Assembly: GCA_020052615.1 (NCBI GenBank)
Contig: JAGVOT010000128.1
Coordinates: 72,250 to 136,249 of the forward strand
DNA: 64,000 bases
Direction of reading: 5' to 3'
Origin: Nitrospirota bacterium
GTDB lineage: Bacteria; Nitrospirota; UBA9217
Both the position numbers and the translations under genes were made by a program. Shown piece by piece: positions 1-64,000 of the stretch; within the stretch, counting starts at the first letter, position 1; the number at the start of each line of letters is the position of its first letter. The notes below the pieces were generated by a model. That model was not told the DNA's origin. It ran no database searches and saw nothing but the letters and a program-made list of their open reading frames with translations.

Positions 1-1
1 T

Positions 2-235
2 GTGGACGCGGTCCTGCGCTTCGACAAGTCCTGCAAGCCTTACCTGGAACGATATAAGAACCGTAAGCAGAAGGTCCTCAGCGACGGCAGGATCGAGATG
101 AAGTTCCGGACGAACGGGACCAAGGGCTTAAAGCTCTGGCTGTACCGGTTCCTGCCGTGCGTAGAGGTGGTGAGCCCGAAGGACTTAAAAGAAGATATCC
201 GGAAGGAATTGAAGGCAGCTGCGGGGAAGATATAG
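2..235 (+). CDS. WYL-domain transcriptional regulator, C-terminal fragment (gene starts upstream of the window).
   Basis: Translation ...LKLWLYRFLPCVEVVSPKDLKEDIRKEL resembles the C-terminal (WCX-like) tail of WYL regulators. Compare the tail of the 33,896–34,891 WYL protein (...GPGVEVVSPDSLRKEV...). Confidence 0.45.
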   Translation: MDAVLRFDKSCKPYLERYKNRKQKVLSDGRIEMKFRTNGTKGLKLWLYRFLPCVEVVSPKDLKEDIRKELKAAAGKI

Positions 236-339
236 GGATGCATATTTTCGGGCCGGCACGAGAGATGAATAACCATGATAATACTTCTTGCCGCAATACA
301 CCATTTTAGGTATAATTCGTGTGTATGGAGGTGGCAGAT

Positions 340-552
340 ATGAGTGTACGAACGAACATCGTCATTGATGACGGCCTGGTCAACGAAGTGAAGGCCCTGA
401 CATCGCTCAAGACAAAAAAAGCTGTCGTCGACCTTGCACTCCAGGAGCTCCTGAAGCAGCTGCGGCGACGAAAGCTGCTCACCCTGAGGCGCAAGGGGCT
501 CTGGACGGGAGATCTGTCCCGCAGCAGAAGGGCGCGGCATGGTATTGATTGA
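340..552 (+). CDS. vapB: VapB-family type II antitoxin
   Basis: MSVRTNIVIDDGLVNEVKALTSLKTKKAVVDLALQELL... is typical of small antitoxins. A GGAGGTG RBS lies 7 nt upstream of the ATG at 340. The gene overlaps the downstream PIN gene by 14 nt. Confidence 0.7.
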   Translation: MSVRTNIVIDDGLVNEVKALTSLKTKKAVVDLALQELLKQLRRRKLLTLRRKGLWTGDLSRSRRARHGID

Positions 553-934
553 TACCAGCGCGTTCATCGAGTTTCTGAACCGCACGGGCGCCCGGGAAGA
601 CCTGATGATCGAGCGGTTGATCTCGAACAATGATGAGATCGCTATCCCCTCCGTTGCCCTGACCGAGATCCTCCAAGGCATCCGCAGCGACCACGAGCAT
701 GCCGAAATAAAAAAATCTCTCCTTACCTTCCCCTTGCTGTCGCTCCAGGATAATGAATCCTATTTGTCCGCCGCCGACCTCTATCGGAAGTGCAGGAAAC
801 GGGGGTTCACCGTCAGGAGCACCATTGACCTCTTCATCGCGCAGATCGCCATCGAACAGGGGGCTGAGCTGCTGCATCGCGATGGCGATTTCGACGCCAT
901 CGCCCGTGTTTCAGATCTCAAGATCTTTCACTAA
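539..934 (+). CDS. vapC: PIN-domain ribonuclease toxin VapC
   Basis: MVLIDTSAFIEFLNRTG... carries the acidic residues of a PIN domain. Translationally coupled to vapB. Confidence 0.85.
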   Translation: MVLIDTSAFIEFLNRTGAREDLMIERLISNNDEIAIPSVALTEILQGIRSDHEHAEIKKSLLTFPLLSLQDNESYLSAADLYRKCRKRGFTVRSTIDLFIAQIAIEQGAELLHRDGDFDAIARVSDLKIFH

Positions 935-937
935 CTC

Positions 938-2620
938 ATGCCCCTCTTCTACCCTCCCATAGATTTCGAAGCCGAGAAAGCAAGTGGTGACGAGATCAAC
1001 TATGCCGAGATCGCTGTACTCGAAGCGCTGGACAAAGGCCTCGACGACAAGTGGCACGTTTTTCACCGTCTCCACTGGCGCGAGGTGAGCCCGCAGGGCG
1101 AGAAGATGGGCGAAGCGGACGCCGTGATATTCCATCCTGTATATGGCATCCTGATCGTCGAGATCAAGGGCGGAGGCGTCCGGGCAAAGGACGGCGACTG
1201 GTTCCAGACCAATATCAGGACCGGTAAGGAGTATAAGCTCGACACTTCTCCCTTCGTGCAGGCCCGTTCCAGCCGCTTCCGCCTCTTCGACAAGCTCAAA
1301 AGGACCTCGCTCGGAGCAGGCTTTGAACCAAATACAGCCTTCACTTACACCGTCTGGTTCCCGGACATCACCTGGACCGAGGCTATTCCGGCGGATGCTC
1401 CGAACGGCGCATTTATTCTCGATTCCAAACACCTGAACAATCCGTCCCAGCACATCCGTAACATCCTGAAGCAATCCAACCCCCACGCGAAACCCTGGAC
1501 GGAGCGGGACACGAACATTCTCCTGCGGACCTTCGCTCCCGAGGTGAACCTGCTCGTCCCCCTCGGCGTAAACCTCGGCAGGATCCGTACCCGCATCTTT
1601 GCCATGACCGACAGCCAGCTCCGGGCGTACAAGGCCCTTCGGCAGCAGAAGCGGCTGCTCATAGAGGGCTGCGCCGGATCAGGAAAGACGCTTATCGCCG
1701 CATCCCTCGCCAGGGAACACCTGTCAGCTGGCAAGCGGGTGCTCTTCACTTGCTACAACAAGCGGCTCGCCCATGTGGTCGAGAATGACTTCGAGGGCAC
1801 ATCAGGCATCGACGTGGTGAACTTCCACGAGCTGGTTAAAAAGTACTGCGACGAGAGCGGAACCAAATACGCGGTACCCGATGGCAGGCAGGAGAAGGCC
1901 GACTTCTTCAAGAGTACCTGTGCAGAGCTTCTTCTGGACTGCTCGAGCAAATCTGATAAGCGCTATGACACGATCATTGTGGACGAAGCCTTCGATTTCC
2001 AGGAGACCTGGTGGACAGCGGTGGAATCACTAGGCGCGGAGGGATTTTCCTTCTACGTTTTCTTCGATCGAAACCAGGCGGTCTTCACAAACAGTACGTC
2101 GTGGAAGCCGCCCTTTGAAGCAGACCCTATCGTCCTGGAAACGAACGTTCGGAACACCCGACCTATCGGACGGTTCGCCGCAAAGCTCGGCAGGATAGCC
2201 GAAGCCCCTGATTACGGCGTGAACGAAGGCCCGGAGCCTGTGCTGCTGCCCTATAAGTCCGTCGACGAGATCCCCGAGATGCTGAAGAAGCTGCTCACAG
2301 AACTTACGGGCAAACAAAAGATCCTTCCGGGCAACATCGTCGTCCTGTCGCCGTACAAGCTGGACCACGAACGGCTGGGACTGGAGCAGTTCGTGAAGGA
2401 ACAGGAAAAACTGATCAGCACGGACCTGGAGGATGCGGAACAAGGAAAAGTCCGGATTGGGACGATTCAGTCATTTAAAGGATTGGAGGCGGATGTGGTG
2501 ATTCTCTGCGGCATCGACGGCCATCAGCCCGCCTGCAGCCCGACGAACCTCTATGTCGGCGCGACGAGGGCAAGATCGATGCTGTATGTGATGCATCAAG
2601 AGAAAACCCATATCCCTTAA
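938..2620 (+). CDS. NERD-domain protein fused to a UvrD-like superfamily-1 helicase
   Basis: N-terminal NERD-like region (AEIAVLEAL...GEADAVIFHPVYGILIVEIKGG). Walker A (CAGSGKTLIA) and Walker B (TIIVDEAFDF). C-terminal UvrD_C-like segment (IQSFKGLEADVVIL...YVGATRAR). Confidence 0.8.
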   Translation: MPLFYPPIDFEAEKASGDEINYAEIAVLEALDKGLDDKWHVFHRLHWREVSPQGEKMGEADAVIFHPVYGILIVEIKGGGVRAKDGDWFQTNIRTGKEYKLDTSPFVQARSSRFRLFDKLKRTSLGAGFEPNTAFTYTVWFPDITWTEAIPADAPNGAFILDSKHLNNPSQHIRNILKQSNPHAKPWTERDTNILLRTFAPEVNLLVPLGVNLGRIRTRIFAMTDSQLRAYKALRQQKRLLIEGCAGSGKTLIAASLAREHLSAGKRVLFTCYNKRLAHVVENDFEGTSGIDVVNFHELVKKYCDESGTKYAVPDGRQEKADFFKSTCAELLLDCSSKSDKRYDTIIVDEAFDFQETWWTAVESLGAEGFSFYVFFDRNQAVFTNSTSWKPPFEADPIVLETNVRNTRPIGRFAAKLGRIAEAPDYGVNEGPEPVLLPYKSVDEIPEMLKKLLTELTGKQKILPGNIVVLSPYKLDHERLGLEQFVKEQEKLISTDLEDAEQGKVRIGTIQSFKGLEADVVILCGIDGHQPACSPTNLYVGATRARSMLYVMHQEKTHIP

Positions 2621-2966
2621 TCCCTTTTCATAAGCATCGATAGATGAGGAGATACCAACACTATGGACGTTGAACAGCTTTTTAGCGATTTGGATATTTC
2701 TTTCAACAAGATCAATATCCAATTGTCGGCTACATCACGTGATGCGTTTGAAATACAGTTTAAAGAAGTATTCAGTTCGTTTGATCACTTGTAGCACCTA
2801 CGAATCCGTAATTGCGTCGGGTATAAACAATTGAGAATTACCATGTGAAACTTGCTGACGCGCTCGTGAGCCGCGTAGCGGCGGACTCGACGCGCTTGTT
2901 GATCGACAGTCATTTTTTGAGGAAAGTCCAAGCACCCAAGGTCTCGCTTTTATCACTATGCCGCGC

Positions 2967-3806
2967 TCAAATATAGCCGGCTACATATCGTTCGAAGCTC
3001 ATCCAATTAGGCGTTTGAGGTTTAGCCGGTAAGAAAGGAATTAATTTCGAATTGAGAATTCTACTCCTGAGATTGTGTTCCTCAAATCCAATAATCACTC
3101 TCATCGTATAAGTTTCATCCACTTGAATCCACTGCTCAAACCAACAGACGACGCCGACTGGCCTTTCCGCTTTCTCTACAATAACCTGTGCAGTACTTCT
3201 TAATTCACCTTCATGTTCTGCCCAATTGTCTGGAATTTTTATTAATATTATCGCCGGCCAATTTAGTGGCAATTGTTGCTTAGCCTTATGAAGGGAATTG
3301 GCAAATGAGGCTGTGGAGAACGCGGTAGTTTCGATCTTACACTTGATTTCGCAGAATAGTTCGTTTGAACCGTCGATGATGTGGATGTCGAAGTCTGCTC
3401 TCTTTTTTAGACTTCTTGTTACATACTTAAATGACAGCCCCCTATGCAAAAGAAATCTTCCACTTTCTATTTCAGCAATTACTGAATCCACATTCGCATC
3501 ATTCTTTAATCTTTCAAGAACATTTTGGAATCCTGCTATTTTACTCAAATTATAAAGACCTTCAGCTATGGTCAGTATTCTATTCTGAAGCTTCAATTCA
3601 TTCAACGAATTAGGCGAATCAGCAGTAAGGAAGGACAGATTCTTTTCAGTCAAGAGGCGTGTGCCCATCCATTCTCTGCCGTATAACTCAGAAAGTAAGG
3701 CACCTGACATTCCAAGCGCAATAAACTTCGGGTCATTATTTCCCAATTCCAATGACTTCCTATATAAATTAGATAGTGGGATGTTTTTCAACTTATTATG
3801 AAGCAT
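2967..3806 (-). CDS. Hypothetical protein with a possible PD-(D/E)XK-like motif; terminal gene of the AT-rich cyclase cassette.
   Basis: Long ORF in AT-rich DNA. Segment ...DFDIHIIDGSNELFCEIKCKIE... fits a D-x(n)-E-x-K restriction-endonuclease-like motif. No other recognisable domain. Confidence 0.4.
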   Translation of the reverse strand: MLHNKLKNIPLSNLYRKSLELGNNDPKFIALGMSGALLSELYGREWMGTRLLTEKNLSFLTADSPNSLNELKLQNRILTIAEGLYNLSKIAGFQNVLERLKNDANVDSVIAEIESGRFLLHRGLSFKYVTRSLKKRADFDIHIIDGSNELFCEIKCKIETTAFSTASFANSLHKAKQQLPLNWPAIILIKIPDNWAEHEGELRSTAQVIVEKAERPVGVVCWFEQWIQVDETYTMRVIIGFEEHNLRSRILNSKLIPFLPAKPQTPNWMSFERYVAGYI

Positions 3807-3965
3807 TTCTTCTTACTTTCTCCCAGAAGCTACTATTCCCGCGGCAACTAGACGCAGAATTATTGACGGAATACTTTAGCACAAAAATGCACTTTCTTCA
3901 CGAGGGTGCATTGGCGCCAACGAAGGAATTGCTGCGCGGAAAGTCTTTATCTAAAGAAGGCGAGA

Positions 3966-4268
3966 TTAAAGCGTTATGTCTTCAAGCGACCGAAGCTCTA
4001 CGCCTTCTAATATCGTAAGGCGCTTATGCATCATATCCAGCAATACCCTGATTTTATCATCAATCTGCTTTTCAGTAAGAGGGTTCTGTTGAGTGCTGTA
4101 AAGCTCGATCATTCTTTTTTGACAAAATTCGCGCATCTGTTTTGAATCTTCGTTCATCGGGAGGACCTCCTTTTTAAGACGTTTAGTTCCTGAAATAGGA
4201 CTCATTGTAATTATTGGGGCGCTTGCTTCGAGTCCGTCCTTACTCACTAATCTTTGTAGTCTCTTCAA
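3966..4268 (-). CDS. Hypothetical small helical protein. Overlaps the upstream ORF by 29 nt in another frame, so it may be the 3' part of a frameshifted gene.
   Basis: 100-aa ORF. Its 29-nt frame-shifted overlap with 4240..4542 is the only structural clue. Confidence 0.3.
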   Translation of the reverse strand: MKRLQRLVSKDGLEASAPIITMSPISGTKRLKKEVLPMNEDSKQMREFCQKRMIELYSTQQNPLTEKQIDDKIRVLLDMMHKRLTILEGVELRSLEDITL

Positions 4269-4542
4269 TGACCTTAGTGATTTCTCCCTCAGAAATATGA
4301 ACCTCTCTCCTGTTTATGCATATCTGACGGGAGCGGTGATGCTTGAGTTTATCATAAAGCCACGCCGCAACAAGACTAGAAGGAATGCCAGTTGCAACTC
4401 CAATAACGATGGACACGGCGATGTCGGTTCCAAAATCTTTTCTGATGATGATATCTGGCACTGTAAGTGAAATACCTGGAGGAACTTCGTTCTTCAGCAG
4501 AAGCGCATCTTTTTGGTTAGAAAAGGTCATTTCAAAATTCAT
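4240..4542 (-). CDS. Small protein with one predicted transmembrane helix.
   Basis: Hydrophobic stretch IAVSIVIGVATGIPSSLVAAWLY. Lies directly downstream of the cyclase-like gene on the same strand. Confidence 0.4.
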   Translation of the reverse strand: MNFEMTFSNQKDALLLKNEVPPGISLTVPDIIIRKDFGTDIAVSIVIGVATGIPSSLVAAWLYDKLKHHRSRQICINRREVHISEGEITKVIEETTKISE

Positions 4543-4616
4543 GAGGAATATTCTCCATTTTTAGATACAACGCCGCCTAAAGGTACGTGCTTGTTGGTAT
4601 TGTTGATAGATGACAT

Positions 4617-5354
4617 TCATCGCTTTGTGCTCTTGATAAAATTATAGAAGGCGATAGTGTTTCTGATTTTATTTCTGATTTTTCTTTCTTTGCACAAGCC
4701 ATGCGTTTGAGGTTTTTTCAAAAAGCTTTTCTCTATTAAAAAATTCAAATCAATATCCTGTGGGTTTTGGATTGCATGATCAGCCCAATTATACGCATAG
4801 ACCTCCTTCACAGTTCTATTCTTGAAAGGTATGGCGTATCGTGCAATAATTTTGTCTTTTTCGCATCTCAATTTTTCTTCATCACTGATTTTTTCAAAAC
4901 ATACGTCTGAAATCCAGCACCCGATCCAATCTTGTGCTTTTTCTTTTTCGAAAGCTTCTAAAAGTGGTTTTCCGGTAAGCATATCTTCGCAGGCGTAAAA
5001 TTCACCGCATGTGACTGTACCTCTGATTGGTAAGGCAAAGCAAATAGCAGCTTCAAACATACCGCGACAGGCATGCATAATTGTCTGGAAGCCTGTATCG
5101 GAGATTTCGTTTGTATAAATCAAAAAAGTATCAGCATAACTAAGTATTTTTATAATATCCTTTTGTAATGCATAATTCAATTGACTTTCAACATTTGTTG
5201 TAATCATGCGTTTCATATTCTTTTGGTCTATAGCAATTTTTTCAACGGTATTTACTTTGATCCAATCACGATATCCAAGAATATCGAAAAGAGCTATAAA
5301 ACCATACGTCGTATTGATGTCTTTTGGAGTAAGATTTAAGAAATTACAATTCAT
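4617..5354 (-). CDS. Minimal class-III nucleotidyl cyclase-like protein (adenylyl/guanylyl cyclase fold, PycC-like size).
   Basis: Motif spacing matches the class-III cyclase core. FIALFDILGYRDW matches F-x-D-I-x-G-F-T. ADTFLIYT matches the GD-[FY] metal site. IRGTVTCGEFY matches the R-I-G-I-H-x-G loop. GKPLLEAFEKE...IGCWISD matches the G-x-x-V-N-x-A-x-R-L-E ... I-x-V-S region. 245 aa. Confidence 0.5.
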   Translation of the reverse strand: MNCNFLNLTPKDINTTYGFIALFDILGYRDWIKVNTVEKIAIDQKNMKRMITTNVESQLNYALQKDIIKILSYADTFLIYTNEISDTGFQTIMHACRGMFEAAICFALPIRGTVTCGEFYACEDMLTGKPLLEAFEKEKAQDWIGCWISDVCFEKISDEEKLRCEKDKIIARYAIPFKNRTVKEVYAYNWADHAIQNPQDIDLNFLIEKSFLKKPQTHGLCKERKIRNKIRNTIAFYNFIKSTKR

Positions 5355-5434
5355 GGCAAATCCTCAAGAAAAACATGTTAAGGGGGACGTCAATAATACA
5401 TCGTGCCTATCTTATTATTTACTTCTGATACAAT

Positions 5435-5640
5435 GGCGCGAATGAGCGGCTGGTCCCGTAGGGACCGTCCGTTTCGATTCGCTTTGCTGGGCCGCGCTCC
5501 GCGGCACAGCAGAATCGACCGCTCATTCGCGCCACTGGGTCGCCGTCCGCGAAGCGGCGGCCCAGCGCGCGGGTGTTGGGCGCGTTTCGCAGCGACTCAC
5601 ACGCATGTTGGATCCTTGCGTCCAGTTGCGTCGAGTTCCA
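5435..5640. repeat. GC-rich palindromic structured element (REP/BIME-like or structured RNA) inside AT-rich DNA.
   Basis: Perfect 15-bp inverted repeat: GGCGCGAATGAGCGG at 5435–5449 and CCGCTCATTCGCGCC at 5520–5534. Nested palindromes GGTCCCGTAGGGACC and GCCGCGCTCCGCGGC. A further ~100 bp of GC-rich sequence follows to ~5640. It sits between the SEC-C gene stop and the cyclase gene start. Confidence 0.5.
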
Positions 5641-5672
5641 TTTGATCTGCAAAACTATTTGCTCTAATTCAT

Positions 5673-7289
5673 TTATTTGCCCATAGCAGCATATACGGTT
5701 CGCTCGCAAAAAGTAATTGCCAGTTCCTGCTGCTCTAGTTCTTTTAGTCTATCAATGTCGTCGTGATTTTTCATGAAATCTAATAATTTTTCTTTTGTAG
5801 TATCTTTGTAGACTTTAAAAAAAAAGTCAAAAAGCTCTAAGTGTGTTTCTGCTTTCCCCCCTTGCTCTCTGTAAACACCAAAAAACGTATCAGGGTATTT
5901 TTGGTATGCGGCCAACTCATCCTTGGTCAACGGGCAAGTTGCGGTGATGGACCGCCCATCTTCCAGTCTGTAAACACCCAGTGCTTTATCCCATGCGACA
6001 GTTGCTTCAACAAGTTCTCCTACAATGTCCTTTCCGTCATTATCAGGATCAGGAATAAGATATCGTTTTCCAACTATTAATCTTGCCTCTGTTTTACCAA
6101 AAGCCATTTCGGGTGCTTCCCCGTCGAAAGTTGATGGAATCTCCGAATGTTCGCGATTAGATTTAATCAGGTGATACATTTCATAGTGATCTTTTCGAAT
6201 CCTCAGACCTTCTCGGATATCAGACGTTGATAGTCCATAGTTGAACTCCGGAATTTTATAACCTTCAACGAAACCAAATCCTAATATGTTGGTAGCCTCA
6301 AGATTAAATTGATAGGGAAAGTTGGTAAGGAAAACATAGGCTGCAGGCGCGGGATTCCCTTTAATGAGAAGTCTCTCTTCGAGCTCACGAAGATGGGCAG
6401 ATATTTGTCGGACAAAATCTTTTATTTCATCGTTATTAGCCCTTGGAGGGCTATTCAATTCAATAAACACAACTCTTGGATGGTCTGCCCGCTTTTTCAA
6501 TGCACGGTAAAGTTGATCAGCTATATTTAGGGACGGATCGCCACCTTTTCGGGCTTTTGCTTCTACAGAAAATTTATTTCCGGTTTCCTTGTATGTGGCT
6601 GTGAATTCACAATGCGATGTGCTACTATCTGTCTCATCCTCAAGCTCTAAGACGAATCCAGCTTTTATGAATGAAGCGGCGACAAATGTTTCATAATAGG
6701 CACCAAGGAACTGGTCCATATTTTTAAGTCTATGCACGAGGCTTTTTTGCAATTCTACATTGTGAGCGAGTAAGTATAGATTATAAGAAAGTCCGAGATA
6801 GGCGTCGAGCGCACCTGTGGTTGGTGCTGAATGTATTTCTTTTGACGTATTGAAATGCTCTTTTGTGTATCTGCTTACAAGTTCGGCCCATATAAGAATC
6901 GAGTGCCTTTTTTGTGGAGCTTTAGCCACTTCTCCTAGCCACCACTCTTGGCCAAAGCAGGTTTTTATGTAATCGAATAAGAAATCATGGAATGTTTTCC
7001 ACTTTTCCGACCAGCGGAGTTCATTGCCTACTGCAATATATCTTTGACCTTTAAATTTTTCTGAAATAATTGGTCTTCCAAGCCCTTGTTGTTTTTGTCG
7101 TTGAAATTCTAATGCCGCATGTTCAGCAATTTTATTTTGGATTGATTTTTCAAAAGCTAAGTTGCTGGGTATCATTTTTTGTCTTCCTGCCGCATCACCA
7201 TGACATTTTTTAACTTTTTTCCCACTACCACATGGGCAGGGGTCATTCCGTCTCAGTTTTGCCCTTCGGTTTTTTTTACTCATTAGCAA
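5673..7289 (-). CDS. SEC-C motif-containing protein with a large uncharacterised C-terminal region.
   Basis: N-terminus ...RRNDPCPCGSGKKVKKCHG is a SEC-C metal-binding motif. The remaining ~500 aa have no recognisable catalytic motif. Confidence 0.55.
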   Translation of the reverse strand: MLMSKKNRRAKLRRNDPCPCGSGKKVKKCHGDAAGRQKMIPSNLAFEKSIQNKIAEHAALEFQRQKQQGLGRPIISEKFKGQRYIAVGNELRWSEKWKTFHDFLFDYIKTCFGQEWWLGEVAKAPQKRHSILIWAELVSRYTKEHFNTSKEIHSAPTTGALDAYLGLSYNLYLLAHNVELQKSLVHRLKNMDQFLGAYYETFVAASFIKAGFVLELEDETDSSTSHCEFTATYKETGNKFSVEAKARKGGDPSLNIADQLYRALKKRADHPRVVFIELNSPPRANNDEIKDFVRQISAHLRELEERLLIKGNPAPAAYVFLTNFPYQFNLEATNILGFGFVEGYKIPEFNYGLSTSDIREGLRIRKDHYEMYHLIKSNREHSEIPSTFDGEAPEMAFGKTEARLIVGKRYLIPDPDNDGKDIVGELVEATVAWDKALGVYRLEDGRSITATCPLTKDELAAYQKYPDTFFGVYREQGGKAETHLELFDFFFKVYKDTTKEKLLDFMKNHDDIDRLKELEQQELAITFCERTVYAAMGK

Positions 7290-7404
7290 TTAACTTCCTG
7301 ATTTCGCCGCCGTGAGGGGCGCGTTTTTAGCGACCCTCTCGGCGTGGTTGAAATTATTGTGTCGTTTTTTATTCGCGCCTACCGAGCTGTCTATGTTGAG
7401 GTGC

Positions 7405-8061
7405 TTAAAGCCTGCGAAGTGATTGATCAATAGCTTTCATGACAACTGGCTTCAAGCGTGTATACAATGTTCTGACATCAGTAGCAGAAATAAGAACATC
7501 GCCTTTCTCAATCAAGGGGCGTGGATGCATATCCAGCAGCCGCTTCGTTGCTCTGCCGCTGTTGTGCGTAATACAGTTACGAATTTCCCGCGAGACAGAG
7601 ATAAAATTTGTAGTCCAAAGTTGATTAGCAACGGCTGGCCCATATGCGTCGTTCAGGTATTTCGTATAGTTTCTATCTGTCACACGAATACTCTTCCCGG
7701 TCACAGATGCAAGCAGTCGCACAAGAAGATTTTCGTAAGCATAGTAAATGGCGCAGAAGGAGCCTTCGGAAATTTTCCACAGCGATGCTTTAAATGCATT
7801 CAATTTGAGATATTCGTTCCATAAATCCTGCTTCGACTTTCCAATTATCGGTGTCGTGCTGTTAACCGCATCGTAGACCCCCGTTACATAAAGCCATGGC
7901 AATACAAATGAGCGCGAAGCTCCCCACCAATGCGCGGAAAAATCCTCTACTGGCTCCAATAACTCTGATTTTTCGACTGCGGCAAAAAGCTTAACGAACC
8001 ACTCTTTGTCGTGGAAGTCTGCGAAGCTAGATAAATCGCTTTCAATAAATATGGTTTTCAA
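7405..8061 (-). CDS. Hypothetical protein
   Basis: 218-aa ORF in AT-rich DNA, co-oriented with the cassette. No recognised motifs. Confidence 0.45.
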   Translation of the reverse strand: MKTIFIESDLSSFADFHDKEWFVKLFAAVEKSELLEPVEDFSAHWWGASRSFVLPWLYVTGVYDAVNSTTPIIGKSKQDLWNEYLKLNAFKASLWKISEGSFCAIYYAYENLLVRLLASVTGKSIRVTDRNYTKYLNDAYGPAVANQLWTTNFISVSREIRNCITHNSGRATKRLLDMHPRPLIEKGDVLISATDVRTLYTRLKPVVMKAIDQSLRRL

Positions 8062-8571
8062 TAAAAACCCCAGTTGTTAACGCGCTGGTGAAACGACGTT
8101 CTCTGAGCGACATTCTTGAAAAGCCAGATCAAAGTGCCGCAAGATATGACGCCATGTTAAGCAACATGCCAACTCCAAGAAGAAGCAGGCCACCTACGAA
8201 ATTACGGAATAGTCAAATTGAAAGGGAGTTGCAGCAATTCGTATAGCAGCAAATCGGAGTGAAATATACAGTATTGCGACAACTGGTAACTACAACAACT
8301 ACAGGAAGGACCATACACTCCATATTTCAGTCAGCATTCTTCAATTCTAGTGGATCTTGGTCCCCGTGGCGAACACCTACAAGAGTGCAGTCAGAAGCTA
8401 GCGATAATTCTGAAAATTACGAGATGAAATCTGGATTGAACACTAGCGTCACTCGCCGCTTTCAGCGAGTCGATGTGCACACGAATGTTAAGGATATCAA
8501 ATTTAAGATCAAATATTATGATTATGGTGTAGCAGGCTGTGTTCCATTTGTGATTTTCGTCCATGACTTCA

Positions 8572-9621
8572 TCATGAAACTCCAAGTCGCTGAAGAATAA
8601 ATCTAGCTATCTCCGCGGGTTGATGCTGTCGTGCATCGATGTACCCGTCAATGGAGAGAAGCCCCTCAATAGGAGCATCGTCAAACCGAACGAACATTAC
8701 TTGGTCATCCAGCTTCGCCTTGATCATGTCTCGGACGGATCGCCACTCAAGGCCACACCATTGTTTGTCGGCATACTCTCCAGAAAGGAATATGACAACA
8801 AGATCAGAGCGATTTCGGTAAATGTCTTGTAGTAAGAAGTCTAGGTTCGGGCGGGATAACTGGGCCTGATAGTCAAAGTCGTAGAAGATCGAGTCGGTTG
8901 GAAGCTTCGGCCTGAGTTCATCCACGACCGATGATACGTGAAGGCGCCTCTCTCCAGGGAATGACATTGCAACGCGAAATCTGAGATGCTTGATGTCTGC
9001 AGTGGACCGATCCACCTTTCCAAACGCTTTATCGCGGAGGAGATGCTCAAGAGCAAGGAGAGAGAGGGAAAAAGGATCTGGCTCGATCCGCGAGGATCGC
9101 TCACGTCCTGGATTCGTAAGAGAAAGACGATACAGAAGGTAGTTGAGCCAAATCGCGAGTGGGTTGTCGTTCGAGCATGCGGTTGGCTTTGAAGATGGTA
9201 CACGTAACTTTTCAGACTTCAAAATATCATCGACAACCTCTAGCCGCAGAGCGTGTGCCTCATTTTTGTCAAAAAGAGAACCGGCTCGTTGCGCCATGCG
9301 AACAAAGAGATCGCACCCCTCTCCTTCAAGGATTCCCATGCACGTCAGGTCCGCGCCGCGGATACCCCACTTCAGGTCGCTCGATTCAATGCTCTTCGCA
9401 AGGCTCATAGCATTATCTTCGCCTTCGATAGCTCCGTAATATTGCCAAAGCATAATTGCATGGTTTGGACTTGCGAAGGCACGATTGAAGCTGACCCCAC
9501 TTTGAGTTACGTAAAACAGCGAGAAGCTCAAGGGGTGGAACTTGGCTGATTCAACCTCAAATGCTTTAATGAGTCTGGCAATTTCGTCTGTCTTATAGGA
9601 AAACGCCACGCTCTCTCCCAT
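8572..9621 (-). CDS. TIR-domain protein with an uncharacterised ~220-aa N-terminal domain.
   Basis: C-terminal region SIFYDFDYQ...RSDLVVIFLSGEYADKQWCGLEWRSVRDMIKAK...VMFVRFDD matches TIR hallmarks (DxFISY-like start, S-x-x-Y-x-x-S-x-WC-x-x-E). Confidence 0.6.
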   Translation of the reverse strand: MGESVAFSYKTDEIARLIKAFEVESAKFHPLSFSLFYVTQSGVSFNRAFASPNHAIMLWQYYGAIEGEDNAMSLAKSIESSDLKWGIRGADLTCMGILEGEGCDLFVRMAQRAGSLFDKNEAHALRLEVVDDILKSEKLRVPSSKPTACSNDNPLAIWLNYLLYRLSLTNPGRERSSRIEPDPFSLSLLALEHLLRDKAFGKVDRSTADIKHLRFRVAMSFPGERRLHVSSVVDELRPKLPTDSIFYDFDYQAQLSRPNLDFLLQDIYRNRSDLVVIFLSGEYADKQWCGLEWRSVRDMIKAKLDDQVMFVRFDDAPIEGLLSIDGYIDARQHQPAEIARFILQRLGVS

Positions 9622-9786
9622 TTTTTACTTAGAAGTCTGACCGCGTGAGTGTACCGTCGTACATTTCAGCGGACGGACACGACCGCTGTTTGGATTTATG
9701 TCTTTTTTGTCGCATTTCAATGGCTGATGCCCTTTTATTCATGATTGTGTCGTTCTATCTATTATCTGTATCTCTCGAAAACGCGC

Positions 9787-10914
9787 TTACTCGTCATTTC
9801 TGTCGTATCTCTGGACGCCGTTGAGCGAGCTATCTTCATCGCAGACTATTCCCACACTGTGTCTCGCTCTGGTGACGGCAACATAGAACTTTGCCTTAAC
9901 AGTTTCAATTTGTGCTAAGTCGCCGCTCTTCAGATATTCCCTTATTTTCTCCGTCGGGTAGATAAGTACCGTCTTGAAAGTCAGCCCTTTGGAGGCCCCG
10001 TAATTGTAATCTGGTGATTTGGCGTTGTTATACCGCAATATTGTGGATTTGAATTTCTCCCGGTAGTGTTCGACGTCCGCCTCTTTGACAAGAAATACTC
10101 CTTGGTGATCGGGAATATCTCTTCTGCACTCCTCGCAGTCACATGGTTCGCATTGCGTATATTCTGGATAGAGCTTTGAGGAAAACTGACAGATTTGCTT
10201 GTTGTTCCTGTGGGATTTGTTCAGCGACTTCGTGTCTATGGGGCAGATGCCTTTCTGACACTTGTCCGATATGAACTTGCTTATTCCTCCACCGCGATAT
10301 TGCTTGTGCTTCGATGAATCATTTGTGGAATAGGTGCCTTGCCTCGGATCGCCTACCATGAGCACGTGTGCAGGAGATTTGAAGAACAGCTTTAGAAGTT
10401 CAAAATCCCATCCGGCTAAGTCCTGCACCTCGTCTATAAAGATATATGGATATATCCTGGTCAACCTATTGATAACCTCATTCCCAACTATCTTGTTGCA
10501 CTCATAAACGAATTTAGAAATCTTGTCCGAATATATCTTGAGATCCCTGGTGAAATAGAACTGGTTGAAACTATTTTCGCCCCAATATATAGGTCTGCCG
10601 CTCTTGTCACAATATCTCAAGCCCGACTTCCCTTCGATCAGATAGAATCCGATCTTCTCGGAAAACAAATCCCCCATGGCTCCCTGGTATGGTCTGACGC
10701 CGTGCTGCAACAAGAAGGAAAACCACGTTTGCACCGTGATGTTGCTAGGGATGCATTTCTTCTTTGCGAGTATTTTGTCTCTTATTTCCTTCTCGTTCGT
10801 TTCCGTGAAAGTGGTGATCAGAACATTAGCATCCTGGACAGTTAAAGCTTCTTCTACCAGAAGAGTCGTCTTGCCCGATCCGGCCGCGGAAATAATGAAG
10901 CTGTTTTCACCCAT
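9787..10914 (-). CDS. gajB: Gabija GajB, UvrD-like superfamily-1 helicase
   Basis: Walker A (ISAAGSGKTT). DEAD-like IFIDEVQDLAGWD. C-terminal KGLTFKTVLIY...YVAVTRAR. Lies immediately downstream of the OLD-family ATPase-TOPRIM gene. Confidence 0.75.
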   Translation of the reverse strand: MGENSFIISAAGSGKTTLLVEEALTVQDANVLITTFTETNEKEIRDKILAKKKCIPSNITVQTWFSFLLQHGVRPYQGAMGDLFSEKIGFYLIEGKSGLRYCDKSGRPIYWGENSFNQFYFTRDLKIYSDKISKFVYECNKIVGNEVINRLTRIYPYIFIDEVQDLAGWDFELLKLFFKSPAHVLMVGDPRQGTYSTNDSSKHKQYRGGGISKFISDKCQKGICPIDTKSLNKSHRNNKQICQFSSKLYPEYTQCEPCDCEECRRDIPDHQGVFLVKEADVEHYREKFKSTILRYNNAKSPDYNYGASKGLTFKTVLIYPTEKIREYLKSGDLAQIETVKAKFYVAVTRARHSVGIVCDEDSSLNGVQRYDRNDE

Positions 10915-10917
10915 AAT

Positions 10918-12606
10918 TTATCCGACGGCGTCAATGATATATTGAGGAAACTTTATGTCGGCATCCGTATCAAAAATTCTTAACGCGCACTCAGTTTTGT
11001 TGGCTTTCATGTATCTGTGCAAGTCGCCTTCGCTCTCATAGCTTGTCCCCAAGATAGCATTGAGCTTGGCCAGGCCGTTAGCTTTTACTAATTTCGGTTC
11101 GAGCGTATTGTAATTGAAAGGTCGCTTGTTTTTGCCAATCGTCAGATCGCCGGTATCTTCAGTCTCATCGCAGTAAATTTTGATGAAATCCTTCTCGTTG
11201 ACTCCCAGATAATTGGCATATTTCTCTTTTAAAGCTTCCACGTCCCCGTCATTGTCCGTGATGACGGTCACCGGTTTTGATATTTTTTCTGCTATTTCCA
11301 AGAAACGCAAAAAGGACGTTCCGACTGAAATGACATCAATCTCGTCCTGTATCGGCAACCTGCCACTGTGGGATAAGAGGTAGGCTTTCTGTATGACCAG
11401 CTCGTCAGAATCGCCCTCAACCAAGATGGCTTTTTTACACAGGATGAGCCGCAAGGTGTCAAAGCCCGCCAGCTTCTCAAAGTAGGCTTTCGTTTCTGGA
11501 TTCAGGTCGTTGAGTCGTGTTTCTTTTCTGAGGCCGGTCTCTTGATCGACGTTCAGCAGAATCAGACTGGCCAGCCCCAGTTTGTTGGCAACAAAGCTGT
11601 TATGTGTCGAGATGATTATCTGCTTTTCATCGTTACTGCCTTGTATATGCCTGATCAGCTGGCTAAGTTTGGTGTGAGACAGGTGATTTTCCGGCTCTTC
11701 TAAAAGCAAGACATTCGCTTGCAGTGACTTTTTGTGGCTCAGTGCCAGTTTCGTCTTTACGATGCATTGTTCGCCCTTGCCAACATGATGAAACGGCACA
11801 TCGTTTAAATATGTCGTCAGTGTACTTTCCCAAGCGTTCTTGGAAGACAAGTCTACTGACAACTCCACCTTCTTATCGGAAATATTTATCGCATCCTTGA
11901 TCAATTCGTTGACTTTCTTGATGGCGGGGTCGTTGTTGAAGGCATCCTTCATCTTTCTATGCGCCTGATCGATCTTTATCTTATTGGCCAAATCCAAATG
12001 GTCCTTAAGGATACGTGAAATATAGATATCGGAGCCGTCTTGGTAACGGTTGCTCGAGGAGTCTATCGGGGCTGACTTGATCGGTATCGAGATGGGCGTC
12101 ACTCTGTCGTCGCGAGCAAAGGATGACCATGTGAAATGATAATATTCCGTGGGTATTGATTGGATATCACCGCTCTTAATCAGTTCTTCATAATACGGCT
12201 GATGTGCTTCATCCAGAGATACCTTGAACTGGACGCCACAGGCTTTCTGCCTGGTTGAATTGCCGTTGCCTTCAAATAGCGCTTTCAAAGAATCGTCTTC
12301 TATGCCCCCGATAAATATTTCGATTAAAATGTGCGGTGGCAGCGGTATTGACCGGGAACAATCAGCCTGCCTGATGTTTTCCAAATATTCGTCCCTGACA
12401 TCATTATTGAAAATATCCTGAGTCATCTGTAACTTGAAATATCTGCCATGCAAGAGGCCGCTCAACGCCAGATGGATAGAGTCTAAGACGGTCGATTTTC
12501 CAGTTTCATTGTCGCCGACAAGAATATTGAGGCCTTTATTCAAAGTTAAAGAAAACTGCCCCTTGAAACATTTCAGATTTTCAATTATAACTTTTTCTAT
12601 GTGCAT
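10918..12606 (-). CDS. gajA: Gabija GajA, OLD-family ABC-ATPase plus TOPRIM endonuclease
   Basis: N-terminus VIIENLKCFKG...LNILVGDNETGKST (AAA_15/21 ATPase). ...LLLEEPENHLS...QIIISTHN (Walker B/D-loop). C-terminal TOPRIM (KKAILVEGDSDELV...VITDNDGD). Confidence 0.8.
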   Translation of the reverse strand: MHIEKVIIENLKCFKGQFSLTLNKGLNILVGDNETGKSTVLDSIHLALSGLLHGRYFKLQMTQDIFNNDVRDEYLENIRQADCSRSIPLPPHILIEIFIGGIEDDSLKALFEGNGNSTRQKACGVQFKVSLDEAHQPYYEELIKSGDIQSIPTEYYHFTWSSFARDDRVTPISIPIKSAPIDSSSNRYQDGSDIYISRILKDHLDLANKIKIDQAHRKMKDAFNNDPAIKKVNELIKDAINISDKKVELSVDLSSKNAWESTLTTYLNDVPFHHVGKGEQCIVKTKLALSHKKSLQANVLLLEEPENHLSHTKLSQLIRHIQGSNDEKQIIISTHNSFVANKLGLASLILLNVDQETGLRKETRLNDLNPETKAYFEKLAGFDTLRLILCKKAILVEGDSDELVIQKAYLLSHSGRLPIQDEIDVISVGTSFLRFLEIAEKISKPVTVITDNDGDVEALKEKYANYLGVNEKDFIKIYCDETEDTGDLTIGKNKRPFNYNTLEPKLVKANGLAKLNAILGTSYESEGDLHRYMKANKTECALRIFDTDADIKFPQYIIDAVG

Positions 12607-12825
12607 AGCCGTCGGTTTTTGGGTCTTTACCAGTTTAGCAAGGATGATATCAATAGAAAATATCTAAGCGTAATCCGCAAGCCAATTTGCTCCTTGTTGA
12701 ATCCAGGTTTCAGGAAGTACTCTCTAACTGAACGACTATATCATAAGATGTAGATTACACACAGTACTTTTCATCGGTCATAACAACAGTGAATTTCTCT
12801 ACTTTCCTTGGTCGAGCCTCTCCTT

Positions 12826-15800
12826 TTATAATGCAAGGATCATAAGTTTGCCATACTTCACCCAGTTGATCCCCACGCCCAGTACCTTCTTCCCCTTCAT
12901 CGCCCCTTCGATGGCTTCTTTATACGCTTCGAGCTGCCGGGCATAGTCCCCGAACTTCATATCGAGGTCGTCGGCTGTGTCGGTCTTGTGGTCGAGTATC
13001 CAGAGGCCTTGAGCCGTTTCCACCACGAGGTCAACAACGCCCGACACGACGCTTCCGTCTTTGTTAAGAGCCAGAATTGGTACCTCTCGCGCGTGTGATA
13101 CAGGCTCGAAGTGCTTTTCAAGGAACTTCCCTAGATCAGCAACGACCCCCTTGATACCCTGATATTCCGTTTCCGTAAACGCATATCCCGTAGCCTTTCC
13201 CAGCGGTTCGATGCCGAGATCCCGCTGCACCAGGACCTCGAAGCATCGGTGCAGGATGTTCCCGCGCTCGATCGGTTCCAGGTCCCCTTCCAGTTCCAAG
13301 CCCTTTCCGTAGGTTTGCGTGATAAGCCCCTTGACCTTCGTCGGCTCTTCGACATGAAGCGACGACGGCGTGATTGCCTCAGGCGTAAGATCAGATGGCA
13401 CTTTACCCGGTTTGATGGCCCGCCGGCCGATAACCGGCAGTTCATTCTTTAAGGCCGTTCCCGCGCCTTCGAAGCAGGAAGGCGGATCATCTGCCACGGT
13501 CATCACGCAGCAAGGGTATTTATTGCCGGCAATATTCAAGGCAGGCCCGTCGATGCAGAGGTCAGCCTCACTCTTCAATAGGTTCCAGTAAACGTTCGTA
13601 CCTGGCTTGTAGTAGTCATGGCATTCGAGTATAAGCTTCTCCCGCGCGCGCGTCAGCATGACATACAAGAGCCGTTTCGCATCCTCTTCGGCGCTCTCCT
13701 GGAGCGAGCTTAGCACTGCATCCGTTTTTTCCTTGAGCGGGAAAACAGGCGATATTTCGATCATCGCCTTTTCCAGGATTCGGCCTATATTGCGAAAATC
13801 CTGATAGGCCACGTCAAAACGCTGGAGCCGCGCTTTTACATCCGCATCAAGCCCGGCGACGACCACGACCGGCCACTCACGCCCCTTGGATGCATGCCAC
13901 GTCACAAGCTGGACAGCCTGCTCGTCCACCACGTTAGGCGCCGGCTGAGCGTCATCATCCTCGGCTGCAGCATTCAGCCATGCAAGAAAGGTCTTGATGC
14001 CGGACCCGTAGAAACGGCCGCTTGCAAGCGCTTCCCGGTTCGCCGCTTCGAACTCCCCGGCCATACCCTGCAGCCGCAGGAGATTGGCTCGCGCCTGCGC
14101 CGCGTCGGGCCACTGAGCAACTTTCCCGTACAGATCAAGAGCATTGATGACATCCCGCACCATGTCCGGGACAGTCATGTCCGAACGACCGTTAATGACC
14201 TTATCGAGCATCGATAGGACCGGACTGGACGGTTCCTTTTTGGAAAGAAGCTCCTTCAGCGCGTCCTCAAGGCCCTTGTCCCCAAGCTCCGTCACCATGA
14301 GATAGAGCGCGGCGTGACGGTCCGAGGGGTCGGCAACATACGAAAGTGCGTAATACATGAGCTGGACGGACCGTGATCCGAACCAACCGTCCTGCTCCAT
14401 GCGGGAACGGATCCCGAGCGTCTGGAGAGTGGAAGAATACTCTCCCAGGCGGTCATGCGTAAAGCACAGGACCGCAATATCGCTCGGCCTGAGTGGCCGG
14501 ACGATGCCCAGGTGCCGGTCATAGACCTTTTCCTTGCCGGACAGCAGCCTGGCTATCCTTGCTGCCGTATGCTGTGCGCGGATTGCCTTGTTCGCCTTCT
14601 TCGTGAATACGATCGCTTCAAGCGGCTCCATGGTGCTCGCATAGGCTGCCTTAGGCGCAAGCTCCGTGTAGTCCTTCTTGAACAGGCCTTTTCCGACCGC
14701 GTTTAGACACTTCATCAGGTCAGGCGTAGACCGCCGGTTCTCCTTGAGCGGTTCGCATGTCTCCGGGTTCTGGCACTGCAGCTCCTCCATCAGGCGGGGA
14801 TCTGCGTCTTGAAATCCCATAATTGCCTGCTTCAGGTCTCCCACGATAAGCGCGGGGACACCCGCCTTGTGCAGGGACCAGAGCAGAGCGAACTGGAGCG
14901 GATTGGTGTCCTGGAATTCGTCGATAACAAGACAGTCGACGCGGTCTTTCAGCATCTTCAGCACCCCGGGCATTGTGAGGACGATATCATGGGCCAAGGC
15001 AAGCATATCAAAGAAGTCGATGAGTCCCTTGTCCCGCTTGTCAGCTGCATACTGGGCCAGGGCGTCCTGGCTACCTCCCAAGAGGGCATCACTATGGTCG
15101 AGCGCGTCCTGGAGAGGTCCGGGGTGGTTCAGAATACCCTCAGCTGCCTCCATAACATCCTCGGCGAGCTCCTTATATCCCTCGGTCAACTTCCCGCTCT
15201 TTCCCGATGTGCGAAGTTTTCTCAGGGAAGTCCAGAGCCGCCAGTCGTAATCAAGAGCGTCGGAAGTGGCGGCTCGCTTCAGGTCGTCGAAATTCTTCCG
15301 CATGTCCTTTTCCGCAGTATCGTTCACCCCGGCAAAGACACTTGACAGGTTGGCGGGATGCTTTTTGAGCAAAGCCTTGACCGCGTCAAGCAGGGCTTTT
15401 TTGAGGTCTTCCGCGTTTCCTGTCGGTCCGTAGAGCTTCTTAATGTGCGCCCGTGCGTGTTCCAGGAGTTTCACATCTTCGGACACCTTGCTAATGGACC
15501 TGAGCTTTCCGATCATCTGCAGGATAGCGTCCCGGAAGAGCTGTTCAGGCGCTTTCCCGATGTGCGAAAGATACTTATATCCGAGGGAGGTCAGCTTTGC
15601 AGTGACCTCATCGGTGCGGTCCGTCCGGTTCAGCGCAAGCCTGATGAGAATGTTCTCTTCATCCTCGCTCAGTTTCCGCAGCTGCGGCGAGATCCCGGCG
15701 TCAAAAGCGAATTCCCTCAGGATGCGAAGTCCAAAACCATGGATCGTCGAGATATACGCCTGATCGAGCCTAAGCGCGTCATCGAGCCTGCCGAGCGACA

Positions 15801-15981
15801 CCAGCTGGCCCCGGATGCGCCCTTTGAGCTCCGCGGCGGCAGCTTCGGTGAAGGTGACTGCAACGATCCTGTCGGGCGCAACATCCCCGTCAACGATCCA
15901 TTGGGCAAGCTTTGTCTGGATCGTATGCGTTTTGCCGGAACCCGCTCCCGCGGGGATGATGGTCAGGCTGGGGATCTTCAT
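12826..15981 (-). CDS. addA: AddA/RecB-type ATP-dependent helicase with C-terminal PD-(D/E)XK nuclease
   Basis: Start chosen at MKIPSLTIIPAGAGSGKTH (GGAGG RBS; ATGA overlap with the upstream gene). UvrD-like motifs. C-terminal GVVDLVVE...ILDHKTD nuclease motif. GC-rich like the housekeeping side. Confidence 0.8.
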   Translation of the reverse strand: MKIPSLTIIPAGAGSGKTHTIQTKLAQWIVDGDVAPDRIVAVTFTEAAAAELKGRIRGQLVSLGRLDDALRLDQAYISTIHGFGLRILREFAFDAGISPQLRKLSEDEENILIRLALNRTDRTDEVTAKLTSLGYKYLSHIGKAPEQLFRDAILQMIGKLRSISKVSEDVKLLEHARAHIKKLYGPTGNAEDLKKALLDAVKALLKKHPANLSSVFAGVNDTAEKDMRKNFDDLKRAATSDALDYDWRLWTSLRKLRTSGKSGKLTEGYKELAEDVMEAAEGILNHPGPLQDALDHSDALLGGSQDALAQYAADKRDKGLIDFFDMLALAHDIVLTMPGVLKMLKDRVDCLVIDEFQDTNPLQFALLWSLHKAGVPALIVGDLKQAIMGFQDADPRLMEELQCQNPETCEPLKENRRSTPDLMKCLNAVGKGLFKKDYTELAPKAAYASTMEPLEAIVFTKKANKAIRAQHTAARIARLLSGKEKVYDRHLGIVRPLRPSDIAVLCFTHDRLGEYSSTLQTLGIRSRMEQDGWFGSRSVQLMYYALSYVADPSDRHAALYLMVTELGDKGLEDALKELLSKKEPSSPVLSMLDKVINGRSDMTVPDMVRDVINALDLYGKVAQWPDAAQARANLLRLQGMAGEFEAANREALASGRFYGSGIKTFLAWLNAAAEDDDAQPAPNVVDEQAVQLVTWHASKGREWPVVVVAGLDADVKARLQRFDVAYQDFRNIGRILEKAMIEISPVFPLKEKTDAVLSSLQESAEEDAKRLLYVMLTRAREKLILECHDYYKPGTNVYWNLLKSEADLCIDGPALNIAGNKYPCCVMTVADDPPSCFEGAGTALKNELPVIGRRAIKPGKVPSDLTPEAITPSSLHVEEPTKVKGLITQTYGKGLELEGDLEPIERGNILHRCFEVLVQRDLGIEPLGKATGYAFTETEYQGIKGVVADLGKFLEKHFEPVSHAREVPILALNKDGSVVSGVVDLVVETAQGLWILDHKTDTADDLDMKFGDYARQLEAYKEAIEGAMKGKKVLGVGINWVKYGKLMILAL

Positions 15982-18740
15982 TCCTCCGCCTCCCCTGCCG
16001 GCTCCGAGGCATGCATGAAGAGCCGAACGAGCGGGCTCGCATCCAACGCGTAGGTTGCAGTGATGCCCGTGTTCTCGGCATACCACTCTTCATCTACATC
16101 CTTGTTCAGAGGCACAAGGCCCTTCCGAAGGTCCCGGAACCGCGTGCTCAACAGGGCCAGGCCCTGGTCTGCGATCTGCCGGCCCATCTCGGTCACGTCC
16201 TGCTGCCCTGTCCCCAGCCAATCCTTGCTGTCGGTCAATACCTTGCGATCGTTCAGCAGGGCATAGAGAACGCCAATTTCGATCTTTTTCGCCAGCGCTT
16301 CGGCGAGCGCCTTGTTCGGGGAGGCCGTGTAGTCGCCGGTCTCGAGCATTTTCCGGTAAAGCGCCACCTGGCTCGCATACCCTTCCTGCATCATGGTCCG
16401 GAACTTGGCGCTTGATGATTTCTTGTAGTCCACGACAAACAGCTGACCGCCGGACACCTGCAGGAGAAGGTCGGTTTTGCCCGTGAGCGCGACGCCGTCA
16501 TACTGGCCGTTCAACTTCGCCTCGGCGCCCAGCATCTTTGCGCCGAACTGGATGAGCCGCTCCCGCCACCATAATGCGGCTTCGAGGATCTCCTGCTCGA
16601 GATGCCTCTTTTCGATAGACCACTCAGGCAGATCGAGGAACGGGGCCACTTCCCGAATGACGATCCCGAACTGTTTCGGCGTTTCCCTCCGTATCACGGC
16701 CGGCTTCGGAATGGCCTTAGTGTCGTTGAAGAAGTACTCCAGCATGCTGTGCGCTATTGTTCCCTTCAGGGCGACGTTAAGCTCCTCAGGTCCCCATTCC
16801 GATGGCACCAGCCCTGCCCTCGCGAGCAGCCATCCAAGAGGCGAGACCATGAGCCATTCAAGCATGCTCGGAGACTCCGGCCTGGGTTTACCCTCGTCGT
16901 CTACGCGAATCGTAGTGAGCAGATCCCGCCCAAGGTTGAGATCGGCAATGACCGTTTTCCACGGCTCACCGGCCGTTGCAGGTTTCGCAAGAGCCAGCCA
17001 GCGCGCCGCAGCCTTTCCCTCTTCCGTATCGAGCTCCAGGAGGAGATTTCCGGCTTCCAGCGCTTCCCTCCCTTTGGGCGGATTGTAGAGCTTGGCCATG
17101 AACGGGAGGGTATCCGAGGGATGGAGCTCATCCCCGACCATATCTCTGCGGGGAATAAGGAACGTTATCCCCTCGGTTGCGGACAAAAGCTGCCGTCTGA
17201 GTAGATTTCGTCGGGACAATACATCGTCAGCGCCGGACTCGACAGCATAACCAAGCTTTTCCTTGAGTAGGGTGAGGTCCGACTCGAAAAATACCGGCGA
17301 TGTTCCCGATCCAGCAGGGTACCTGCCGGATGAGAAGCCGAAAACGATAAGGTACTTCACCTGCCGCGAAGGTTCTTCGTCCTCGGCAAATGCCGCGACG
17401 CCTTCCCGGACAAGGACCTCGTCATCCTTTGTTGGAAATGACGACGGCGAGGAATGGGCAAGAAGCTTTTTCCAGGGGATCTCGCCTGCCTTGGGCAGCA
17501 TCATGGCAAGTTCGAGCAGAAGGTCCTGTGCTCTGCTCTGATGCTCCTCGAGCGCTTCGCTGCCATTCAGCAGGCCTCCAAAATCGCGTAAAGCCTGCGC
17601 CAGCTCGGCAGGCGTTGCCGGGTCCCGCTTCTTGATGAGGTCCGCCATGTTCCTGTCATCAGAGGATGCATCTTTCGGGAGCCAGGGATCGAAACGGCCG
17701 TTCATGACCTCATTGGCGAGGCCAATGCCTGTTTTAGCTTTCCAGGGCATGAGCGGATTGGAATAGAGCGCGGCAAGCGCCATAACGGGTGCAGGCCATC
17801 GACGGGTAAAAAGGAAATTGAGCACTGCTTCACGCCCGAGGTCGCGGACCTTCCGGCTTGAATCGAGCCCGGACACAGGAATGCCTGCAAAGGAAAAGGC
17901 GTCGTGAATAGCGTCGGCGTATGATTTATTAGACGGGACAAGCAGTCCGATCTCTGCCGGCTTCAGTTTCTGCTCTTTCATGATGGTTTGGACCATGCCC
18001 GCGGCGACCTCGGCCTCCTCGAGGCAGTCGCGTACAGCGAGCCACTGGACCGATTCATCAAGTTTCACCGACTCTGCGCCAGGCTTGAACAGGTTGTCCT
18101 GGATCGCGGCGAGGGCCTTGGGACGCTTCTTGGGAGGCGCGGGGGCAAGGGCCTGGCTAAGCAAGCCTTCGAGTTCTTTGTCTTTTGCCGGGGGGAAGTC
18201 CTTCTCGATCTTGTCGATAAGGGCCTTCTGCCAAGGAGAGAGGAGCGGCAGGCCTTCGACACGGTAAAGAACAATAGCCGACAAGACATCATCCTTGCCG
18301 GCATCAAGCACCGATCTGATCGCGGCAAGCCGGATTGGCAGAACACCTCCCATGTCCTCGTGCAGCTTTGCAAGGTCAGCAAGGTGCTTGCGGGCGCGTT
18401 CGGGCAAGACCTTCTTGGTGTCGGGAACTATCTTTCCCGCTGGTCCTACCCCATCGATCAGCATAGTAAGATTCGCCCCTATGCTCGCCAGCGTCTCGTC
18501 AGAAGCGACCTCCATGCTTTTCTCCCAGAAGGCCTCCTTCACGGATGCGGCTGTCTCAGAGAGCTTTTCGTTCCAGATATCTTCTGGATCGGGCAGGAGG
18601 TACGCCTTGAGTGCCTGTTCGATCAACTCTGTCCAGGTCCCGGCGATCACATTGATCCGCGAAGCCTTCTCCGCTATTATGCGTTTGACGAGGCGGGAGG
18701 AGGAGTGGTCGGGAGTGAGAAGGAAATGAATGGTGTTCAT
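15978..18740 (-). CDS. addB: AddB-like PD-(D/E)XK nuclease/inactivated-helicase subunit
   Basis: 920 aa. C-terminal ...GKTDLLLQVSGGQLFVVDYKKSS RecB-type nuclease motif. Translationally coupled to addA. Confidence 0.65.
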   Translation of the reverse strand: MNTIHFLLTPDHSSSRLVKRIIAEKASRINVIAGTWTELIEQALKAYLLPDPEDIWNEKLSETAASVKEAFWEKSMEVASDETLASIGANLTMLIDGVGPAGKIVPDTKKVLPERARKHLADLAKLHEDMGGVLPIRLAAIRSVLDAGKDDVLSAIVLYRVEGLPLLSPWQKALIDKIEKDFPPAKDKELEGLLSQALAPAPPKKRPKALAAIQDNLFKPGAESVKLDESVQWLAVRDCLEEAEVAAGMVQTIMKEQKLKPAEIGLLVPSNKSYADAIHDAFSFAGIPVSGLDSSRKVRDLGREAVLNFLFTRRWPAPVMALAALYSNPLMPWKAKTGIGLANEVMNGRFDPWLPKDASSDDRNMADLIKKRDPATPAELAQALRDFGGLLNGSEALEEHQSRAQDLLLELAMMLPKAGEIPWKKLLAHSSPSSFPTKDDEVLVREGVAAFAEDEEPSRQVKYLIVFGFSSGRYPAGSGTSPVFFESDLTLLKEKLGYAVESGADDVLSRRNLLRRQLLSATEGITFLIPRRDMVGDELHPSDTLPFMAKLYNPPKGREALEAGNLLLELDTEEGKAAARWLALAKPATAGEPWKTVIADLNLGRDLLTTIRVDDEGKPRPESPSMLEWLMVSPLGWLLARAGLVPSEWGPEELNVALKGTIAHSMLEYFFNDTKAIPKPAVIRRETPKQFGIVIREVAPFLDLPEWSIEKRHLEQEILEAALWWRERLIQFGAKMLGAEAKLNGQYDGVALTGKTDLLLQVSGGQLFVVDYKKSSSAKFRTMMQEGYASQVALYRKMLETGDYTASPNKALAEALAKKIEIGVLYALLNDRKVLTDSKDWLGTGQQDVTEMGRQIADQGLALLSTRFRDLRKGLVPLNKDVDEEWYAENTGITATYALDASPLVRLFMHASEPAGEAEE

Positions 18741-18901
18741 GATGGCCTTTCTTCGGCGTGGAGCGAAGACTCCATGCAGTTTTCCTCAGGGAGCTTCAAT
18801 TCGCTTCTCGTGAACATAAAGCCTTCTGTTTCGTCCATGATCAGAATATCACAGGAGGTTGACAGCAGTGTGTCGGCAAACGCATGATTGATCGTCGACC
18901 T

Positions 18902-20104
18902 TTAATACATCCGATACAGCTCTTTCACCAATATTCCAGTGACCATCCTGTCATCGCTCTTTAACGATTCCGCCACTTTCAGCGCCCCTTCCATATGAGG
19001 CGTCGAAACCCCGATCTTTTTCGACATGTACGCCTCGAGGAAGGCCGAGAACTTGTCCGCTACTTCTACCAGTTCACCGTCAACGGGATTGAAGCGATCG
19101 TCGTTGTACTGTTTGCTGATGTCGTCGCTCGAAACGACCTCGATCTTCCCATCCTTCCGCACCTTGCTCGCGAATTCGTTCAGGGTGAAATACTTGAAAT
19201 CACCGAGCCACCCCTCTTCCAGCAGCGGGTAGATCTCTTCCTCGGCAAGCTCCCGCTCGATCTGGCTGATGGCCTCGGGCATACCCTCTACCGAATTCTT
19301 GACCGGCGAGATAATGTCCCGGGTCACGGCTTCGGGCAGATCGTGGAACAAGGCTCCGAAGAAGTTGTTGAAAAGCCGGCGATCGCAAGCTGGAATCTCG
19401 CGCGTTAGAAGGTAGGTTAAGCAGGCGGTCATAAGCATGTGACCCAGAACCGAGGTGCGCGGCAGCCGCGGGATGCCGCCCCATCGGACTTGAAACCGGA
19501 GCTGTCCACAGAGGTCGATGAAATCCGCTACCTTCCCGGCGGTCACGATCTTCCGCATGCCCACGAGGTCCATGTGCTGTTCGAGATCTCTCCTGAGCGC
19601 TTGCTCGATCTTCGGTATCTGGTACCCAAGTGGGTTGGTCTGGCGGATGATCTGAAATTCCCAATAGGTAGCGTAATGGTGTGCCGCAGCGAGGATCTTC
19701 CGCGTGAGAGGATCGAGGGTCTTCTCGTCCTCCAGGTAGTTCTTGAATTCGTCCCGAAGCGTCCCGCCCGCGACCGAATCGATCTCGGGCCCGATCTTCC
19801 CAAAGACCCAGCGGTTCAGTTCGGCGAACTGGTGAGGGTACTTGTCCTTGATCTTGTTATAAACGGGAGACTTGATGTCGGAGAGAACGATCCTGCGAAA
19901 GAGCTCGAACACGCCGCCCTTGATGATGCCGTGCCAGTCAACCTGCCGGCCTTCGCCCTCCTCGTATTTGCCGAGGCAGTAGGCGATGATCATCTTGTGG
20001 CTGTGCTTATCCAGCTCGGTCAGTTCGACGGGCCGGATCTTGTCGTTCCAACGCTGGATGTAGGATGCCTCGAAGAGGCGGAGCGCGAGTGCCTTGCTGA
20101 GCAT
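18902..20104 (-). CDS. HD-domain phosphohydrolase (long form, ~400 aa)
   Basis: SVLGHMLMTACLTYLL...GALFHDLPEAVTRD carries H...HD...D metal-binding motifs. GAGGAGG RBS upstream. Confidence 0.7.
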   Translation of the reverse strand: MLSKALALRLFEASYIQRWNDKIRPVELTELDKHSHKMIIAYCLGKYEEGEGRQVDWHGIIKGGVFELFRRIVLSDIKSPVYNKIKDKYPHQFAELNRWVFGKIGPEIDSVAGGTLRDEFKNYLEDEKTLDPLTRKILAAAHHYATYWEFQIIRQTNPLGYQIPKIEQALRRDLEQHMDLVGMRKIVTAGKVADFIDLCGQLRFQVRWGGIPRLPRTSVLGHMLMTACLTYLLTREIPACDRRLFNNFFGALFHDLPEAVTRDIISPVKNSVEGMPEAISQIERELAEEEIYPLLEEGWLGDFKYFTLNEFASKVRKDGKIEVVSSDDISKQYNDDRFNPVDGELVEVADKFSAFLEAYMSKKIGVSTPHMEGALKVAESLKSDDRMVTGILVKELYRMY

Positions 20105-20471
20105 GCTACCTCCTCAAGGGGTAGTAACAGAACGTGCAAATTGTAGCATAACGGCCTATAAAGACAACGAATATAATATTGAAACCTCTATAGGTTCAGA
20201 TATGACCTACGATGTCGTCTGATGAGATCGACGACCTGTTTCGCCGATTCCTCCAGGATCAATGACCCTGATATTGGGGTCCCAGTCGATCATTGGCCAG
20301 TCTTCGTTTATGTCCACGAATGCATTTCAACGACCTCCTCTTCTCTTATATAAGCTATCACGTTATACTGACAGCAGTTTGTCAGTGATTTAATGTATCG
20401 GAAATGCGATTATCCACAGTGCCAACACTATTTATGTTAATATCGGCCTCAGATACTTTTGCGGATATATC

Positions 20472-20735
20472 ATGAGACTTGCTACCATAAAAGAAGTGTC
20501 GGCTTTATTGAAAGTAAATACGTCCACACTTTATTCGTGGGTACATAGCCGCACCATCCCCTTTCATAAACTGAACGGATTGATCCGTTTTGACCTTGAT
20601 GAAATCGAAAAATGGGTTAAATCTTCTGGAATGGAAATCTCTCCACCTCCACAAAGAGCCAGGGCAAAATCAAAAAACATAGATATCGATGGGATTGTGA
20701 GGCGGGCAATAGATACAACCAAGGGTAGGAAATAG
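20472..20735 (+). CDS. Excisionase/AlpA-like helix-turn-helix DNA-binding protein
   Basis: MRLATIKEVSALLKVNTSTLYSWVHSRTIPFHKLNGLIRFDLDEIEKWV is typical of excisionase-family HTH proteins. Adjacent to the integrase module. Confidence 0.6.
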   Translation: MRLATIKEVSALLKVNTSTLYSWVHSRTIPFHKLNGLIRFDLDEIEKWVKSSGMEISPPPQRARAKSKNIDIDGIVRRAIDTTKGRK

Positions 20736-20785
20736 TTTGTCGAAAGAGCAGGCCCGACTGAAATCTCAGTCGGGCCTTATTGATT

Positions 20786-21513
20786 TTACCTGATGGCTTC
20801 CTGACATTCATTTCTGAAACTGCATACCCGGCATTTACCTGGTGTCGGTGTCGCCCTTGGTGACTGACGGAACTGCAATGCCTTTCGCATCTGACCAATG
20901 ATCGACCTCACCGACTGCATAGCCCGTTGCATTTTAGGATTATCCTTGCGGAACGTGAACGACTTGTTCGGATACCGCAGATCAGCCTCCTTCTTACCCA
21001 CCACAAGCATCTGGGCAGCAACATAGAGCACATCTCCATGCCGCGCATTGCCCTTAATAGTCGCGCTCTTATATTCGACGGTCTTTCCCCGCTCAACCAC
21101 ATCAGGCTTGCAGGACAAGCCCAGGTCGTTATTCCGGTAAACCGTGACGCCTCTGCCGTCCAGATCCTGGTCAACGACCCATGACGTGATGCCGATTTTC
21201 CTTCTATCCCTGCGAAGCTTCAAATAGTACAAAGCGCCTATTGTAAAAGCGACAAGAGCCAAAGTAAGCATGCAATACCTCCAATCGTCATGAATTTTGA
21301 TATGACCGACTGCGTCTTCTGGGCCTGTCTTACCGGCCCGGACTTTTGTTGATGGAATTCCTGGCCACGTCTGGAAGGCTGAGTTGAGCATGACTGCTGT
21401 TGCAGCCTCCTCCGGCCTCCTGTTCTCAGGAGATACCATTGTCTGGGGCAGAAATCCCACTGTTTGAGCTCCGATGCGTTGATATTAGGCTTGTTTTTCT
21501 TCGTCATTTTCAT
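20786..21513 (-). pseudogene. Cas4/DUF83-like PD-(D/E)XK nuclease, apparently frameshifted (two overlapping ORFs in different frames).
   Basis: Frame A (21,513→) encodes INASELKQWDFCPRQWYLL, a Cas4-like N-terminal Cys motif. Frame B (→20,786) encodes PDVVERGKTVEYKS...HGDVLYVAAQML and C-terminal GKCRVCSFRNEC (D...ExK plus three Cys). The frames overlap over 21,238–21,460. Confidence 0.45.
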
Positions 21514-22696
21514 CCTCCGTTAAGTTTTCAGCTGACGCGGCCTTCTCTTGTTCGGCCATCTTCCCATCAAGAAACTTCTCGAATGCCGACCCGTCCCTTC
21601 TGGTCAGGTTCGGGATAAACCGGGAGTAGACCTTGAACAACATCTCCGTGTTGGCATGTCCCAGCTGCCTTGCCACCCATTCCGGATTCTCTCCGGATGC
21701 CAGCCACATCGTTGCCGCCGTATGGCGGGTCTGATAGGGTGTTCGGTCGGACAGCTCTGCCTTCTTGAGCGTTGGATACCACACCCTCTTGGAGATGTTA
21801 TTATGGTCAAGCGGCTTTCCACGTTTTGTTGTAAAGACGAGGTCACCGTTCCCAGTCTTCTCCTTTTGCCTCTTCAAGGCTTCTTCAACTGCTTTACTCA
21901 TATCGATATCCCGGACGGAACTCTGTGTTTTGGGGCTGACCCACTGTCCGCTCTGCCAGGTTTCGCGGACTTGGATCCTTTTCCCCGCAAAATCTACGTA
22001 CTTCCACTTGAGCCCGTCGATCTCTGCGGTCCTCATACCGGTAAAGAACCGGACCACGTAGTAGTCGTTGAACTCCTCCGGAACATGCTTCAGAAGCTGA
22101 AATACCTCGTCCGGCGAGAAAGGCATTATGTCGGTCTTCTTGAGCGGTAAGGGCTTGAAGTTAGTGAACGGGGTAGTAAAATCGTACTGTTCCGCCGCCT
22201 CGTTCATGATCAAACGGAGCACCAGGATGATATTGTTGATCCGTTTGTTGCTGATCTTCTGATCCTTCTTGCCCGGCAGGTCCCCCAGAGCCGTCCTAAA
22301 CTCCTTCACCATCCACTTGGTGATATCAAGAACCGGCTTGTCCTTGAAGTACGGGATCAGGTGCCGCTTCATGACCGACTGGAAGTCCCGTTGGACCGAG
22401 GGTTTCCAGGAGATCTTGTTATTCTTGTACCAGGTGTTGGCATACTCCTCGAACATCACGCCGATCTTTGGGCCGGTTTCTTCATTGAATTTCGATGCGT
22501 TCTTGCTATCAGGAAAATACTTGCCGTAACTGAAGGTCCCGAGCCTAATCTCACTCTCGATCCTTTTAAGAGCATCGTTCATGAGTTTGATGTTCTCAGG
22601 ACTTTCCTTGAGCTCCGTATACTCCTTGCATCGAATTCCTTTATACCTGAAGTCGAAGTACAGATACCCGGCCTCGGTGCGACGAACCTTACCCAT
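21485..22696 (-). CDS. int: Tyrosine site-specific recombinase (phage-type integrase)
   Basis: N-terminal Arm-type DNA-binding region. C-terminal catalytic region ...RHTAATMWLASGENPEWVARQLGHANTEMLFKVYSRF carrying the R/H/Y residues. Confidence 0.9.
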   Translation of the reverse strand: MGKVRRTEAGYLYFDFRYKGIRCKEYTELKESPENIKLMNDALKRIESEIRLGTFSYGKYFPDSKNASKFNEETGPKIGVMFEEYANTWYKNNKISWKPSVQRDFQSVMKRHLIPYFKDKPVLDITKWMVKEFRTALGDLPGKKDQKISNKRINNIILVLRLIMNEAAEQYDFTTPFTNFKPLPLKKTDIMPFSPDEVFQLLKHVPEEFNDYYVVRFFTGMRTAEIDGLKWKYVDFAGKRIQVRETWQSGQWVSPKTQSSVRDIDMSKAVEEALKRQKEKTGNGDLVFTTKRGKPLDHNNISKRVWYPTLKKAELSDRTPYQTRHTAATMWLASGENPEWVARQLGHANTEMLFKVYSRFIPNLTRRDGSAFEKFLDGKMAEQEKAASAENLTEDENDEEKQA

Positions 22697-22940
22697 TGCC
22701 TCTGCCCCTTCTCAGCACGATCCTGTTCATCGGATTGTGTTCCGGTGCCGTAATAGGCATACCCCAGCTCACCATCATTTTCTCGATCTCATTCCAGATA
22801 TAAAGGATCTTTCTGCCGCCAAAGGGCTGGATGTAATGAACCCCTCTCTTGAACACCCGATCTTTCATCTGCTCCCGGATGTAACGGGGCTCGTATTTGA
22901 TCCTTGTGCTCAGTTCATCTGTTGTAAGATACAGAATCAT
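22689..22940 (-). CDS. Small HTH/excisionase-like DNA-binding protein
   Basis: MILYLTTDELSTRIKYEPRYIREQMKDRVFKRGVHYIQPFGG. The position directly upstream of int is typical of xis-like genes. Confidence 0.5.
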   Translation of the reverse strand: MILYLTTDELSTRIKYEPRYIREQMKDRVFKRGVHYIQPFGGRKILYIWNEIEKMMVSWGMPITAPEHNPMNRIVLRRGRGNG

Positions 22941-22943
22941 GGT

Positions 22944-23429
22944 TTATGCTCCTTTCCCTGTGGCTGCGGCCTTCCGGGACCGGCCGGTTTTCGAGGCCTT
23001 TGCTTCTGCTGCTGCCTTTTCCATCCGCTCATTCAAGAGCGTTACCATTGTCGCAAAACTCTCGCTGTAGGCAATGTTTCCGTCTTCAACAGACACAATC
23101 GCAGTGTTCTTAACCGTCCTGGGAGTCGGTACTTTCTCAAGAAATCTGCCGTCCATCTCGGATAAGATATAAATGGAGCCGATCTGATTGCACAGCGATG
23201 TGAGCGCCTCACGATCCCGCTCTATTTCCAGGTCGCCGAACCATATTTTCTTTGCTTTGGCATCAAAGATATTTGCATTGAAGATCGTTGTGGGTTTTGC
23301 CATGCTTTTGCTCCGATAGATCATCCTTCCATGAAGTCCCAGAAGCGTCACCGCAGCCAGAGAAATATTTGTTATTTTCCCGTCGATCCAGGGGGATTCA
23401 TTCTTCTTCATTGTTTCCTTTTTGTTCAT
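22944..23429 (-). CDS. Hypothetical protein (mobile-element cargo)
   Basis: 161-aa ORF co-oriented with the int operon. Confidence 0.4.
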   Translation of the reverse strand: MNKKETMKKNESPWIDGKITNISLAAVTLLGLHGRMIYRSKSMAKPTTIFNANIFDAKAKKIWFGDLEIERDREALTSLCNQIGSIYILSEMDGRFLEKVPTPRTVKNTAIVSVEDGNIAYSESFATMVTLLNERMEKAAAEAKASKTGRSRKAAATGKGA

Positions 23430-23473
23430 ATAGGGGCCCTCTCTTTCTGTCTGAACAGCTCCTTTGTCTTTGC

Positions 23474-23716
23474 TTATATGCCCTCTTTGACCGCCTGGTA
23501 GGCGTCATCAAGCATCCCCCGTGTGATGATATGGTTCGGCGCGATTGCCAAATCGGCAATTTCCTTGGCATCCCTGGCGTAGATCATATATTCTTCGATA
23601 CCCGTCTTTTTGCTGCACTCCAAAAGCAGCAGCTCCATGAAATCATGAGCCCTTCTGTTGTCAAGACTGTTGAACAACCGTTCCAAATGATCGTTATCTT
23701 CGTTTAATATGTACAT
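23474..23716 (-). CDS. Hypothetical small protein
   Basis: 80-aa ORF with a plausible start at the head of the int-directed operon. Confidence 0.3.
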   Translation of the reverse strand: MYILNEDNDHLERLFNSLDNRRAHDFMELLLLECSKKTGIEEYMIYARDAKEIADLAIAPNHIITRGMLDDAYQAVKEGI

Positions 23717-23884
23717 TACTGCCTCCTTTGATATGGGTTGATTGCCAAACCTCTCAAAATGCGTAACGCCAAGTGGTTCCTTGTGTATCCGGTGAGCCGT
23801 CCGTTCTTACTTGAAGATTGAGACCTCCTTGTTATAATGAGTGCCAATTTGTCATCCTGTATGTAATTTTATCTTTCATAATAT

Positions 23885-23945
23885 CGTTTGTCAAGACAAT
23901 TATACATTCTAAATGTAATTATTTTATACTGATTGACAATTTACT
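23885..23945. promoter_or_regulatory. AT-rich divergent promoter/operator region carrying a palindrome and TTGACA-like boxes.
   Basis: TTGTCAAGACAA palindrome. Second TTGACAATTTAC copy about 40 bp downstream. Lies between divergent genes (23,716 minus; 24,008 plus XRE). Confidence 0.25.
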
Positions 23946-24007
23946 ATGAAATGTGATAAGAAAAGGCAGGTTTATTCAGGAGATGCACGCTGAAGGGAGT
24001 ACAACAA

Positions 24008-24208
24008 ATGATCAAATGCCATCTGTCGAAATTAATGGGAGAGCGGAAACTGAAGATTGCTGATGTAGCCCGCGACTTGGATGTTCATCGAAATACGATC
24101 ACACTCCTCTATCACGAAAAGGCCAAGAGGATAGATTTTGAGGTCCTTGATAAGCTATGCAAATATTTTGATTGTCAGGTGGGTGATATCATAGAGTTCA
24201 AAAAGTAA
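24008..24208 (+). CDS. XRE/Cro-family helix-turn-helix transcriptional regulator
   Basis: LKIADVARDLDVHRNTITLLYHEKAKRIDFEVLDKLCKYFDCQVGDII is a classic Cro/C1 HTH. Confidence 0.7.
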   Translation: MIKCHLSKLMGERKLKIADVARDLDVHRNTITLLYHEKAKRIDFEVLDKLCKYFDCQVGDIIEFKK

Positions 24209-24216
24209 TTCTTACC

Positions 24217-25401
24217 TCATGATGTTCTTGTAAGCGCCGATAACGCAGATTCCACCCAGCCGAAGCCGATTCTTTCTTGCTCAAGACGCAGATTCCTGCG
24301 TATTCGGTTGTCTCGCAAATCATCATAAAGCGCCCTTTCCTCCGGATGCAACATAGCCAAGTCGCGTAGAGTCTGCTTTTCTTCCTCGCCCCATAGCGTT
24401 TCAAATGCAAACAACGTATTGCGGTCCATCAGAAACGACTCTACGTGTTCAAATTGACTGCGAAGTTGATCAAGGATCGCGAAGCCATGGGTATCAATAT
24501 CACCCCAATAAACAATACGGCGGTGGGAAAGCCACTCGGCTTTACTCAACATCTCGAAACCGTAGCCCGCGCCAAAGATAACCATACTGTCTTTGACCTG
24601 CGGAAAGGCTAAGAAGTTGATCTCGTTCTCGGTGATGAAGACACGTGAGACCTTGGGCTCGATACTGGCAAAACTCTCAGCATCAAGGGTAATGTCCTGT
24701 ATAAGAGCGCCCGGCAATAAAGCGCGCTTTGGATCGATTACCCGAAAGCGGATGCGCTCCGGCTTATCACAAAATCCATAACGCTTTGCGAATTGCCTCG
24801 TTCCAGAGGCCGTCGGATCAATTACTGCGGGCGATAGGACGATATCCAGCAACTCTTCGAGCACTGCACGATGGGCTTCGATGAACTTGCTGTGGACACT
24901 TGGGAGGTCTACTTGTCTTAGGTACACGCCAGGGCGTGGATGTTTTTGTAGCCAGCCGACTATTTCTAGCAGCAGACTCCACTCGTTAGAGAGCTCTAAC
25001 GCGCGAATCGGCCGTTTGGCCAACCAGCCCACCACTTGAGGCTGGCGCTTACGTGTTACATCGATCAACGCAGTGAAGCGGGTAACATCTCGTTGTTTGC
25101 TAATGAGTGCCAAGGCATCTTCGACGGTATCGATCCATACCTCATGGGGTACAGCATTTTCACCGAAGACACGGTGCTTGAACTCACGCATCTCGACTCG
25201 GCAGTGAGGCATCGCCCGAAGCTCACTGATCCAGGTGCGCGCCTCTTCGAAGTGATCGGCCATTTCACCCGACGTAGGGCCTTTGAACAGCAAACGCTTC
25301 GGGAATAGCGACTCACCCGTAACAAGACTGGCCAGCAGTTCTCCCCGATCCCATAACTTTTGCACCTGGGCACGAAGGTTAACCGGCCTTGTCCAATTCA
25401 T
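24217..25401 (-). CDS. jetD: Wadjet JetD (DUF3322/DUF2220, Toprim/topoisomerase VI-like)
   Basis: C-terminal VIFGAGYGFEML...IVYWGDIDTHGFAILDQLR matches the JetD/MksG Toprim-like module. Last gene of a four-gene jet operon. Confidence 0.8.
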   Translation of the reverse strand: MNWTRPVNLRAQVQKLWDRGELLASLVTGESLFPKRLLFKGPTSGEMADHFEEARTWISELRAMPHCRVEMREFKHRVFGENAVPHEVWIDTVEDALALISKQRDVTRFTALIDVTRKRQPQVVGWLAKRPIRALELSNEWSLLLEIVGWLQKHPRPGVYLRQVDLPSVHSKFIEAHRAVLEELLDIVLSPAVIDPTASGTRQFAKRYGFCDKPERIRFRVIDPKRALLPGALIQDITLDAESFASIEPKVSRVFITENEINFLAFPQVKDSMVIFGAGYGFEMLSKAEWLSHRRIVYWGDIDTHGFAILDQLRSQFEHVESFLMDRNTLFAFETLWGEEEKQTLRDLAMLHPEERALYDDLRDNRIRRNLRLEQERIGFGWVESALSALTRTS

Positions 25402-28400
25402 CCGACTATCCTCGCTTTTTCCGCGTGGTAATCCTCAATTGAGAGATTACGCAGTTTGGACGCTCGACCTTCCTCATTCTGAACAAACCCAACGCTAGAG
25501 ACGAATGGTTCAATGATGTGAATTTTCTGCAGAGGTGTGACAATCAGGATCTGCAAGTTGAGTTGGGCAAACAGTCGCAAGCCGTACTGTGCGGAGTCAT
25601 CTGATCCTCGCCCAAAGGCTTCATCGATGACCACGAAACGGAAGGATCGGGAACGTACCGCTCCCCATTCAAGACCGAACTGATAGGCCAGGCTAGCCGC
25701 CAAGATGGTATAGGCGAGTTTCTCCTTTTGACCTCCTGACTTGCCACTCGAATCAGAATAGTGCTCGTGTTCGCTATTGTCCTCGCGCCAGCGCTCGCTG
25801 GCGGCGAATACAAACCAGTTCCGCACATCAGTGACCTTGGCTTCCCAACGCCGATCCTGCTCGGATAACCCCTCTCGACCTCGAAAGCGTTCGATAATAT
25901 GCTTAACCTGCAAGAACTTGGCTTCGGAATATTGGGTATCGTCAGAACCGGTCAGTGCCCCTTCGGTACAGGCGCGCAGGTCGGTCTGAAAATCTCGGAT
26001 CTCGGCATCCGGTGTCGGTTGAGCTTCCAGCACGATATAGCGGCCGGCATTGTAGTCGATCTGGGTGAGCGACTTGTTGATATGTGCGATACGTTCCTTG
26101 ATTGTTTCTCTCTCGCGGGCCAACTGCGATTGAAAATTCGCCACCTCGCGGATGGTGTTTTCGTTCAGCAATTCCTTGAATCGAGCTTCAAAACGAGGTA
26201 GATCGTCGTTTTTTAGTTGGTGAAGCATATTCCGGTATTCGACAGCTGCTTCTATGCTGGCATCTACCTCTGCTGTTTCCAGCTTGAATTCTTCTTTGTA
26301 CGACGCCATTGCCTGGATGATCTTATCGCGCATACGTGTGCGCTTCAGGTCTTCGGCATCGATCCTGGACTGTAACAAGTCGCGCATGTCACGCTCGCGG
26401 TTGTCACAGGATTCGACAGTAAGTTGATGCTCGCCCACGGTCTCGCTTCGTATGGCATTAAGACGCTCGAAATGGAATGAGTGGCTCGTTTGCTCGGGTG
26501 TACTGACCAGCGCTAAGGCCTGGTCACGCAAATCTTCGGCAGCTCTGAGCTTGGCTTGAGTAGCCCCCAGTTCTTGGGTTTTTTTCGCAAGCTTTATCTC
26601 AGTATCAGCGAGTTCACCGCGAAGTGCTCTCAGTCGTTCGCTCAATTGCTTGAGCACATCTGAGGCAGACTCGAGCCTTTGCTTCTCGTCTGTAAGCTGA
26701 GCCACCTCCAAGGCAAGGGACTGCCAGTCGATTTCACGAAAATCAACGTACTCATCGAGTTTCGACAACGCCGTAAGGCGTTCGTCGAGCGTTTTTTGGT
26801 CGGATTGAATCTTGCCAATGAGGACGCCCAATTCTCCCAAGCTAGTCTCCAACTTTCTTTCTTTGGCTTCCAGTGCCGCTATTTTCGCCGCGTTAGTCCA
26901 GCCCAGCACATAGCGACCGCGATCATCCAGCCGGTAACGGTCGTCTTTTTCGTGACGCTCGCCGGGAGACTTGATTTGGCCCGCAAGCGTGATGGCGCGG
27001 GTCTCACGACGGAACTGCTCCTGTGTTGTGCAGCATGCCAGGTCGAAACGGTGAGCCACTTCACGTTCGAGCCAGTCGTAGAAAGGAGAGTCAGGCTTGA
27101 TGACTATTTTCCGCGCAAGGGAATCCCGGTGCAGATTAGGCAGATCGCGCTGAGAACCCTGGCGTATCCGAAAATAGACCAAACGTCCCCTTAGATGTGT
27201 TCTGTCGACCCAGTGAGACACCGCTACATAATGTTTATCTGGTACCAGAAGCGACAGACCGAAGCTACGCAATAGCCGTTCAGCGGCCCCCTCCCAGTCG
27301 CGTTCATCGTCACGGACTTGCAGCAGTTCGCCGGAAAAAGGCATATCCTCTTCTGGCAAGCCGAGTGCTTCGCATAACGCAGCGCGCATGGACACCTGCT
27401 CACCGGAAATGTTGCTGCGCCGGACTTTTAGACTGTTTATTTCCGAGGTCAGCTTTTCGTGCTCCTGCTTGCCCTGTCGAAAGTTCACGCCTTGCTCAGT
27501 GAGTTCGTTTTGCAGCTCCGCTTCACGAGTTTTCAACCCATTGCCCAGATCTCTGAAGCGACCATGCAACATAAGGAACTCGGCTTCCGTTTCGGCCGTG
27601 GCTTCGCCGACGGCGCGCACTAGCTTTCCGTATCGCTGCGCTTTCTCCAATCTTTTTTCCCGTTCTGTATCTTTGCTGCGAATGTCGGCTGCTAATCGCT
27701 CAATCCGATCGCCGCCGTTATCAGCGATACTTTGCTTGAGCTCGCCTTCGGTCACTCGCTGCGCGTCACGGAGTTCCTTAGTCCGCTTGACCTGGCTGTC
27801 TTGACGTCTCCATTCTCCATCAAGTCCTGAGATACGTTTTTCTAGCAGGCCGAGTTTCAGGCCTGCGAAGTAGGGTCCCAGCGCCTCGCGACAGGCGCGG
27901 AGTTCCTCCACTTGGGAAAGAAGGGAGTTATAGCGTTCACAATCAGAGACCAACGGTGAGAGCAGTTCCAGTTGACGCTTGGCCTTCAGTACAGCCACGT
28001 GCGCCCGGTTCAAGTCATCAAAATGGGCGATCAAGGCAGAGACGCGTGGCTCAACATCAAAAGGTTCAAGCATATGGCTGCGGACGAAGTCAGTCAGGTT
28101 ACCCACCGACTTCATCGACACCGTTTGGTGAAATAGCTCCAGTGCCTGTTCGTTCTCGATACCGAATCGACGACGAAACCAGGCGCCATAGGTCGGAAAA
28201 CTGTCAACCACCTCTGCGCCCAGACCACGCAATTTCTTCCGCAATCCGGTAATGTCCGGGCCGAAATGCGCGAAGTCCTCCGCAATCGACAATGCTCGCT
28301 CTGCGCCTACAAAGAAGCGGGCAGGCTGCGTCAGGGAGTCTTTCATCCAGAAGACCTGTGCCAGCGTGACCGTTTGTTCGTAGCCCGCGTTATGAAAAAC

Positions 28401-28772
28401 TCCCAGGATAACAGAGTAATTATTGTGGTCGCGAAGCGCTACAGGTTTGGCTGTGCCACTCACCTCATTGCGCTCGGACTTAAAATGCCCGAGCACATAG
28501 GATCGTAGCGTGCGTTCCTTGTTGTCGGCCCCGGCTGCCTTGTTGTAGGCGATGCGGTGCGCCGGCACCAGCAGCGTGGTGACCGCATCCACCAGTGTCG
28601 ATTTGCCCGATCCTATATCGCCGGTGAGCAAGATGTTCTTGCCGCTCGGATTCAGCGCCCACACTCGGCCATCAAAGGTGCCCCAGTTGAATACCTCTAG
28701 ACGATGCAAACGGAAGCCCGAAAGCACATCGCCGTCTGCACCAGCCAGACCCACGGTTTGCGCATCATCCAT
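25398..28772 (-). CDS. jetC: Wadjet JetC (SMC-like ABC ATPase)
   Basis: N-terminal Walker A (LLTGDIGSGKSTLVDA). Long coiled-coil middle. C-terminal signature/D-loop (GKSGGQKEKLAYTILAASLAYQF...FRFVVIDEAFGRGSD). Start placed at MDDAQTV to avoid overlapping jetB. Confidence 0.85.
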   Translation of the reverse strand: MDDAQTVGLAGADGDVLSGFRLHRLEVFNWGTFDGRVWALNPSGKNILLTGDIGSGKSTLVDAVTTLLVPAHRIAYNKAAGADNKERTLRSYVLGHFKSERNEVSGTAKPVALRDHNNYSVILGVFHNAGYEQTVTLAQVFWMKDSLTQPARFFVGAERALSIAEDFAHFGPDITGLRKKLRGLGAEVVDSFPTYGAWFRRRFGIENEQALELFHQTVSMKSVGNLTDFVRSHMLEPFDVEPRVSALIAHFDDLNRAHVAVLKAKRQLELLSPLVSDCERYNSLLSQVEELRACREALGPYFAGLKLGLLEKRISGLDGEWRRQDSQVKRTKELRDAQRVTEGELKQSIADNGGDRIERLAADIRSKDTEREKRLEKAQRYGKLVRAVGEATAETEAEFLMLHGRFRDLGNGLKTREAELQNELTEQGVNFRQGKQEHEKLTSEINSLKVRRSNISGEQVSMRAALCEALGLPEEDMPFSGELLQVRDDERDWEGAAERLLRSFGLSLLVPDKHYVAVSHWVDRTHLRGRLVYFRIRQGSQRDLPNLHRDSLARKIVIKPDSPFYDWLEREVAHRFDLACCTTQEQFRRETRAITLAGQIKSPGERHEKDDRYRLDDRGRYVLGWTNAAKIAALEAKERKLETSLGELGVLIGKIQSDQKTLDERLTALSKLDEYVDFREIDWQSLALEVAQLTDEKQRLESASDVLKQLSERLRALRGELADTEIKLAKKTQELGATQAKLRAAEDLRDQALALVSTPEQTSHSFHFERLNAIRSETVGEHQLTVESCDNRERDMRDLLQSRIDAEDLKRTRMRDKIIQAMASYKEEFKLETAEVDASIEAAVEYRNMLHQLKNDDLPRFEARFKELLNENTIREVANFQSQLARERETIKERIAHINKSLTQIDYNAGRYIVLEAQPTPDAEIRDFQTDLRACTEGALTGSDDTQYSEAKFLQVKHIIERFRGREGLSEQDRRWEAKVTDVRNWFVFAASERWREDNSEHEHYSDSSGKSGGQKEKLAYTILAASLAYQFGLEWGAVRSRSFRFVVIDEAFGRGSDDSAQYGLRLFAQLNLQILIVTPLQKIHIIEPFVSSVGFVQNEEGRASKLRNLSIEDYHAEKARIVG

Positions 28773-29406
28773 TGACGGCCCTTCCAGAGGTCGCAGCAAG
28801 CTGTGTCTGGTAGGCTGCCAATCGCGCATCGAAATCGGCCAGCCATTGTGCGTCCACAAAAGCCCTGAGAATTCGCCGCACCTCGAACATTTCTGCCTGC
28901 CCTATGCTCGGTTTAAGCCTGCGCAGGAATCCTAATTCAACTATCTTATTCAGATAGGTTTCAATCTGGTCGATTAACTTGGCTTCATTGCTGCTTTCGG
29001 GAAGGAACACCCGGATCAATTCAACGATGTCTTCACGGGAAAGCACAAGGCGCGTGTCGCCACCACTCGCGTCGAACTCTGCAAGCTTCTTGCGCAGCAG
29101 CGCCAGCAGCAGGCTCACCGGAAACGACAACGGACGCCGAGCCACCAAGCGCGGATGTTTTGAAGCCGCGTCTTCTTCACTTTCCTGGCGCGATTGCAAG
29201 AAGGCATAGCCCTCTGCCTCGTCAAACACCAGCTCCAGGCCCAGTACAGCCACATAGTCACGCACACGAGCTTGCAGGTTGAGCAAGGCGGTCCAAAGGC
29301 CGGCGTCAGCTTCTTGATAGATCACACCTTTGAGCAAGAAGATAAGCAGGGCCGACAAATCATTCGTTACCGCGGTGTTTACAGGTTTTTCTTCCGTCAT
29401 CTTCAC
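28765..29406 (-). CDS. jetB: Wadjet JetB (DUF4194)
   Basis: Size, position between jetA and jetC, and acidic/helical composition match JetB/MksE-like proteins. Confidence 0.65.
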   Translation of the reverse strand: MKMTEEKPVNTAVTNDLSALLIFLLKGVIYQEADAGLWTALLNLQARVRDYVAVLGLELVFDEAEGYAFLQSRQESEEDAASKHPRLVARRPLSFPVSLLLALLRKKLAEFDASGGDTRLVLSREDIVELIRVFLPESSNEAKLIDQIETYLNKIVELGFLRRLKPSIGQAEMFEVRRILRAFVDAQWLADFDARLAAYQTQLAATSGRAVNG

Positions 29407-30857
29407 CTCACAAAGATCACGCGCGGCAGACGTGCCTGCTTCGCATATTCCTGGCCAAGCGGACCTTCACAGTCCCAGACGACTGTTTCTGTCACGTTTT
29501 CATCCACCACGCTCTCGAAGACGCCACTGGCAAGCTGTAAATACGCCACCAGCTCTGCAAGGCCATGCTGCAGCGGCTGTATCTCGCACAGCTCACGCAA
29601 CGTAATTTGGGGACGATCCTGCAGGGCTTTCCGGATATGCCTGGCCAGTTGGTCTTTATCTATCACCACTTGAGTGTACAGTGCTACCGCATCCACTTCG
29701 GCGTCGCCTGACTCCAGATCGATATCGACAATCAAAGGTTTGATGGCAGGGGTATAGAGTGGCCTTTCCATCGGCAATTCGATGTCGGCAGCGATGTCTG
29801 CAATGTTCATCACCTCGCCCGGGGGCGGTGACTCTCGCAGTGCCAGTGACTTGGCCTCGATACCGTGCAGGATATCCATTATGCGGCGGTTCTCCAGCCA
29901 AGCCTGATCATCCAGAAAGCGCCGTAACTGCTGCGAAAGCTGGGCTACCATGCGCTGCGTATGCTCGCCAGCCTCAAGCCAATCGTAATGCAATCGGCGG
30001 GTGCGTGCGTCGGGCTTGAGCTCGGCGACCGCAGGCAGGGTCAAGACTCGATCAAGCAGCGCCGACAATTCGTCCTGCCGGCTGCTGGACATCAGGAAGT
30101 CCCAAAATGCGCGAAAACTACGTCCCTGATCCGAATCTGCAATCGCATCGCGTTCGCCCATGATTTCTTGCAGCAGCGTTCCTTTTGAACCCTCCCACAG
30201 CGCGATGCGTTCCCGCACGTGCCGATCCAGCCTAAGAAAGTTGTGTTCCACCTCTCGAAAATCGGTGAGCAGTTCACGCGCTAGCTGAATAAACTGTTGA
30301 AAGCGGTCCTTCAATGCTGTGTCGTCCAATAACGGAATGTCACCTGACAAAACGCGGGCAATTTCAGCATCAATCGCATCGCGTCGCTTATGCAATTCCA
30401 CAATACGAACTCGCGGATCAGTTTCGGTGCCTGCGTTCATCTGTTTGAGCAGTTCGAACAGTGTTAGCAAGCGCGACTCTGTACCCACGAAACTGCGCTC
30501 GGTGAGCGTTTCCAACCACGCAATCGCCTTCTCGGTCGCCGGGGTCAAATCGAAATGCGGCTCGTCCGAATCCTGCACGTAGAACTTTCGCAGCCAACCC
30601 TTCTCAGTCCCTGCCCAGTCGTTGAGGTAATCAAGCGGTGACTTCGGGAATGCGTCTGCGCCCAACCGTTCGCGCATGGCAAACAGTTCATCCTCAAGAG
30701 CCTCGGCCAAGTCCGCCTGAGATATCACTCGCACATTGTGTTCGATGAACACGCGCTGCAGAAAACTCGCCACCAGCGGCGCATGATCCGAGCGTAAAAG
30801 CCGCCAAGCAGGGTGGCTCTGCCGCAATTGATCGAGGGTTGTATAGTCGAGGGTCAT
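29403..30857 (-). CDS. jetA: Wadjet JetA (DUF3375, kleisin-like)
   Basis: 484-aa first gene of the operon. Overlaps jetB by 4 nt. Composition and size match JetA/MksF. Confidence 0.65.
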   Translation of the reverse strand: MTLDYTTLDQLRQSHPAWRLLRSDHAPLVASFLQRVFIEHNVRVISQADLAEALEDELFAMRERLGADAFPKSPLDYLNDWAGTEKGWLRKFYVQDSDEPHFDLTPATEKAIAWLETLTERSFVGTESRLLTLFELLKQMNAGTETDPRVRIVELHKRRDAIDAEIARVLSGDIPLLDDTALKDRFQQFIQLARELLTDFREVEHNFLRLDRHVRERIALWEGSKGTLLQEIMGERDAIADSDQGRSFRAFWDFLMSSSRQDELSALLDRVLTLPAVAELKPDARTRRLHYDWLEAGEHTQRMVAQLSQQLRRFLDDQAWLENRRIMDILHGIEAKSLALRESPPPGEVMNIADIAADIELPMERPLYTPAIKPLIVDIDLESGDAEVDAVALYTQVVIDKDQLARHIRKALQDRPQITLRELCEIQPLQHGLAELVAYLQLASGVFESVVDENVTETVVWDCEGPLGQEYAKQARLPRVIFVR

Positions 30858-30927
30858 GCGCTGGATGTCTTCAGCATATAATGATTCGATTAAATTTCAT
30901 GGTCGCTTAGCGTCCGGGGTCGGCGCG

Positions 30928-31125
30928 TCATACCTTTACGCTCCTGAGTTCTTCTGCGGTATGATTGCGGGATTGTTCGGTCGTTTTCCAGAGGAAGGCT
31001 TCTAGGAATTCCCCGGCTTCGATGGAGAGGGCTTCGGCGAGGTTCTTGGAGTCGTGGAATTGCGCCCAGTCGCGTTCGTTACGGAATGAGATGATTTTTT
31101 TCTGGATGGAGTCTAAATCAGCCAT
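30928..31125 (-). pseudogene. MazG-like nucleotide pyrophosphohydrolase, C-terminally truncated.
   Basis: FRNERDWAQFHDSKNLAEALSIEAGEFLEAFLWK matches the MazG/HisE-like core and the first E-x-x-E motif. The ORF stops where the second EE..D helix should begin. It lies directly upstream of jetA. Confidence 0.5.
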
Positions 31126-31215
31126 GCCCCTCCCCGACTGCTATTAATCCCATGATAATTTTGAACATTACTACAGGTGCGGGGAAAAGTCCAGAGGAGA
31201 GAAGAACCATTAAGA

Positions 31216-32556
31216 TCATTCGATATAGACGCCAAACTGTGTCCTGTGACTTAAACCAAGATGGGTATGCACCTCGATAATCATATAATGCAAACCGCGA
31301 TATGCCGTTTCTTCCCAATGTGAGATATTGTCATGTTCTTTAATCGTAGTTACCGTTTTTTCAGTAACATGACTCCCGAACATTTCGCCGCCTTTAGTGC
31401 GTGCATCGACACCGTGATTTTCAACTTTGAATTTTATTGTGTAAGGCAGCATCGGCATATAGGGTAGCTTCATACTGAACTTGATACTTTTCCCTTTCGG
31501 CAAAAACCGGCTTGTTGAAGAATAGGTGCCTTCAAACTGGCCGCCCCGTTCATTAAAAATATCAGCCGAAATCCGAATACCGTCGGCGTTCTTTTGGTAT
31601 GTCGGATCGAACTGCGCGAGTGGTGAGTGTTTCAAATAAGAGTTCCAGTTGAGTTCATATTGCTTGTAATTTATCGGGTTGCCTCGTGCATCGGTATGGT
31701 TCGGTTGTAGATACGGGATGGGTACTTTATTGCCATTCGATGTAATTGACTTCACAGAAAGCAATTCATCGGGGAAGTCGATAAAGCTTCGTATCGATTC
31801 ACCAATCATGATCTGATTACGACCAGCCGCATGCTGCAATTTAGAGGCAACATCGACGAAGAAAGAAGTAGCAGTGACTTCCTCCATACCAGGATAGCCA
31901 TAAGAACGCCAAAGGACATCTGCTTCTTTGCCAAAATCGACGCCAACGCGAATTCCAAAAGGCTCCTTATATCCCATTGAATTCAATTTAGGGACAACGC
32001 TCTGCTCAACAAAATAACAGAGAACAGACGCGCAGTTCAGGCCGTCGATAATTCCGGTCTCCGGTGCAACTGTGCTTCCGCCGAAATATGCCATTACAGC
32101 GTCCCCCATGATTCTGTGGACATGACCGTTAAATGACTTGACAATCTCCATCGCAACGCGGATGAATGCATTCTTGATCCGATATACATCTTCCAGCGGA
32201 TATAGCAGGCTGAGGCGCGTAGAGCTCTCAATATCCATGAACAAAGTTGTAATTGGACATTTAATCATCAGGTCGGTCCCGAGAAGGTGCTTGAAATCGG
32301 GATGGTCACCAATGTCCGGACGCTGCGGCTCACCTTTTTGATAGAGGGGTCGAAGTATCCTCTGTATTGAATATTGGGGCACCAGTTCACGCGATGTAGA
32401 TTCTGAAAAAGATACCGCAGAATCCATCGATTTCGATGCCATCAATTGAGTGGCATTCTGCCTGCTCGCATCTTCAAGGTAGCACGAAAATGTATTCTGA
32501 AAACTATCCCTTACTCCCATACCGCCACATCTCCCTTCAGATAAGAGCCCAGACAA
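31216..32556 (-). CDS. Class-III nucleotidyl cyclase-domain protein with a ~150-aa uncharacterised C-terminal domain (PycC-like).
   Basis: TTLFMDIESSTRLS matches F-x-D-I-x-G-x-T. HRIMGDAVMAYFG matches K-x-I-G-D-A-x-M-A-x-F-G. GIRVGVDFGKEADVLW matches R-I-G-I-H-x-G. NQIMIGESI matches the (V/I)-x-V-S-E region. Confidence 0.7.
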   Translation of the reverse strand: MSGLLSEGRCGGMGVRDSFQNTFSCYLEDASRQNATQLMASKSMDSAVSFSESTSRELVPQYSIQRILRPLYQKGEPQRPDIGDHPDFKHLLGTDLMIKCPITTLFMDIESSTRLSLLYPLEDVYRIKNAFIRVAMEIVKSFNGHVHRIMGDAVMAYFGGSTVAPETGIIDGLNCASVLCYFVEQSVVPKLNSMGYKEPFGIRVGVDFGKEADVLWRSYGYPGMEEVTATSFFVDVASKLQHAAGRNQIMIGESIRSFIDFPDELLSVKSITSNGNKVPIPYLQPNHTDARGNPINYKQYELNWNSYLKHSPLAQFDPTYQKNADGIRISADIFNERGGQFEGTYSSTSRFLPKGKSIKFSMKLPYMPMLPYTIKFKVENHGVDARTKGGEMFGSHVTEKTVTTIKEHDNISHWEETAYRGLHYMIIEVHTHLGLSHRTQFGVYIE

Positions 32557-33073
32557 CCGAAATAATCTTAACCAAAATCATCAAACCCAGAGCCGGAAGC
32601 TGAACGAATAGAATGGCACCTATCGCTATCTTCATTTTCCGAAATTTATCATTGAGCCCTTTGGCCAGAGCATGAGCTTGCATGCAGCAATCCTTTAATA
32701 GCTCTTCATCAGTGGTTTCCTTGACACATTGATGGTAATCTTCTGGATTTTCGAATTCAGCGATATGACCAAAAAATATCTTTGAATGGTATTTCGCCGG
32801 ATTCTTCGGAGATTTCAAGAAAGGATTAATGACTTGAAACACTGCTGCTAATGAGACAAGTGATGATATTGCAGCCATGAGAAGCAGCAAACTTACGAGT
32901 ATCGCCGCGACTGCCTGAGACCCGAACGTCTGAAGCAAATCACCCCATTTGAGGACAATGGCACTAAAGATAAAAGTATCAAAGGCTACGATCACCGTCG
33001 CCTTCGTATTTGTAGTATTAATATAATGATCGAAACGGTTAATCACTTTCCAGAGAAAATCAGCAGAAGACAT
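32537..33073 (-). CDS. Small multi-pass membrane protein (two N-terminal TM helices, helical linker, C-terminal TM helix). Candidate pore-forming effector.
   Basis: Hydrophobic helices VIVAFDTFIFSAIVL, AVAAILVSLLLLMAAISSLVSLAAVF and IAIGAILFVQLPALGLMILVKIISVVWALI. Overlaps the cyclase gene start by 20 nt. Confidence 0.55.
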   Translation of the reverse strand: MSSADFLWKVINRFDHYINTTNTKATVIVAFDTFIFSAIVLKWGDLLQTFGSQAVAAILVSLLLLMAAISSLVSLAAVFQVINPFLKSPKNPAKYHSKIFFGHIAEFENPEDYHQCVKETTDEELLKDCCMQAHALAKGLNDKFRKMKIAIGAILFVQLPALGLMILVKIISVVWALI

Positions 33074-33159
33074 ATCGGGTTCCCCTTTACGTTGTGGGTA
33101 TCACGCGTACTAAAACAAAACCGGCCGAGGCTATTAAAGATCAACCTCGCCCTTACCAG

Positions 33160-33333
33160 TTATTTTTCCTTCCGCACACCCTTGAAAGGATCTTTGTCTT
33201 GCTTCTGATCGATGAAGCGCCCGGTCTCCGTGTCACGCTTTACCCAGCGATCGTTGTGTGGATTATGGGTCTGCGAACGATCAATGACTTGCCCATGCCT
33301 GTGACCATCCCCACTCGGTGGATTCTTCGCCAT
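33160..33333 (-). CDS. Small hydrophilic protein (hypothetical)
   Basis: MAKNPPSGDGHRHGQ... ORF preceded by a strong GGAGGTG RBS. Lies immediately downstream of the LRAT-like gene. Confidence 0.35.
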   Translation of the reverse strand: MAKNPPSGDGHRHGQVIDRSQTHNPHNDRWVKRDTETGRFIDQKQDKDPFKGVRKEK

Positions 33334-33358
33334 GGTCTTCACCTCCTTTCTCAATGAA

Positions 33359-33772
33359 CTATGCCCCTTCGCCCGACATTGCGAGAAAGATAATCACTGC
33401 GAGCATTCCCGCAAAAAGCCCCATGGCTTGCAGCTGGGTGCTTTCCCGTCGACCGGTCGCAACATACCGCGCAAAGTGTTCGCAGTTGTTGCCGAACAGA
33501 TCATAAGCACTGTTTTCAACCGCCTTGTTGATTCTCGATATGGCATCGGGTTCATCGGTTATCCTGCCCAACTCTTTCCAGTCACCGGTATCCTCCAGGT
33601 GATCAAGACGGATTTGTGGAGGTGTCTGGTGAATAACAACTGGCCGCCGACCGTTCGGCAAATTCAACCGGTTACCGACATCAAGGATGCCGTAGTGATC
33701 AACCAAGACCCCTTTCATTTGGGTCTTCTGGATCAAGAGATAGAGTCCGGGTCTTCGAATATGGTGTGGCAT
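33359..33772 (-). CDS. LRAT/NlpC-P60 superfamily (papain-like) protein with a C-terminal membrane anchor.
   Basis: VDHYGIL (His motif) and YDLFGNNCEHFARY (NCEHF Cys motif), characteristic of the LRAT family. C-terminal hydrophobic GLFAGMLAVIIFLAM. Start uncertain (33,772 or 33,718). Confidence 0.5.
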   Translation of the reverse strand: MPHHIRRPGLYLLIQKTQMKGVLVDHYGILDVGNRLNLPNGRRPVVIHQTPPQIRLDHLEDTGDWKELGRITDEPDAISRINKAVENSAYDLFGNNCEHFARYVATGRRESTQLQAMGLFAGMLAVIIFLAMSGEGA

Positions 33773-33895
33773 GGATCCTCCTGCAGCCGATTCGCAATGT
33801 TTGGAATCTGTCGGCGTTCGCCTCTCTGCCAACGGTCTTCCAGTACTATCAGCCGGTATAATACAGAATGCCAGGCTCAAAACGTGAGCCCGGTA

Positions 33896-34891
33896 TTATT
33901 TCCCTTCGTTAGATTTTTCTCCCCCGCCTGGATACAAAGCTACGGCCGCGCTCAGCTGATCCGCAACCTCTTTCCGGAGAGAATCAGGTGATACAACTTC
34001 GACACCCGGTCCATGCTTCAAAATATCCATGACCAGCTCAAGCGAATTCGAATAGGGAATTGTAAGCACATAGCAGCCGTCTTTGAAGCACCCCTCCTGC
34101 TGCGGATGCCATTTTTCCTCGGACACCCAGCGTGCCCGTTCCGGCGTGAACCGGAGGACGGCTTTCTTCGTTGGTTTGCCGCCAAATATGCCGTATGAGG
34201 TGGCATAGTGAGCATCTAGCTCTTTGTCGGTAATTTCCTCGGCAGGAATGTCCAGCTCAGACGCTTTTCTGATCCGGTCGACTGAAAAGCTTCTAAGTAC
34301 CGTTTTCTTGTGATCCCATACGTCAAGGTACCAATTGTCCCTGTAATGGACGAGACGTTGAGGCGAGATCGTGCGCGCTGCCACCTCGTCCCGGGATCGG
34401 CTGTGATAAATGACCTCCATGCGTTTGCGCCGAAGCAGAGAACCCGCCACGCTTTGAAAATGCTCAGGATCCATGCGGCGGGCGGCCATGCCTAGGATAC
34501 GAATGCGTCGGGTGATCTCGCCCCCACCCATATGCTGAGACTGGAGAATCTGTTCGATACGGCTTCGCAAAGGAGTTAGATGGCCTTCAAGCAAGCCCGG
34601 CTGTACCTCGGTTAGCAATCGCTGAACGGTGAGCAATGCATACAGTTCCGATGCGTTGAACCATAGGCCGGGCAGTTCAAAAGGATGCTCGCCCGTCTTC
34701 GCATAATAGTACCCGGATTTTTCACGATCAAACTCGATAGGGGCGCAGAAGTAATTCCGCATATCACGGATGATTCGGTTGACCGTCGCGCGCGAGCACT
34801 CCAGCCGTTCTTGAAGGTTGTCACGTGAGACAGGATATCGAGCATTACTCAAAATCCGGTGCATGCTATAAATTCGATCGAATAGATCCAT
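33896..34891 (-). CDS. WYL-domain transcriptional regulator (HTH-WYL-WCX)
   Basis: AGGAGG RBS before MDLFDRIYSMHRIL. N-terminal HTH. Central ...LVHYRDNWYLDVWDH...RSFSVDRI WYL motif. C-terminal ...VLTIPYSNSLELVMDILKHGPGVEVVSPDSLR. Confidence 0.75.
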   Translation of the reverse strand: MDLFDRIYSMHRILSNARYPVSRDNLQERLECSRATVNRIIRDMRNYFCAPIEFDREKSGYYYAKTGEHPFELPGLWFNASELYALLTVQRLLTEVQPGLLEGHLTPLRSRIEQILQSQHMGGGEITRRIRILGMAARRMDPEHFQSVAGSLLRRKRMEVIYHSRSRDEVAARTISPQRLVHYRDNWYLDVWDHKKTVLRSFSVDRIRKASELDIPAEEITDKELDAHYATSYGIFGGKPTKKAVLRFTPERARWVSEEKWHPQQEGCFKDGCYVLTIPYSNSLELVMDILKHGPGVEVVSPDSLRKEVADQLSAAVALYPGGGEKSNEGK

Positions 34892-35204
34892 ATCTCCTCC
34901 TGGCCTTAGGAGTTTGTCCCCAATAAACGACAAAAGGCGACCTTAGAGATACAGGCCGCCAGCGAATATTTAATTGAATACCGGAAATTCAGCGTTTTTC
35001 TTCTACTAAGTCAGTTACGAGTATACATACAACATATTGTGGTGTCAATATATTTTTAACTACATTTAGCGATAGTCATGAGTTCAATTGACGGAACGTG
35101 TCTGAAAAAGAGATGGGTGGCGGATGGTGACTTCCCTCTTGATTTAGTATATTTTGTGTGCTATATTTCTCACCACAAGGGCTATTTAACGCCTTGGATA
35201 TACC

Positions 35205-36020
35205 ATGAAGACAGTCTCCGGAATAGGAAAAGAATCCCGCGTCCGCCTGGCTCAGATCATGCGCGAGACAAAGGGCACCATCACGGTGTTGCAGGCCGCA
35301 AAGATTCTGCGCCTCCCCGCTCCCACCGCATCGAAGCTCCTCTCCCGCTGGACAAATCAAGGCTGGCTTTCACGCGTTCGTCAGGGGCTATATGTCCCCG
35401 TCCCGCTTGAAGCGCGCACTCCCGACATTGCCCTTGAAGATCCCTGGATCATCGCTGAACAGCTCTATTCGCCCTGCTACATCGGCGGATGGTCCGCTGC
35501 CGAATACTGGGGATTGACCGAACAGCTCTTCCGCACCATCGTTGTGATGACGACGCGAAAGCCGCGCGATCGCAAACCCGCGATCAAGGACACGAACTTC
35601 CTCGTCAGAACAGTCCCCGCGAAAGCATTGTTCGGGACGAAACCGATATGGCGCGGCCAGGTCAAGGTGAACGTCTCCGACCAGACGCGAACGGTCCTGG
35701 ACATGCTGAACGATCCGGCTCTTGGCGGCGGGATTCGTCCGACCGTGGATGTGTTCAAGAGCTATTTGAAGTCAGAGCAAAAGGACACGACCCTACTCAT
35801 CTCCTATGCCGACCGCCTCGGGAACGGCGCAATATTCAAGCGCCTCGGCTTTCTTGCCGAGCGGTTCGCAAAGGACGAGAAGAACCTGATCGAGGCCTGC
35901 CGGTCCCGTCTGAGCGCGGGAAACGCGAAGCTCGACACTTCCCTTCCGGCCGACAGGCTGATTACAACGTGGAAGCTGTGGGTGCCTGCGGCATGGGCGA
36001 GGGAGAAGACCGGTGATTGA
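35205..36020 (+). CDS. abiEi: AbiEi-family type IV antitoxin / transcriptional regulator
   Basis: N-terminal HTH (...ITVLQAAKILRLPAPTASKLLSRWTNQGWLSRVRQGLY). Overlaps the AbiEii gene by 8 nt. Confidence 0.7.
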   Translation: MKTVSGIGKESRVRLAQIMRETKGTITVLQAAKILRLPAPTASKLLSRWTNQGWLSRVRQGLYVPVPLEARTPDIALEDPWIIAEQLYSPCYIGGWSAAEYWGLTEQLFRTIVVMTTRKPRDRKPAIKDTNFLVRTVPAKALFGTKPIWRGQVKVNVSDQTRTVLDMLNDPALGGGIRPTVDVFKSYLKSEQKDTTLLISYADRLGNGAIFKRLGFLAERFAKDEKNLIEACRSRLSAGNAKLDTSLPADRLITTWKLWVPAAWAREKTGD

Positions 36021-37443
36021 CAGACAGGAGATCATGGACTTTGCGAAGGAGTTCGGGCTTGCGCCGAATGTGGTTGAGAAAGACTACGTGCTCGGCTGGC
36101 TCCTGGCCGGGATAGCAAGTCATGCGGACCTCGGTCCCTCGTGGGTGTTCAAGGGCGGCACATGCATCAAAAAATGCTTCTTTGAAACATACCGCTTTTC
36201 CGAAGACCTCGATTTCACCCTCACCGCTGCGGCGCACCTTGATCAGGATTTTCTGAAACGATCCTTTACCGGCGTGACCCAGTGGGTCTACGAGAATTCG
36301 GGTATCGAGATCCCCGCGGACACGATCCGGTTCGAGGTCTATACCAACCCGCGCGGCAAGGTTTCTGCGCAGGGAAAGATCGGATACCGGGGACCACTGC
36401 AGCCGCGCGGCGATCTGCCGAGGATCAAGCTGGACCTGACAAATGACGAAGTGCTCGTGTTGCCGCCTGTCTCGCGTGAAGTCCACCACCCCTACTCGGA
36501 CGATCCGGAAGACGGCATCGCTGTCCAGTGCTACAGCTTCGAGGAAATCTTCGCTGAAAAGCTCCGCGCCCTGGCTGAACGCGAACGGCCGCGCGACCTC
36601 TATGATGTGATCCATCTCTTCCGGCACGAGGAGCTGAAGGCGAACCGAGAACAGATCATGAAGACGCTTGAACAGAAATGCGCCTTCAAGGGTATCGCTG
36701 TCCCGACCATGCAGTCGCTCGAGAACAGGCCGGAGCGCGATGAGCTTGTATCGGAATGGGATAATATGCTCGGCCACCAGCTGCCGATGCTGCCGGCCTT
36801 CGAGCAGTTCTGGAATGAGCTTCCTGCAGTCTTTGCCTGGCTGCACGGCGAAACGCCGCAGGCGGCTGTTGCTGCATCTATGCCTGTTGGGGCGGATGTC
36901 GATACCGCGTGGCAACCGCCGTCCATGGGCCATGCATGGCACGCACCGGTGCCTCTGGAAATCGTCCGGTTCGCAGCTGCAAACCATCTTTGCGTTGTGC
37001 TGGGGTATCAGGGGACGCAACGCTTAATCGAGCCCTATTCCCTGAGAATGACTAAGGACGGGAACCTGATTCTTGCTGCGGTCAAACACGATACCGGAGA
37101 AACCAGGTCCTACCGGGTCGACCGAATCGAGAGCGCGGAAGCCTCCACGGTTTCGTTCACGCCGCGTTATGTGATCGAGCTTACCCCTGCCGCGCCGATC
37201 CTCGCGCCGCCGACCAGGCGCACTGCGCATGTTGCGCGGACACCGAATGCGCGCAGTCCCTTTGCTTCACCGCGCAGAACAGGGAAAATAAAAACGAGCT
37301 GGGGTCCGACGTATGTTATTCAGTGTCCCATGTGCCAGAAGAAGTTCAACCGCAGCTCATACGACACTGCTCTGAACCCGCACAAGAATCAGATGGGTTA
37401 TCCATGCTCGGGCAGGACCGGTTATATCGTGGAAACGAAATAG
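36013..37443 (+). CDS. abiEii: AbiEii/AbiGii-family nucleotidyltransferase toxin (DUF1814) with a C-terminal WYL domain and Zn-ribbon.
   Basis: ...VFKGGTCIKKCFFETYRFSEDLDF plus downstream acidic motifs match AbiEii. C-terminal LCVVLGYQGTQRLIEPYSLRMTKDGNLILAAVKHDTGETRSYRVDRIES is WYL-like. Terminal C-P-M-C...C-S-G cysteine cluster. Confidence 0.8.
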   Translation: MIDRQEIMDFAKEFGLAPNVVEKDYVLGWLLAGIASHADLGPSWVFKGGTCIKKCFFETYRFSEDLDFTLTAAAHLDQDFLKRSFTGVTQWVYENSGIEIPADTIRFEVYTNPRGKVSAQGKIGYRGPLQPRGDLPRIKLDLTNDEVLVLPPVSREVHHPYSDDPEDGIAVQCYSFEEIFAEKLRALAERERPRDLYDVIHLFRHEELKANREQIMKTLEQKCAFKGIAVPTMQSLENRPERDELVSEWDNMLGHQLPMLPAFEQFWNELPAVFAWLHGETPQAAVAASMPVGADVDTAWQPPSMGHAWHAPVPLEIVRFAAANHLCVVLGYQGTQRLIEPYSLRMTKDGNLILAAVKHDTGETRSYRVDRIESAEASTVSFTPRYVIELTPAAPILAPPTRRTAHVARTPNARSPFASPRRTGKIKTSWGPTYVIQCPMCQKKFNRSSYDTALNPHKNQMGYPCSGRTGYIVETK

Positions 37444-37464
37444 TGAGCAGGATGGATCATTCAT

Positions 37465-37755
37465 TCAGACGTTAAGTTCGATTATGCTCATGACCTTTGC
37501 ATAATCTTTCCCATCAGGATCCTCGAAGGGTGCAAACAGAACCTTGTCTCCTGCTTTGAGATCAACCTTAGTTTGCGCAAGTGCCCGGTCATCGATTGCA
37601 TAGACCGCCTCATCAGCAAGAGATCGGATCTTGCCTTTCTTAGTGTTAAAATCGAATTCCAGGATCACCCCTTTTTCTTTTGCCAACATTTCGTCCCAGA
37701 AAAGCTCCTGGTCCTCTTCCGAAAGTCCAACGATCGGCTGATCGTCTTTCCCCAT
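37465..37755 (-). CDS. Hypothetical small acidic protein
   Basis: 96-aa ORF with a plausible start. No recognised motifs. Confidence 0.35.
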   Translation of the reverse strand: MGKDDQPIVGLSEEDQELFWDEMLAKEKGVILEFDFNTKKGKIRSLADEAVYAIDDRALAQTKVDLKAGDKVLFAPFEDPDGKDYAKVMSIIELNV

Positions 37756-37789
37756 GGCGGCCTCCCTTTTTCGGTAGCAGAGACACGAA

Positions 37790-37833
37790 ACAGGGAGTGT
37801 CCTGTTAGTGTCCTGTTAGCGTCCTGTTAGCGT
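37790..37833. repeat. 11-bp tandem direct repeat (GTCCTGTTAGC-like, 4 units)
   Basis: gtcctgttagt gtcctgttagc gtcctgttagc gtcctattact, about 55 bp from the tRNA 3' end. Confidence 0.6.
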
Positions 37834-37886
37834 CCTATTACTAAAGCAAAGGGGTTCCAGCATATGCTGGAACCCCTTGAAATGAT

Positions 37887-37963
<77 letters not shown>

Positions 37964-38009
37964 ATAAGAAATGCATAATAAGCTACGATGTACGCAATGT
38001 CAAGAACTA

Positions 38010-39542
38010 TTAAAAGATCTTCGGCGGTTTTGTATCGAGGAAAACGTTCACGACGGTCGAGGAAGCGCTCACGTTCCCCACGGCATCGGAGGTTACCGCG
38101 CTGAAGGCATTGTTGCCCTCCTGCAGGTTGACCTTGAACGCGACAGCGCCCTTCTCATCGGCCTTCAATGATCCCTTGGAAACACTGTTCATGAAAAGTT
38201 CGACCAGGGACGCAGGCTCCGCGGTCCCCTTGACGGTGATCACCGTGTCCCGGCTGACGAACGGCAGATCTCCGAGCTTGGGCGGAGCAGGCGGAATGGT
38301 CTTCAGGACCACGATGATACTGGCTGCCTTGGCCTGGTTCCCGGCCCGGTCGGTCGCGGTAGCGGTGATCGAGTTGCTCCCCTCGGCCAGGTTCACGCCG
38401 GAGAGCGTGAAGAAGCCCTTCGATACCTGGACCGGCGTGTTGTTCACCTTGACCGTGGCAAGGGAGTCGTCGATCGTGCCGGTAACTGCTATCATTTTTT
38501 TGTTCGTCAGGACCTGGTCCTTGGGCGCCGTAAGAGAGATCCTGGGCGGGACCGTGTCCACCGTGACCTTGATGGAAGAGGTGGCGCTGTTGCCCGCCTT
38601 GCTCACCGCCTTCGCCGTGATGGTGTTGACCCCTTCTTCGAGCCGGACCTCCTTCGCGGTGAACGTCCCCGGAGCGAGATCGGCTGCCACTGCCCCTGTC
38701 CTGGTGGGACTGGTCACAACGGTCACAGCGGCTGCCTTGCCGTCGGCAATACCCGATACGGTCACTGTTTTACTATTGATGAGGCTGTTGCTCTGGGGAC
38801 CGGTGATCTCGACCGTCGGCGGCTTGCTGTCAAGGACGACCACGATGGAATCCATGCCCGTATTCACAAAGGGATCGGTGGCGACAGCGGTAATGGTGTT
38901 GCTCCCCTCGACGATATTCACCCTGGCGCTGAACACGCCCCGCTCCAGGGAACCGACGACACCGTTCACCATGACCCGGACATTGGCGTTGTCCACGCTG
39001 CCGGTGACCACGATGGGCGACTGGTTCACATACTGGTTTGGCTTGTGGGAGTTGATCTTGATCTTCGGAGGCTGGGTATGGAGCGTGAAGCTCCAGGTCA
39101 CCGACGCGGGATTGCCCGCCTTATCGTCGATATCGACCTTCACCCTGTGGACACCGTCGGCGAGCGGCGCTGCGGGCGTATAGGTCACTTTGTTCGGAGT
39201 TGCCTGCGCCTGTGCCGAAACGTCGACGCCGTCAATGAAGAGTTTCGTTTCCGCCGGGTTGATCCCGATGCCGTCGTCGGAATATTCGGCTGTGATCGTG
39301 GGTTTGGCATTGTTGATGAGACTTCCGTCGGAAGGATTCAAACTGGTATACACCCGTCCAGTTGGAACGGTCTTTCTCTCGGCCGGAGCCTTTCTGGCGG
39401 CCGGCGCCGGAGACGGCGTTTGGGTTTGAGCACCGTAAATGGCGGTCTCTTGCAGACAGAACAACAAGGAAAACACAATAACAGCAACGCGTTTATGCAC
39501 GGTTTTTCCTCCAGCTTCAAAAATGGTACCAGAGATTACCAA
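38010..39542 (-). CDS. Secreted protein with tandem bacterial Ig-like domains
   Basis: Signal-peptide-like N-terminus (KRVAVIVFSLLFCL...AQ). Repetitive T/V/S-rich β-strand modules (...TVTVSGIADG..., ...ITAKAVSKAGNSATSS...). Confidence 0.7.
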   Translation of the reverse strand: MVISGTIFEAGGKTVHKRVAVIVFSLLFCLQETAIYGAQTQTPSPAPAARKAPAERKTVPTGRVYTSLNPSDGSLINNAKPTITAEYSDDGIGINPAETKLFIDGVDVSAQAQATPNKVTYTPAAPLADGVHRVKVDIDDKAGNPASVTWSFTLHTQPPKIKINSHKPNQYVNQSPIVVTGSVDNANVRVMVNGVVGSLERGVFSARVNIVEGSNTITAVATDPFVNTGMDSIVVVLDSKPPTVEITGPQSNSLINSKTVTVSGIADGKAAAVTVVTSPTRTGAVAADLAPGTFTAKEVRLEEGVNTITAKAVSKAGNSATSSIKVTVDTVPPRISLTAPKDQVLTNKKMIAVTGTIDDSLATVKVNNTPVQVSKGFFTLSGVNLAEGSNSITATATDRAGNQAKAASIIVVLKTIPPAPPKLGDLPFVSRDTVITVKGTAEPASLVELFMNSVSKGSLKADEKGAVAFKVNLQEGNNAFSAVTSDAVGNVSASSTVVNVFLDTKPPKIF

Positions 39543-39631
39543 AACAAACGGTCTTTGTCAATATTAATTGTCCCGGAACGGGGTCGAGTTCGGTCTTTGG
39601 CCAAGTTGAATTGCGATGGTCGAAGGCATGA

Positions 39632-40090
39632 TCACGAGGACGGTTTCCCAGTGTTCTCCCGTCGATACCGCTTCAACGACCAAAGAAAAGCGAAATAGGA
39701 AAGTCCCGCTGCGATCGAACCGACTGCGACCGTGCCCGCGAGATAAGGCCAGAGAAAGGGAAGGAGAAGATCGTAAAGCTCCCGGACGCCCAACGAACCC
39801 CAGGCGATATCCGGCACCTGCACACCGCTACGCGTCACCTTCACGCCGAACCAGAGACAGAAGGCATACATCGGGACGATGGTCCAGGGATTGTTCACAA
39901 AGGAGGCCGTCAGAACGACGACCTTGTTCAGACGGAACAGCCACGCCAGAAAGACCGCGGACACGATATGGAGGCCGAGCCAGGGGCTGAAAGCGATAAA
40001 GATCCCCAGTGCGAACGCCAGCGAAAGCCTGTGCGGCGGCTCGTCGAGCTTCAGGACCTCCCGAATGCGTTCACGGAGATACGTGCTCAT
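39632..40090 (-). CDS. DUF2062-family small membrane protein
   Basis: ...LSLAFALGIFIAFSPWLGLHIVSAVFLAWLFRLN... Multiple TM helices. Confidence 0.55.
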   Translation of the reverse strand: MSTYLRERIREVLKLDEPPHRLSLAFALGIFIAFSPWLGLHIVSAVFLAWLFRLNKVVVLTASFVNNPWTIVPMYAFCLWFGVKVTRSGVQVPDIAWGSLGVRELYDLLLPFLWPYLAGTVAVGSIAAGLSYFAFLWSLKRYRRENTGKPSS

Positions 40091-41100
40091 CGGGACGATC
40101 CGCGTCCGCGGCCGCTCCGAAAGTGATCGTACCCCGCGGGAGCCATCGGACGGATCTCGCCCTTTTCCGTGACCATGCGCATTCCCATCCTGCGGGTGAC
40201 CGCACCAATCACGGTGGCCCGAATTCGCAGAGACATGACCTCCCGCTCCCGTTCAACCGGAGACGTAAACAGCAGTTCGTAGTCCTCACCGCCCGACAGG
40301 GCATATTCAAATGGTTGTTGCTCCAGCCCTTTTATTGACGTCAGTTCATTCGAGAACGGTATTCGATCGGCATAGACCTCCGCCCCTGCCCTGCTCTGCA
40401 CGCAGAGGTGGCCCAGGTCCGATGACAGGCCGTCGCTGACATCGATCATGGCCGATGCAAGGCCTGACAGCGCGAGCTTCCGTCCCTCGGCAACGCGAGG
40501 TGTCGGCCGGAGATGCCTCTCAATCAACCTTCTGACTCCTGGCTTCCGGCTCCTGACCCCTGCCTTCAGCAGCTCCAGCCCTGCCGCCGAGTCCCCCAGC
40601 GTCCCCGTAACATAGATCAGGTCCCCCGGTCTCGCTCCCGCGCGGGTGATCACCCGTTTTCTGTCCGCTTCGCCAAGAACGGTCACGCTGATCACAAAGT
40701 CCTTCCGGGAAGCGCAGGTGTCACCGCCGACAAGGACCGTTCTCTGCTTCCTGATGCAATCAGAAAGGCCGAGATAGAACTCGTCTATCTGCTCAACCGT
40801 CAGAGACGAGGGTATCCCCAGCGCCGTCAGGCAGAACCGGGGCATTCCGCCCATGGCCGCGATGTCGCTCAGGTTCGCGGCCGCGGCCTTCCACCCCAGG
40901 GAGTACAGATCGGTGGTCTTAAGGTCGAAGTGGACGCCTTCGATCAGCATGTCGGTGGTGGCAAGGAGCGCGGCGGAAGGCGAAAGCAAAAGCGCCGCAG
41001 CATCGTCTCCAATGCCGATCGGCGCTCTTTTCGTGCTGCGTACTGCGGTCCGACCGATCCTGTCGATCAGTCCGAATTCACCAAGGTCGGATATTTTCAT
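40087..41100 (-). CDS. thiL: Thiamine-monophosphate kinase
   Basis: MKISDLGEFGLIDRI...IGIGDDAA...DMLIEGVHF... AIR-synthase-related fold typical of ThiL. Confidence 0.8.
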   Translation of the reverse strand: MKISDLGEFGLIDRIGRTAVRSTKRAPIGIGDDAAALLLSPSAALLATTDMLIEGVHFDLKTTDLYSLGWKAAAANLSDIAAMGGMPRFCLTALGIPSSLTVEQIDEFYLGLSDCIRKQRTVLVGGDTCASRKDFVISVTVLGEADRKRVITRAGARPGDLIYVTGTLGDSAAGLELLKAGVRSRKPGVRRLIERHLRPTPRVAEGRKLALSGLASAMIDVSDGLSSDLGHLCVQSRAGAEVYADRIPFSNELTSIKGLEQQPFEYALSGGEDYELLFTSPVEREREVMSLRIRATVIGAVTRRMGMRMVTEKGEIRPMAPAGYDHFRSGRGRGSSR

Positions 41101-41203
41101 GTTCATGATCATCACAAAGACACAAGGCACTAAGTTTTCCGAAGCGGGAATATCCTTCGTGTCTTAGTGCCTTGGTGGTTTCTTAATTCCTACTTCTGCT
41201 CTT

Positions 41204-43681
41204 TCAGTGCGTCGCCCGCGACCTGCCGGGCTTCTTTCCGCGGGGTATAGGGCGTCGCAGTTTCTTCTTGAGCGCGGTGCCGATCACATCGTCCATGGTC
41301 TCGGCCAGGACGAACTTCATGTCCTTCCGGATCTCCTTGGGGATGTCGTCAAGGTCCTTCTCGTTCAGTTTGGGGATGATGACGGTCGTGATACCCGCCC
41401 TCCGGGCCGCAAGCGTCTTCTCCTTGAGGCCGCCGATCGGCAGGACCCGGCCCCGCAAGGTGACTTCGCCGGTCATTGCCAGGTTCTTCCGCACCGGCTC
41501 GTTGGTGAAGACTGAAGCGAGCGCGGTGGCCATGGTGACGCCGGCCGACGGGCCGTCCTTCGGGATGGCCCCCGCGGGAACATGGATATGCACATCGGTC
41601 TTGCCGAACCGCTCGATGTTGATGCCCAGTTCGGTCGCCCGGGAACGGACATAGGTGAGCGCCGCGTGGGCGGACTCCTTCATCACGTCGCCCAGTTGGC
41701 CGGTGAGGGTGAGCGTGCCCTTCCCCCGCATCGTGGTCGCTTCTATGTAGAGGACGTCGCCGCCGGTCTCGGTCCAGGCGAGGCCCGTCACCACGCCGAT
41801 CTCGTCCTTCGTCCGCTCCGCCTCGGGCAGGAACTTGGGAACACCGAGGTATTTGTGCAGGTTCGCGGTCGTGATCGTGAACAGGCCGGTCTCTCCTTCG
41901 GCGATCTTCCGCGCCACCTTTCGGCAGAGATGACCGATCTCCCGCTCGACGTTCCGCACGCCTGCTTCCCGGGTATATTCCTCGATGATCTTGAGGATCG
42001 TCTTGTCCGGAATGGCGATGTTCTTCTCGGTGATGCCGTGCTCCTTCAGCTGCCGGGGGACAAGATAGCTTTTCGCGATGCCCAGTTTCTCATGCTCCGA
42101 ATACCCCGACAGCCGTATGATCTCCATCCGGTCCTTGAGCGGTCCCGGAATGGGGTCCGTCATGTTCGCCGTGGTGATGAACATCACGTTGGACAGGTCG
42201 AAGGGCAGGCCGATGTAGTGGTCGCTGAACGAGTTGTTCTGCTCCGGGTCGAGCACCTCCAGGAGCGCCGCCGACGGGTCGCCGCGGAAGTCCGCGCCGA
42301 TCTTGTCGATCTCGTCGAGCATGAACACCGGATTGTTCGAGCCCGCGGTCTTGATGCCCTGAATGATCCTGCCCGGCAGCGCCCCCACATAGGTCCTGCG
42401 GTGGCCGCGGATCTCGGCCTCGTCCCGCACGCCGCCCAGTGAGATGCGCACGAACTCCCGTCCCAGCGACCGGGCGATGGATTTGCCGAGCGATGTCTTG
42501 CCCACGCCGGGAGGCCCCACGAAGCACAGAATGGGACCCTTCATCTTGTCCTTGAGCTTGCGCACCGCGAGATACTCGAGGATCCGCTCCTTCACCTTTT
42601 CGAGGTCATAGTGGTCCTCTTCAAGGATCTTTTCGGCTGCCTTGAGATCGAGGTTGTCCTTGGTCACCTTGCTCCAGGGAAGCTCGGCGAGCATCTCGAT
42701 GTACGTCCTGGTCATGGAGGCCTCGGCTGCGTCGGGATGCATCCGTTCGAGGCGCCGAAGCTGCTTTTCGGCCTCTTTCATGGCCTTTTCCGGCATCTTG
42801 GCGTCCTTGATCTTATCCTTCAGCTCGCGAATGTCCTCGGACCGGTCGTCCGTATCGCCCAGCTCCTTCTGGATCGCCTTGAGCTGCTCGCGGAGGAAAT
42901 AATCCCGCTGGGTCTTGTCGATCTCGCCCCGGACGTCCGCCTGGATCTTCTGCTGCATGGACAGGAGCTCGATCTCCTTGCCCAAGGCCTCGTTGATCCG
43001 CTTGATCCGCTGCAGGGGGTCCGTAATCTCCAGGATCTCCTGCGCCTGCTCGACCTTGAGCCCCATGTTCGCCACGGCAAGGTCGGCCAGCTTCCCGGGA
43101 TCGTCCACGTTCTCGATGACCACCATGATGTCGGGTAGGATCACCTTGCCGAAGGACACGAGCTTCTCGATCTGCTCCTTGACGTTCCGCATGAGCGCTT
43201 CAAGTTCGATGTTGACCGGCGCCGGCGCGTCGGGAAAGGTCTTGATCTCGACGAGGTAGAACGGCTCCTTTTGTACGAATTTCGTGGTCTTCGCGCGCGA
43301 CACTCCCTGGACGAGGATCTTGATCCTGCCGTCGGGAAGCTTCAGCATCCGCATGATCACCCCGACGGTCCCCATGGAATAGAGGTCGGACGGCGACGGG
43401 TTCTCCACGTTGATGTCCTTCTGGGAGGCGAGATAGATCATCCGGTTCCCTTCCAGCGCCGTCTCGATCGCCTTGATGGACATCTCGCGTCCCACGAACA
43501 GGGGAAGCACCATGTAGGGGAAGACCACGATGTCCCGGATGGGGAGCAGCGGGATCTTCTTGGGGATCTCGATGGACTGCTGAAGGTCGGTACTTTTTGG
43601 TTCGGTCTTTGCCAAGATGGTCTCCTCTGACAGCGTTCGCGGCATTTGGTCGCGCACGTGACGCCGCCGTGAACTCGTCAC
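41204..43681 (-). CDS. lon: ATP-dependent Lon protease
   Basis: [23 protein letters not shown] (LON N-domain). [15 protein letters not shown] (AAA+). [17 protein letters not shown] (protease Ser site). Start codon uncertain (GTG at 43,681 or ATG at 43,645). Confidence 0.9.
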
Positions 43682-44553
43682 AGTTTCAATTTCTGCAGAT
43701 AGCTTCGGAACTCATTTCCGAACTCGGCGTTCTTAAGGCCGAACTCAACGGTGGCCTTGAGGAACCCGAGCTTGTCGCCCGCGTCATACCGCTTCCCCTG
43801 GAACTCATAGGCGTAGATCGGCTGCTTCTCCATGAGCAGCCGGAGCCCGTCGGTCAGCTGGATCTCGCCGCCCTTGCCCGGTTTCGTGCGCTCCAGCGCC
43901 GGAAAGATCTCCGGCGTCAGGATGTAGCGCCCGATGATGGCAAGGTTGGACGGCGCGTCCTCGGGAGCGGGTTTTTCAACAAGATCCTTCACCAGATACA
44001 CGCCATCCTCGATCTTCTTGGCGTCGATGACGCCGTAATTGCGGGTCTGCGACCGGGGGACCTTCTGGATGGCAAGGATCGTTGCCGGATACCGCCGGTA
44101 CACGCCCATCATCTGCCTGAGGACCGGCGTTCCGGCGTCAATGACGTCGTCGCCCAGGAGCACGGCGAAAGGATCATTGCCCACCACCAGTTTGGCCGTG
44201 AGCACGGCATGGCCCAGGCCGAGCGCCTTCTTCTGCCGGATATAGCAGAACGTCACCAGGTCGGCAATGCGCTGGATCTCGGACAGCATTTTGTGCTTCC
44301 CCTTGGCCTTGAGCTCCTCCTCGAGCTCGAAGGCCACATCGAAGTGGTCCTCGATGGCCCGTTTGCCGCGCCCCGTGACCAGCACCACCTCTTCGATCCC
44401 CGACGAGACAGCCTCCTCCACCACGTACTGGATAAGCGGCTTGTCCACCAGCGGCAGCATCTCCTTGGGAGACGCTTTGGTCGCGGGCAGGAACCGCGTC
44501 CCGAGGCCCGCGGCGGGGAACACCGCCTTCGTTATCTCTTTCGTCACATGCAT
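43678..44553 (-). CDS. galU: UTP--glucose-1-phosphate uridylyltransferase
   Basis: [40 protein letters not shown] is the canonical GalU N-terminus. Start may instead be the GTG at 44,547. Confidence 0.85.
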
Positions 44554-44634
44554 CTCCTTGCGAGATATCGCCAACGAACGTATTCTAGGGGACCGGTCAA
44601 GAAATGTCAAGAACGGAGCGGGACGCGGCGGCTG

Positions 44635-46044
44635 TTACCTCGGGACCGGCACGCTCCCCATGAGGTACTTCATGTCGTCGTCATCGAACCGCAGGCCGAC
44701 GCCGGCGAACCCGGTGGCGCGGGAGGAGTTCAGGAAGTTGTCATACCCGCCGTTCACGAACAGAAGCTTGGTGATATGCCAGGTCGCGGTCGCCTTCATA
44801 TGCGTGTTCAGGTTGTTCGGCTCTTTGCTGTTGAAGTTCCAGGCATCGATACTGAACTTCACCCGGTCGTCGAAAGCGAAGAGGTCACCGCCGACGCCGC
44901 CTTCGGACTCGAGGATCCCCATCCGGATCGCGAGGTTGCCCCAGCGCTTGGCGAACTCCAGGCTGAACTTGAGCTTGTCCTTGTAGGTCTCGTTGACCGT
45001 GGTGACGCCGTTGTTCACGCTCACGGTCTTGTCGTACTTGCCGAAGGGATCACTCAGGACCTCCACGATATAGTACTGGTCCATCTTGGGCTTCAGTTCG
45101 AGCGTGAAGTAGCTCTTGGACTCGGAGAACATGTACTCGTTCCGGAACGCAACGGTCGTCTTCATGCGCTCGACCTTCGACACGTAATCGCTGATGCCCT
45201 TGGCGGCGCTGTCGATGTTGCTGTACATGCTGTCCTCGTTCACCAGTTTGCCCAAGGTTCCCTCGCCCCGGTCGATCTTCTTCGTCACGTTCTCGATGGA
45301 GGCCAGGGCCATCTCGGCGCTCTTGGACGCCTCCTTGACGTTCTCGAGGGTCGTCTTAAGGTTGTCCTTGTTATCGTTCACCACGCCGTTCAGGTTCTCG
45401 GCGAGTTCGTTCAGGCGCATGATCAGTTCGCTCCCGTCGCCTCGCAGGGCGTAGGAGAACTCCTTGATGTTGGCTGTGGTCTGGCGGAGGTCCTGGAGAA
45501 TATCCTCCATGGACCTCTCCCCTCGCTGGCTGCCGAAAACATTGCTCATCGAGCCCGTGACCTTCTTGATATCGTCGGCGATGGCCGACAGCTTGCTGAT
45601 CAGCTGGTCCGCGTCGCTTGCCGGCACTGTCCGTGCCACACGGTCCCCTTCCTTGAGGAAACCTGAGCGTTCCTTCCCCATCTGCTCCAGTTCGGCCTGC
45701 GGTTGCGGGGGTATGAGATCGACGTATTTGTCCCCGAGGAGCCCCATGGTCTTGACGGCGGCCTCGGCGCCTTTCGGGATCTTGACATCGGGATTGATGA
45801 GCAGAATGACCTTCGCCTTGCTGTCTTCCAGTTCCACCGCCTCCACGGTCCCGATCTGGACGCCGGCCATGCGCACAGCCGCCTTGAGATCGAGACCGGA
45901 CACCGTATCGAACGTCGCCGTGACCGTGTAACCCTCCGGCTTGCCGAAATCGAACTTGCCGACCATCATGGTCATCCACAGGAGTATGACGGAACTCCCG
46001 AGAACCAGCAGGCCGACCTTCGCTTCAGCGCTTAAGTTATTCAT
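44635..46044 (-). CDS. MCE-family (MlaD-like) periplasmic lipid-transport protein with a long C-terminal helical extension
   Basis: N-terminal TM helix (VGLLVLGSSVILLWMTMMV). MCE domain (...VRMAGVQIGTVEAVELED...VILLINPDVKIP). Lies beside mlaFE. Confidence 0.7.
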   Translation of the reverse strand: MNNLSAEAKVGLLVLGSSVILLWMTMMVGKFDFGKPEGYTVTATFDTVSGLDLKAAVRMAGVQIGTVEAVELEDSKAKVILLINPDVKIPKGAEAAVKTMGLLGDKYVDLIPPQPQAELEQMGKERSGFLKEGDRVARTVPASDADQLISKLSAIADDIKKVTGSMSNVFGSQRGERSMEDILQDLRQTTANIKEFSYALRGDGSELIMRLNELAENLNGVVNDNKDNLKTTLENVKEASKSAEMALASIENVTKKIDRGEGTLGKLVNEDSMYSNIDSAAKGISDYVSKVERMKTTVAFRNEYMFSESKSYFTLELKPKMDQYYIVEVLSDPFGKYDKTVSVNNGVTTVNETYKDKLKFSLEFAKRWGNLAIRMGILESEGGVGGDLFAFDDRVKFSIDAWNFNSKEPNNLNTHMKATATWHITKLLFVNGGYDNFLNSSRATGFAGVGLRFDDDDMKYLMGSVPVPR

Positions 46045-46287
46045 TGCAGCTCCGGTAATGCGTGATCAGGCATCGATAATTCGTTCATTATGCCAATTTT
46101 GGTCCGCAAACTCAATCCTTTATTAACGACCTATAAAATAATCTTTGACACAGAAGATGCGGACCAGTACGTATGATAACGGCGGATACCGCGCAATCAA
46201 GAGTTTCTGTTCTTATCCGCCTTTATCCGTTCTTCGTCCGCCTTTTCCGTGTCAGAGATCCTGCTATAGCTGTCTTCTTCCTTAACC

Positions 46288-47046
46288 CTAGTCCGCCGTA
46301 ATGGGCCCCACCGCGCTGCCGGTGATGAACTGCTTCACAATGGGATTCGTCGTGCCCCGGATCTGGTCGGGCGTGCCGATCTCCTGGATCTCGCCCTTGT
46401 ACAGCATGGCTATGCGGTCGGATATTTTGTAGGCGCTGTGCATGTCGTGGGTTATGGCCACCGAGGTCACGCCCAGCTTTTTCTTGAGATCGACGATCAG
46501 ATCGTTGATCGAATCGGCAGTGATCGGGTCCAGGCCGGTGGTCGGCTCATCGTACAGGATGATCTCCGCGTCCATGGCAATTGCCCGCGCCAGCCCCACG
46601 CGCTTTTTCATTCCGCCCGACAGGTCCACGGGCATCTTGTCCTCCACGTTCTTGAGCCCCACAAGCGCCAGTTTCTCCGTGGCGACCGCCCGGATCTCCT
46701 TATCGGACATTTTCGTGTGTTGCTTCAGGCCGAAGCCGACGTTCTCCCAGACCGTGAGCGAGTCGAAGAGCGCCGCCATCTGGAAGAGCATGCCGAACTT
46801 CTTCCGGAGCTCGTTTAACTGGTGGTCGTCGAGATCGTTCAGGACCTGACCGGCGACCTTCACCTGCCCCTTGTCGGGGAACAGCAGGCCGATGATGTGC
46901 TTGATGAGCACGCTCTTTCCGCTGCCGCTGCCCCCGATGACCGTCATGCTCTCGCCCTTCTCCACGGTGAGGTTGACGCCGCGAAGGACCGTAAGGGCCC
47001 CGAAGCTTTTGTGCAGATTGGTGATCTCGATCATCGGTTCGGACAT
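46288..47046 (-). CDS. mlaF: ABC transporter ATP-binding protein MlaF-like
   Basis: Walker A GGSGSGKS. Signature LSGGMKKRVGLARA. Walker B ILYDEPTTGLD. Confidence 0.85.
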   Translation of the reverse strand: MSEPMIEITNLHKSFGALTVLRGVNLTVEKGESMTVIGGSGSGKSVLIKHIIGLLFPDKGQVKVAGQVLNDLDDHQLNELRKKFGMLFQMAALFDSLTVWENVGFGLKQHTKMSDKEIRAVATEKLALVGLKNVEDKMPVDLSGGMKKRVGLARAIAMDAEIILYDEPTTGLDPITADSINDLIVDLKKKLGVTSVAITHDMHSAYKISDRIAMLYKGEIQEIGTPDQIRGTTNPIVKQFITGSAVGPITAD

Positions 47047-47050
47047 AGGA

Positions 47051-47824
47051 TCACCAGAGGAGCGCCGACAGAAAATAGTCGAGGATCAGGATCAGCATGC
47101 ATGACACGACGACCGCGCCCGTCGTCGCCTTACCCACGCCTTCGGCGCCGCCCTCGGTATTGAACCCTTTATAGCAGCCGATAAGACCGATGACCGCCCC
47201 GAAGACCAGGGATTTGACCAGGCCGTACCAGATGTCCTCCACCTCGGTGTTGTTGATGCTCTGGTTCATGTAGGTCACCGGATTGGTTCCCAGCACCTTG
47301 ACGCCCACGAAGTAACCGCCCAGGATGCCGATATACATTCCCAGACCGGAGAGGAAGAACATCATGATCGTGCTCGCCAGGAACCGCGGCACGACGAGGT
47401 ACTTCATGGGGTTCGTGGCCATGGTATACAGCGCGTCGATCTGCTCGGTCACCCGCATGGTGCCCAGTTCGGCCGCCATGGACGCTCCGGCGCGGCCCGC
47501 CACCATGAGCCCCGTCAGGACCGGCCCCAGTTCGCGGGTCATGGAGAGCGATACCACGGCGCCGATGAGCGACTGCGCGCCGAACCGTTTGAATCCCGTG
47601 TAGCTCTGGAGTGCGAGCACCATGCCCGTGGAGATCGCCGTGGTCAGCACCACGGGGACCGAGTTCACGCCGATCTGCTCCATCTGTTTTAACAGGTTCT
47701 TGAGGTAGAACGGCCTGCTGAAGGTCCAGCGAAAGGTCTGTCCGCAGAATATGATGACCGCGCCCATCTCGCGAAGAAGGGCCAGGGTCTTTTTGCCGAG
47801 CAGTTCCAGCAGTTTGTTTATCAT
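47051..47824 (-). CDS. mlaE: ABC transporter permease MlaE-like
   Basis: Polytopic membrane protein with the MlaE/YrbE pattern. Lies 4 nt upstream of mlaF. Confidence 0.8.
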   Translation of the reverse strand: MINKLLELLGKKTLALLREMGAVIIFCGQTFRWTFSRPFYLKNLLKQMEQIGVNSVPVVLTTAISTGMVLALQSYTGFKRFGAQSLIGAVVSLSMTRELGPVLTGLMVAGRAGASMAAELGTMRVTEQIDALYTMATNPMKYLVVPRFLASTIMMFFLSGLGMYIGILGGYFVGVKVLGTNPVTYMNQSINNTEVEDIWYGLVKSLVFGAVIGLIGCYKGFNTEGGAEGVGKATTGAVVVSCMLILILDYFLSALLW

Positions 47825-48013
47825 ATCAATTCATTCTGCTCATTCAGCGTTCAAGATGGTTTACGGTTTCACTTCCATCATTCCCGCAGGGGTTCTGAGC
47901 GGGGATCAAGCCTCAGCGGTGCAATAAACTCTGGACCCCCGATTTAGACTCTTCGATGACGGTCGGGTGGTAGGTACATACAATAACGAGATCGCAGGTC
48001 AAACATGGAATCC

Positions 48014-49201
48014 TTAACCTTGAACCTGTTTTACGATCCTCGGCACCCTGCCGCTGATCCCGCAAAGCACCTCGTAGGCGATCGTGCCGGTCTTCGCGGC
48101 GATGTCATCGGCCGTGATACGTTCGTTCCCGCTACTGCCGATGAGCATTACCTCGTCGCCGGCTGCGACGCCCGGGATGCCGGTTACGTCCAGCATGGTC
48201 ATGTCCATGCACACCCGCCCCGCGACCGGTACACGCTTCTCCCGTACGATCGCTTCTCCCCGGTTGGAGAGCCCGCGGCTGTACCCGTCGGCATAACCGA
48301 TGGGAATGGTGGCGATAAGGCTCTCCCGTTCCGTAACAAAGGTCCTGCCGTAGCTGATGGGGACGCCGGCCGGCACCTTCTTGAGAGAGGCGATACGCGT
48401 CACCAGCGAGAGAACCGGCCGGACATTTGCGGCGCCCCTGTTCTCCAGCGGATCATATCCGTACAGCATCAACCCCGGCCGGACCATGGTCAGGAGCGCC
48501 CGGTCGTATTCCAGCACGGCGGCGCTGTTGGCCGCATGGCGGAGCGGAATGGTGATGCCCTTTGCGTCCAGTGAGCCCATCAAGGATTCGAACCGGTCCA
48601 TCTGAAGGGCGGCGAACTTCTTGTCCCGGAGGTCGGCGTCAGAAAAATGGGTCATCAGCCCCTCGACGAACAGGCCCGGCAATGTACTTATCGCGGGAAC
48701 GAACTCCGCTGCTGCCTCGGGCGTGAGCCCGATCCTGCCCATCCCCGTGTCGATCTTCACGTGCACCGGGACCGTTCTTCCTGCATTGCCCGCGGCGTCG
48801 GAAAGCGCTTTCGCGACCGGCAGAGTGTACACGAGCGCCGTAAGATCAGACGTGACCATCACTTCGGCCTGTTCGGGAAAGACCGGCCCCATGACGAGGA
48901 TGGGAGCTGTGATACCGGCGTCGCGGAGGCATCTCCCCTCCTCCACCAGTGCCACGCCGAACATATGGGCGCCCAGTCCCGCCAGGTGACGGGCGACAGG
49001 GATCGCGCCGTGGCCGTAGGCCTGCGCCTTGACCACTGCAAGGACCTTCCTCCCGCTGATGCGCCGCGTCACTTCGGCGTAATTATGGGTCAGGGCATGC
49101 AGGTCGATCACCGCCTTCGTCGGTCGGTCGGTGGCCGGGCTGTCGGCCCCGGAAACAATGGGCGAGCAGGCATACCCTCGATCAGTGTATGGTGCTCTCA
49201 T
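48014..49201 (-). CDS. alr: Alanine racemase
   Basis: ...VIDLHALTHNYAEV...LAVVKAQAYGHG... is the PLP-Lys motif. Start placed at MRAPYTD; the long N-terminal ORF extension is probably not translated. Confidence 0.8.
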   Translation of the reverse strand: MRAPYTDRGYACSPIVSGADSPATDRPTKAVIDLHALTHNYAEVTRRISGRKVLAVVKAQAYGHGAIPVARHLAGLGAHMFGVALVEEGRCLRDAGITAPILVMGPVFPEQAEVMVTSDLTALVYTLPVAKALSDAAGNAGRTVPVHVKIDTGMGRIGLTPEAAAEFVPAISTLPGLFVEGLMTHFSDADLRDKKFAALQMDRFESLMGSLDAKGITIPLRHAANSAAVLEYDRALLTMVRPGLMLYGYDPLENRGAANVRPVLSLVTRIASLKKVPAGVPISYGRTFVTERESLIATIPIGYADGYSRGLSNRGEAIVREKRVPVAGRVCMDMTMLDVTGIPGVAAGDEVMLIGSSGNERITADDIAAKTGTIAYEVLCGISGRVPRIVKQVQG

Positions 49202-49403
49202 TGATCTCCTCGAAGGTATTGGATGCGGGCAGTATCTCGATCTTGTCGAACGACTGGGCGCAGTCCATGCAATCCCAGTGGTGGATGGTCCAGAATTCAA
49301 AGTCCAACTCAAGGCTGTAGTCGTCGTCCTGGTACAGGTTCGTCCCGCCGCAGTACGGGCACATGATCGGTTCCATGATCAGCCTCCGATCGTCATTCTT
49401 CAT
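49182..49403 (-). CDS. Possible small zinc-ribbon protein
   Basis: MCPYCGG...CMDCAQ, two CxxC pairs. Weak call; it overlaps the alr 5' end. Confidence 0.25.
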   Translation of the reverse strand: MKNDDRRLIMEPIMCPYCGGTNLYQDDDYSLELDFEFWTIHHWDCMDCAQSFDKIEILPASNTFEEINESTIH

Positions 49404-49724
49404 TCTCCTGATGCTCCCCCATGAAGATCACGCAAACATGCGAATTCACGGAAACTTTATCACAGAGGGGCGTTATTTGCAAAATGTTTTTTGATCGGGA
49501 CCGTTCCGTTGCGTCACGGCCGTAGATCACATCCCCGAACCCTTTCCCTGCGGGCAGGAAGGTTCGCACCGATCCTCTTTTTTCACCCCTTTGGCTTTAC
49601 ATTCACCCCATGGCTTTGCTATAATGAGCGTCGTATGGAAAAGGCCTCTCCGCCAACGATGGATGATTTGGAAAGAGAGCTCGGGCAAAGACATAATCAT
49701 TCTCACTACACGGGGGTAAGCATC

Positions 49725-50153
49725 ATGAAAGTACGGGATCTGCTGGATTCAAAAGGGAAGGATATCGTGTCCATAGACGTTAACAGTTCAGTCGATGATG
49801 CCATACGTTCCATGAACGCCCGGAAGATCAGCGCCATCATGGTGACCGAGCAGGGAAAGACCGTGGGGATATTCACGGAGCGCGACGTCGTGCGGAGCTA
49901 TATCACCTCAAACGGAAAGAGCTTCAAGGATGCCAAGGTCCGGGACGCCATGGTGACCAACCTCATCGTGGCGGTTCCTGACGACGAGTTGAGCGATATC
50001 AGTTCGATCATGGTCGAGAAGAACATCCGCCACCTGCCCGTCCTGGACAACGGCAGGGTCATCGGCATGCTGTCCATCCGCGACATCATCCAGACCCAGG
50101 TCAAGAAGCTCACGGCGGACCTCCATTACCTTCGCGATTATATCGCGGGTTGA
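49725..50153 (+). CDS. CBS-pair domain protein
   Basis: MKVRDLLDS...ISAIMVTEQGKTVGIFTERDVV... and ...IRHLPVLDNGRVIGMLSIRDII, two CBS motifs. GGGGGT RBS. TTTACA-N18-TATAAT promoter-like sequence near 49,596–49,623. Confidence 0.7.
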   Translation: MKVRDLLDSKGKDIVSIDVNSSVDDAIRSMNARKISAIMVTEQGKTVGIFTERDVVRSYITSNGKSFKDAKVRDAMVTNLIVAVPDDELSDISSIMVEKNIRHLPVLDNGRVIGMLSIRDIIQTQVKKLTADLHYLRDYIAG

Positions 50154-50348
50154 TAAGGACCGGTCCCGGTCCGAACAAAGAACATTCTGATCCGGCGGCG
50201 GGAGCAAGATCCCGTCGCCGGTCCTGTTTTATTGCCTCTTTCCCTACCTGCCCTGTCTTCCCTGCAAAACTGTGTTCCTTTTAGTAACATTTTTTCATTG
50301 CAATAATATTTACCTGTGGTATTATTTATCGGTTTATTAATTTTACTT

Positions 50349-50822
50349 ATGGAAAAAACCCTCACAACCCTCCTTAAAAACCACCGTGAATCAGGCGGCA
50401 ACATCATCTCCCTCCTTCAGGAAACGCAGGATGTTTTCGGCTATATACCAAAGGAGGCCGTCGAGTTTTTCTCGGACCAACTCGGCCTCGCACCCAGCCG
50501 GTTCTACGGCGTCGCGACGTTCTACTCCCAGTTCCGCCTGAAGCCGCGGGGCAAGCACGTCGTCACGGTATGCTGCGGGACTGCCTGCCACGTCCAGGGG
50601 TCCGAACGCCTCCTGAACAGCGTCAAACTCGAACTCAAGCTCAACGACGAAGCGGACATGACCGAGGACGGCATGTTCACCCTCGAGAAGGTCAACTGCG
50701 TCGGCGCCTGCGGCATAGCGCCGGTCACTATCATCGACAAGAAGGTCCATGGCAAAGCGGTCTCGGAAAAGATCATCCGGGAGATCCGCGCCATCAAGGG
50801 TCCCCGCGATGCAAAGAAATAA
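50349..50822 (+). CDS. NuoE-like [2Fe-2S] subunit of NAD-dependent formate dehydrogenase/hydrogenase (FdsG/HndA-like)
   Basis: ...VTVCCGTACHVQGSERL...VNCVGACGIAPV... Thioredoxin-like 2Fe-2S Cys pattern of NuoE. Confidence 0.8.
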   Translation: MEKTLTTLLKNHRESGGNIISLLQETQDVFGYIPKEAVEFFSDQLGLAPSRFYGVATFYSQFRLKPRGKHVVTVCCGTACHVQGSERLLNSVKLELKLNDEADMTEDGMFTLEKVNCVGACGIAPVTIIDKKVHGKAVSEKIIREIRAIKGPRDAKK

Positions 50823-52590
50823 CATCGAGATTCGGGTATGCATGGGCACGGGCGGCGTCGCTTCGGGCGGCGCCGAGGTCCTCGCTGCGTTCCGGCAGGA
50901 AGTTGCAGCCTCGGGGATCGCGGCGAGCGTGAAGGAGCACTGTTCGACCCATCAGGTCGGATGCCGGGGCCTGTGCGCCAAGGACGTGCTCGTCGACGTG
51001 GCGATCGACGGCGAGAAGGTCACCTACCAGTTCATCAAGCCGGACATGGTGCCTCGGATCGTCAAGGAACACCTGCTCGAGAACAAGCCGGTGGACGAGT
51101 GGCGCGTCGGCGAGGACTACGAACGGTTCGGCCGGAAGCAGATCAAGGTCGTCCTTGCCGACTGCGGCAGGATCGACCCCGAAGAGATCGATGCGTACAT
51201 CGCCATCGGCGGATATGAGTCCAGCCGCGATGTGCTGTTAAACTGGTATCCCGAAGAGGTCGTCACGGAGATAAAGCAGTCCGGACTCCGGGGGCGTGGC
51301 GGCGCGGGATTTCCCACGGGCCTCAAGTGGGAGCTCGGCAAGAAAGCGCCGGACGACATCAAATACATCATCTGCAACGCCGACGAGGGCGATCCGGGCG
51401 CGTTCATGGACCGCGCCGTCATCGAAGGTAATCCTCACTCGGTCATCGAGGGTATGATCATCGGCGCGTATGCTATCTGCGCTCACCATGGGTACGTATA
51501 CATCCGGGCCGAGTATCCCCTAGCCGTCGAGCGTCTCAAGCGTGCCCTGGACCAGGCGCGGGAGCGAGGCTTCCTCGGCAACCGGCTCTTCGGCTCCAAT
51601 TTCGATTTCGACATCAAGGTCAAGCTCGGCGCGGGCGCATTCGTTTGCGGCGAGGAAACAGCGCTCATCGCTTCCATCGAGGGCCAGCGCGGCATGCCCC
51701 GGCCCAAACCGCCCTTCCCGGTGAACAAAGGCCTGTGGCAGCGGCCCACGGTCATCAACAACGTCGAGACCCTCGCCAACATCCCGACGATCATCCGGAA
51801 GGGCTGTGGATGGTACACATCCTATGGCACCGAAAAATCGCGGGGAACCAAGGTCTTCGCGCTCACCGGCAAGATCAAGAATCCGGGCCTCATCGAGGTC
51901 CCCATGGGCATCACGCTCCGGGAGATCGTCGAGGAGATCGGCGGCGGCATCGCGGGAGGAAAAGCGCTGAAAGCTGTCCAGACCGGCGGCCCATCGGGCG
52001 GGTGCATCCCAGCGAGCATGCTGGACCTGAACGTGGACTACGAGTCACTGGCCAAGGTCGGCTCCATCGTGGGCTCCGGCGGCATGATCGTCCTCGACGA
52101 GGACAACTGCATGGTGAACATGGCGCAGTATTTCGTGAAGTTCACCCAGGAGGAGTCCTGCGGGAAATGCGTCCCCTGCCGCGTCGGCACCAAGCGGCTG
52201 CTCGAGATCCTGGAGCGGATCACCAAGGGTCAGGGCAGGGAGGACGACATCGAGCGGCTTGAAACGCTCTCCGGCGGCATCCGGAACATGTCGCTCTGCG
52301 GCCTCGGCCAGACGGCACCGAATCCCGTGCTCAGCACCATCAAGTATTTCCGCGAGGAATACGAGGCCCACATCCGGGACAAGAAATGTCCGTCCAAGAC
52401 CTGCAAAGCACTGCTCACCTACAGCATCGATGAAAAGCTCTGCAAGGCCTGCGGTGCCTGCCTGCGGGCCTGTCCGGCAGGAGCGATCACGGGCGAGAAG
52501 AAAGTCCCGCACAAGATCGACCAGGCCAAGTGCATAAAATGCGGTAGTTGTTATGACGTCTGCAAGTTCAAATCGGTCATGCGGGACTGA
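50809..52590 (+). CDS. NuoF-like NAD(H)/FMN-binding subunit with a C-terminal 2x[4Fe-4S] ferredoxin domain (FdsB/HndC-like)
   Basis: GRGGAGFPTGLKWE (FMN/NADH site). ESCGKCVPCRVG (4Fe-4S). C-terminal CKACGACLRACP...CIKCGSCYDVC. Confidence 0.85.
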   Translation: MQRNNIEIRVCMGTGGVASGGAEVLAAFRQEVAASGIAASVKEHCSTHQVGCRGLCAKDVLVDVAIDGEKVTYQFIKPDMVPRIVKEHLLENKPVDEWRVGEDYERFGRKQIKVVLADCGRIDPEEIDAYIAIGGYESSRDVLLNWYPEEVVTEIKQSGLRGRGGAGFPTGLKWELGKKAPDDIKYIICNADEGDPGAFMDRAVIEGNPHSVIEGMIIGAYAICAHHGYVYIRAEYPLAVERLKRALDQARERGFLGNRLFGSNFDFDIKVKLGAGAFVCGEETALIASIEGQRGMPRPKPPFPVNKGLWQRPTVINNVETLANIPTIIRKGCGWYTSYGTEKSRGTKVFALTGKIKNPGLIEVPMGITLREIVEEIGGGIAGGKALKAVQTGGPSGGCIPASMLDLNVDYESLAKVGSIVGSGGMIVLDEDNCMVNMAQYFVKFTQEESCGKCVPCRVGTKRLLEILERITKGQGREDDIERLETLSGGIRNMSLCGLGQTAPNPVLSTIKYFREEYEAHIRDKKCPSKTCKALLTYSIDEKLCKACGACLRACPAGAITGEKKVPHKIDQAKCIKCGSCYDVCKFKSVMRD

Positions 52591-52739
52591 GAAGCCGACG
52601 AGGAGAAAAACAAGGACAGATTTTTTTCCACGGAGAGCTCCGAGGACACCGGGATAACAGCGTAAAATATTCGGATTTTATGAATTCCTCTGTGTCCTCT
52701 GTGGCGAAAGGCTTTTGACGTACCAACGAGGAAACAATC

Positions 52740-55439
52740 ATGGTATCGCTCACCATCAACAATAAGAAGGTCTCGGTCCCCGAGGACAGCACCATCCTCG
52801 AAGCGGCGAACAGGAACGGCATCAAGGTCCCGACGCTCTGCCACCATCCCCAGCTCACGCCCTTCGGCGGGTGCCGGCTCTGCGTCGTTTCCGTGAAGGG
52901 CATGCCGAAGCCGGTCGCATCGTGCACCACGACCGTCTCCGAGGGCATGGAAGTCGCAACCTCGACGCCGGAGATCGAAAATTTCCGTAAACTGGTGCTG
53001 GAGTTGATCCTGTCAGATCATCCCAACGACTGCATGACCTGCGAGGCCACGGGCAGCTGCGCCCTTCAGGAGCTCGCCTACGCCTACGGCGTAAAGGGGC
53101 AGGAGTACGCCGGCGAGCGGCGCGTTTATGCCAAGCGCGACGGCAATCCCTTCATCGAGCGGGACATGGAAAAGTGCATTCTCTGCGGCCGGTGCGTCAA
53201 GGTCTGCGACGAGGTGCAGGGCGTCGAAGCCATCGATTTCACCTACCGGGGATTCCGGTCCAAGATATGCCCTTCCTACGAGGACGACCTTGACTGCGAA
53301 TTCTGCGGTCAGTGCGTCTCCGTCTGCCCCACCGGCGCGCTCACCGGCAAGCAGTGGGCCCGGAAGGGACGTTACGAAGGCGTCCGGGAAGTCGACACGA
53401 CCTGCCCCTACTGCGGCACGGGCTGCACCCTCACGGCCCACGTGAAAGGCAACGAGATCGTGCGGGTATCGTCAAAGCCCTGGTCGCCGAACGAAGGCTG
53501 GCTTTGCGTCAAGGGCCGGTTCGGCTACAAGTTCGTGAACAGCCCTGACCGCCTTACCAAGCCGCTTATCCGGAGGGCCAGCGGCGAATTCGAGGAGACC
53601 TCCTGGACCGCTGCGCTGGAGTACACGGCGGCATGGTTCAAAAAGATCCGTGAACAGCATGGAGCGGACGCCATCGGCGGACTCTCCTCGGCACGGTGCA
53701 CCAACGAAGAGAACTACCTCTTTCAGAAATTCATACGCGCAGGCGTCGGCACGAACAATGTCGACCACTGCGCCCGACTCTGACACTCTCCCACGGTGGC
53801 CGGTCTGGCCGCCATCTTCGGTTCCGGCGCCATGACGAACTCCATCCGCGAGATCGAGGGCATGGAGATCATCTTTATCATCGGCTCCAACACCAAGGAG
53901 ACCCACCCCGTCATTGCGAACTGCATGATCAAGGCGTACCGCAAGGGCGCGAAGATCATCGTGGCCGACCCGCGCAGGGTCCCTATGGTGAAGTTCGCCG
54001 AGGTGTTCCTCAAGCTTCGACCGGGCACCGACATCGCCCTCTTGAACGGCATGGCCCACGTCATCGTAAAGGAAGGCCTGCAGAACGACGAGTTCATCCG
54101 TGAAAAGACCGAAGGATTCGACGCCTGGAAGAGCTCGTTGGAGGAGTTCACCCCGGCGAAGACCGAGCAGATCACCGGCATACCGAAGGCCGACATCATC
54201 AAGGCTGCGAAGATGTACGGCCGTTCCCGCAAGGCCGGGGTCTTCTACACCATGGGCATCACCCAGCACACCTGCGGCACGGACAACGTGCGAACCATCG
54301 CCAATCTCGCGACGCTCACCGGGAACATCGGCCGGGAGTTCACCGGGGTGAACCCGCTGCGGGGCCAGAACAACGTTCAGGGCGCATCGGACGCGGCCTG
54401 TCTCCCCAATGTCTTTCCGGGATATCAGAAAGTGGACCTCCCCGAAGTGCGCCGGAAGTTCGAGCAGGCATGGGGCGTCCCGCTCCCGCCCAAACGGGGC
54501 CTCTACGCCACCGAAATGATGACTGCCGCAGTGGACGGCAGCCTGAAAGCGCTGTACATCATGGGCGAAAATCCCGTCATTACCGATCCCAACCAGCACC
54601 ATACCATCAAGGCGCTCGAGAACCTGGAGTTCCTCGTCGTGCAGGACATCTTCATGACCGAGACCGCGTGCCATGCCCATGTCGTGCTGCCGGCGGCATG
54701 CTCCTTCGAAAAGGAAGGGACCTTCTCCAATACCGAGCGGCGCGTCCAGCGTGTTCGCAGGGCGGTCAGCCCTCCCGGCGATGCCCGCGACGACCTCTCC
54801 ATCATCATGGACCTGTCCCGTGCAATGGGTTACCCGATGGACTATCGTTCGCCCGAGCAGGTGCTGGAGGAATTCGGCAGGCTCTGGCCCGCGCTGGCAG
54901 GCATTACCTATGACCGCATCAAGTCGCGGGGGATCGCCTGGCCGTGCCCCTCGAAGGAGCACCCGGGCACGGAATTCCTGTACAAGGACGGATTCGCCAA
55001 AAAGATCCCCTTTATGCCCATTGCGTTCAATCCGCCGGCCGAGGGCGTGTGCGAAAACTACCCCTTCGTGCTCACTACGGGCAGGAACCTGTTCCAGTAC
55101 CATTCCGGCTCCATGTCAAGACGCGTCGAGGCCATCGAGAAGCATGCCGGCGAGGCATATATAGAATTGAACCCCGCCGACGGCGAGAAGATCGGGATCG
55201 CGAACGGGGACATGGTGAGAGTTCGCTCGAGGCGCGGAGACGTGACTATCAGGGCGCGGTTCACGCGGCGGATCTCGGCGGGGACGGTCTTCATCCCCAT
55301 GCATTACCGCGAAGCAGCGGCCAATGTGCTGACGAACGATGCCCTTGATCCCGATGTCATGATCCCCGAGTTCAAGGTCTGCGCGGTGGATATCCTGCCG
55401 ATGGAGAAAATGGCGGCAGAGAAGCCACGACCGGCGTAA
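52740..55439 (+). CDS. fdhA: Formate dehydrogenase catalytic subunit (NuoG-like N-terminus plus molybdopterin domain) with selenocysteine encoded by the in-frame UGA at 53,781–53,783.
   Basis: The two listed ORFs (52,740–53,783 and 53,796–55,439) are in the same frame. Joined they read ...[28 protein letters not shown], the conserved FDH active-site context where Sec/Cys sits. The N-terminus has 2Fe-2S and 4Fe-4S motifs. The C-terminus has molybdopterin-oxidoreductase motifs. Confidence 0.85.
53784..53825 (+). promoter_or_regulatory. Candidate bacterial SECIS hairpin directing Sec insertion at the fdhA UGA
   Basis: Stem GGUGGCC/GGCCGCC with apical loop GGUCU starts 12 nt 3' of the UGA. Spacing and the GGUC loop resemble the E. 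coli fdhF SECIS. Confidence 0.5.
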
Positions 55440-55472
55440 GTTAGCCCTCCCGGCCGCTACACCCAAAATAAA

Positions 55473-55502
55473 AAGAGGCAGCGAATTCGCTGCCTCTTTT
55501 TT
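55473..55502. terminator. Bidirectional rho-independent terminator
   Basis: GAGGCAGCGAATTCGCTGCCTC hairpin flanked by a T-run (TTTTTT) on the plus side and an A-run on the other. Lies between convergent fdhA and the 55,530–55,871 gene. Confidence 0.65.
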
Positions 55503-55529
55503 CATTTTGTCGATGCTGCCTGAGTTGAG

Positions 55530-55871
55530 CTATTCCTCGTCAGGCACCTCGAAATATTTGTTCACCGCGTCGGGGTCCGTATAGGGGTTCGACGGCTTGC
55601 CGGTTTTTTCCAGGTATTCCTTGCTGAAAGCAGGGATCACGCCGGCGCTCCCATCCTCGGGCGATATCATGAACCGATACGATACCAGCTGCCCGAAATT
55701 GTCCATCATGTGCTGCCAGCCCTTTTTGAAGGGCGCACACTCGTTGTTGTAGCACACCCAGAGAAATGTCGTGCCCCAGTCAAGATGCCGCGCATCCATC
55801 TTTTCCATCACCGCTTTGCAGTGCGGGCAGGTCGGCGCTTCCTTGATCTTGTAATCTGCTTCAATCGTCAT
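55530..55871 (-). CDS. Hypothetical Cys-containing small protein
   Basis: AAGGAGG RBS before MTIEADYKIKEAPTCPHCKAVMEK... CxxC plus C...C suggests metal binding. Confidence 0.5.
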   Translation of the reverse strand: MTIEADYKIKEAPTCPHCKAVMEKMDARHLDWGTTFLWVCYNNECAPFKKGWQHMMDNFGQLVSYRFMISPEDGSAGVIPAFSKEYLEKTGKPSNPYTDPDAVNKYFEVPDEE

Positions 55872-56109
55872 GGCAAAAGGACCTCCTTTACAGCAGGTGC
55901 GCATTATACAGCGCAGAGGCGGTCATTTGCAAGAGGTGAAATTATGCAGGAGGGATCGATGCGCTGACGGGGGGGGTCACGCTTCCTGGCGAGTGCAGCG
56001 AGACATCGCGAGTAGATCAATAAAAAGGGCCCACTGCGTTGTACAGTGAGCCCCGATCACGTTCGTTCGATCATAGGTCCCCGTCTATGGGGCTACGCAG
56101 GAAATGAGG

Positions 56110-56472
56110 TCAGCCTCGTACAACCGCCCGGTCCGCCGTCTGGTTCTGAAGCTTCTGCCGCGTCGAGGGAGATGCCTTCAGCTTGTTCAATAAGATGACC
56201 GAAAGGACGAATTTCGGCCCCTCTTCCCGTTTCACCTGCACGTAAAAATCACACTTTTCGCAGTTGTGATATTTCTGGGCAAAGGTGCCCTGTTCTTTTC
56301 CGCCGCAAAGCGTCCCCCCGACGACCCAGCATGCGCGTCCGCCGAACTTTCCATCATGCGTGCCGGTCAACCTCGACTCCATCGCGGTCGGACAGACGCC
56401 AAGCTCCGAGGTTTTGCCGCCTCCGATCTCCCGTCCGCACTTCTTTGCCTCCCAGCAGTTCAGCTTTCCCAC
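56110..56472 (-). CDS. Small cysteine/glycine-rich protein with repeated C-W motifs (2CW-like)
   Basis: MGKLNCWEAKKCGREIGGGKT...GRACWVVGGTLCGG...CEKCDF has repeated N/A-C-W and CG motifs. Function unknown. Confidence 0.4.
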   Translation of the reverse strand: MGKLNCWEAKKCGREIGGGKTSELGVCPTAMESRLTGTHDGKFGGRACWVVGGTLCGGKEQGTFAQKYHNCEKCDFYVQVKREEGPKFVLSVILLNKLKASPSTRQKLQNQTADRAVVRG

Positions 56473-56662
56473 ATTGACCTCCCCGTGAAGGAATATCCCC
56501 GATGCACTGCCAGGGAAAAGTGTTAAGGTTTTATATCAAGAACGCAGAGGGGTGTCAACTATAAATATTTGTATCAAACTATTTTATGTGTTACCACAGG
56601 TAACGCCGTCTTTCCTTGCTTTCACGTTATGTTTGTCTTGATGCAGGGAGGGGCGATCGGGA

Positions 56663-57241
56663 TCAATAGTTCTCTGCGGCTAATTCGAAGTAGGCCTTTG
56701 GGTGAAGACACGCGGGACAGACATCGGGCGCTTCCGTGCCGTCATGGAAATGTCCGCAGTTGCGGCATTTCCAGACAGATGGCTTGTCCTTCCTGAACAC
56801 CCTGCCCTTTTCCACATTTTCCAGCAGCTTCCGGTATCGTTTCTCGTGCTGCACTTCCACCTTGGCGATGGCGCGGAACGCCGCTGCCACCTCCTTGAAC
56901 CCTTCCTGGTCCGCCACGTCGGCAAAGCCGGGATAGAGCTTCGTCCACTCCTCGTTCTCTCCTTCGGCCGCGGCCTTCAGGTTCTCGGCTGTGGTCCCGA
57001 TGCGGCCCGCAGGGAAGGTGGCCGTAAACTCTGCCATGCCGCCCTCAAGGAACTTGAAGAAACGCTTGGCGTGCTCCTTCTCATTGTCCGCGGTTTCCAG
57101 AAAGAGGGCCGCGATCTGCTCGAATCCCTCTTTCTTTGCTGCGCTCGCAAAATAGCTGTAACGGTTCCTGGCCTGCGATTCTCCGGCAAAGGCTGCCAGC
57201 AGGCTCTTCTCGGTCTTCGATCCTTTGATCCCCATAACTTC
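56663..57241 (-). CDS. rbr: Rubrerythrin
   Basis: Ferritin-like diiron E...E-x-x-H motifs ([39 protein letters not shown]). C-terminal rubredoxin-like CRNCGH...[18 protein letters not shown]. Confidence 0.85.
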
Positions 57242-57391
57242 CTCCTCATGCATATGCCACACTTCTCTTTTGAAATATTGAAAACAGTCGCCTCCAGGCA
57301 ATACGGATGAAACAGGATCAGCGACAGTCAATAGTCTGGGTTCTTGTTTTTCACTTCTTACATCTTACATCTTACTTCTTACGCTGCTTTT

Positions 57392-58522
57392 CTATCTCAT
57401 CATCCTTGCCATTTCAGCCCGAGCAATGAAGATATCAAGGCGGGCCAGGAGCCAGGCGCTGATACGTTCCTTGATCTTCTGGAACAGCGGCCGTTCCTTC
57501 CATTCCGCCAAAGAGATCCGGTCGGACTGTGTCAGGTCGCCTTCGAAATCAGTGCGGGCCTGCCGCGCCAGTTCTTCATCATGCACGACCGCGACCAATT
57601 CATTGTTGATCCTGCCGCTCCGCACGTCCATGTTCGCCGAACCGGCCACCACGATGTCATCGATGATCGCGAGCTTGGCATGCATCATGGCAGGGCGGTA
57701 CTCCCAGACTTCCATGCCGGCGCGGAGCAGCCTGCCGTACAGGCCCCGTGCCGCCCAGCGTGCTACGGCCACGTCGCTCCTCTGGGAGAACAGGAGCCGC
57801 ACGCGCACCCCGCGCAGGACGGCACGCTTGAGCGCCCGCAGGATCCTGCCGCTGGGGTAGAAATACCCCATGGCAAGATCGATGCTCCGGCCGGCCCCCC
57901 CGATGAGCTGGCGATAGGCACGCCGCACCGGATGCATGGGGTCCTCGGGGCCGCTCTCGAGGAAGCGCAGGCTGCCGGATTCCGACAGTTCAAGCTTTCC
58001 GCGCCCCTGACGAAGCGAGAGGACCACTTTGCGGAACGGCATCTCGGCCCGCGTCCACATCCGGTCAAAGGAACGCCTGATCCGCTTCACCTCGCTGCCG
58101 GTGATCTCGAAAGCATTGTCCCGCCAGGCCGTTTCGCTGCCGGAACCAAGGAAGTACTCGTCGGCAATGTTCACGCCGCCGATATAGGCTATGCAGTCGT
58201 CCACCAGCAGAAGCTTCCGGTGGTTTCGCAAAAAGAACATGCCGCGCGAGACCGGCCGGAACAGCCTCATCAAGCCGCCGGCGTTCCGCAACCCGTCCCA
58301 GAAGTCCTTCGGAAGGGACCACGAGCCCACGCCGTCCACCATCACCAGGACCTGGACGCCCCTTCTGGCCGCGCTCACCAGACGTTCTCTGAACTCCCTC
58401 CCCGTGCCGTCATCAGCGAAGATATACATTTCAAGCCCAATGAAGGCAGTGGCGCGATCGATGGCTTCGTGCATCGCGGGAAAGATCTCAGAGCCGTTCT
58501 TGAGCAGCCGTATCTTAGCCAT
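57392..58522 (-). CDS. cls: Phospholipase D-family protein (cardiolipin synthase-like, two HKD motifs)
   Basis: NHRKLLLVDD and HAKLAIIDD HKD motifs. Confidence 0.8.
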   Translation of the reverse strand: MAKIRLLKNGSEIFPAMHEAIDRATAFIGLEMYIFADDGTGREFRERLVSAARRGVQVLVMVDGVGSWSLPKDFWDGLRNAGGLMRLFRPVSRGMFFLRNHRKLLLVDDCIAYIGGVNIADEYFLGSGSETAWRDNAFEITGSEVKRIRRSFDRMWTRAEMPFRKVVLSLRQGRGKLELSESGSLRFLESGPEDPMHPVRRAYRQLIGGAGRSIDLAMGYFYPSGRILRALKRAVLRGVRVRLLFSQRSDVAVARWAARGLYGRLLRAGMEVWEYRPAMMHAKLAIIDDIVVAGSANMDVRSGRINNELVAVVHDEELARQARTDFEGDLTQSDRISLAEWKERPLFQKIKERISAWLLARLDIFIARAEMARMMR

Positions 58523-58581
58523 AGAAATGATGACGAGCGATGGCCACAGAGGTCACCGGGGACACAGAGTGGCACAAAAGC

Positions 58582-59061
58582 TCACGTGTTCTCGAAGGTA
58601 TACTCCACCTTTACCTTCATGTCCTTCCGCAGCGAGTGGTACACGGAACAGTACTTCTCCTGGGAAAGGGAAATTGCCCGTTCGATCTTCTTCGCCGTAA
58701 GGGCTGACCCGGTAACGGTGATGACCATGTCGATCGATGTGTAATACTGGGGCGGCGTGGGGTTCCGCTCGCCCATGATGTCCATCTTGTAGGACTTGAT
58801 CCCGCATTTCATCTTCTGGAGGAACGAGACCATGTCGATCCCCATGCAGCCGGCCACGGACAGCAGCAGCGTCTCCGTGGGCGAACAGCCCCATTGCTGC
58901 TGGGCGTCATACTCCACCTCGTAGCCGCGGTTCGTGCGTCCGATGAAGATGAGCTCCTTGTCCCAGGTAAGCGTAGCTTTGTTGACCTGCGAAATCTTCG
59001 ACTTGTAAGCCTCAAGCCCGCCCTCGAGTTCGTGAATTTCCTTTTCTTCGGTCATGACCAC
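58582..59061 (-). CDS. OsmC/Ohr-family peroxiredoxin-like protein
   Basis: ...LLLSVAGCMGIDMVSFL...YCSVYHSL, the two conserved Cys regions of OsmC. Confidence 0.75.
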   Translation of the reverse strand: MVMTEEKEIHELEGGLEAYKSKISQVNKATLTWDKELIFIGRTNRGYEVEYDAQQQWGCSPTETLLLSVAGCMGIDMVSFLQKMKCGIKSYKMDIMGERNPTPPQYYTSIDMVITVTGSALTAKKIERAISLSQEKYCSVYHSLRKDMKVKVEYTFENT

Positions 59062-59101
59062 TCCTCTCTGTTCAAAGTGACTGTTAAGGGGCTTGCCCTG
59101 G

Positions 59102-59407
59102 TCATTCCATCTTCTCCCGGAGCAACCGCATCGCCTCTTCTTCCTTCCCCTCCTCCACTTTCAGCACATAGGTCTTGATGGCGGCCGGCTCCAGCCCGAG
59201 GGAGAACGAATCGTAGGTCGCCCGGATGCCCCGCGATCCGAGATAGCCGACCAGGTCCAGCATCAGGGAGTCATCGAATCCCTGGCCCGTATCCCCCCTA
59301 AGGACATCAATGAACGAAACGTCCTCAACACCGCCGGGCTCGTCAGGCGATCCTGTCTTCCAGGCATCACCGTATTCCCAGTCCTTGTCGTTTTCCTTAT
59401 CTTTCAC
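59102..59407 (-). CDS. Small acidic hypothetical protein (DUF2007-like)
   Basis: 101-aa ORF. Weak resemblance to DUF2007 small regulatory domains. Confidence 0.35.
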   Translation of the reverse strand: MKDKENDKDWEYGDAWKTGSPDEPGGVEDVSFIDVLRGDTGQGFDDSLMLDLVGYLGSRGIRATYDSFSLGLEPAAIKTYVLKVEEGKEEEAMRLLREKME

Positions 59408-59616
59408 GTTCCACCCTGTCCTGCATCCAGGAGCTCAATATAAAATAGTGGCATCGGACTGTCAAACAAAAAGATGTACGTCCGACCGCCCGCAATCCTC
59501 AAGAGAGCTTCCTTATCCCTTTGAGAAGATGGTTGCGCAGGAATGGAAAATCGGCTACAATCGAAACACTATTTTACGGGAATATCCACCCGTTCCAGTG
59601 TCTGAGGAGGTTCCCT

Positions 59617-60429
59617 ATGCGGATATTGAGATCCTTCAGCATATGCACTGCCCTGGCGGCAGTGCTGTCCCTTTCCTCCGCTGCCCCGGCGGCTGCGGCA
59701 GATCCCCCGTCACAGCCGGCGGAGATCGACTGCAATAAATGCCACGCCGGCCTCACGGTCAGGATCAAGGTCGTCCATGCCGCCGTCCAGATGGGATGCC
59801 CGTCGTGTCATACAGGCATTGCCGAAGCGAACAAGGTGCCCCACAAGAAGACCAATACGATCACCAGGGGCCTGTCGGCGGAACAGCCCGACCTCTGCTA
59901 CGGCTGCCATGACAAAGCCAAGTTCTCGAAAAAGACCGTGCATGCCGCCGTCGGAATGGGTTGTACGGGCTGTCACAACCCGCACGCGTCGAATAACGGC
60001 AAGCTGCTTGTTGCCCCGGCTCCCGACCTCTGCTTCAACTGTCATGATAAGGCGGATTTCTCCCGGAAGAACGTCCACGCGCCCGTGGCGGGCGGTATGT
60101 GCCTGTCATGCCATGATCCCCACTCTTCCGACGATCCGGGTTTGCTCACCAAGGCGCTCTATTCCGTCTGCTTCGATTGTCACGACGGAGTCAGCAAGCA
60201 GCCCCACGCGATCGCCGGTTTTTCCCAGAAGGGCCACCCCATCGGACTTCCCAAGAAGGCGCGAAAAGGAAAAAAAGAGAGGCTGACGGACGTAAAGGAC
60301 CCCAATCGGGAGGGCAAGCTGTTCTCCTGCGCCAGCTGCCATAATCCGCACAGTTCGGACAACGTAAAGCTCTTCCGGTACCCGGCAAAAAGGGCCATGG
60401 ACCTCTGCTCGAACTGTCACAAGTATTGA
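59617..60429 (+). CDS. Periplasmic multihaem c-type cytochrome
   Basis: Signal peptide MRILRSFSICTALAAVLSLSSAAPAAAA. At least nine CxxCH motifs (CNKCH, CPSCH, CYGCH, CTGCH, CFNCH, CLSCH, CFDCH, CASCH, CSNCH). GGAGG RBS. Confidence 0.8.
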   Translation: MRILRSFSICTALAAVLSLSSAAPAAAADPPSQPAEIDCNKCHAGLTVRIKVVHAAVQMGCPSCHTGIAEANKVPHKKTNTITRGLSAEQPDLCYGCHDKAKFSKKTVHAAVGMGCTGCHNPHASNNGKLLVAPAPDLCFNCHDKADFSRKNVHAPVAGGMCLSCHDPHSSDDPGLLTKALYSVCFDCHDGVSKQPHAIAGFSQKGHPIGLPKKARKGKKERLTDVKDPNREGKLFSCASCHNPHSSDNVKLFRYPAKRAMDLCSNCHKY

Positions 60430-60460
60430 TCGGTCGTGAGGCCGGGCAAGACAGGTTATT

Positions 60461-61096
60461 ATGACCAACCGGGAAAAGATCAGCATCATTACGAAGCGGC
60501 TGAAGAAGGAATACTCGGGCACTCCGTTGACCGCCCTGCGGTTCTCAACGCCCTTCGAACTGATGGTGGCCACGATCCTTTCAGCCCAGACCACCGACGT
60601 CCAGGTGAACAAGATCACGCCGGGCCTGTTCAAGAAGTACACAAGCATGGAAGCCTTCGCCAAGGCGAAGCCGGAGCAGATCGCGAAAGACATCAATTCC
60701 GTCAATTTCTTCAACAACAAGGCAAAGAGCATCCACAAGGCCGCAGTCATGCTCCTGGAATCCTTCGGCGGCACGGTCCCCCGCACCATGGAAGAGCTCG
60801 TCACCCTGCCCGGCGTAGCGCGCAAGACCGCGAACATCGTCCTTTCCAGCGCCTTCGGGATCAACGAAGGCATCGCCGTCGACACCCATGTGAAAAGACT
60901 TGCCTTTCTCCTCGGCCTCACGAAGCACACCGACCCCGTCAAGATCGAGCAGGACCTGATGGCCATGGTCCCGCAGAAGGAATGGGGCAACTTCTCCCAC
61001 CTGCTGATCTACCACGGCAGGGCCGTCTGCCAGGCCCGGAAGCCGCAGCACGACAAATGCGTGCTCTTCGATATCTGCCCCTCCCGAAATATCTGA
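60461..61096 (+). CDS. nth: Endonuclease III (DNA glycosylase/AP lyase)
   Basis: ...LPGVARKTANIVL... HhH-GPD motif. C-terminal C-x6-C-x2-C-x5-C 4Fe-4S cluster loop. Confidence 0.9.
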   Translation: MTNREKISIITKRLKKEYSGTPLTALRFSTPFELMVATILSAQTTDVQVNKITPGLFKKYTSMEAFAKAKPEQIAKDINSVNFFNNKAKSIHKAAVMLLESFGGTVPRTMEELVTLPGVARKTANIVLSSAFGINEGIAVDTHVKRLAFLLGLTKHTDPVKIEQDLMAMVPQKEWGNFSHLLIYHGRAVCQARKPQHDKCVLFDICPSRNI

Positions 61097-61317
61097 TAAT
61101 CCAGTCATAGAAAATCTACGGAAAGCATATGTTCTCGCAAAGACGCCAAGCTCGCAAAGAAAGACCAATGTAATGGCAGTTTAGCCAAGTTAAAAGATTT
61201 CCTTTGCGTACTTTGCGGCTTTGCGAGAGACGCCCTTTGACCTTATCCTTTTCGTTCAGCTTTACGCCGTCCAGGTGTATAGTACAGCAGTAGTACAGCA
61301 GTAATATTTCCAGCGAG

Positions 61318-61926
61318 GTGTTATCCATGTCTCAGAACGAAAAACCGCTTCCCAAGCCACCGTCAACACCCTTCACCCGCAAGAGGGCCGGTCAGCACAA
61401 CGATGAGCAGGAGCCCCTCACGGCCGATCGTATGGCCCAGGCGATGGCGGAAGGCAAGCTCGATGAGTTCCTCCAGCAGGAGATGCCCGACAACGAAGCC
61501 GCCAGAAAGATGGCCGCCATGATGATGGGAATGACGGGGATGATGCCGATGGGAGGCCCGCAAATGACTCCGCCAGTTCCATCTCCGGAACAACTGTCGC
61601 CTGAAATGCTCGCGGCAGAGCAGATATCTCCACCGGGAGAGGTGCCTGAGGATGTGAGAAGGGCCATCGGAAGCGGAGATGTCAAAGGTCTCAAGGAACT
61701 GCTTCGACGGGAATATCTCAAGCGAACGCCCGGAGCAACGTTCGAAGCGGGCGAAGAAGCCGCTGCGCCACCGCCATCTCAGCCGTCCGGCATGCCGACT
61801 ATCGACAAGGAATTGATCGACGCAATGATCGAGATAGCGAAGGAAAACAGCGTCACGATGGACTGGCTGATCCTGAGGGCCATCAAGGTCTATGTTGAGG
61901 AGTACCGGAAGACGGGGAAGCTGTGA
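61318..61926 (+). CDS. Hypothetical Pro/Met-rich protein with a C-terminal ribbon-helix-helix-like segment
   Basis: C-terminus TIDKELIDAMIEIAKENSVTMDWLILRAIKVYVEEY resembles CopG/RHH DNA-binding folds. Confidence 0.4.
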   Translation: MLSMSQNEKPLPKPPSTPFTRKRAGQHNDEQEPLTADRMAQAMAEGKLDEFLQQEMPDNEAARKMAAMMMGMTGMMPMGGPQMTPPVPSPEQLSPEMLAAEQISPPGEVPEDVRRAIGSGDVKGLKELLRREYLKRTPGATFEAGEEAAAPPPSQPSGMPTIDKELIDAMIEIAKENSVTMDWLILRAIKVYVEEYRKTGKL

Positions 61927-62021
61927 CTCCAGGAAGTGAATGTCTAGGTTTTAACGCTGATAAATTTAGGCTTGCAATCAGTTCTCTGTTCAGATAAATT
62001 TATTAACAGAGGAGATTAAGT

Positions 62022-62222
62022 ATGAAGATTGATATCGAGAAAGAGGATGACGGGCGCTGGATCGCCGAAGTTTCCGATCTCCCTGGCGTTTTGGCTTACG
62101 GAAAGACCCGTGAAGAGGCCATCGCCAAGGTTGAAGCGCTTGCTCTACGAGTGATCGCGGACCGAATAGACCATGGCGAAACCATCCCGGAACTCGATGA
62201 ACTCTTCGCGGTCCCTGCATGA
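62022..62222 (+). CDS. hicB: HicB-family type II antitoxin
   Basis: MKIDIEKEDDGRWIAEVSDLPGVLAYGKTREEAIAKVEALAL matches the UPF0150/HicB-like fold. Overlaps hicA by 4 nt. Confidence 0.7.
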   Translation: MKIDIEKEDDGRWIAEVSDLPGVLAYGKTREEAIAKVEALALRVIADRIDHGETIPELDELFAVPA

Positions 62223-62434
62223 GCCAATGGCCTTCCACGAAAGCCCGCACCGTACTTGCCGCTCTTCTTCATATCGGCTGGTCAATCAAACGAGAGACAG
62301 CCGGTTCCCACCGAGTTCTTTCACGGCCAGGATGGCCTGACTACGTATTCGCCTTTCACGATGGAATAGAAATCGGCCCCCGTATGCTTGCCCGTATTGC
62401 GAAGAAGACGGGCCTCCGCCCTGACGACCTTTGA
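62219..62434 (+). CDS. hicA: HicA-family mRNA interferase toxin
   Basis: ...KARTVLAALLHIGWSIKRETAGSHRVLSRPGW...AFHDGIEIGPRMLARIAKKTGL matches the HicA/YcfA pattern (GW...GSH...H...G). Confidence 0.75.
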   Translation: MSQWPSTKARTVLAALLHIGWSIKRETAGSHRVLSRPGWPDYVFAFHDGIEIGPRMLARIAKKTGLRPDDL

Positions 62435-62650
62435 CTCAGTGGTGAAGAGCGCGACATCCCTTATGTCGGAGTAGTGAGTCCGCCTCAAGTTCGTAGGTTG
62501 GGCAAAACGGTTCATCTTGTACAAATGGTTACAGTAGAATCTGTTGTGCGGAGCAGAACTGCTTAATCTACTAGCTGTAACTGTGTTCTGGCATGTGCCT
62601 TGCTAAACTCGATAATACCGGGTTAGCTTACATATACAAAGGAAGATATT

Positions 62651-63340
62651 ATGGATGATGCCCGTCGTTTTCTTCGCTATGTCTTGCCCGGAGTTGCTTT
62701 TGCGATCCAGACATGCATACTGCTTGCTCTATTACGGCCCGACCTGATTCCTACAGCGCTCAGTTTATTTGGCAAAGAGTCGGCTTTAGGTGCTGTGGTA
62801 GGTGCTCTTTTTGTAACGGGCGGCCTCGGTTACCTATTTAGCGTCATCCACCACACAATTCACTGGCGTCAGTCTGCCTCAACGATCGACCATAGAGAGA
62901 ATATCAAACGTCTAGCGGCAGAAGGCTTGATTCAGCCGAAAGATGTGCCCAACAAGATGAACCGCGAAGATGCCTGGGTACTCACCTCAATTCTTTGGTA
63001 TGAAAATAGGACAGAAAATAAGCTCATCGAAGGCGCAGATGAAAACGCGCGCACATTGACCGATTTAGCCCACATGCTTGGAACTACCAGAGTGGCTAGT
63101 GCGCTTGCGCTCATTTTCGCCTATATCATTGCAGCCGCAATGAGCAGTTTCTCGTTAGAAATCGAACCGATTCTTCGCTTCTTTGCCGCTTTAGTTCTTG
63201 GTCTTTTCGTGTATTGGGTTACTAGCGCCAGCTATCAGCGCACATCGCGTTTTGCGAATAGGGTTATTGATGGAGTTCTCTATAATGCCCTGCAGTATGC
63301 AAAACAAAGCCCCGGTCCAGATAAAGGGAAAAGTCCATAA
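62651..63340 (+). CDS. Hypothetical membrane protein
   Basis: 229-aa ORF with several hydrophobic helices (VLPGVAFAIQTCILLALL, ALGAVVGALFVTGGLGYLFSVI, ALALIFAYIIAAAM, FFAALVLGLFVYWV). Confidence 0.5.
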   Translation: MDDARRFLRYVLPGVAFAIQTCILLALLRPDLIPTALSLFGKESALGAVVGALFVTGGLGYLFSVIHHTIHWRQSASTIDHRENIKRLAAEGLIQPKDVPNKMNREDAWVLTSILWYENRTENKLIEGADENARTLTDLAHMLGTTRVASALALIFAYIIAAAMSSFSLEIEPILRFFAALVLGLFVYWVTSASYQRTSRFANRVIDGVLYNALQYAKQSPGPDKGKSP

Positions 63341-63440
63341 TTATCTGAGTTGGATCATTAGGCCTAACCACGCCGTCGAGAGGGTCGCTAAAAACGCGCC
63401 CCTCACGGCGGCGTTGAAGGTGTAGGAAAAGTCATTTTGG

Positions 63441-63470
63441 GGAACAGCTAGGGGGAACAGCTAGGGGACG
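63441..63470. repeat. 13-bp tandem repeat (GGGGAACAGCTAG x2.3) and a nearby REP-like imperfect palindrome upstream of the RAYT gene
   Basis: ggggaacagctag ggggaacagctag ggga. Also ACGCCGTCGAGAGGG...CCCTCACGGCGGCGT (13/15 complementary) at about 63,368–63,412. Confidence 0.4.
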
Positions 63471-63523
63471 TTGTTGCTATTTAATACTTCTTGACAACTT
63501 TACGGTTTTTACTATACTGCCCT

Positions 63524-64000
63524 CATGCCCCGCCAAGCCCGACTCGACGCACCAGGTGCCCTTCACCATATCATGGTTCGGGGCATCGACAAAACCGACA
63601 TCTTCAGAGACGATCAGGATAGAACGCTCTTCCTTAATCGGCTCGGGCTCACTGTCAATGTCGGCGATAACGCCGTATACGCCTGGGCGCTGATGCGGAA
63701 TCATGTACACCTCCTCTTCAGGAGCGGCAAGAGCGGCATTTCCGGCACCATGAGGAAGCTCCTGACCTGGTATGCACAGTACTTCAACCGCCGACACAAG
63801 AGAACGGGTCACCTGTTTGAGAACAGGTATAAGTCCATTCTTTGTGACGAAGACAATTGCCTCCTCGCCCTCGTTCGCTACATTCACCTCAATCCCTTGC
63901 GGGTAAAAGTCGTTAAAACCATCGAGGAGCTTGACCGTTATTCATGGACAGGACATCAAACGATCATCGGCAGAGCAAAACATCCCTGGATGGACGTGGA
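63524..64000 (+). mobile_element. REP-associated tyrosine transposase (RAYT / IS200-like Y1 HUH transposase), 3'-partial at the window edge
   Basis: My own translation from the ATG at 63,524 (this ORF is not in the supplied track because it has no stop inside the window) gives MPRQARLDAPGALHHIMVRGIDK...NHVHLLF (HUH motif) ...HLFENRYKSILCDEDNCLLALVRYIHLNPL (RAYT W-x-R-Y...YI-x-x-NP motif with the catalytic Tyr). Confidence 0.75.

Follow-up and report, generated by a model that had tools for sequence, protein, structure and literature searches.

Two adjacent genes lie on the reverse strand of the window, by which we mean the whole 64-kb stretch of DNA that was analysed. The upstream one is a 178-aa ORF at 32537..33073 (-) and encodes a membrane protein; the downstream one ends at 31216 (-) and encodes a nucleotide cyclase. 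We name them pycTM and pycC, and list them here with their parts and their upstream neighbours.

31216..32520 (-): pycC, a 434-aa Pycsar cyclase; the coordinates include the stop codon (31216..31218)
31219..31593 (-): AGS-C domain of PycC (aa ~310-434), folded as an Ig-like beta-sandwich and presumed to serve in sensing or regulation
31606..32319 (-): class III-type nucleotide cyclase core of PycC, aa ~68-305 (8jsf alignment; Pfam Guanylate_cyc)
32101..32103 (-): metal-binding D140, in HRIMGDAVMAYFGG (434-aa numbering)
32233..32235 (-): metal-binding D96, in FMDIES (434-aa numbering)
32320..32520 (-): N-terminal extension of PycC, aa 1-67; AF2 model with helix 3-30, low-confidence linker 22-47, and helix 53-59
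32521..32536 (-): intergenic spacer of 16 nt with the pycC ribosome-binding site GGGAG (32535..32531), read from the sequence and also present in the Nitrospirota relative
32537..33073 (-): pycTM, a 178-aa Pycsar membrane effector of the 3TM pJV1-spdB3 / DUF5706 family
33111..33152 (-): hairpin and then a U-rich run, in the gap that separates the 57-aa ORF from pycTM, seen in the fold of 33074..33165 (-)
33160..33333 (-): 57-aa ORF, a neighbour whose membership in the system is uncertain; ATG at 33333 after AGGAGG
33359..33772 (-): 137-aa LRAT/NlpC-like gene, likewise a neighbour of uncertain membership; NCEHF motif and C-terminal hydrophobic tail

The cyclase had initially been described as a 446-aa protein whose start overlapped the stop of the effector gene. 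This version is the longest ORF, and the overlap appeared because the furthest TTG, at 32556, was taken as the start. An in-frame ATG at 32520, located 10 nt past GGGAG, gives a protein of 434 aa and leaves a spacer of 16 nt after the pycTM stop. The database protein P0001, 100% identical to the window cyclase, is called at 434 aa, and the ATG and the spacer are identical in position in a Nitrospirota locus that is 85% identical to ours. Hence, both the overlap and the longer protein are artefacts of the choice of start codon.

The cyclase and its membrane partner

PycC matched the PADLOC PycC model PDLC00764 with an E-value of 4.4e-129, along nearly the whole profile (ORF residues 16-446; profile positions 9-449 of 449). 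The more general Pfam Guanylate_cyc profile scored 20.2 bits, slightly under its cut-off of 21.9. The class III cyclase motifs expected from the initial reading of the sequence were found: FMDIES and HRIMGDAVMAYFGG hold the two metal-binding aspartates, D96 and D140, which are invariant in all 120 aligned cyclase homologues. The same reading had noted an extra beta-rich domain at the C-terminus and taken it to be of unknown function. Such a domain exists (~120 aa, all-beta in the AF2 model), but it is a known one. It matches AGS-C (PF18134) with an E-value of 3.1e-13 and 50.3 bits, against a Pfam cut-off of 26.7, and the solved chain 9ard_A, a 'cytidylate cyclase', at 3.6e-6 in a PDB sequence search.

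The AGS-C domain is shared with the CD-NTase-AGS-C fusions of type I CBASS, where it has been proposed to tune phage sensing. However, the catalytic domain of PycC is a class III cyclase and not a CD-NTase, and its predicted product is a mononucleotide whereas CBASS makes oligonucleotides. Membership in CBASS was considered and rejected, since the PADLOC models of CBASS cyclases match only the AGS-C region (residues ~314-433) and the core is of class III.

The product of pycTM exceeds the cut-off of the Pfam PycTM family PF18967 (39.1 bits vs 27.2) and matches the PADLOC models of the 2TM effector (E 3.5e-40) and of PycTM (E 8.4e-32). For both proteins, the PADLOC similarity is far greater than chance would produce. 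NCBIfam models gave no match for PycC or PycTM. That the 178-aa protein has three membrane helices and a helical cytoplasmic segment, as first proposed, is borne out by the analysis of hydropathy and by the structural model: a Kyte-Doolittle scan placed hydrophobic helices at ~23-44, ~53-82, and ~147-178, and in the all-helical AF2 model (pLDDT 89.5) the cytoplasmic segment lies between TM2 and TM3. There is also a conserved N-terminal cytoplasmic helix, with invariant residues R13, D15, N22, and K24, and no recognisable CNBD.

The locus combines a PycC carrying both metal-binding aspartates, an adjacent PycTM, and a conservation of the two genes as a unit among defence genes (see below). The view that it is a Pycsar-type cassette, in which a class III-like cyclase is coupled to a membrane effector, was thus supported by profiles and linkage. 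The Pycsar-2 subclade has been defined by an N-terminal bihelical domain, an AGS-C domain, and the exclusive use of a 3TM effector, never of CNBD-TIR (preprint 10.64898/2026.08.12.744502). Besides AGS-C, our cyclase has two modelled helices ahead of the core (3-30 and 53-59), and in the AF2 model this extension corresponds to the 'N-terminal bihelical domain' of that definition. The top-scoring HMM, the nearest solved structure, and the arrangement of domains all point to this subclade. We conclude that the cassette is very probably a canonical two-gene Pycsar anti-phage system of the AGS-C-bearing clade E, or 'Pycsar-2', from which we infer its anti-phage activity, product, and trigger.

As a discovery the pycTM-pycC cassette matters little: defence-finder models already detect both genes, and its domain architecture, effector class, and gene order have all been described for the subclade. 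It is a divergent example of Pycsar-2 from an uncultured lineage, useful for comparing the determinants of AGS-C sensing and of nucleotide specificity, the latter because the base-pocket position holds both Met and Gln (see below).

Predicted mechanism and nucleotide product

In the mechanism that we propose, PycC would act as a head-to-tail dimeric cyclase of class III type, using D96 and D140; the residues are assigned from sequence and fold, and the dimer from its likeness to EaPycC. Phage infection would switch the enzyme on, probably through the C-terminal Ig-like AGS-C domain. PycC would then turn a pyrimidine NTP into a 3',5'-cyclic mononucleotide, the likeliest reaction being CTP to cCMP given its clade membership and the conservation of two of the three CTP-specifying residues. 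This signal would bind the cytoplasmic face of the 3TM PycTM, and the effector would oligomerise or open in the inner membrane. The ensuing loss of membrane integrity would arrest or kill the infected cell before phage release (abortive infection). The effector steps are modelled on published Pycsar work and on a relative, PucTM, whose structure is a hexameric pore.

The best solved match to PycC is EaPycC of Elizabethkingia anophelis (PDB 8JSF), a biochemically proven cytidylate cyclase (PMC11224242), which was found at 6e-32 by sequence and at 5.6e-21, with a TM score of 0.81, by fold. Its chain has 342 aa and the match is limited to query residues 68-305, leaving the AGS-C domain unaligned; the region after the core (to ~query residue 305), which is C-terminal beta structure in EaPycC, aligns at the level of sequence. 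In EaPycC, residues F100, R142, and Q144 specify CTP, and Q144 is required for cCMP (PMC11224242). The 8jsf alignment places F94, R136, and M138 of the window protein at these positions. Hence, the two enzymes share the metal-binding aspartates, F100 (F94), and R142 (R136), but differ where EaPycC has Q144. Of 121 cyclase homologues, at least 118 retain F94 and R136, and the M138 column holds Met in 110 and Gln in 9 of the 121. The cyclase of the Pycsar annotated by RefSeq in E. coli also has Met at this place (HRIMGD).

Judged by clade membership, cCMP is the most likely product of the window PycC. Given Met at the position equivalent to Q144, the product could yet be cUMP or something else. 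It is thus conceivable, if rather unlikely in our view, that the system and its mechanism are as proposed above while the second messenger is cUMP, or a purine cyclic mononucleotide as in Pucsar (cGMP). The replacement of the CTP-specifying Gln by Met speaks for such a change, as do the modelling of ligands by AF3, which scored Pycsar-2 cyclases higher with UTP than with GTP, and the diversification of nucleotide use among the relatives of Pycsar (both in preprint 10.64898/2026.08.12.744502). Against it, cCMP is what the nearest relative with a solved structure and known activity makes, the synthesis of cCMP has been ascribed to clade E only (PMC11224242), and EcPycC of E. coli, which bears AGS-C, is treated in the literature as using CTP. 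The conservation of F94 and R136 argues in the same direction, and the Pucsar cyclases are described as sister to the standalone Pycsar-1 enzymes and not as fusions with AGS-C (preprint 10.64898/2026.08.12.744502).

The Pucsar systems (PucC-PucTM/PucTIR; 10.64898/2026.08.12.744502) follow the same logic as the cassette, a cyclic mononucleotide cyclase with a 3TM pJV1-spdB3 effector, and the hexameric PucTM pore offers a structural model of how such effectors might act. Their cyclases, which have a guanine-compatible pocket, form a separate subclade and make cGMP, whereas the window protein has the architecture of Pycsar-2; EcPucTM is described as bearing an extra cytosolic appendage with beta structure, which has no counterpart in the all-helical model of our effector. 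We also considered whether the cassette belongs to Pucsar; its AGS-C fusion and its nearest characterised relative, a cytidylate cyclase, both judged from sequence, argue against this.

Integrity, linkage, and genomic context

The cassette is flanked by a Wadjet system (JetABCD) and a WYL regulator and is part of a defence island that also has AbiEi/AbiEii, GajA/GajB (Gabija), and an integrase. Its GC content is 0.45, compared with ~0.55 in the flanks. The closest relative is the 85%-identical locus mentioned above, from a Nitrospirota MAG, which keeps the pair amid different neighbours, namely a type IIG restriction-modification gene and an integrase. The cassette moves horizontally. A megablast search of E. 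coli genomes and plasmids with the cassette returned no match, so that it does not correspond to any known element of enterobacteria or plasmids. A search of the 64-kb window with clade-specific HMMs revealed no second copy of pycC or pycTM; hence, the 'first cyclase cassette' to which the original prediction referred is not a paralogue of this one.

One may ask if the cassette is what remains of a Pycsar system that has decayed or fallen silent and no longer functions. A truncated MazG-like ORF directly downstream attests to local gene decay, the cyclase of one relative (L033) is frameshifted, and a scan for consensus promoters and terminators on the coding strand near the cassette gave nothing convincing, with no sigma-70-like promoter upstream of pycTM. 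However, both ORFs are full length relative to the profiles, and the catalytic and family-invariant residues are all intact. The alignment with the 85%-identical relative has no indels in the coding regions of pycTM and pycC, and the differences seem to fall mostly at third codon positions (the alignment was inspected and the changes were not counted). A non-functional remnant is therefore very unlikely.

A PycTM ORF is found directly upstream of the cyclase, on the same strand, in 42 of the 45 informative loci, which span many phyla. The other three (L005, L009, and L024) have a PycTM-family ORF nearby in a different orientation; the count covers PycTM-family ORFs. Co-occurrence of the pair across genomes had been named beforehand as the test of the prediction, and the linkage is there. 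Housekeeping genes were not seen next to the pair in related genomes, where the neighbours are defence genes. It is hence hardly credible that PycC is an ordinary adenylate or guanylate cyclase of the cell's physiology lying by chance next to a membrane protein: the databases do name members of its cluster 'class 3 adenylate cyclase' (or 'hypothetical protein') and the sequence weakly resembles CyaC and CyaB, but the PycC models are its best matches by far, it is fused to AGS-C, its link to PycTM is conserved across phyla, and genes of defence islands or mobile elements surround both the window locus and its relatives.

The original prediction saw in the cassette a Pycsar-like cyclase served by a non-canonical, SLATT-like pore-forming effector in an operon of inverted order. 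A small membrane protein of three helices that lacks a recognisable CNBD does, taken alone, superficially resemble SLATT proteins. Yet PycTM is defined in the literature as exactly this, a 3TM protein of the pJV1-spdB3 family lacking a CNBD. The effector passes the Pfam cut-off for PycTM, and a Pfam scan at E <= 0.1 returned this family alone and no SLATT family. PF18967 is carried by 38 of 38 effector homologues, and the E. coli homologue is a Pycsar effector by its RefSeq name. The order of effector then cyclase, seen in the 42 loci and in the E. coli Pycsar annotated by RefSeq, is the norm for the clade. A Foldseek search of the PDB with the effector model gave non-specific matches to long helices (e.g., BAR domains), all with E > 0.1, in a copy of the PDB that contains no solved structure of the PycTM family. 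We thus see next to no room for a SLATT-like, non-canonical effector. The cassette corrects the earlier assumptions in this respect: the PycTM of the AGS-C clade has three helices, lacks a CNBD, and is encoded upstream of the cyclase.

To compare the cassette with an annotated system, we used the homologous pair WP_001549564.1 / WP_001549563.1 of E. coli ECONIH5, in which RefSeq annotates a 'Pycsar system effector family protein' plus a cyclase, as a probable representative of the EcPycC-EcPycTM type. Both loci encode a 3TM PycTM of ~176-178 aa, followed by a spacer of 10-16 nt and a cyclase of ~434-446 aa. In each, the cyclase starts with a helical extension, continues with a class III core that contains HVHRIMGDAVMA, and ends in AGS-C, and both pairs adjoin integrases or other defence genes. 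The proteins are 38% (cyclase) and 27% (effector) identical, with no difference in architecture or order. The hosts differ, in that ours is an uncultured bacterium.

Genes upstream of the cassette

Two small genes precede the cassette on the same strand. The 57-aa ORF belongs to a very widespread, highly conserved, and unannotated family (662 homologous clusters), whose members adjoin CBASS, Pycsar, and other defence genes. The LRAT-like protein scores 28.8 bits with Pfam LRAT, for a cut-off of 24.3, and its homologues precede a Pycsar (L001) and a patatin CBASS (L057 and L058). DNA homology with the Nitrospirota relative begins at the ATG of the LRAT-like gene and spans the 57-aa ORF. We considered the 57-aa gene as a third gene specific to Pycsar and rejected this, since its neighbours elsewhere include many unrelated genes of defence and regulation.

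The hairpin and U-rich run between the 57-aa ORF and pycTM recur at the matching place in the Nitrospirota locus, despite the different sequence, with weak z-scores of -1.3 and -1.4. The scan for consensus terminators did not call the element at 33111..33152. It may be a terminator, in which case pycTM-pycC might form a transcription unit of its own.

The cassette thus drew our attention to widespread genes, the 57-aa and LRAT-like ones, that recur beside CBASS and Pycsar operons. One could speculate that they form a module, as yet undescribed, that assists or regulates operons of cyclic-nucleotide defence, or else that the substitution of Met for Gln means that most enzymes of the AGS-C subclade make a signal other than cCMP; that either of these holds seems improbable to us. 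The LRAT-like and 57-aa genes are co-inherited as a pair with the Pycsar cassette, and a patatin CBASS operon has the same pair immediately upstream. The 57-aa gene also occurs alone, ahead of a Cap5 CBASS operon and next to HTH/M78 regulators.

Gene calls and linkage of the cassette

Two open reading frames lie on the same strand where the original prediction had placed them, and encode a membrane effector (pycTM) and a cyclase (pycC).

32537..33073 (-), pycTM, 178 aa
31216..32520 (-), pycC, 434 aa

The predicted cyclase length of 446 aa and the predicted overlap of the genes both require the furthest start, a TTG at 32556 (hereafter the long ORF); the overlap is thus an artefact of the start codon. 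At the junction, the sequence is ...ATC TGA AGGGAG ATGTGGCGGT ATG GGA GTA..., with an in-frame ATG at 32520 located 10 nt after a GGGAG ribosome-binding site. Hence, pycC encodes 434 aa and is separated from the stop codon of pycTM by a 16-nt spacer. Three further observations back this start. A protein of the public collections that is 100% identical to pycC was called at 434 aa. The homologue in a Nitrospirota MAG (85% identical) has the same start methionine, with 16 nt between PycTM (9448-9984) and the cyclase (10001-11305). Finally, the alignment to the PADLOC PycC profile begins at residue 16 of the long ORF.

A scan with one genome per species gave 48 loci coding for pycC relatives, in Planctomycetota, Nitrospirota, Cyanobacteria, Bacteroidota, Myxococcota, Pseudomonadota, and other phyla. 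We searched them with HMMs built from homologues, and 45 had sufficient upstream sequence to be informative. A PycTM-family ORF is immediately upstream of the cyclase, on the same strand, in 42 of these 45 loci; in the exceptions (L005, L009, and L024) the effector is close by in a different orientation. The RefSeq genome of E. coli ECONIH5 has the same arrangement: a "Pycsar system effector family protein" of 176 aa is followed, after 10 nt, by a 446-aa "adenylate/guanylate cyclase domain-containing protein", and integrases adjoin the pair (identity to ours 27% for the effector and 38% for the cyclase). Given these loci and the annotated E. coli pair, effector-then-cyclase, which had been regarded as inverted, is the standard order in the clade, and the two genes form one conserved unit. 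A housekeeping context or an unlinked transmembrane gene had been named beforehand as arguments against the prediction; we found the pair linked and its neighbours, which vary between loci, to be defence or mobility genes. In the Nitrospirota relative, these are a type IIG restriction-modification gene and an integrase.

A Pycsar cyclase and its effector

The cassette is a Pycsar system, as predicted from the sequence, given its matches to the PycC and PycTM models and its conserved linkage, and nothing in its effector, extra domain, or gene order is unusual. PADLOC assigns the whole length of the cyclase to its PycC model PDLC00764 (E 4.4e-129), and three more PycC models match at <1e-50. The Pfam Guanylate_cyc score (20.2 bits) is slightly below the cut-off (21.9). 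The expected motifs are present, FMDIES with D96 and HRIMGDAVMAYFGG with D140 (numbered on the 434-aa protein), and both aspartates are invariant in the 120 aligned homologues (120/120). The C-terminal domain, previously thought to be of unknown function, has a name: it is AGS_C (PF18134), which scores 50.3 bits (curated cut-off 26.7) in the long ORF at residues 322-446. The solved structure closest in sequence is 8JSF, a "cytidylate cyclase" (E 6e-32), followed by class III adenylate cyclases (E ~1e-6), and the C-terminal domain aligns with a separate chain, 9ARD, likewise titled "cytidylate cyclase" (E 3.6e-6). In the AlphaFold2 model (pLDDT 87.1), the cyclase core is alpha/beta, with helices before it at the N terminus and an all-beta domain at the C terminus. 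Foldseek also ranked 8JSF first (E 5.6e-21, target TM 0.81), above the uridylate-cyclase structures 6YII and 7R65.

The anatomy proposed for the effector was borne out by three hydrophobic segments (about 23-44, 53-82, and 147-178) and by an all-helical AlphaFold2 model (pLDDT 89.5; helices 3-41, 54-82, and 122-177). Its description as a non-canonical, SLATT-like effector was not: the Pfam family PycTM (PF18967, "Pycsar effector protein") matches with 39.1 bits (cut-off 27.2) and is the sole family found in a Pfam scan at E <= 0.1, where SLATT was not found. PADLOC gave matches to the "2TM" effector model (3.5e-40) and to PycTM (8.4e-32). In a search of 5.8 billion proteins, all 38 homologues of pycTM carry PF18967 (38/38). 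The protein is thus the canonical effector of its clade, with R13, D15, N22, K24, Q132, and K143 as invariant residues.

In Pycsar systems, according to later literature, the cyclase makes cCMP or cUMP upon infection. A 2026 preprint (10.64898/2026.08.12.744502) splits Pycsar-related cyclases into subclades, and the architecture of its Pycsar-2, an N-terminal bihelical domain with an AGS-C cyclase and a 3TM effector, is that of our cassette. Work on CBASS has likewise remarked on the fusion of AGS-C to PycC enzymes and suggested that the domain tunes phage specificity. For EaPycC, the cytidylate cyclase of 8JSF, a crystallographic study found that cCMP is made by clade E cyclases only, with D102 and D146 as metal ligands and a requirement for F100, R142, and Q144 in cCMP synthesis (PMC11224242). 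In an HMMER alignment these residues correspond to D96, D140, F94, R136, and M138 of pycC. Both catalytic aspartates are shared, as are two specificity residues out of three; the third is Met instead of Gln. Of 121 relatives, 110 have Met in this column and 9 have Gln. EcPycC was modelled with CTP as substrate (10.64898/2026.08.12.744502). The annotated E. coli Pycsar cyclase likewise has HRIMGD. The EcPycC of Tal et al. (2021) reportedly has an AGS-C domain and makes cCMP. Considering the link to clade E, the residues kept, the CTP model, and the product reported for EcPycC, we infer that pycC probably makes cCMP.

The data show a cassette of two components whose catalytic residues are intact and whose linkage is conserved. 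By homology, PycC would dimerise, be switched on upon infection via AGS-C, and produce a cyclic pyrimidine. This signal would bind PycTM at its conserved cytoplasmic face, which carries the invariant residues, and PycTM could then oligomerise into a membrane-disrupting assembly, like the hexameric PucTM pore, leading to arrest or death of the infected cell.

Genes upstream of the cassette

Two small genes precede pycTM.

33359..33772 (-), LRAT/NlpC-like gene, 137 aa, NCEHF motif, C-terminal hydrophobic tail
33160..33333 (-), 57-aa ORF MAKNPPSGDGHRHGQVIDRSQTHNPHNDRWVKRDTETGRFIDQKQDKDPFKGVRKEK, immediately upstream of pycTM

The DNA homology to the Nitrospirota locus (~85% identity) begins exactly at the ATG of the LRAT-like gene, spans the 57-aa ORF, pycTM, and pycC, and stops ~80 nt beyond the cyclase stop codon.

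The family of the 57-aa protein comprises at least 662 clusters and has no model in Pfam or NCBIfam; the best 120 of the members listed share 73-91% identity with this protein. Its relatives were found in L001 (9112-9363), L006 (1155-1334), L021 (4360-4641), L033 (7213-7437), and L051-L066. They adjoin Pycsar-2 cassettes in three more genomes. In L051-L056 they are immediately upstream of a Cap5(SAVED-HNH)-CD-NTase-E1/E2 CBASS operon, next to an HTH gene of divergent orientation and a gene that Pfam does not annotate. In L057 and L058 they are immediately upstream of a patatin-CD-NTase-E2 CBASS operon, with an LRAT-like gene in front. Others adjoin HTH/Peptidase_M78 genes, SIR2, a KAP NTPase, or an integrase. 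This variety of contexts rules out that the gene is Pycsar-specific; it repeatedly occurs 5' of nucleotide-signalling defence operons.

LRAT-like relatives are in L001 (8751-9167), L057 (3557-3973), and L058 (1790-2206). The Nitrospirota MAG has the LRAT-like and 57-aa pair ahead of Pycsar, and another metagenome contig has it ahead of patatin-CD-NTase-E2 CBASS; further upstream, both loci have a HATPase_c gene and a ~194-aa gene (with a faint DUF4325 match in L057 only). Possible readings of the LRAT-like gene are an accessory module, a small system in its own right, and the flank of a hotspot. Between the 57-aa ORF and pycTM, a hairpin with a U-rich run (33111..33152, -), found at the same position with a different stem sequence in the Nitrospirota locus, may be a terminator or attenuator; its folding z-scores are weak (about -1.3 to -1.4).

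Defence island and other cyclase-like reading frames

The GC content is 0.45 over the cassette and ~0.55 on both flanks. A dense defence island, with the Pycsar cassette inside it, covers 9787..37443.

9787-10914 and 10918-12606, Gabija GajB and GajA
12826-18740, AddAB-like helicase-nuclease pair
18902-20104, HD-domain protein
20786-21460, Cas4-like nuclease
21485-22696, tyrosine integrase
24217-30857, type I Wadjet JetD/C/B/A
33896-34933, HTH-WYL-WCX regulator
35205-37443, AbiEi/AbiEii (WYL match in the AbiEii ORF, residues 317-376)

A second, short cyclase-like ORF adjoins the AGS-C cyclase cassette in L003 (7280-8113, -), L009 (7289-8616, -), L018 (1899-2654, +), and L047 (4519-5274, +). 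The one in L009 has a PycTM of its own, and the order in L018 and L047 is short cyclase, PycTM, long cyclase. These double cyclases are consistent with the multi-cyclase loci of the Pucsar preprint (10.64898/2026.08.12.744502). The window holds no such second copy. The region 4240..5354 (-), which is probably the "first cyclase cassette" of the original prediction, is low in GC (0.39-0.43) and holds a 245-aa ORF (FIALFDILGYRDW ... SYADTFLIY) and, after it, a 100-aa ORF that has a single hydrophobic helix. The 245-aa ORF has no match in Pfam, PADLOC, or NCBIfam, the 100-aa ORF has sub-threshold permease-like matches only, and neither is matched by our clade-specific PycC and PycTM HMMs. Any cyclase assignment there is therefore putative.

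The gap from the Pycsar cassette to jetA holds a 65-aa ORF (30928..31125, -) that weakly matches the N-terminal part of the MazG-like family and looks like a truncated remnant; a full-length homologue is present in L016 (1170-1541). Two more orphan proteins, encoded where the island is low in GC, may be defence genes: a 349-aa protein (8572..9621, -) with a C-terminal TIR_2 domain behind a 260-aa N-terminal region without annotation, and a 538-aa protein (5673..7289, -) with an N-terminal SEC-C zinc motif overlapped by weak matches to PADLOC E2 models.

Follow-up and report, generated by a model that had tools for sequence, protein, structure and literature searches.

The window (the whole stretch of DNA that was analyzed, 64 kb in length) carries a two-gene module at positions 35205 to 37443, where the original prediction had placed an AbiEi-AbiEii pair. 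Both open reading frames are present there, the first encoding a probable AbiEi and the second a clear AbiEii: the first product matches the PADLOC AbiEi model PDLC02271 over its full length (E = 3.2e-115), and Pfam AbiEii (PF08843; COG2253) matches the second at aa 29 to 267 with E = 8.7e-42 and a score of 144 bits, where the cut-off is 22.5. The genes, their subdivisions, and the candidate expression signals are as follows.

35139 to 35167, + strand: candidate sigma-70-like promoter for abiEi-abiEii (TTGATT-17-TATATT, with TG ahead of the -10 element)
35205 to 36020, + strand: abiEi, antitoxin/regulator gene (271 aa, ATG start)
35247 to 35399, + strand: AbiEi N-terminal winged helix-turn-helix (wHTH; aa 15 to 65)
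35463 to 35861, + strand: AbiEi C-terminal domain (aa 87 to 219)
35999 to 36005, + strand: putative toxin Shine-Dalgarno sequence GAGGGAG, read off the sequence, within the end of abiEi and ~7 nt 5' of the GTG
36013 to 37443, + strand: toxin gene (AbiEii/DUF1814 nucleotidyltransferase [NTase]; 476 aa, GTG start)
36013 to 36846, + strand: toxin NTase core, DUF1814/AbiEii fold (aa 1 to 278)
36847 to 36954, + strand: connector (aa 279 to 314, motif D297-x2-W300-x-P-P303-x-M305-x3-W309)
36955 to 37185, + strand: WYL domain (Sm-like beta-barrel) and conserved trailing strand (aa 315 to 391)
37186 to 37302, + strand: disordered basic linker (aa 392 to 430, rich in R/K/S/T/P)
37303 to 37443, + strand: putative C-terminal C2HC zinc finger and stop codon (aa 431 to 476; C438, C441, H457, C465)

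The two genes overlap by 8 nt, the toxin GTG lying within the abiEi stop region (GGTGATTGA), and this overlap together with the internal Shine-Dalgarno sequence suggests that translation of the toxin may be coupled to that of abiEi. Use of the GTG as start codon is supported by the toxin N terminus, MIDRQEI, which is kept among homologues. Overlapping or abutting gene pairs with the antitoxin first are also found at related loci (L001 to L005). The promoter candidate ends ~38 nt 5' of the AbiEi ATG; it comes from a consensus scan alone, which gives no evidence of function and which returned 3 sites against 1.7 expected. A search of 34900 to 35260 for an operator-like inverted repeat 5' of abiEi found only short, weak repeats, none of them convincing.

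AbiEi scores narrowly below the Pfam models of its family, which align in the right order: AbiEi_4 gives 23.5 bits where 25 is required, and AbiEi_1 gives 17.9 where 22.2 is. The NCBIfam TAA_AbiEi score is likewise under its cut-off. A homologue search returned 5001 proteins, named AbiEi family antitoxin by their sources, and the AbiEi partners of long toxins like the one described here are themselves long, at 266 to 277 aa. A PDB sequence search gave no AbiEi match, the only hit being an ArsR wHTH at E = 0.74. The AF2 model of AbiEi is poor (pLDDT 63, with aa 66 to 120 below 50); with it, Foldseek retrieved wHTH proteins only, not the Streptococcus agalactiae AbiEi structure 6Y8Q, and left the C-terminal fold without a structural match.

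The NTase core, which has the Pol-beta-type fold, is far better defined. Its catalytic signature (K47-G-G-T50, R61-F-S63-E-D65-L-D67, D141, E182-K183, and R192-P-R-D195-L-Y-D198) is invariant at every residue in an alignment of 62 homologues. Conserved NTase motifs have been defined as a Pol-beta-type G-[GS]...D-x-D with a third acidic residue (I/II), a Lys (III), and R-x-x-D-L-Y-D (IV) (PMC7450476), and all four are present, as G48-G49/S63-E-D65-L-D67 with D141, K183, and R192-P-R-D-L-Y-D198. A profile alignment to Mycobacterium tuberculosis MenT4 covers KGGT...RFS.DLDF and EK...RDLYD. The AF2 model of the toxin (overall pLDDT 77.5) was matched by Foldseek to MenT4 (6y56, E = 8.6e-8), to TglT/MenT3 (6j7q, E = 6e-7), and to JHP933 (4o8s), with probability 1.00. 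Within the signature, S63-E64-D65 is invariant, and S63, the Ser two residues ahead of the first catalytic Asp, is equivalent, by motif position only, to the phospho-acceptor site represented by MenT3 S78/D80 and AbiEii T65.

These features place the module near two sets of known systems. Like the AbiEi/AbiEii systems of Lactococcus lactis and S. agalactiae, it is a two-gene operon with a wHTH antitoxin first and a PF08843/DUF1814 toxin that has all the conserved motifs, and its PADLOC matches are strong; it differs from them in a toxin that is ~190 aa longer (connector, WYL domain, basic linker, and C2HC finger) and an antitoxin that is ~70 aa longer and falls below the Pfam AbiEi thresholds. 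The M. tuberculosis toxins MenT4, MenT3/TglT, and MenT1 share the KGGT...S-x-D-x-D, EK, and RDLYD motifs and include the best structural matches of the core. The toxin probably resembles them in its chemistry, adding nucleotides to tRNA 3' ends, and in its phospho-acceptor site, S63 corresponding to MenT3 S78. Against this, identity to the MenT proteins is only 12 to 18%, and these are single-domain proteins of ~290 aa, with no WYL domain or zinc finger and with antitoxins of varying types.

The claim that the toxin is about 170 aa longer than is typical for its family was about right: the core stops at around aa 278, and the whole of MenT4 or TglT measures 290 to 292 aa. The extension starts with the connector, in which W300, W309, and P314 are invariant and D297, P303, and M305 nearly so among the 62 homologues; model confidence is lower here (pLDDT 58 to 74).

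The WYL domain that follows had been proposed from the peptide RLIEPYSLRMTKDGNLILAAVKHDTGETRSYRVDRI (toxin residues 337 to 372), quoted as a WYL signature, with searches for WYL and DUF1814 domains put forward as the check; both domains score above their Pfam cut-offs. WYL (PF13280) matches aa 317 to 376 at E = 4.9e-7, its 30.1 bits exceeding the gathering score of 21.8 and the match covering profile positions 5 to 69 of 70, and all 22 C-terminal fragments of homologues that were searched match it too, the best at E = 7e-11. The AF2 model is confident in this region (pLDDT 83 to 93), with a helix at 315 to 323 and then strands from 326 to 381, in keeping with the five-stranded Sm-like/SH3-like barrel, led by a helix, of WYL domains. 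Its Foldseek matches are WYL domains from DriD and CapW (both in ssDNA-bound structures), PafBC, and BrxR, the DriD C-terminal domain (7tzv_M) superposing with an rmsd of 1.9 Å over 75 columns (probability 1.00). The Trp-Tyr-Leu motif that gives the domain its name, on the strand next to the ligand, is degenerate in the toxin (L352-I353-L354, and L-L-L in most homologues), but this does not exclude membership, as true members vary too, for example NYL in DriD.

The resemblance to the HTH-WYL-WCX regulators (DriD, CapW, BrxR, and PafBC) is in the Sm-like barrel of the WYL domain and, for DriD and CapW, in a shared ssDNA-contacting patch, R...R-S-[YW]-R-x-D-R-[IM]. The toxin keeps the basic/aromatic residues R337, R365, Y367, R368, D370, and R371, and alignment with the WYL domains of DriD, PafB, and PafC equates R337 with DriD R178, R365 with R204, Y367 with W206, and R368 with R207, the comparison being drawn with the ssDNA contact residues of DriD (PMC9186387). 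DriD Y192, which hydrogen bonds with an ssDNA phosphate (PMC9186387), is replaced by I/L in the toxin clade; the loop that carries DriD S172 and R176 is absent, and the beta1-beta2 loop is ~6 residues shorter. DriD also binds ssRNA, more weakly (PMC9186387). The toxin differs from these regulators in the partner of its WYL domain, an enzyme in place of a DNA-binding domain; Pfam found neither HTH nor WCX on it, which places it outside the HTH-WYL-WCX regulator family.

Beyond the WYL domain, the linker is modeled as disordered (AF2 pLDDT 24 to 32) and its column identity is only 39%, yet it remains basic in all 62 homologues, with a mean net charge of +6.4 and a minimum of +2. By the same crude measure of net charge, the finger carries +4 and the NTase core -14. 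The terminal Cys cluster named in the original prediction is real, the four putative ligands (C438-x2-C441-x15-H457-x7-C465) being invariant in the 62 homologues, but its description as a Zn ribbon did not survive. A zinc ribbon has two CxxC (or equivalent) knuckles on two beta-hairpins; there is only one CxxC knuckle here (C438/C441), the other ligands being H457 and C465, and Zn_ribbon_8 matched weakly, in 8 of 22 homologue fragments. The zf-C2H2 model was matched, below threshold, by 20 of the 22, and a profile of the tail matched C2H2 fingers in the PDB (Gfi-1, E = 8e-5). The pattern of a C2H2 finger is [YF]-x-C-x2-C-x3-F-x5-8-L-x2-H-x3-5-H with a beta-beta-alpha fold. The fit of the tail to it runs Y434-x3-C438-x2-C441-x3-F445-x8-L454-x2-H457, with the second His replaced by C465 at +8, and the region is modeled well (pLDDT 76 to 90) with a beta-hairpin at the CxxC and no helix. 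Judged from its sequence pattern, the tail is best called a putative C2HC finger that resembles C2H2 fingers. Natural variants without the finger exist (P0241, of 400 aa, and L050, of 424 aa and 80 to 87% identical), so the finger is not essential to the clade.

The architecture proved to be common. A homologue search with the toxin returned 7797 proteins, the best 120 of which are all 409 to 493 aa long and nearly all carry PF08843 plus PF13280, and the C-terminal module alone gathers 803 clusters at 50% identity. The original prediction had also called for a survey of AbiEii-WYL fusions; a pattern scan puts them at no fewer than 515 loci among 185,579 species genomes, in many phyla. At related loci the NTase is fused 5' of the WYL module in 76 of 76 cases, AbiEi lies 5' of the long toxin in 70 of 71, and the zinc finger is present in 79 of 80. 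Cultured Rhizobium plasmids carry the same architecture, annotated there by routine PGAP, and a syntenic Nitrospiraceae MAG has the long ORF uninterrupted at 93% nucleotide identity. A family of stand-alone WYL-zinc finger proteins was considered and rejected: the matches of 200 to 240 aa all begin at the same invariant internal Met (M252, MLGHQLP...), and so are clipped gene calls on short contigs. None of 50,697 phage records was matched in a tblastn search, and NCBIfam lacks a model specific to the long toxin. The locus belongs, with nothing out of the ordinary, to a large clade of AbiE/MenAT-type modules that has spread horizontally and that pairs a COG5340-type AbiEi regulator/antitoxin with a DUF1814 nucleotidyltransferase toxin.

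Nor is the WYL-tailed toxin new: papers and detection HMMs alike have featured the fusion for years. Makarova, Anantharaman, Grishin, Koonin, and Aravind listed a WYL-DUF1814 ("AbiGII-like nucleotidyltransferase") fusion in 2014 and, in the same paper, proposed that it confers ligand regulation on an Abi system (PMC4012209). Theirs is the architecture described here, as is that of the PADLOC AbiEii model PDLC02317, whose 396 positions align to toxin aa 1 to 396, NTase and WYL domain included (E = 1.4e-192). The original prediction had offered the fusion as a distinct regulatory logic; with the fusion and the ligand idea already in print, and a PADLOC model spanning both domains, that claim to novelty is not supported. 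The basic linker and C2HC finger are described neither in the accessible part of the 2014 paper nor in the PADLOC model, and our literature search for the WYL-fused toxin found no experimental study beyond the 2014 listing. The label "type IV" has also dated: a 2026 preprint moves AbiE to type VII, defined by antitoxin-induced auto-phosphorylation of the toxin (bioRxiv 10.64898/2026.01.19.700257).

By analogy with its relatives, the toxin would add nucleotides to tRNA 3'-CCA ends, as MenT1, MenT3, MenT4, and S. agalactiae AbiEii do, and would thereby block aminoacylation and translation. MenT3 extends the tRNA 3'-CCA (PMC7450476); S. agalactiae AbiEii adds UTP/CTP onto tRNA and is neutralized by AbiEi-induced auto-phosphorylation (bioRxiv 10.64898/2026.01.19.700257). 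Likewise by analogy, AbiEi would repress its own operon through the wHTH and would neutralize the toxin, probably through induced auto-phosphorylation at S63. We put at roughly even odds the further proposal that this is an AbiE/MenAT-type member whose tail recruits the RNA substrate, with the WYL domain, basic linker, and zinc finger acting as one single-stranded nucleic-acid-binding arm that may give the otherwise acidic NTase core its affinity for RNA (tRNA 3' ends) and its choice of target. The WYL domain of PIF1-family helicases binds ssDNA, and that of the Cas13d accessory protein WYL1 binds ssRNA. The arm would be an accessory substrate-binding module of this kind rather than a small-molecule sensor: in all three cases the WYL domain is joined to, or aids, an enzyme with single-stranded nucleic acid as its substrate, though the likeness is one of description and the catalytic partners differ.

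Several observations favor such an arm, namely, the DriD/CapW ssDNA-contact residues that are largely kept (R337, R365, Y367, and R368), the linker that is always basic, the charge of the finger, and the resemblance of the tail to nucleic-acid-binding C2H2 fingers. Most known ligands of WYL domains are single-stranded nucleic acids, and the toxin family targets tRNA 3' ends, so that substrate binding is no less likely than gating of the toxin. Nucleic-acid binding by the WYL domain is not guaranteed, given the aliphatic residue at the Y192 site and the missing S172/R176 loop. It also counts against the substrate arm that tRNA is acted on by the short AbiEii and by the MenT toxins with no tail at all, that some natural variants lack the finger, that the best-studied WYL domains (DriD, CapW, and PafBC) are sensors and not substrate binders, and that the 2014 authors read the same fusion as ligand sensing (PMC4012209). 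Their reading, shared by the original prediction, leads to a toxin gated by a sensor, in which the WYL domain would perceive ssDNA, ssRNA, or a nucleotide arising from phage replication or DNA damage and allosterically activate the NTase; the route might be relief of auto-inhibition or a block of AbiEi-induced phosphorylation. We regard this possibility, the main rival, as real but rather doubtful. All structurally characterized WYL regulators do sense signals (c-di-GMP in a single case, ssDNA in DriD, CapW, and PafBC), Foldseek retrieved those same regulators, most of whose ligand-contact residues are kept, and a sensor built into the toxin would supply AbiE with a phage trigger. In its fullest form, which we hold only tentatively, the toxin would be a self-contained sensor-effector whose WYL domain detects phage ssDNA or ssRNA and frees the fused NTase, with the finger and linker helping to capture the signal; if true, AbiE would have a direct trigger of infection response independent of antitoxin decay, with sensing and killing in one polypeptide. 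In the known sensors, however, the signal is passed on by a WYL Trp that packs against a linker helix and by the WCX dimer domain, where this toxin has Leu and no WCX; WYL sensors do not feature the basic disordered linker or the zinc finger, which look like generic nucleic-acid binders; and the enzyme's own substrate, a single-stranded 3' end, is a simpler candidate ligand.

It is also conceivable, but improbable, that the tail serves regulatory docking, binding the abiE operator or AbiEi so that the toxin acts as a co-repressor or is kept near its antitoxin. The long AbiEi of the clade is co-inherited with the long toxin (the 70 of 71 loci above), and the tail profile resembles C2H2 fingers that bind dsDNA. 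Such an arrangement, likened to conditional cooperativity in type II TA systems, would have the tail touch neither RNA target nor signal, and we think it a long shot: a single finger is rarely enough to bind dsDNA specifically, the search 5' of abiEi gave no operator-like repeat, finger-less variants persist, and toxin-DNA contact is not reported in the AbiE/MenAT literature examined. Mis-assembly joining two genes, the outcome that the original prediction had named as fatal to it, is ruled out; in its wider form (a mis-assembly or frameshift fusion, or a chance WYL match), an artefact has a vanishingly small probability. Nothing speaks for it except one homologue with a frameshifted tail (P0002), a reminder that metagenome data do contain errors of this kind. 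It is refuted by the same continuous ORF, 460 to 493 aa long, in the best 120 database matches, in 76 of 76 independent genome loci, in the Rhizobium plasmids, and in the syntenic Nitrospiraceae MAG, and by the independent backing that HMM and structure comparison give to the WYL domain.

For the question of how AbiE/MenAT systems are triggered and choose their RNA targets, a clade with a built-in WYL/finger module is a natural testing ground, and a handy one, as it spans hundreds of species, includes cultured Rhizobium plasmids, and offers natural finger-less and tail-less variants. For the present 64-kb window, the module is a routine, recognizable defense module that adds nothing unexpected.

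The module sits in a defense island. A search at the island borders for a direct repeat of the 3' end of tRNA-Met found none. The neighboring gene at 33896 to 34933, divergent from abiE, encodes HTH_11, WYL, and WCX domains (Pfam) and was considered as a possible regulator belonging to the abiE module. Of the related loci, the near-identical Nitrospiraceae MAG (L006) alone has it beside abiE and the other 79 do not, and we treat it as a neighbor; more likely, this HTH-WYL-WCX regulator serves a Pycsar-like operon.

The span 35205-37443 is filled exactly by two overlapping plus-strand open reading frames, the antitoxin gene and then the toxin gene:

35205-36020, plus strand: abiEi, 271 aa, ATG start
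36013-37443, plus strand: toxin gene (abiEii), 476 aa, GTG start

The toxin GTG lies within GGTGATTGA, with an 8-nt overlap with the abiEi stop region and a GAGGGAG Shine-Dalgarno sequence ~7 nt upstream. This start is judged correct because the resulting N terminus, MIDRQEI, is kept in homologues. AbiEi aligned along its entire length with PADLOC PDLC02271 (E=3.2e-115); the Pfam domains AbiEi_4 (wHTH) and AbiEi_1 (C-terminal domain) occurred in the right order, both slightly below threshold, and the score against the NCBIfam AbiEi equivalog was far under its cutoff. Together with the Pfam match of toxin residues 29-267 to AbiEii (PF08843, E=8.7e-42), these results bear out the original prediction of an AbiEi–AbiEii module.

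The predicted WYL domain in the toxin's extension is likewise upheld, by profile and by structure. Residues 317-376 matched PF13280 (E=4.9e-7; 30.1 bits versus a gathering score of 21.8), and the PADLOC AbiEii model PDLC02317 (396 positions) covers residues 1-396 end to end (E=1.4e-192), so a published defense-detection HMM already holds nucleotidyltransferase (NTase) and WYL as a single unit. An AlphaFold2 model based on 62 homologues (mean pLDDT 77.5, pTM 0.73) divides the plus-strand gene product as follows:

to about aa 278: NTase core
aa 279-314: connector, lower confidence
aa 315-381: helix and five-strand barrel, pLDDT 83-93
aa 392-430: completely disordered stretch, pLDDT 24-32
aa 431-476: small beta-rich C-terminal unit, pLDDT 76-90

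In Foldseek searches of the PDB, the core matched MenT4 (6y56, E=8.6e-8), TglT/MenT3 (6j7q), and JHP933, and the barrel matched the WYL proteins PafBC, BrxR, and the single-stranded DNA (ssDNA)-bound forms of CapW (9c5g) and DriD (7tzv_M; rmsd 1.9 Å over 75 columns).

The terminal cysteine cluster also stood, its four ligands (C438, C441, H457, and C465; CxxC-x15-H-x7-C) being invariant among 62 homologues, but its designation as a zinc ribbon did not. The C-terminal 181-residue profile matches PDB entries of classical C2H2 fingers (Gfi-1, E=8e-5; Aart; ZBTB20), and the pattern Y-x3-C-x2-C-x3-F-x8-L-x2-H is finger-like. Because there is a single CxxC knuckle, a Cys eight residues further on takes the place of the second His, and the AlphaFold2 model has no helix in this region, we call the tail a C2HC finger. 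The linker ahead of it has diverged (39% column identity versus 73 to 82% in the domains) and is nevertheless basic in every homologue (mean net charge +6.4, minimum +2), with 57% S/T/P/G/A; in the window protein, net charges are −14 for the NTase core, +8 for the linker, and +4 for the finger. The finger is missing from two homologues of 400 aa (P0241) and 435 aa (P0225) and from a paralogue of 424 aa that a related Nitrospirota MAG encodes (CAVVUN010000001.1, positions 2116-3390). This paralogue, ~80 to 87% identical to the window protein, belongs to a second abiE copy beside a full-length one in that MAG and stops within the basic linker, making it a natural zinc-finger-less variant. In a further homologue (P0002; 472 aa, 78% identical), the last ~45 residues are wholly unlike the finger consensus, as if the same DNA were read in a shifted frame, an example of metagenome sequence error in the family.

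The fusion is genuine. Among 5.8 billion proteins searched there are at least 7,797 toxin homologues, the best 120 of which are 409 to 493 aa long, 60 to 95% identical, and almost all PF08843 plus PF13280; the C-terminal module alone gave 803 clusters at 50% identity among 1.84 billion representatives (411 at E≤1e-10). A stand-alone WYL-finger family was considered and rejected, as the many 200- to 240-aa matches begin at the invariant internal Met252 and thus represent truncated gene calls. To survey how common the fusion is, one genome per species was scanned with a single pattern; 515 loci turned up among 185,579 species, spread over Nitrospirota, Thermodesulfobacteriota, Beta- and Gammaproteobacteria, Acidobacteriota, Spirochaetota, Planctomycetota, Verrucomicrobiota, Atribacterota, and others. 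Among the 80 loci kept, the NTase directly precedes WYL in one fused protein in 76/76. An upstream AbiEi homologue accompanies the toxin in 70/71, and 79/80 encode the finger. Full-length relatives (~50% identity) reside on plasmids of cultured Rhizobium and "Ca. Thiodictyon," where the NCBI pipeline annotates them as AbiEii/AbiGii toxin and AbiEi antitoxin. The fused loci, the similar lengths of the best 120 homologues, and these plasmid relatives exclude a misassembly joining two genes. Neighboring genes differ wholly among loci (beside CRISPR-Cas and other toxin-antitoxin pairs, within a type I restriction-modification operon, and elsewhere), a pattern characteristic of mobile two-gene modules; none of the phage records searched carried it.

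The suggestion that ligand gating here would be a distinct regulatory logic does not hold as a novelty, since the WYL–DUF1814 fusion and the same ligand-sensing idea already appear in passages of Makarova et al. 2014 (PMC4012209). The locus itself is ordinary, its annotation correct and its architecture known. In the literature we found no experimental work on long-form AbiEii (the WYL-fused form) and no description of the tail of basic linker and C2HC finger, and WYL goes unmentioned in the recent mechanistic papers on AbiE/MenAT. The long-form clade offers a good way to study experimentally how AbiE toxins find their targets or sense infection.

The family motifs KGGT, RFS63-E-D65-L-D67, D141, E-K183, and RPRD195LYD198 are intact, invariant in homologues, and align to MenT4. 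MenT3 adds nucleotides to tRNA 3'-CCA ends and thereby blocks charging (PMC7450476). In Streptococcus agalactiae, AbiEii modifies tRNA with UTP more than CTP, and AbiEi binds AbiEii and causes autophosphorylation of an active-site Thr, AbiE being reclassified as type VII (bioRxiv 10.64898/2026.01.19.700257). By homology, the toxin would extend tRNA 3'-CCA ends and block charging, and AbiEi would bind it and induce autophosphorylation. Motif position suggests that the invariant S63 is the counterpart of the MenT3 S78/D80 phospho-acceptor position.

Single-stranded nucleic acid is the ligand of the solved WYL domains (DriD [PMC9186387], CapW, and PafBC), and DriD also binds ssRNA, more weakly (PMC9186387). 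By alignment, toxin R337, R365, Y367, and R368 correspond to DriD R178, R204, W206, and R207. The W-Y-L motif reads L-I/L-L in the toxin and so has no Tyr, and unlike CapW the toxin lacks the signal-transmitting Trp; a six-residue loop and any WCX domain are missing as well. The substrate is itself a single-stranded 3' end, and next to an acidic catalytic core the tail supplies a disordered, basic stretch and a finger. From these features and the WYL comparison we favor, with about even confidence, an extension that serves as a substrate-recruitment or specificity arm. Allosteric gating of the toxin by ssDNA or RNA ranks second, a possibility to which we give distinctly less credence, and docking to the operator or the antitoxin seems improbable.

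The module lies within a defense island whose other genes run on the opposite strand:

21485-22696, minus strand: tyrosine integrase (Arm-DNA-bind_2 and Phage_integrase), one flank
24217-25401, minus strand: JetD (Wadjet)
25398-28859, minus strand: JetC, SMC-like (Wadjet)
28765-29406, minus strand: JetB/DUF4194-MksE (Wadjet)
29403-30857, minus strand: JetA/DUF3375 (Wadjet)
31216-32556, minus strand: cyclase with C-terminal AGS-C sensor domain (Guanylate_cyc weak; AGS_C E=3e-13)
32537-33073, minus strand: 2TM/PycTM effector (PADLOC E=3.5e-40), upstream of the cyclase with a 20-nt overlap
33359-33880, minus strand: LRAT/NlpC-P60-like (papain-fold) protein, 173 aa, between regulator and Pycsar-like genes
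33896-34933, minus strand: HTH_11-WYL-WCX regulator, complete, 345 aa, divergent from abiEi, with 271 bp of intergenic sequence between them
35048-35020, minus strand: near-consensus promoter candidate (TTGACA-17-TATACT), in that intergenic sequence
37465-37755, minus strand: 96-aa ORF, 92% conserved in the syntenic locus L006
37887-37963, minus strand: tRNA-Met gene just downstream of abiE, other flank

The Wadjet JetABCD operon (24217-30857) is complete, and the PycTM–cyclase pair (31216-33073) fits the "Pycsar-2" subclade of bioRxiv 10.64898/2026.08.12.744502. The LRAT/NlpC-P60-like protein, which had no match in PADLOC or NCBIfam, could be an additional effector or accessory gene of the Pycsar-like operon. 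Among solved proteins, the regulator is most closely related to the activators PafBC, PafC, and DriD, and less closely to CapW. It adjoins abiE only in the syntenic Nitrospiraceae MAG of L006 (93% nucleotide identity); the other 79 loci lack it, and it is therefore not part of the abiE module. The window itself most probably derives from a Nitrospiraceae genome. The flanking integrase and tRNA-Met suggest a 16-kb integrated defense island. A direct repeat of the tRNA-Met 3' end was sought and not found; GC content is mosaic (0.44 to 0.59).

Between the tRNA-Met gene and the start of the 96-aa ORF lies an 11-nt tandem repeat, GTCCTGTTAGC (37799-37840; 3.8 copies, 93% matches). Just outside the integrase, a 400-aa protein (18902-20104, minus strand) pairs an unassigned 190-aa N-terminal half with a C-terminal half carrying an HD/YfbR-like 5'-deoxynucleotidase domain; it may serve nucleotide-depletion defense or housekeeping. 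A 10-kb block at 3000-13000, with GC of 0.39 to 0.49 versus 0.51 to 0.60 in its flanks, may be another horizontally acquired segment.
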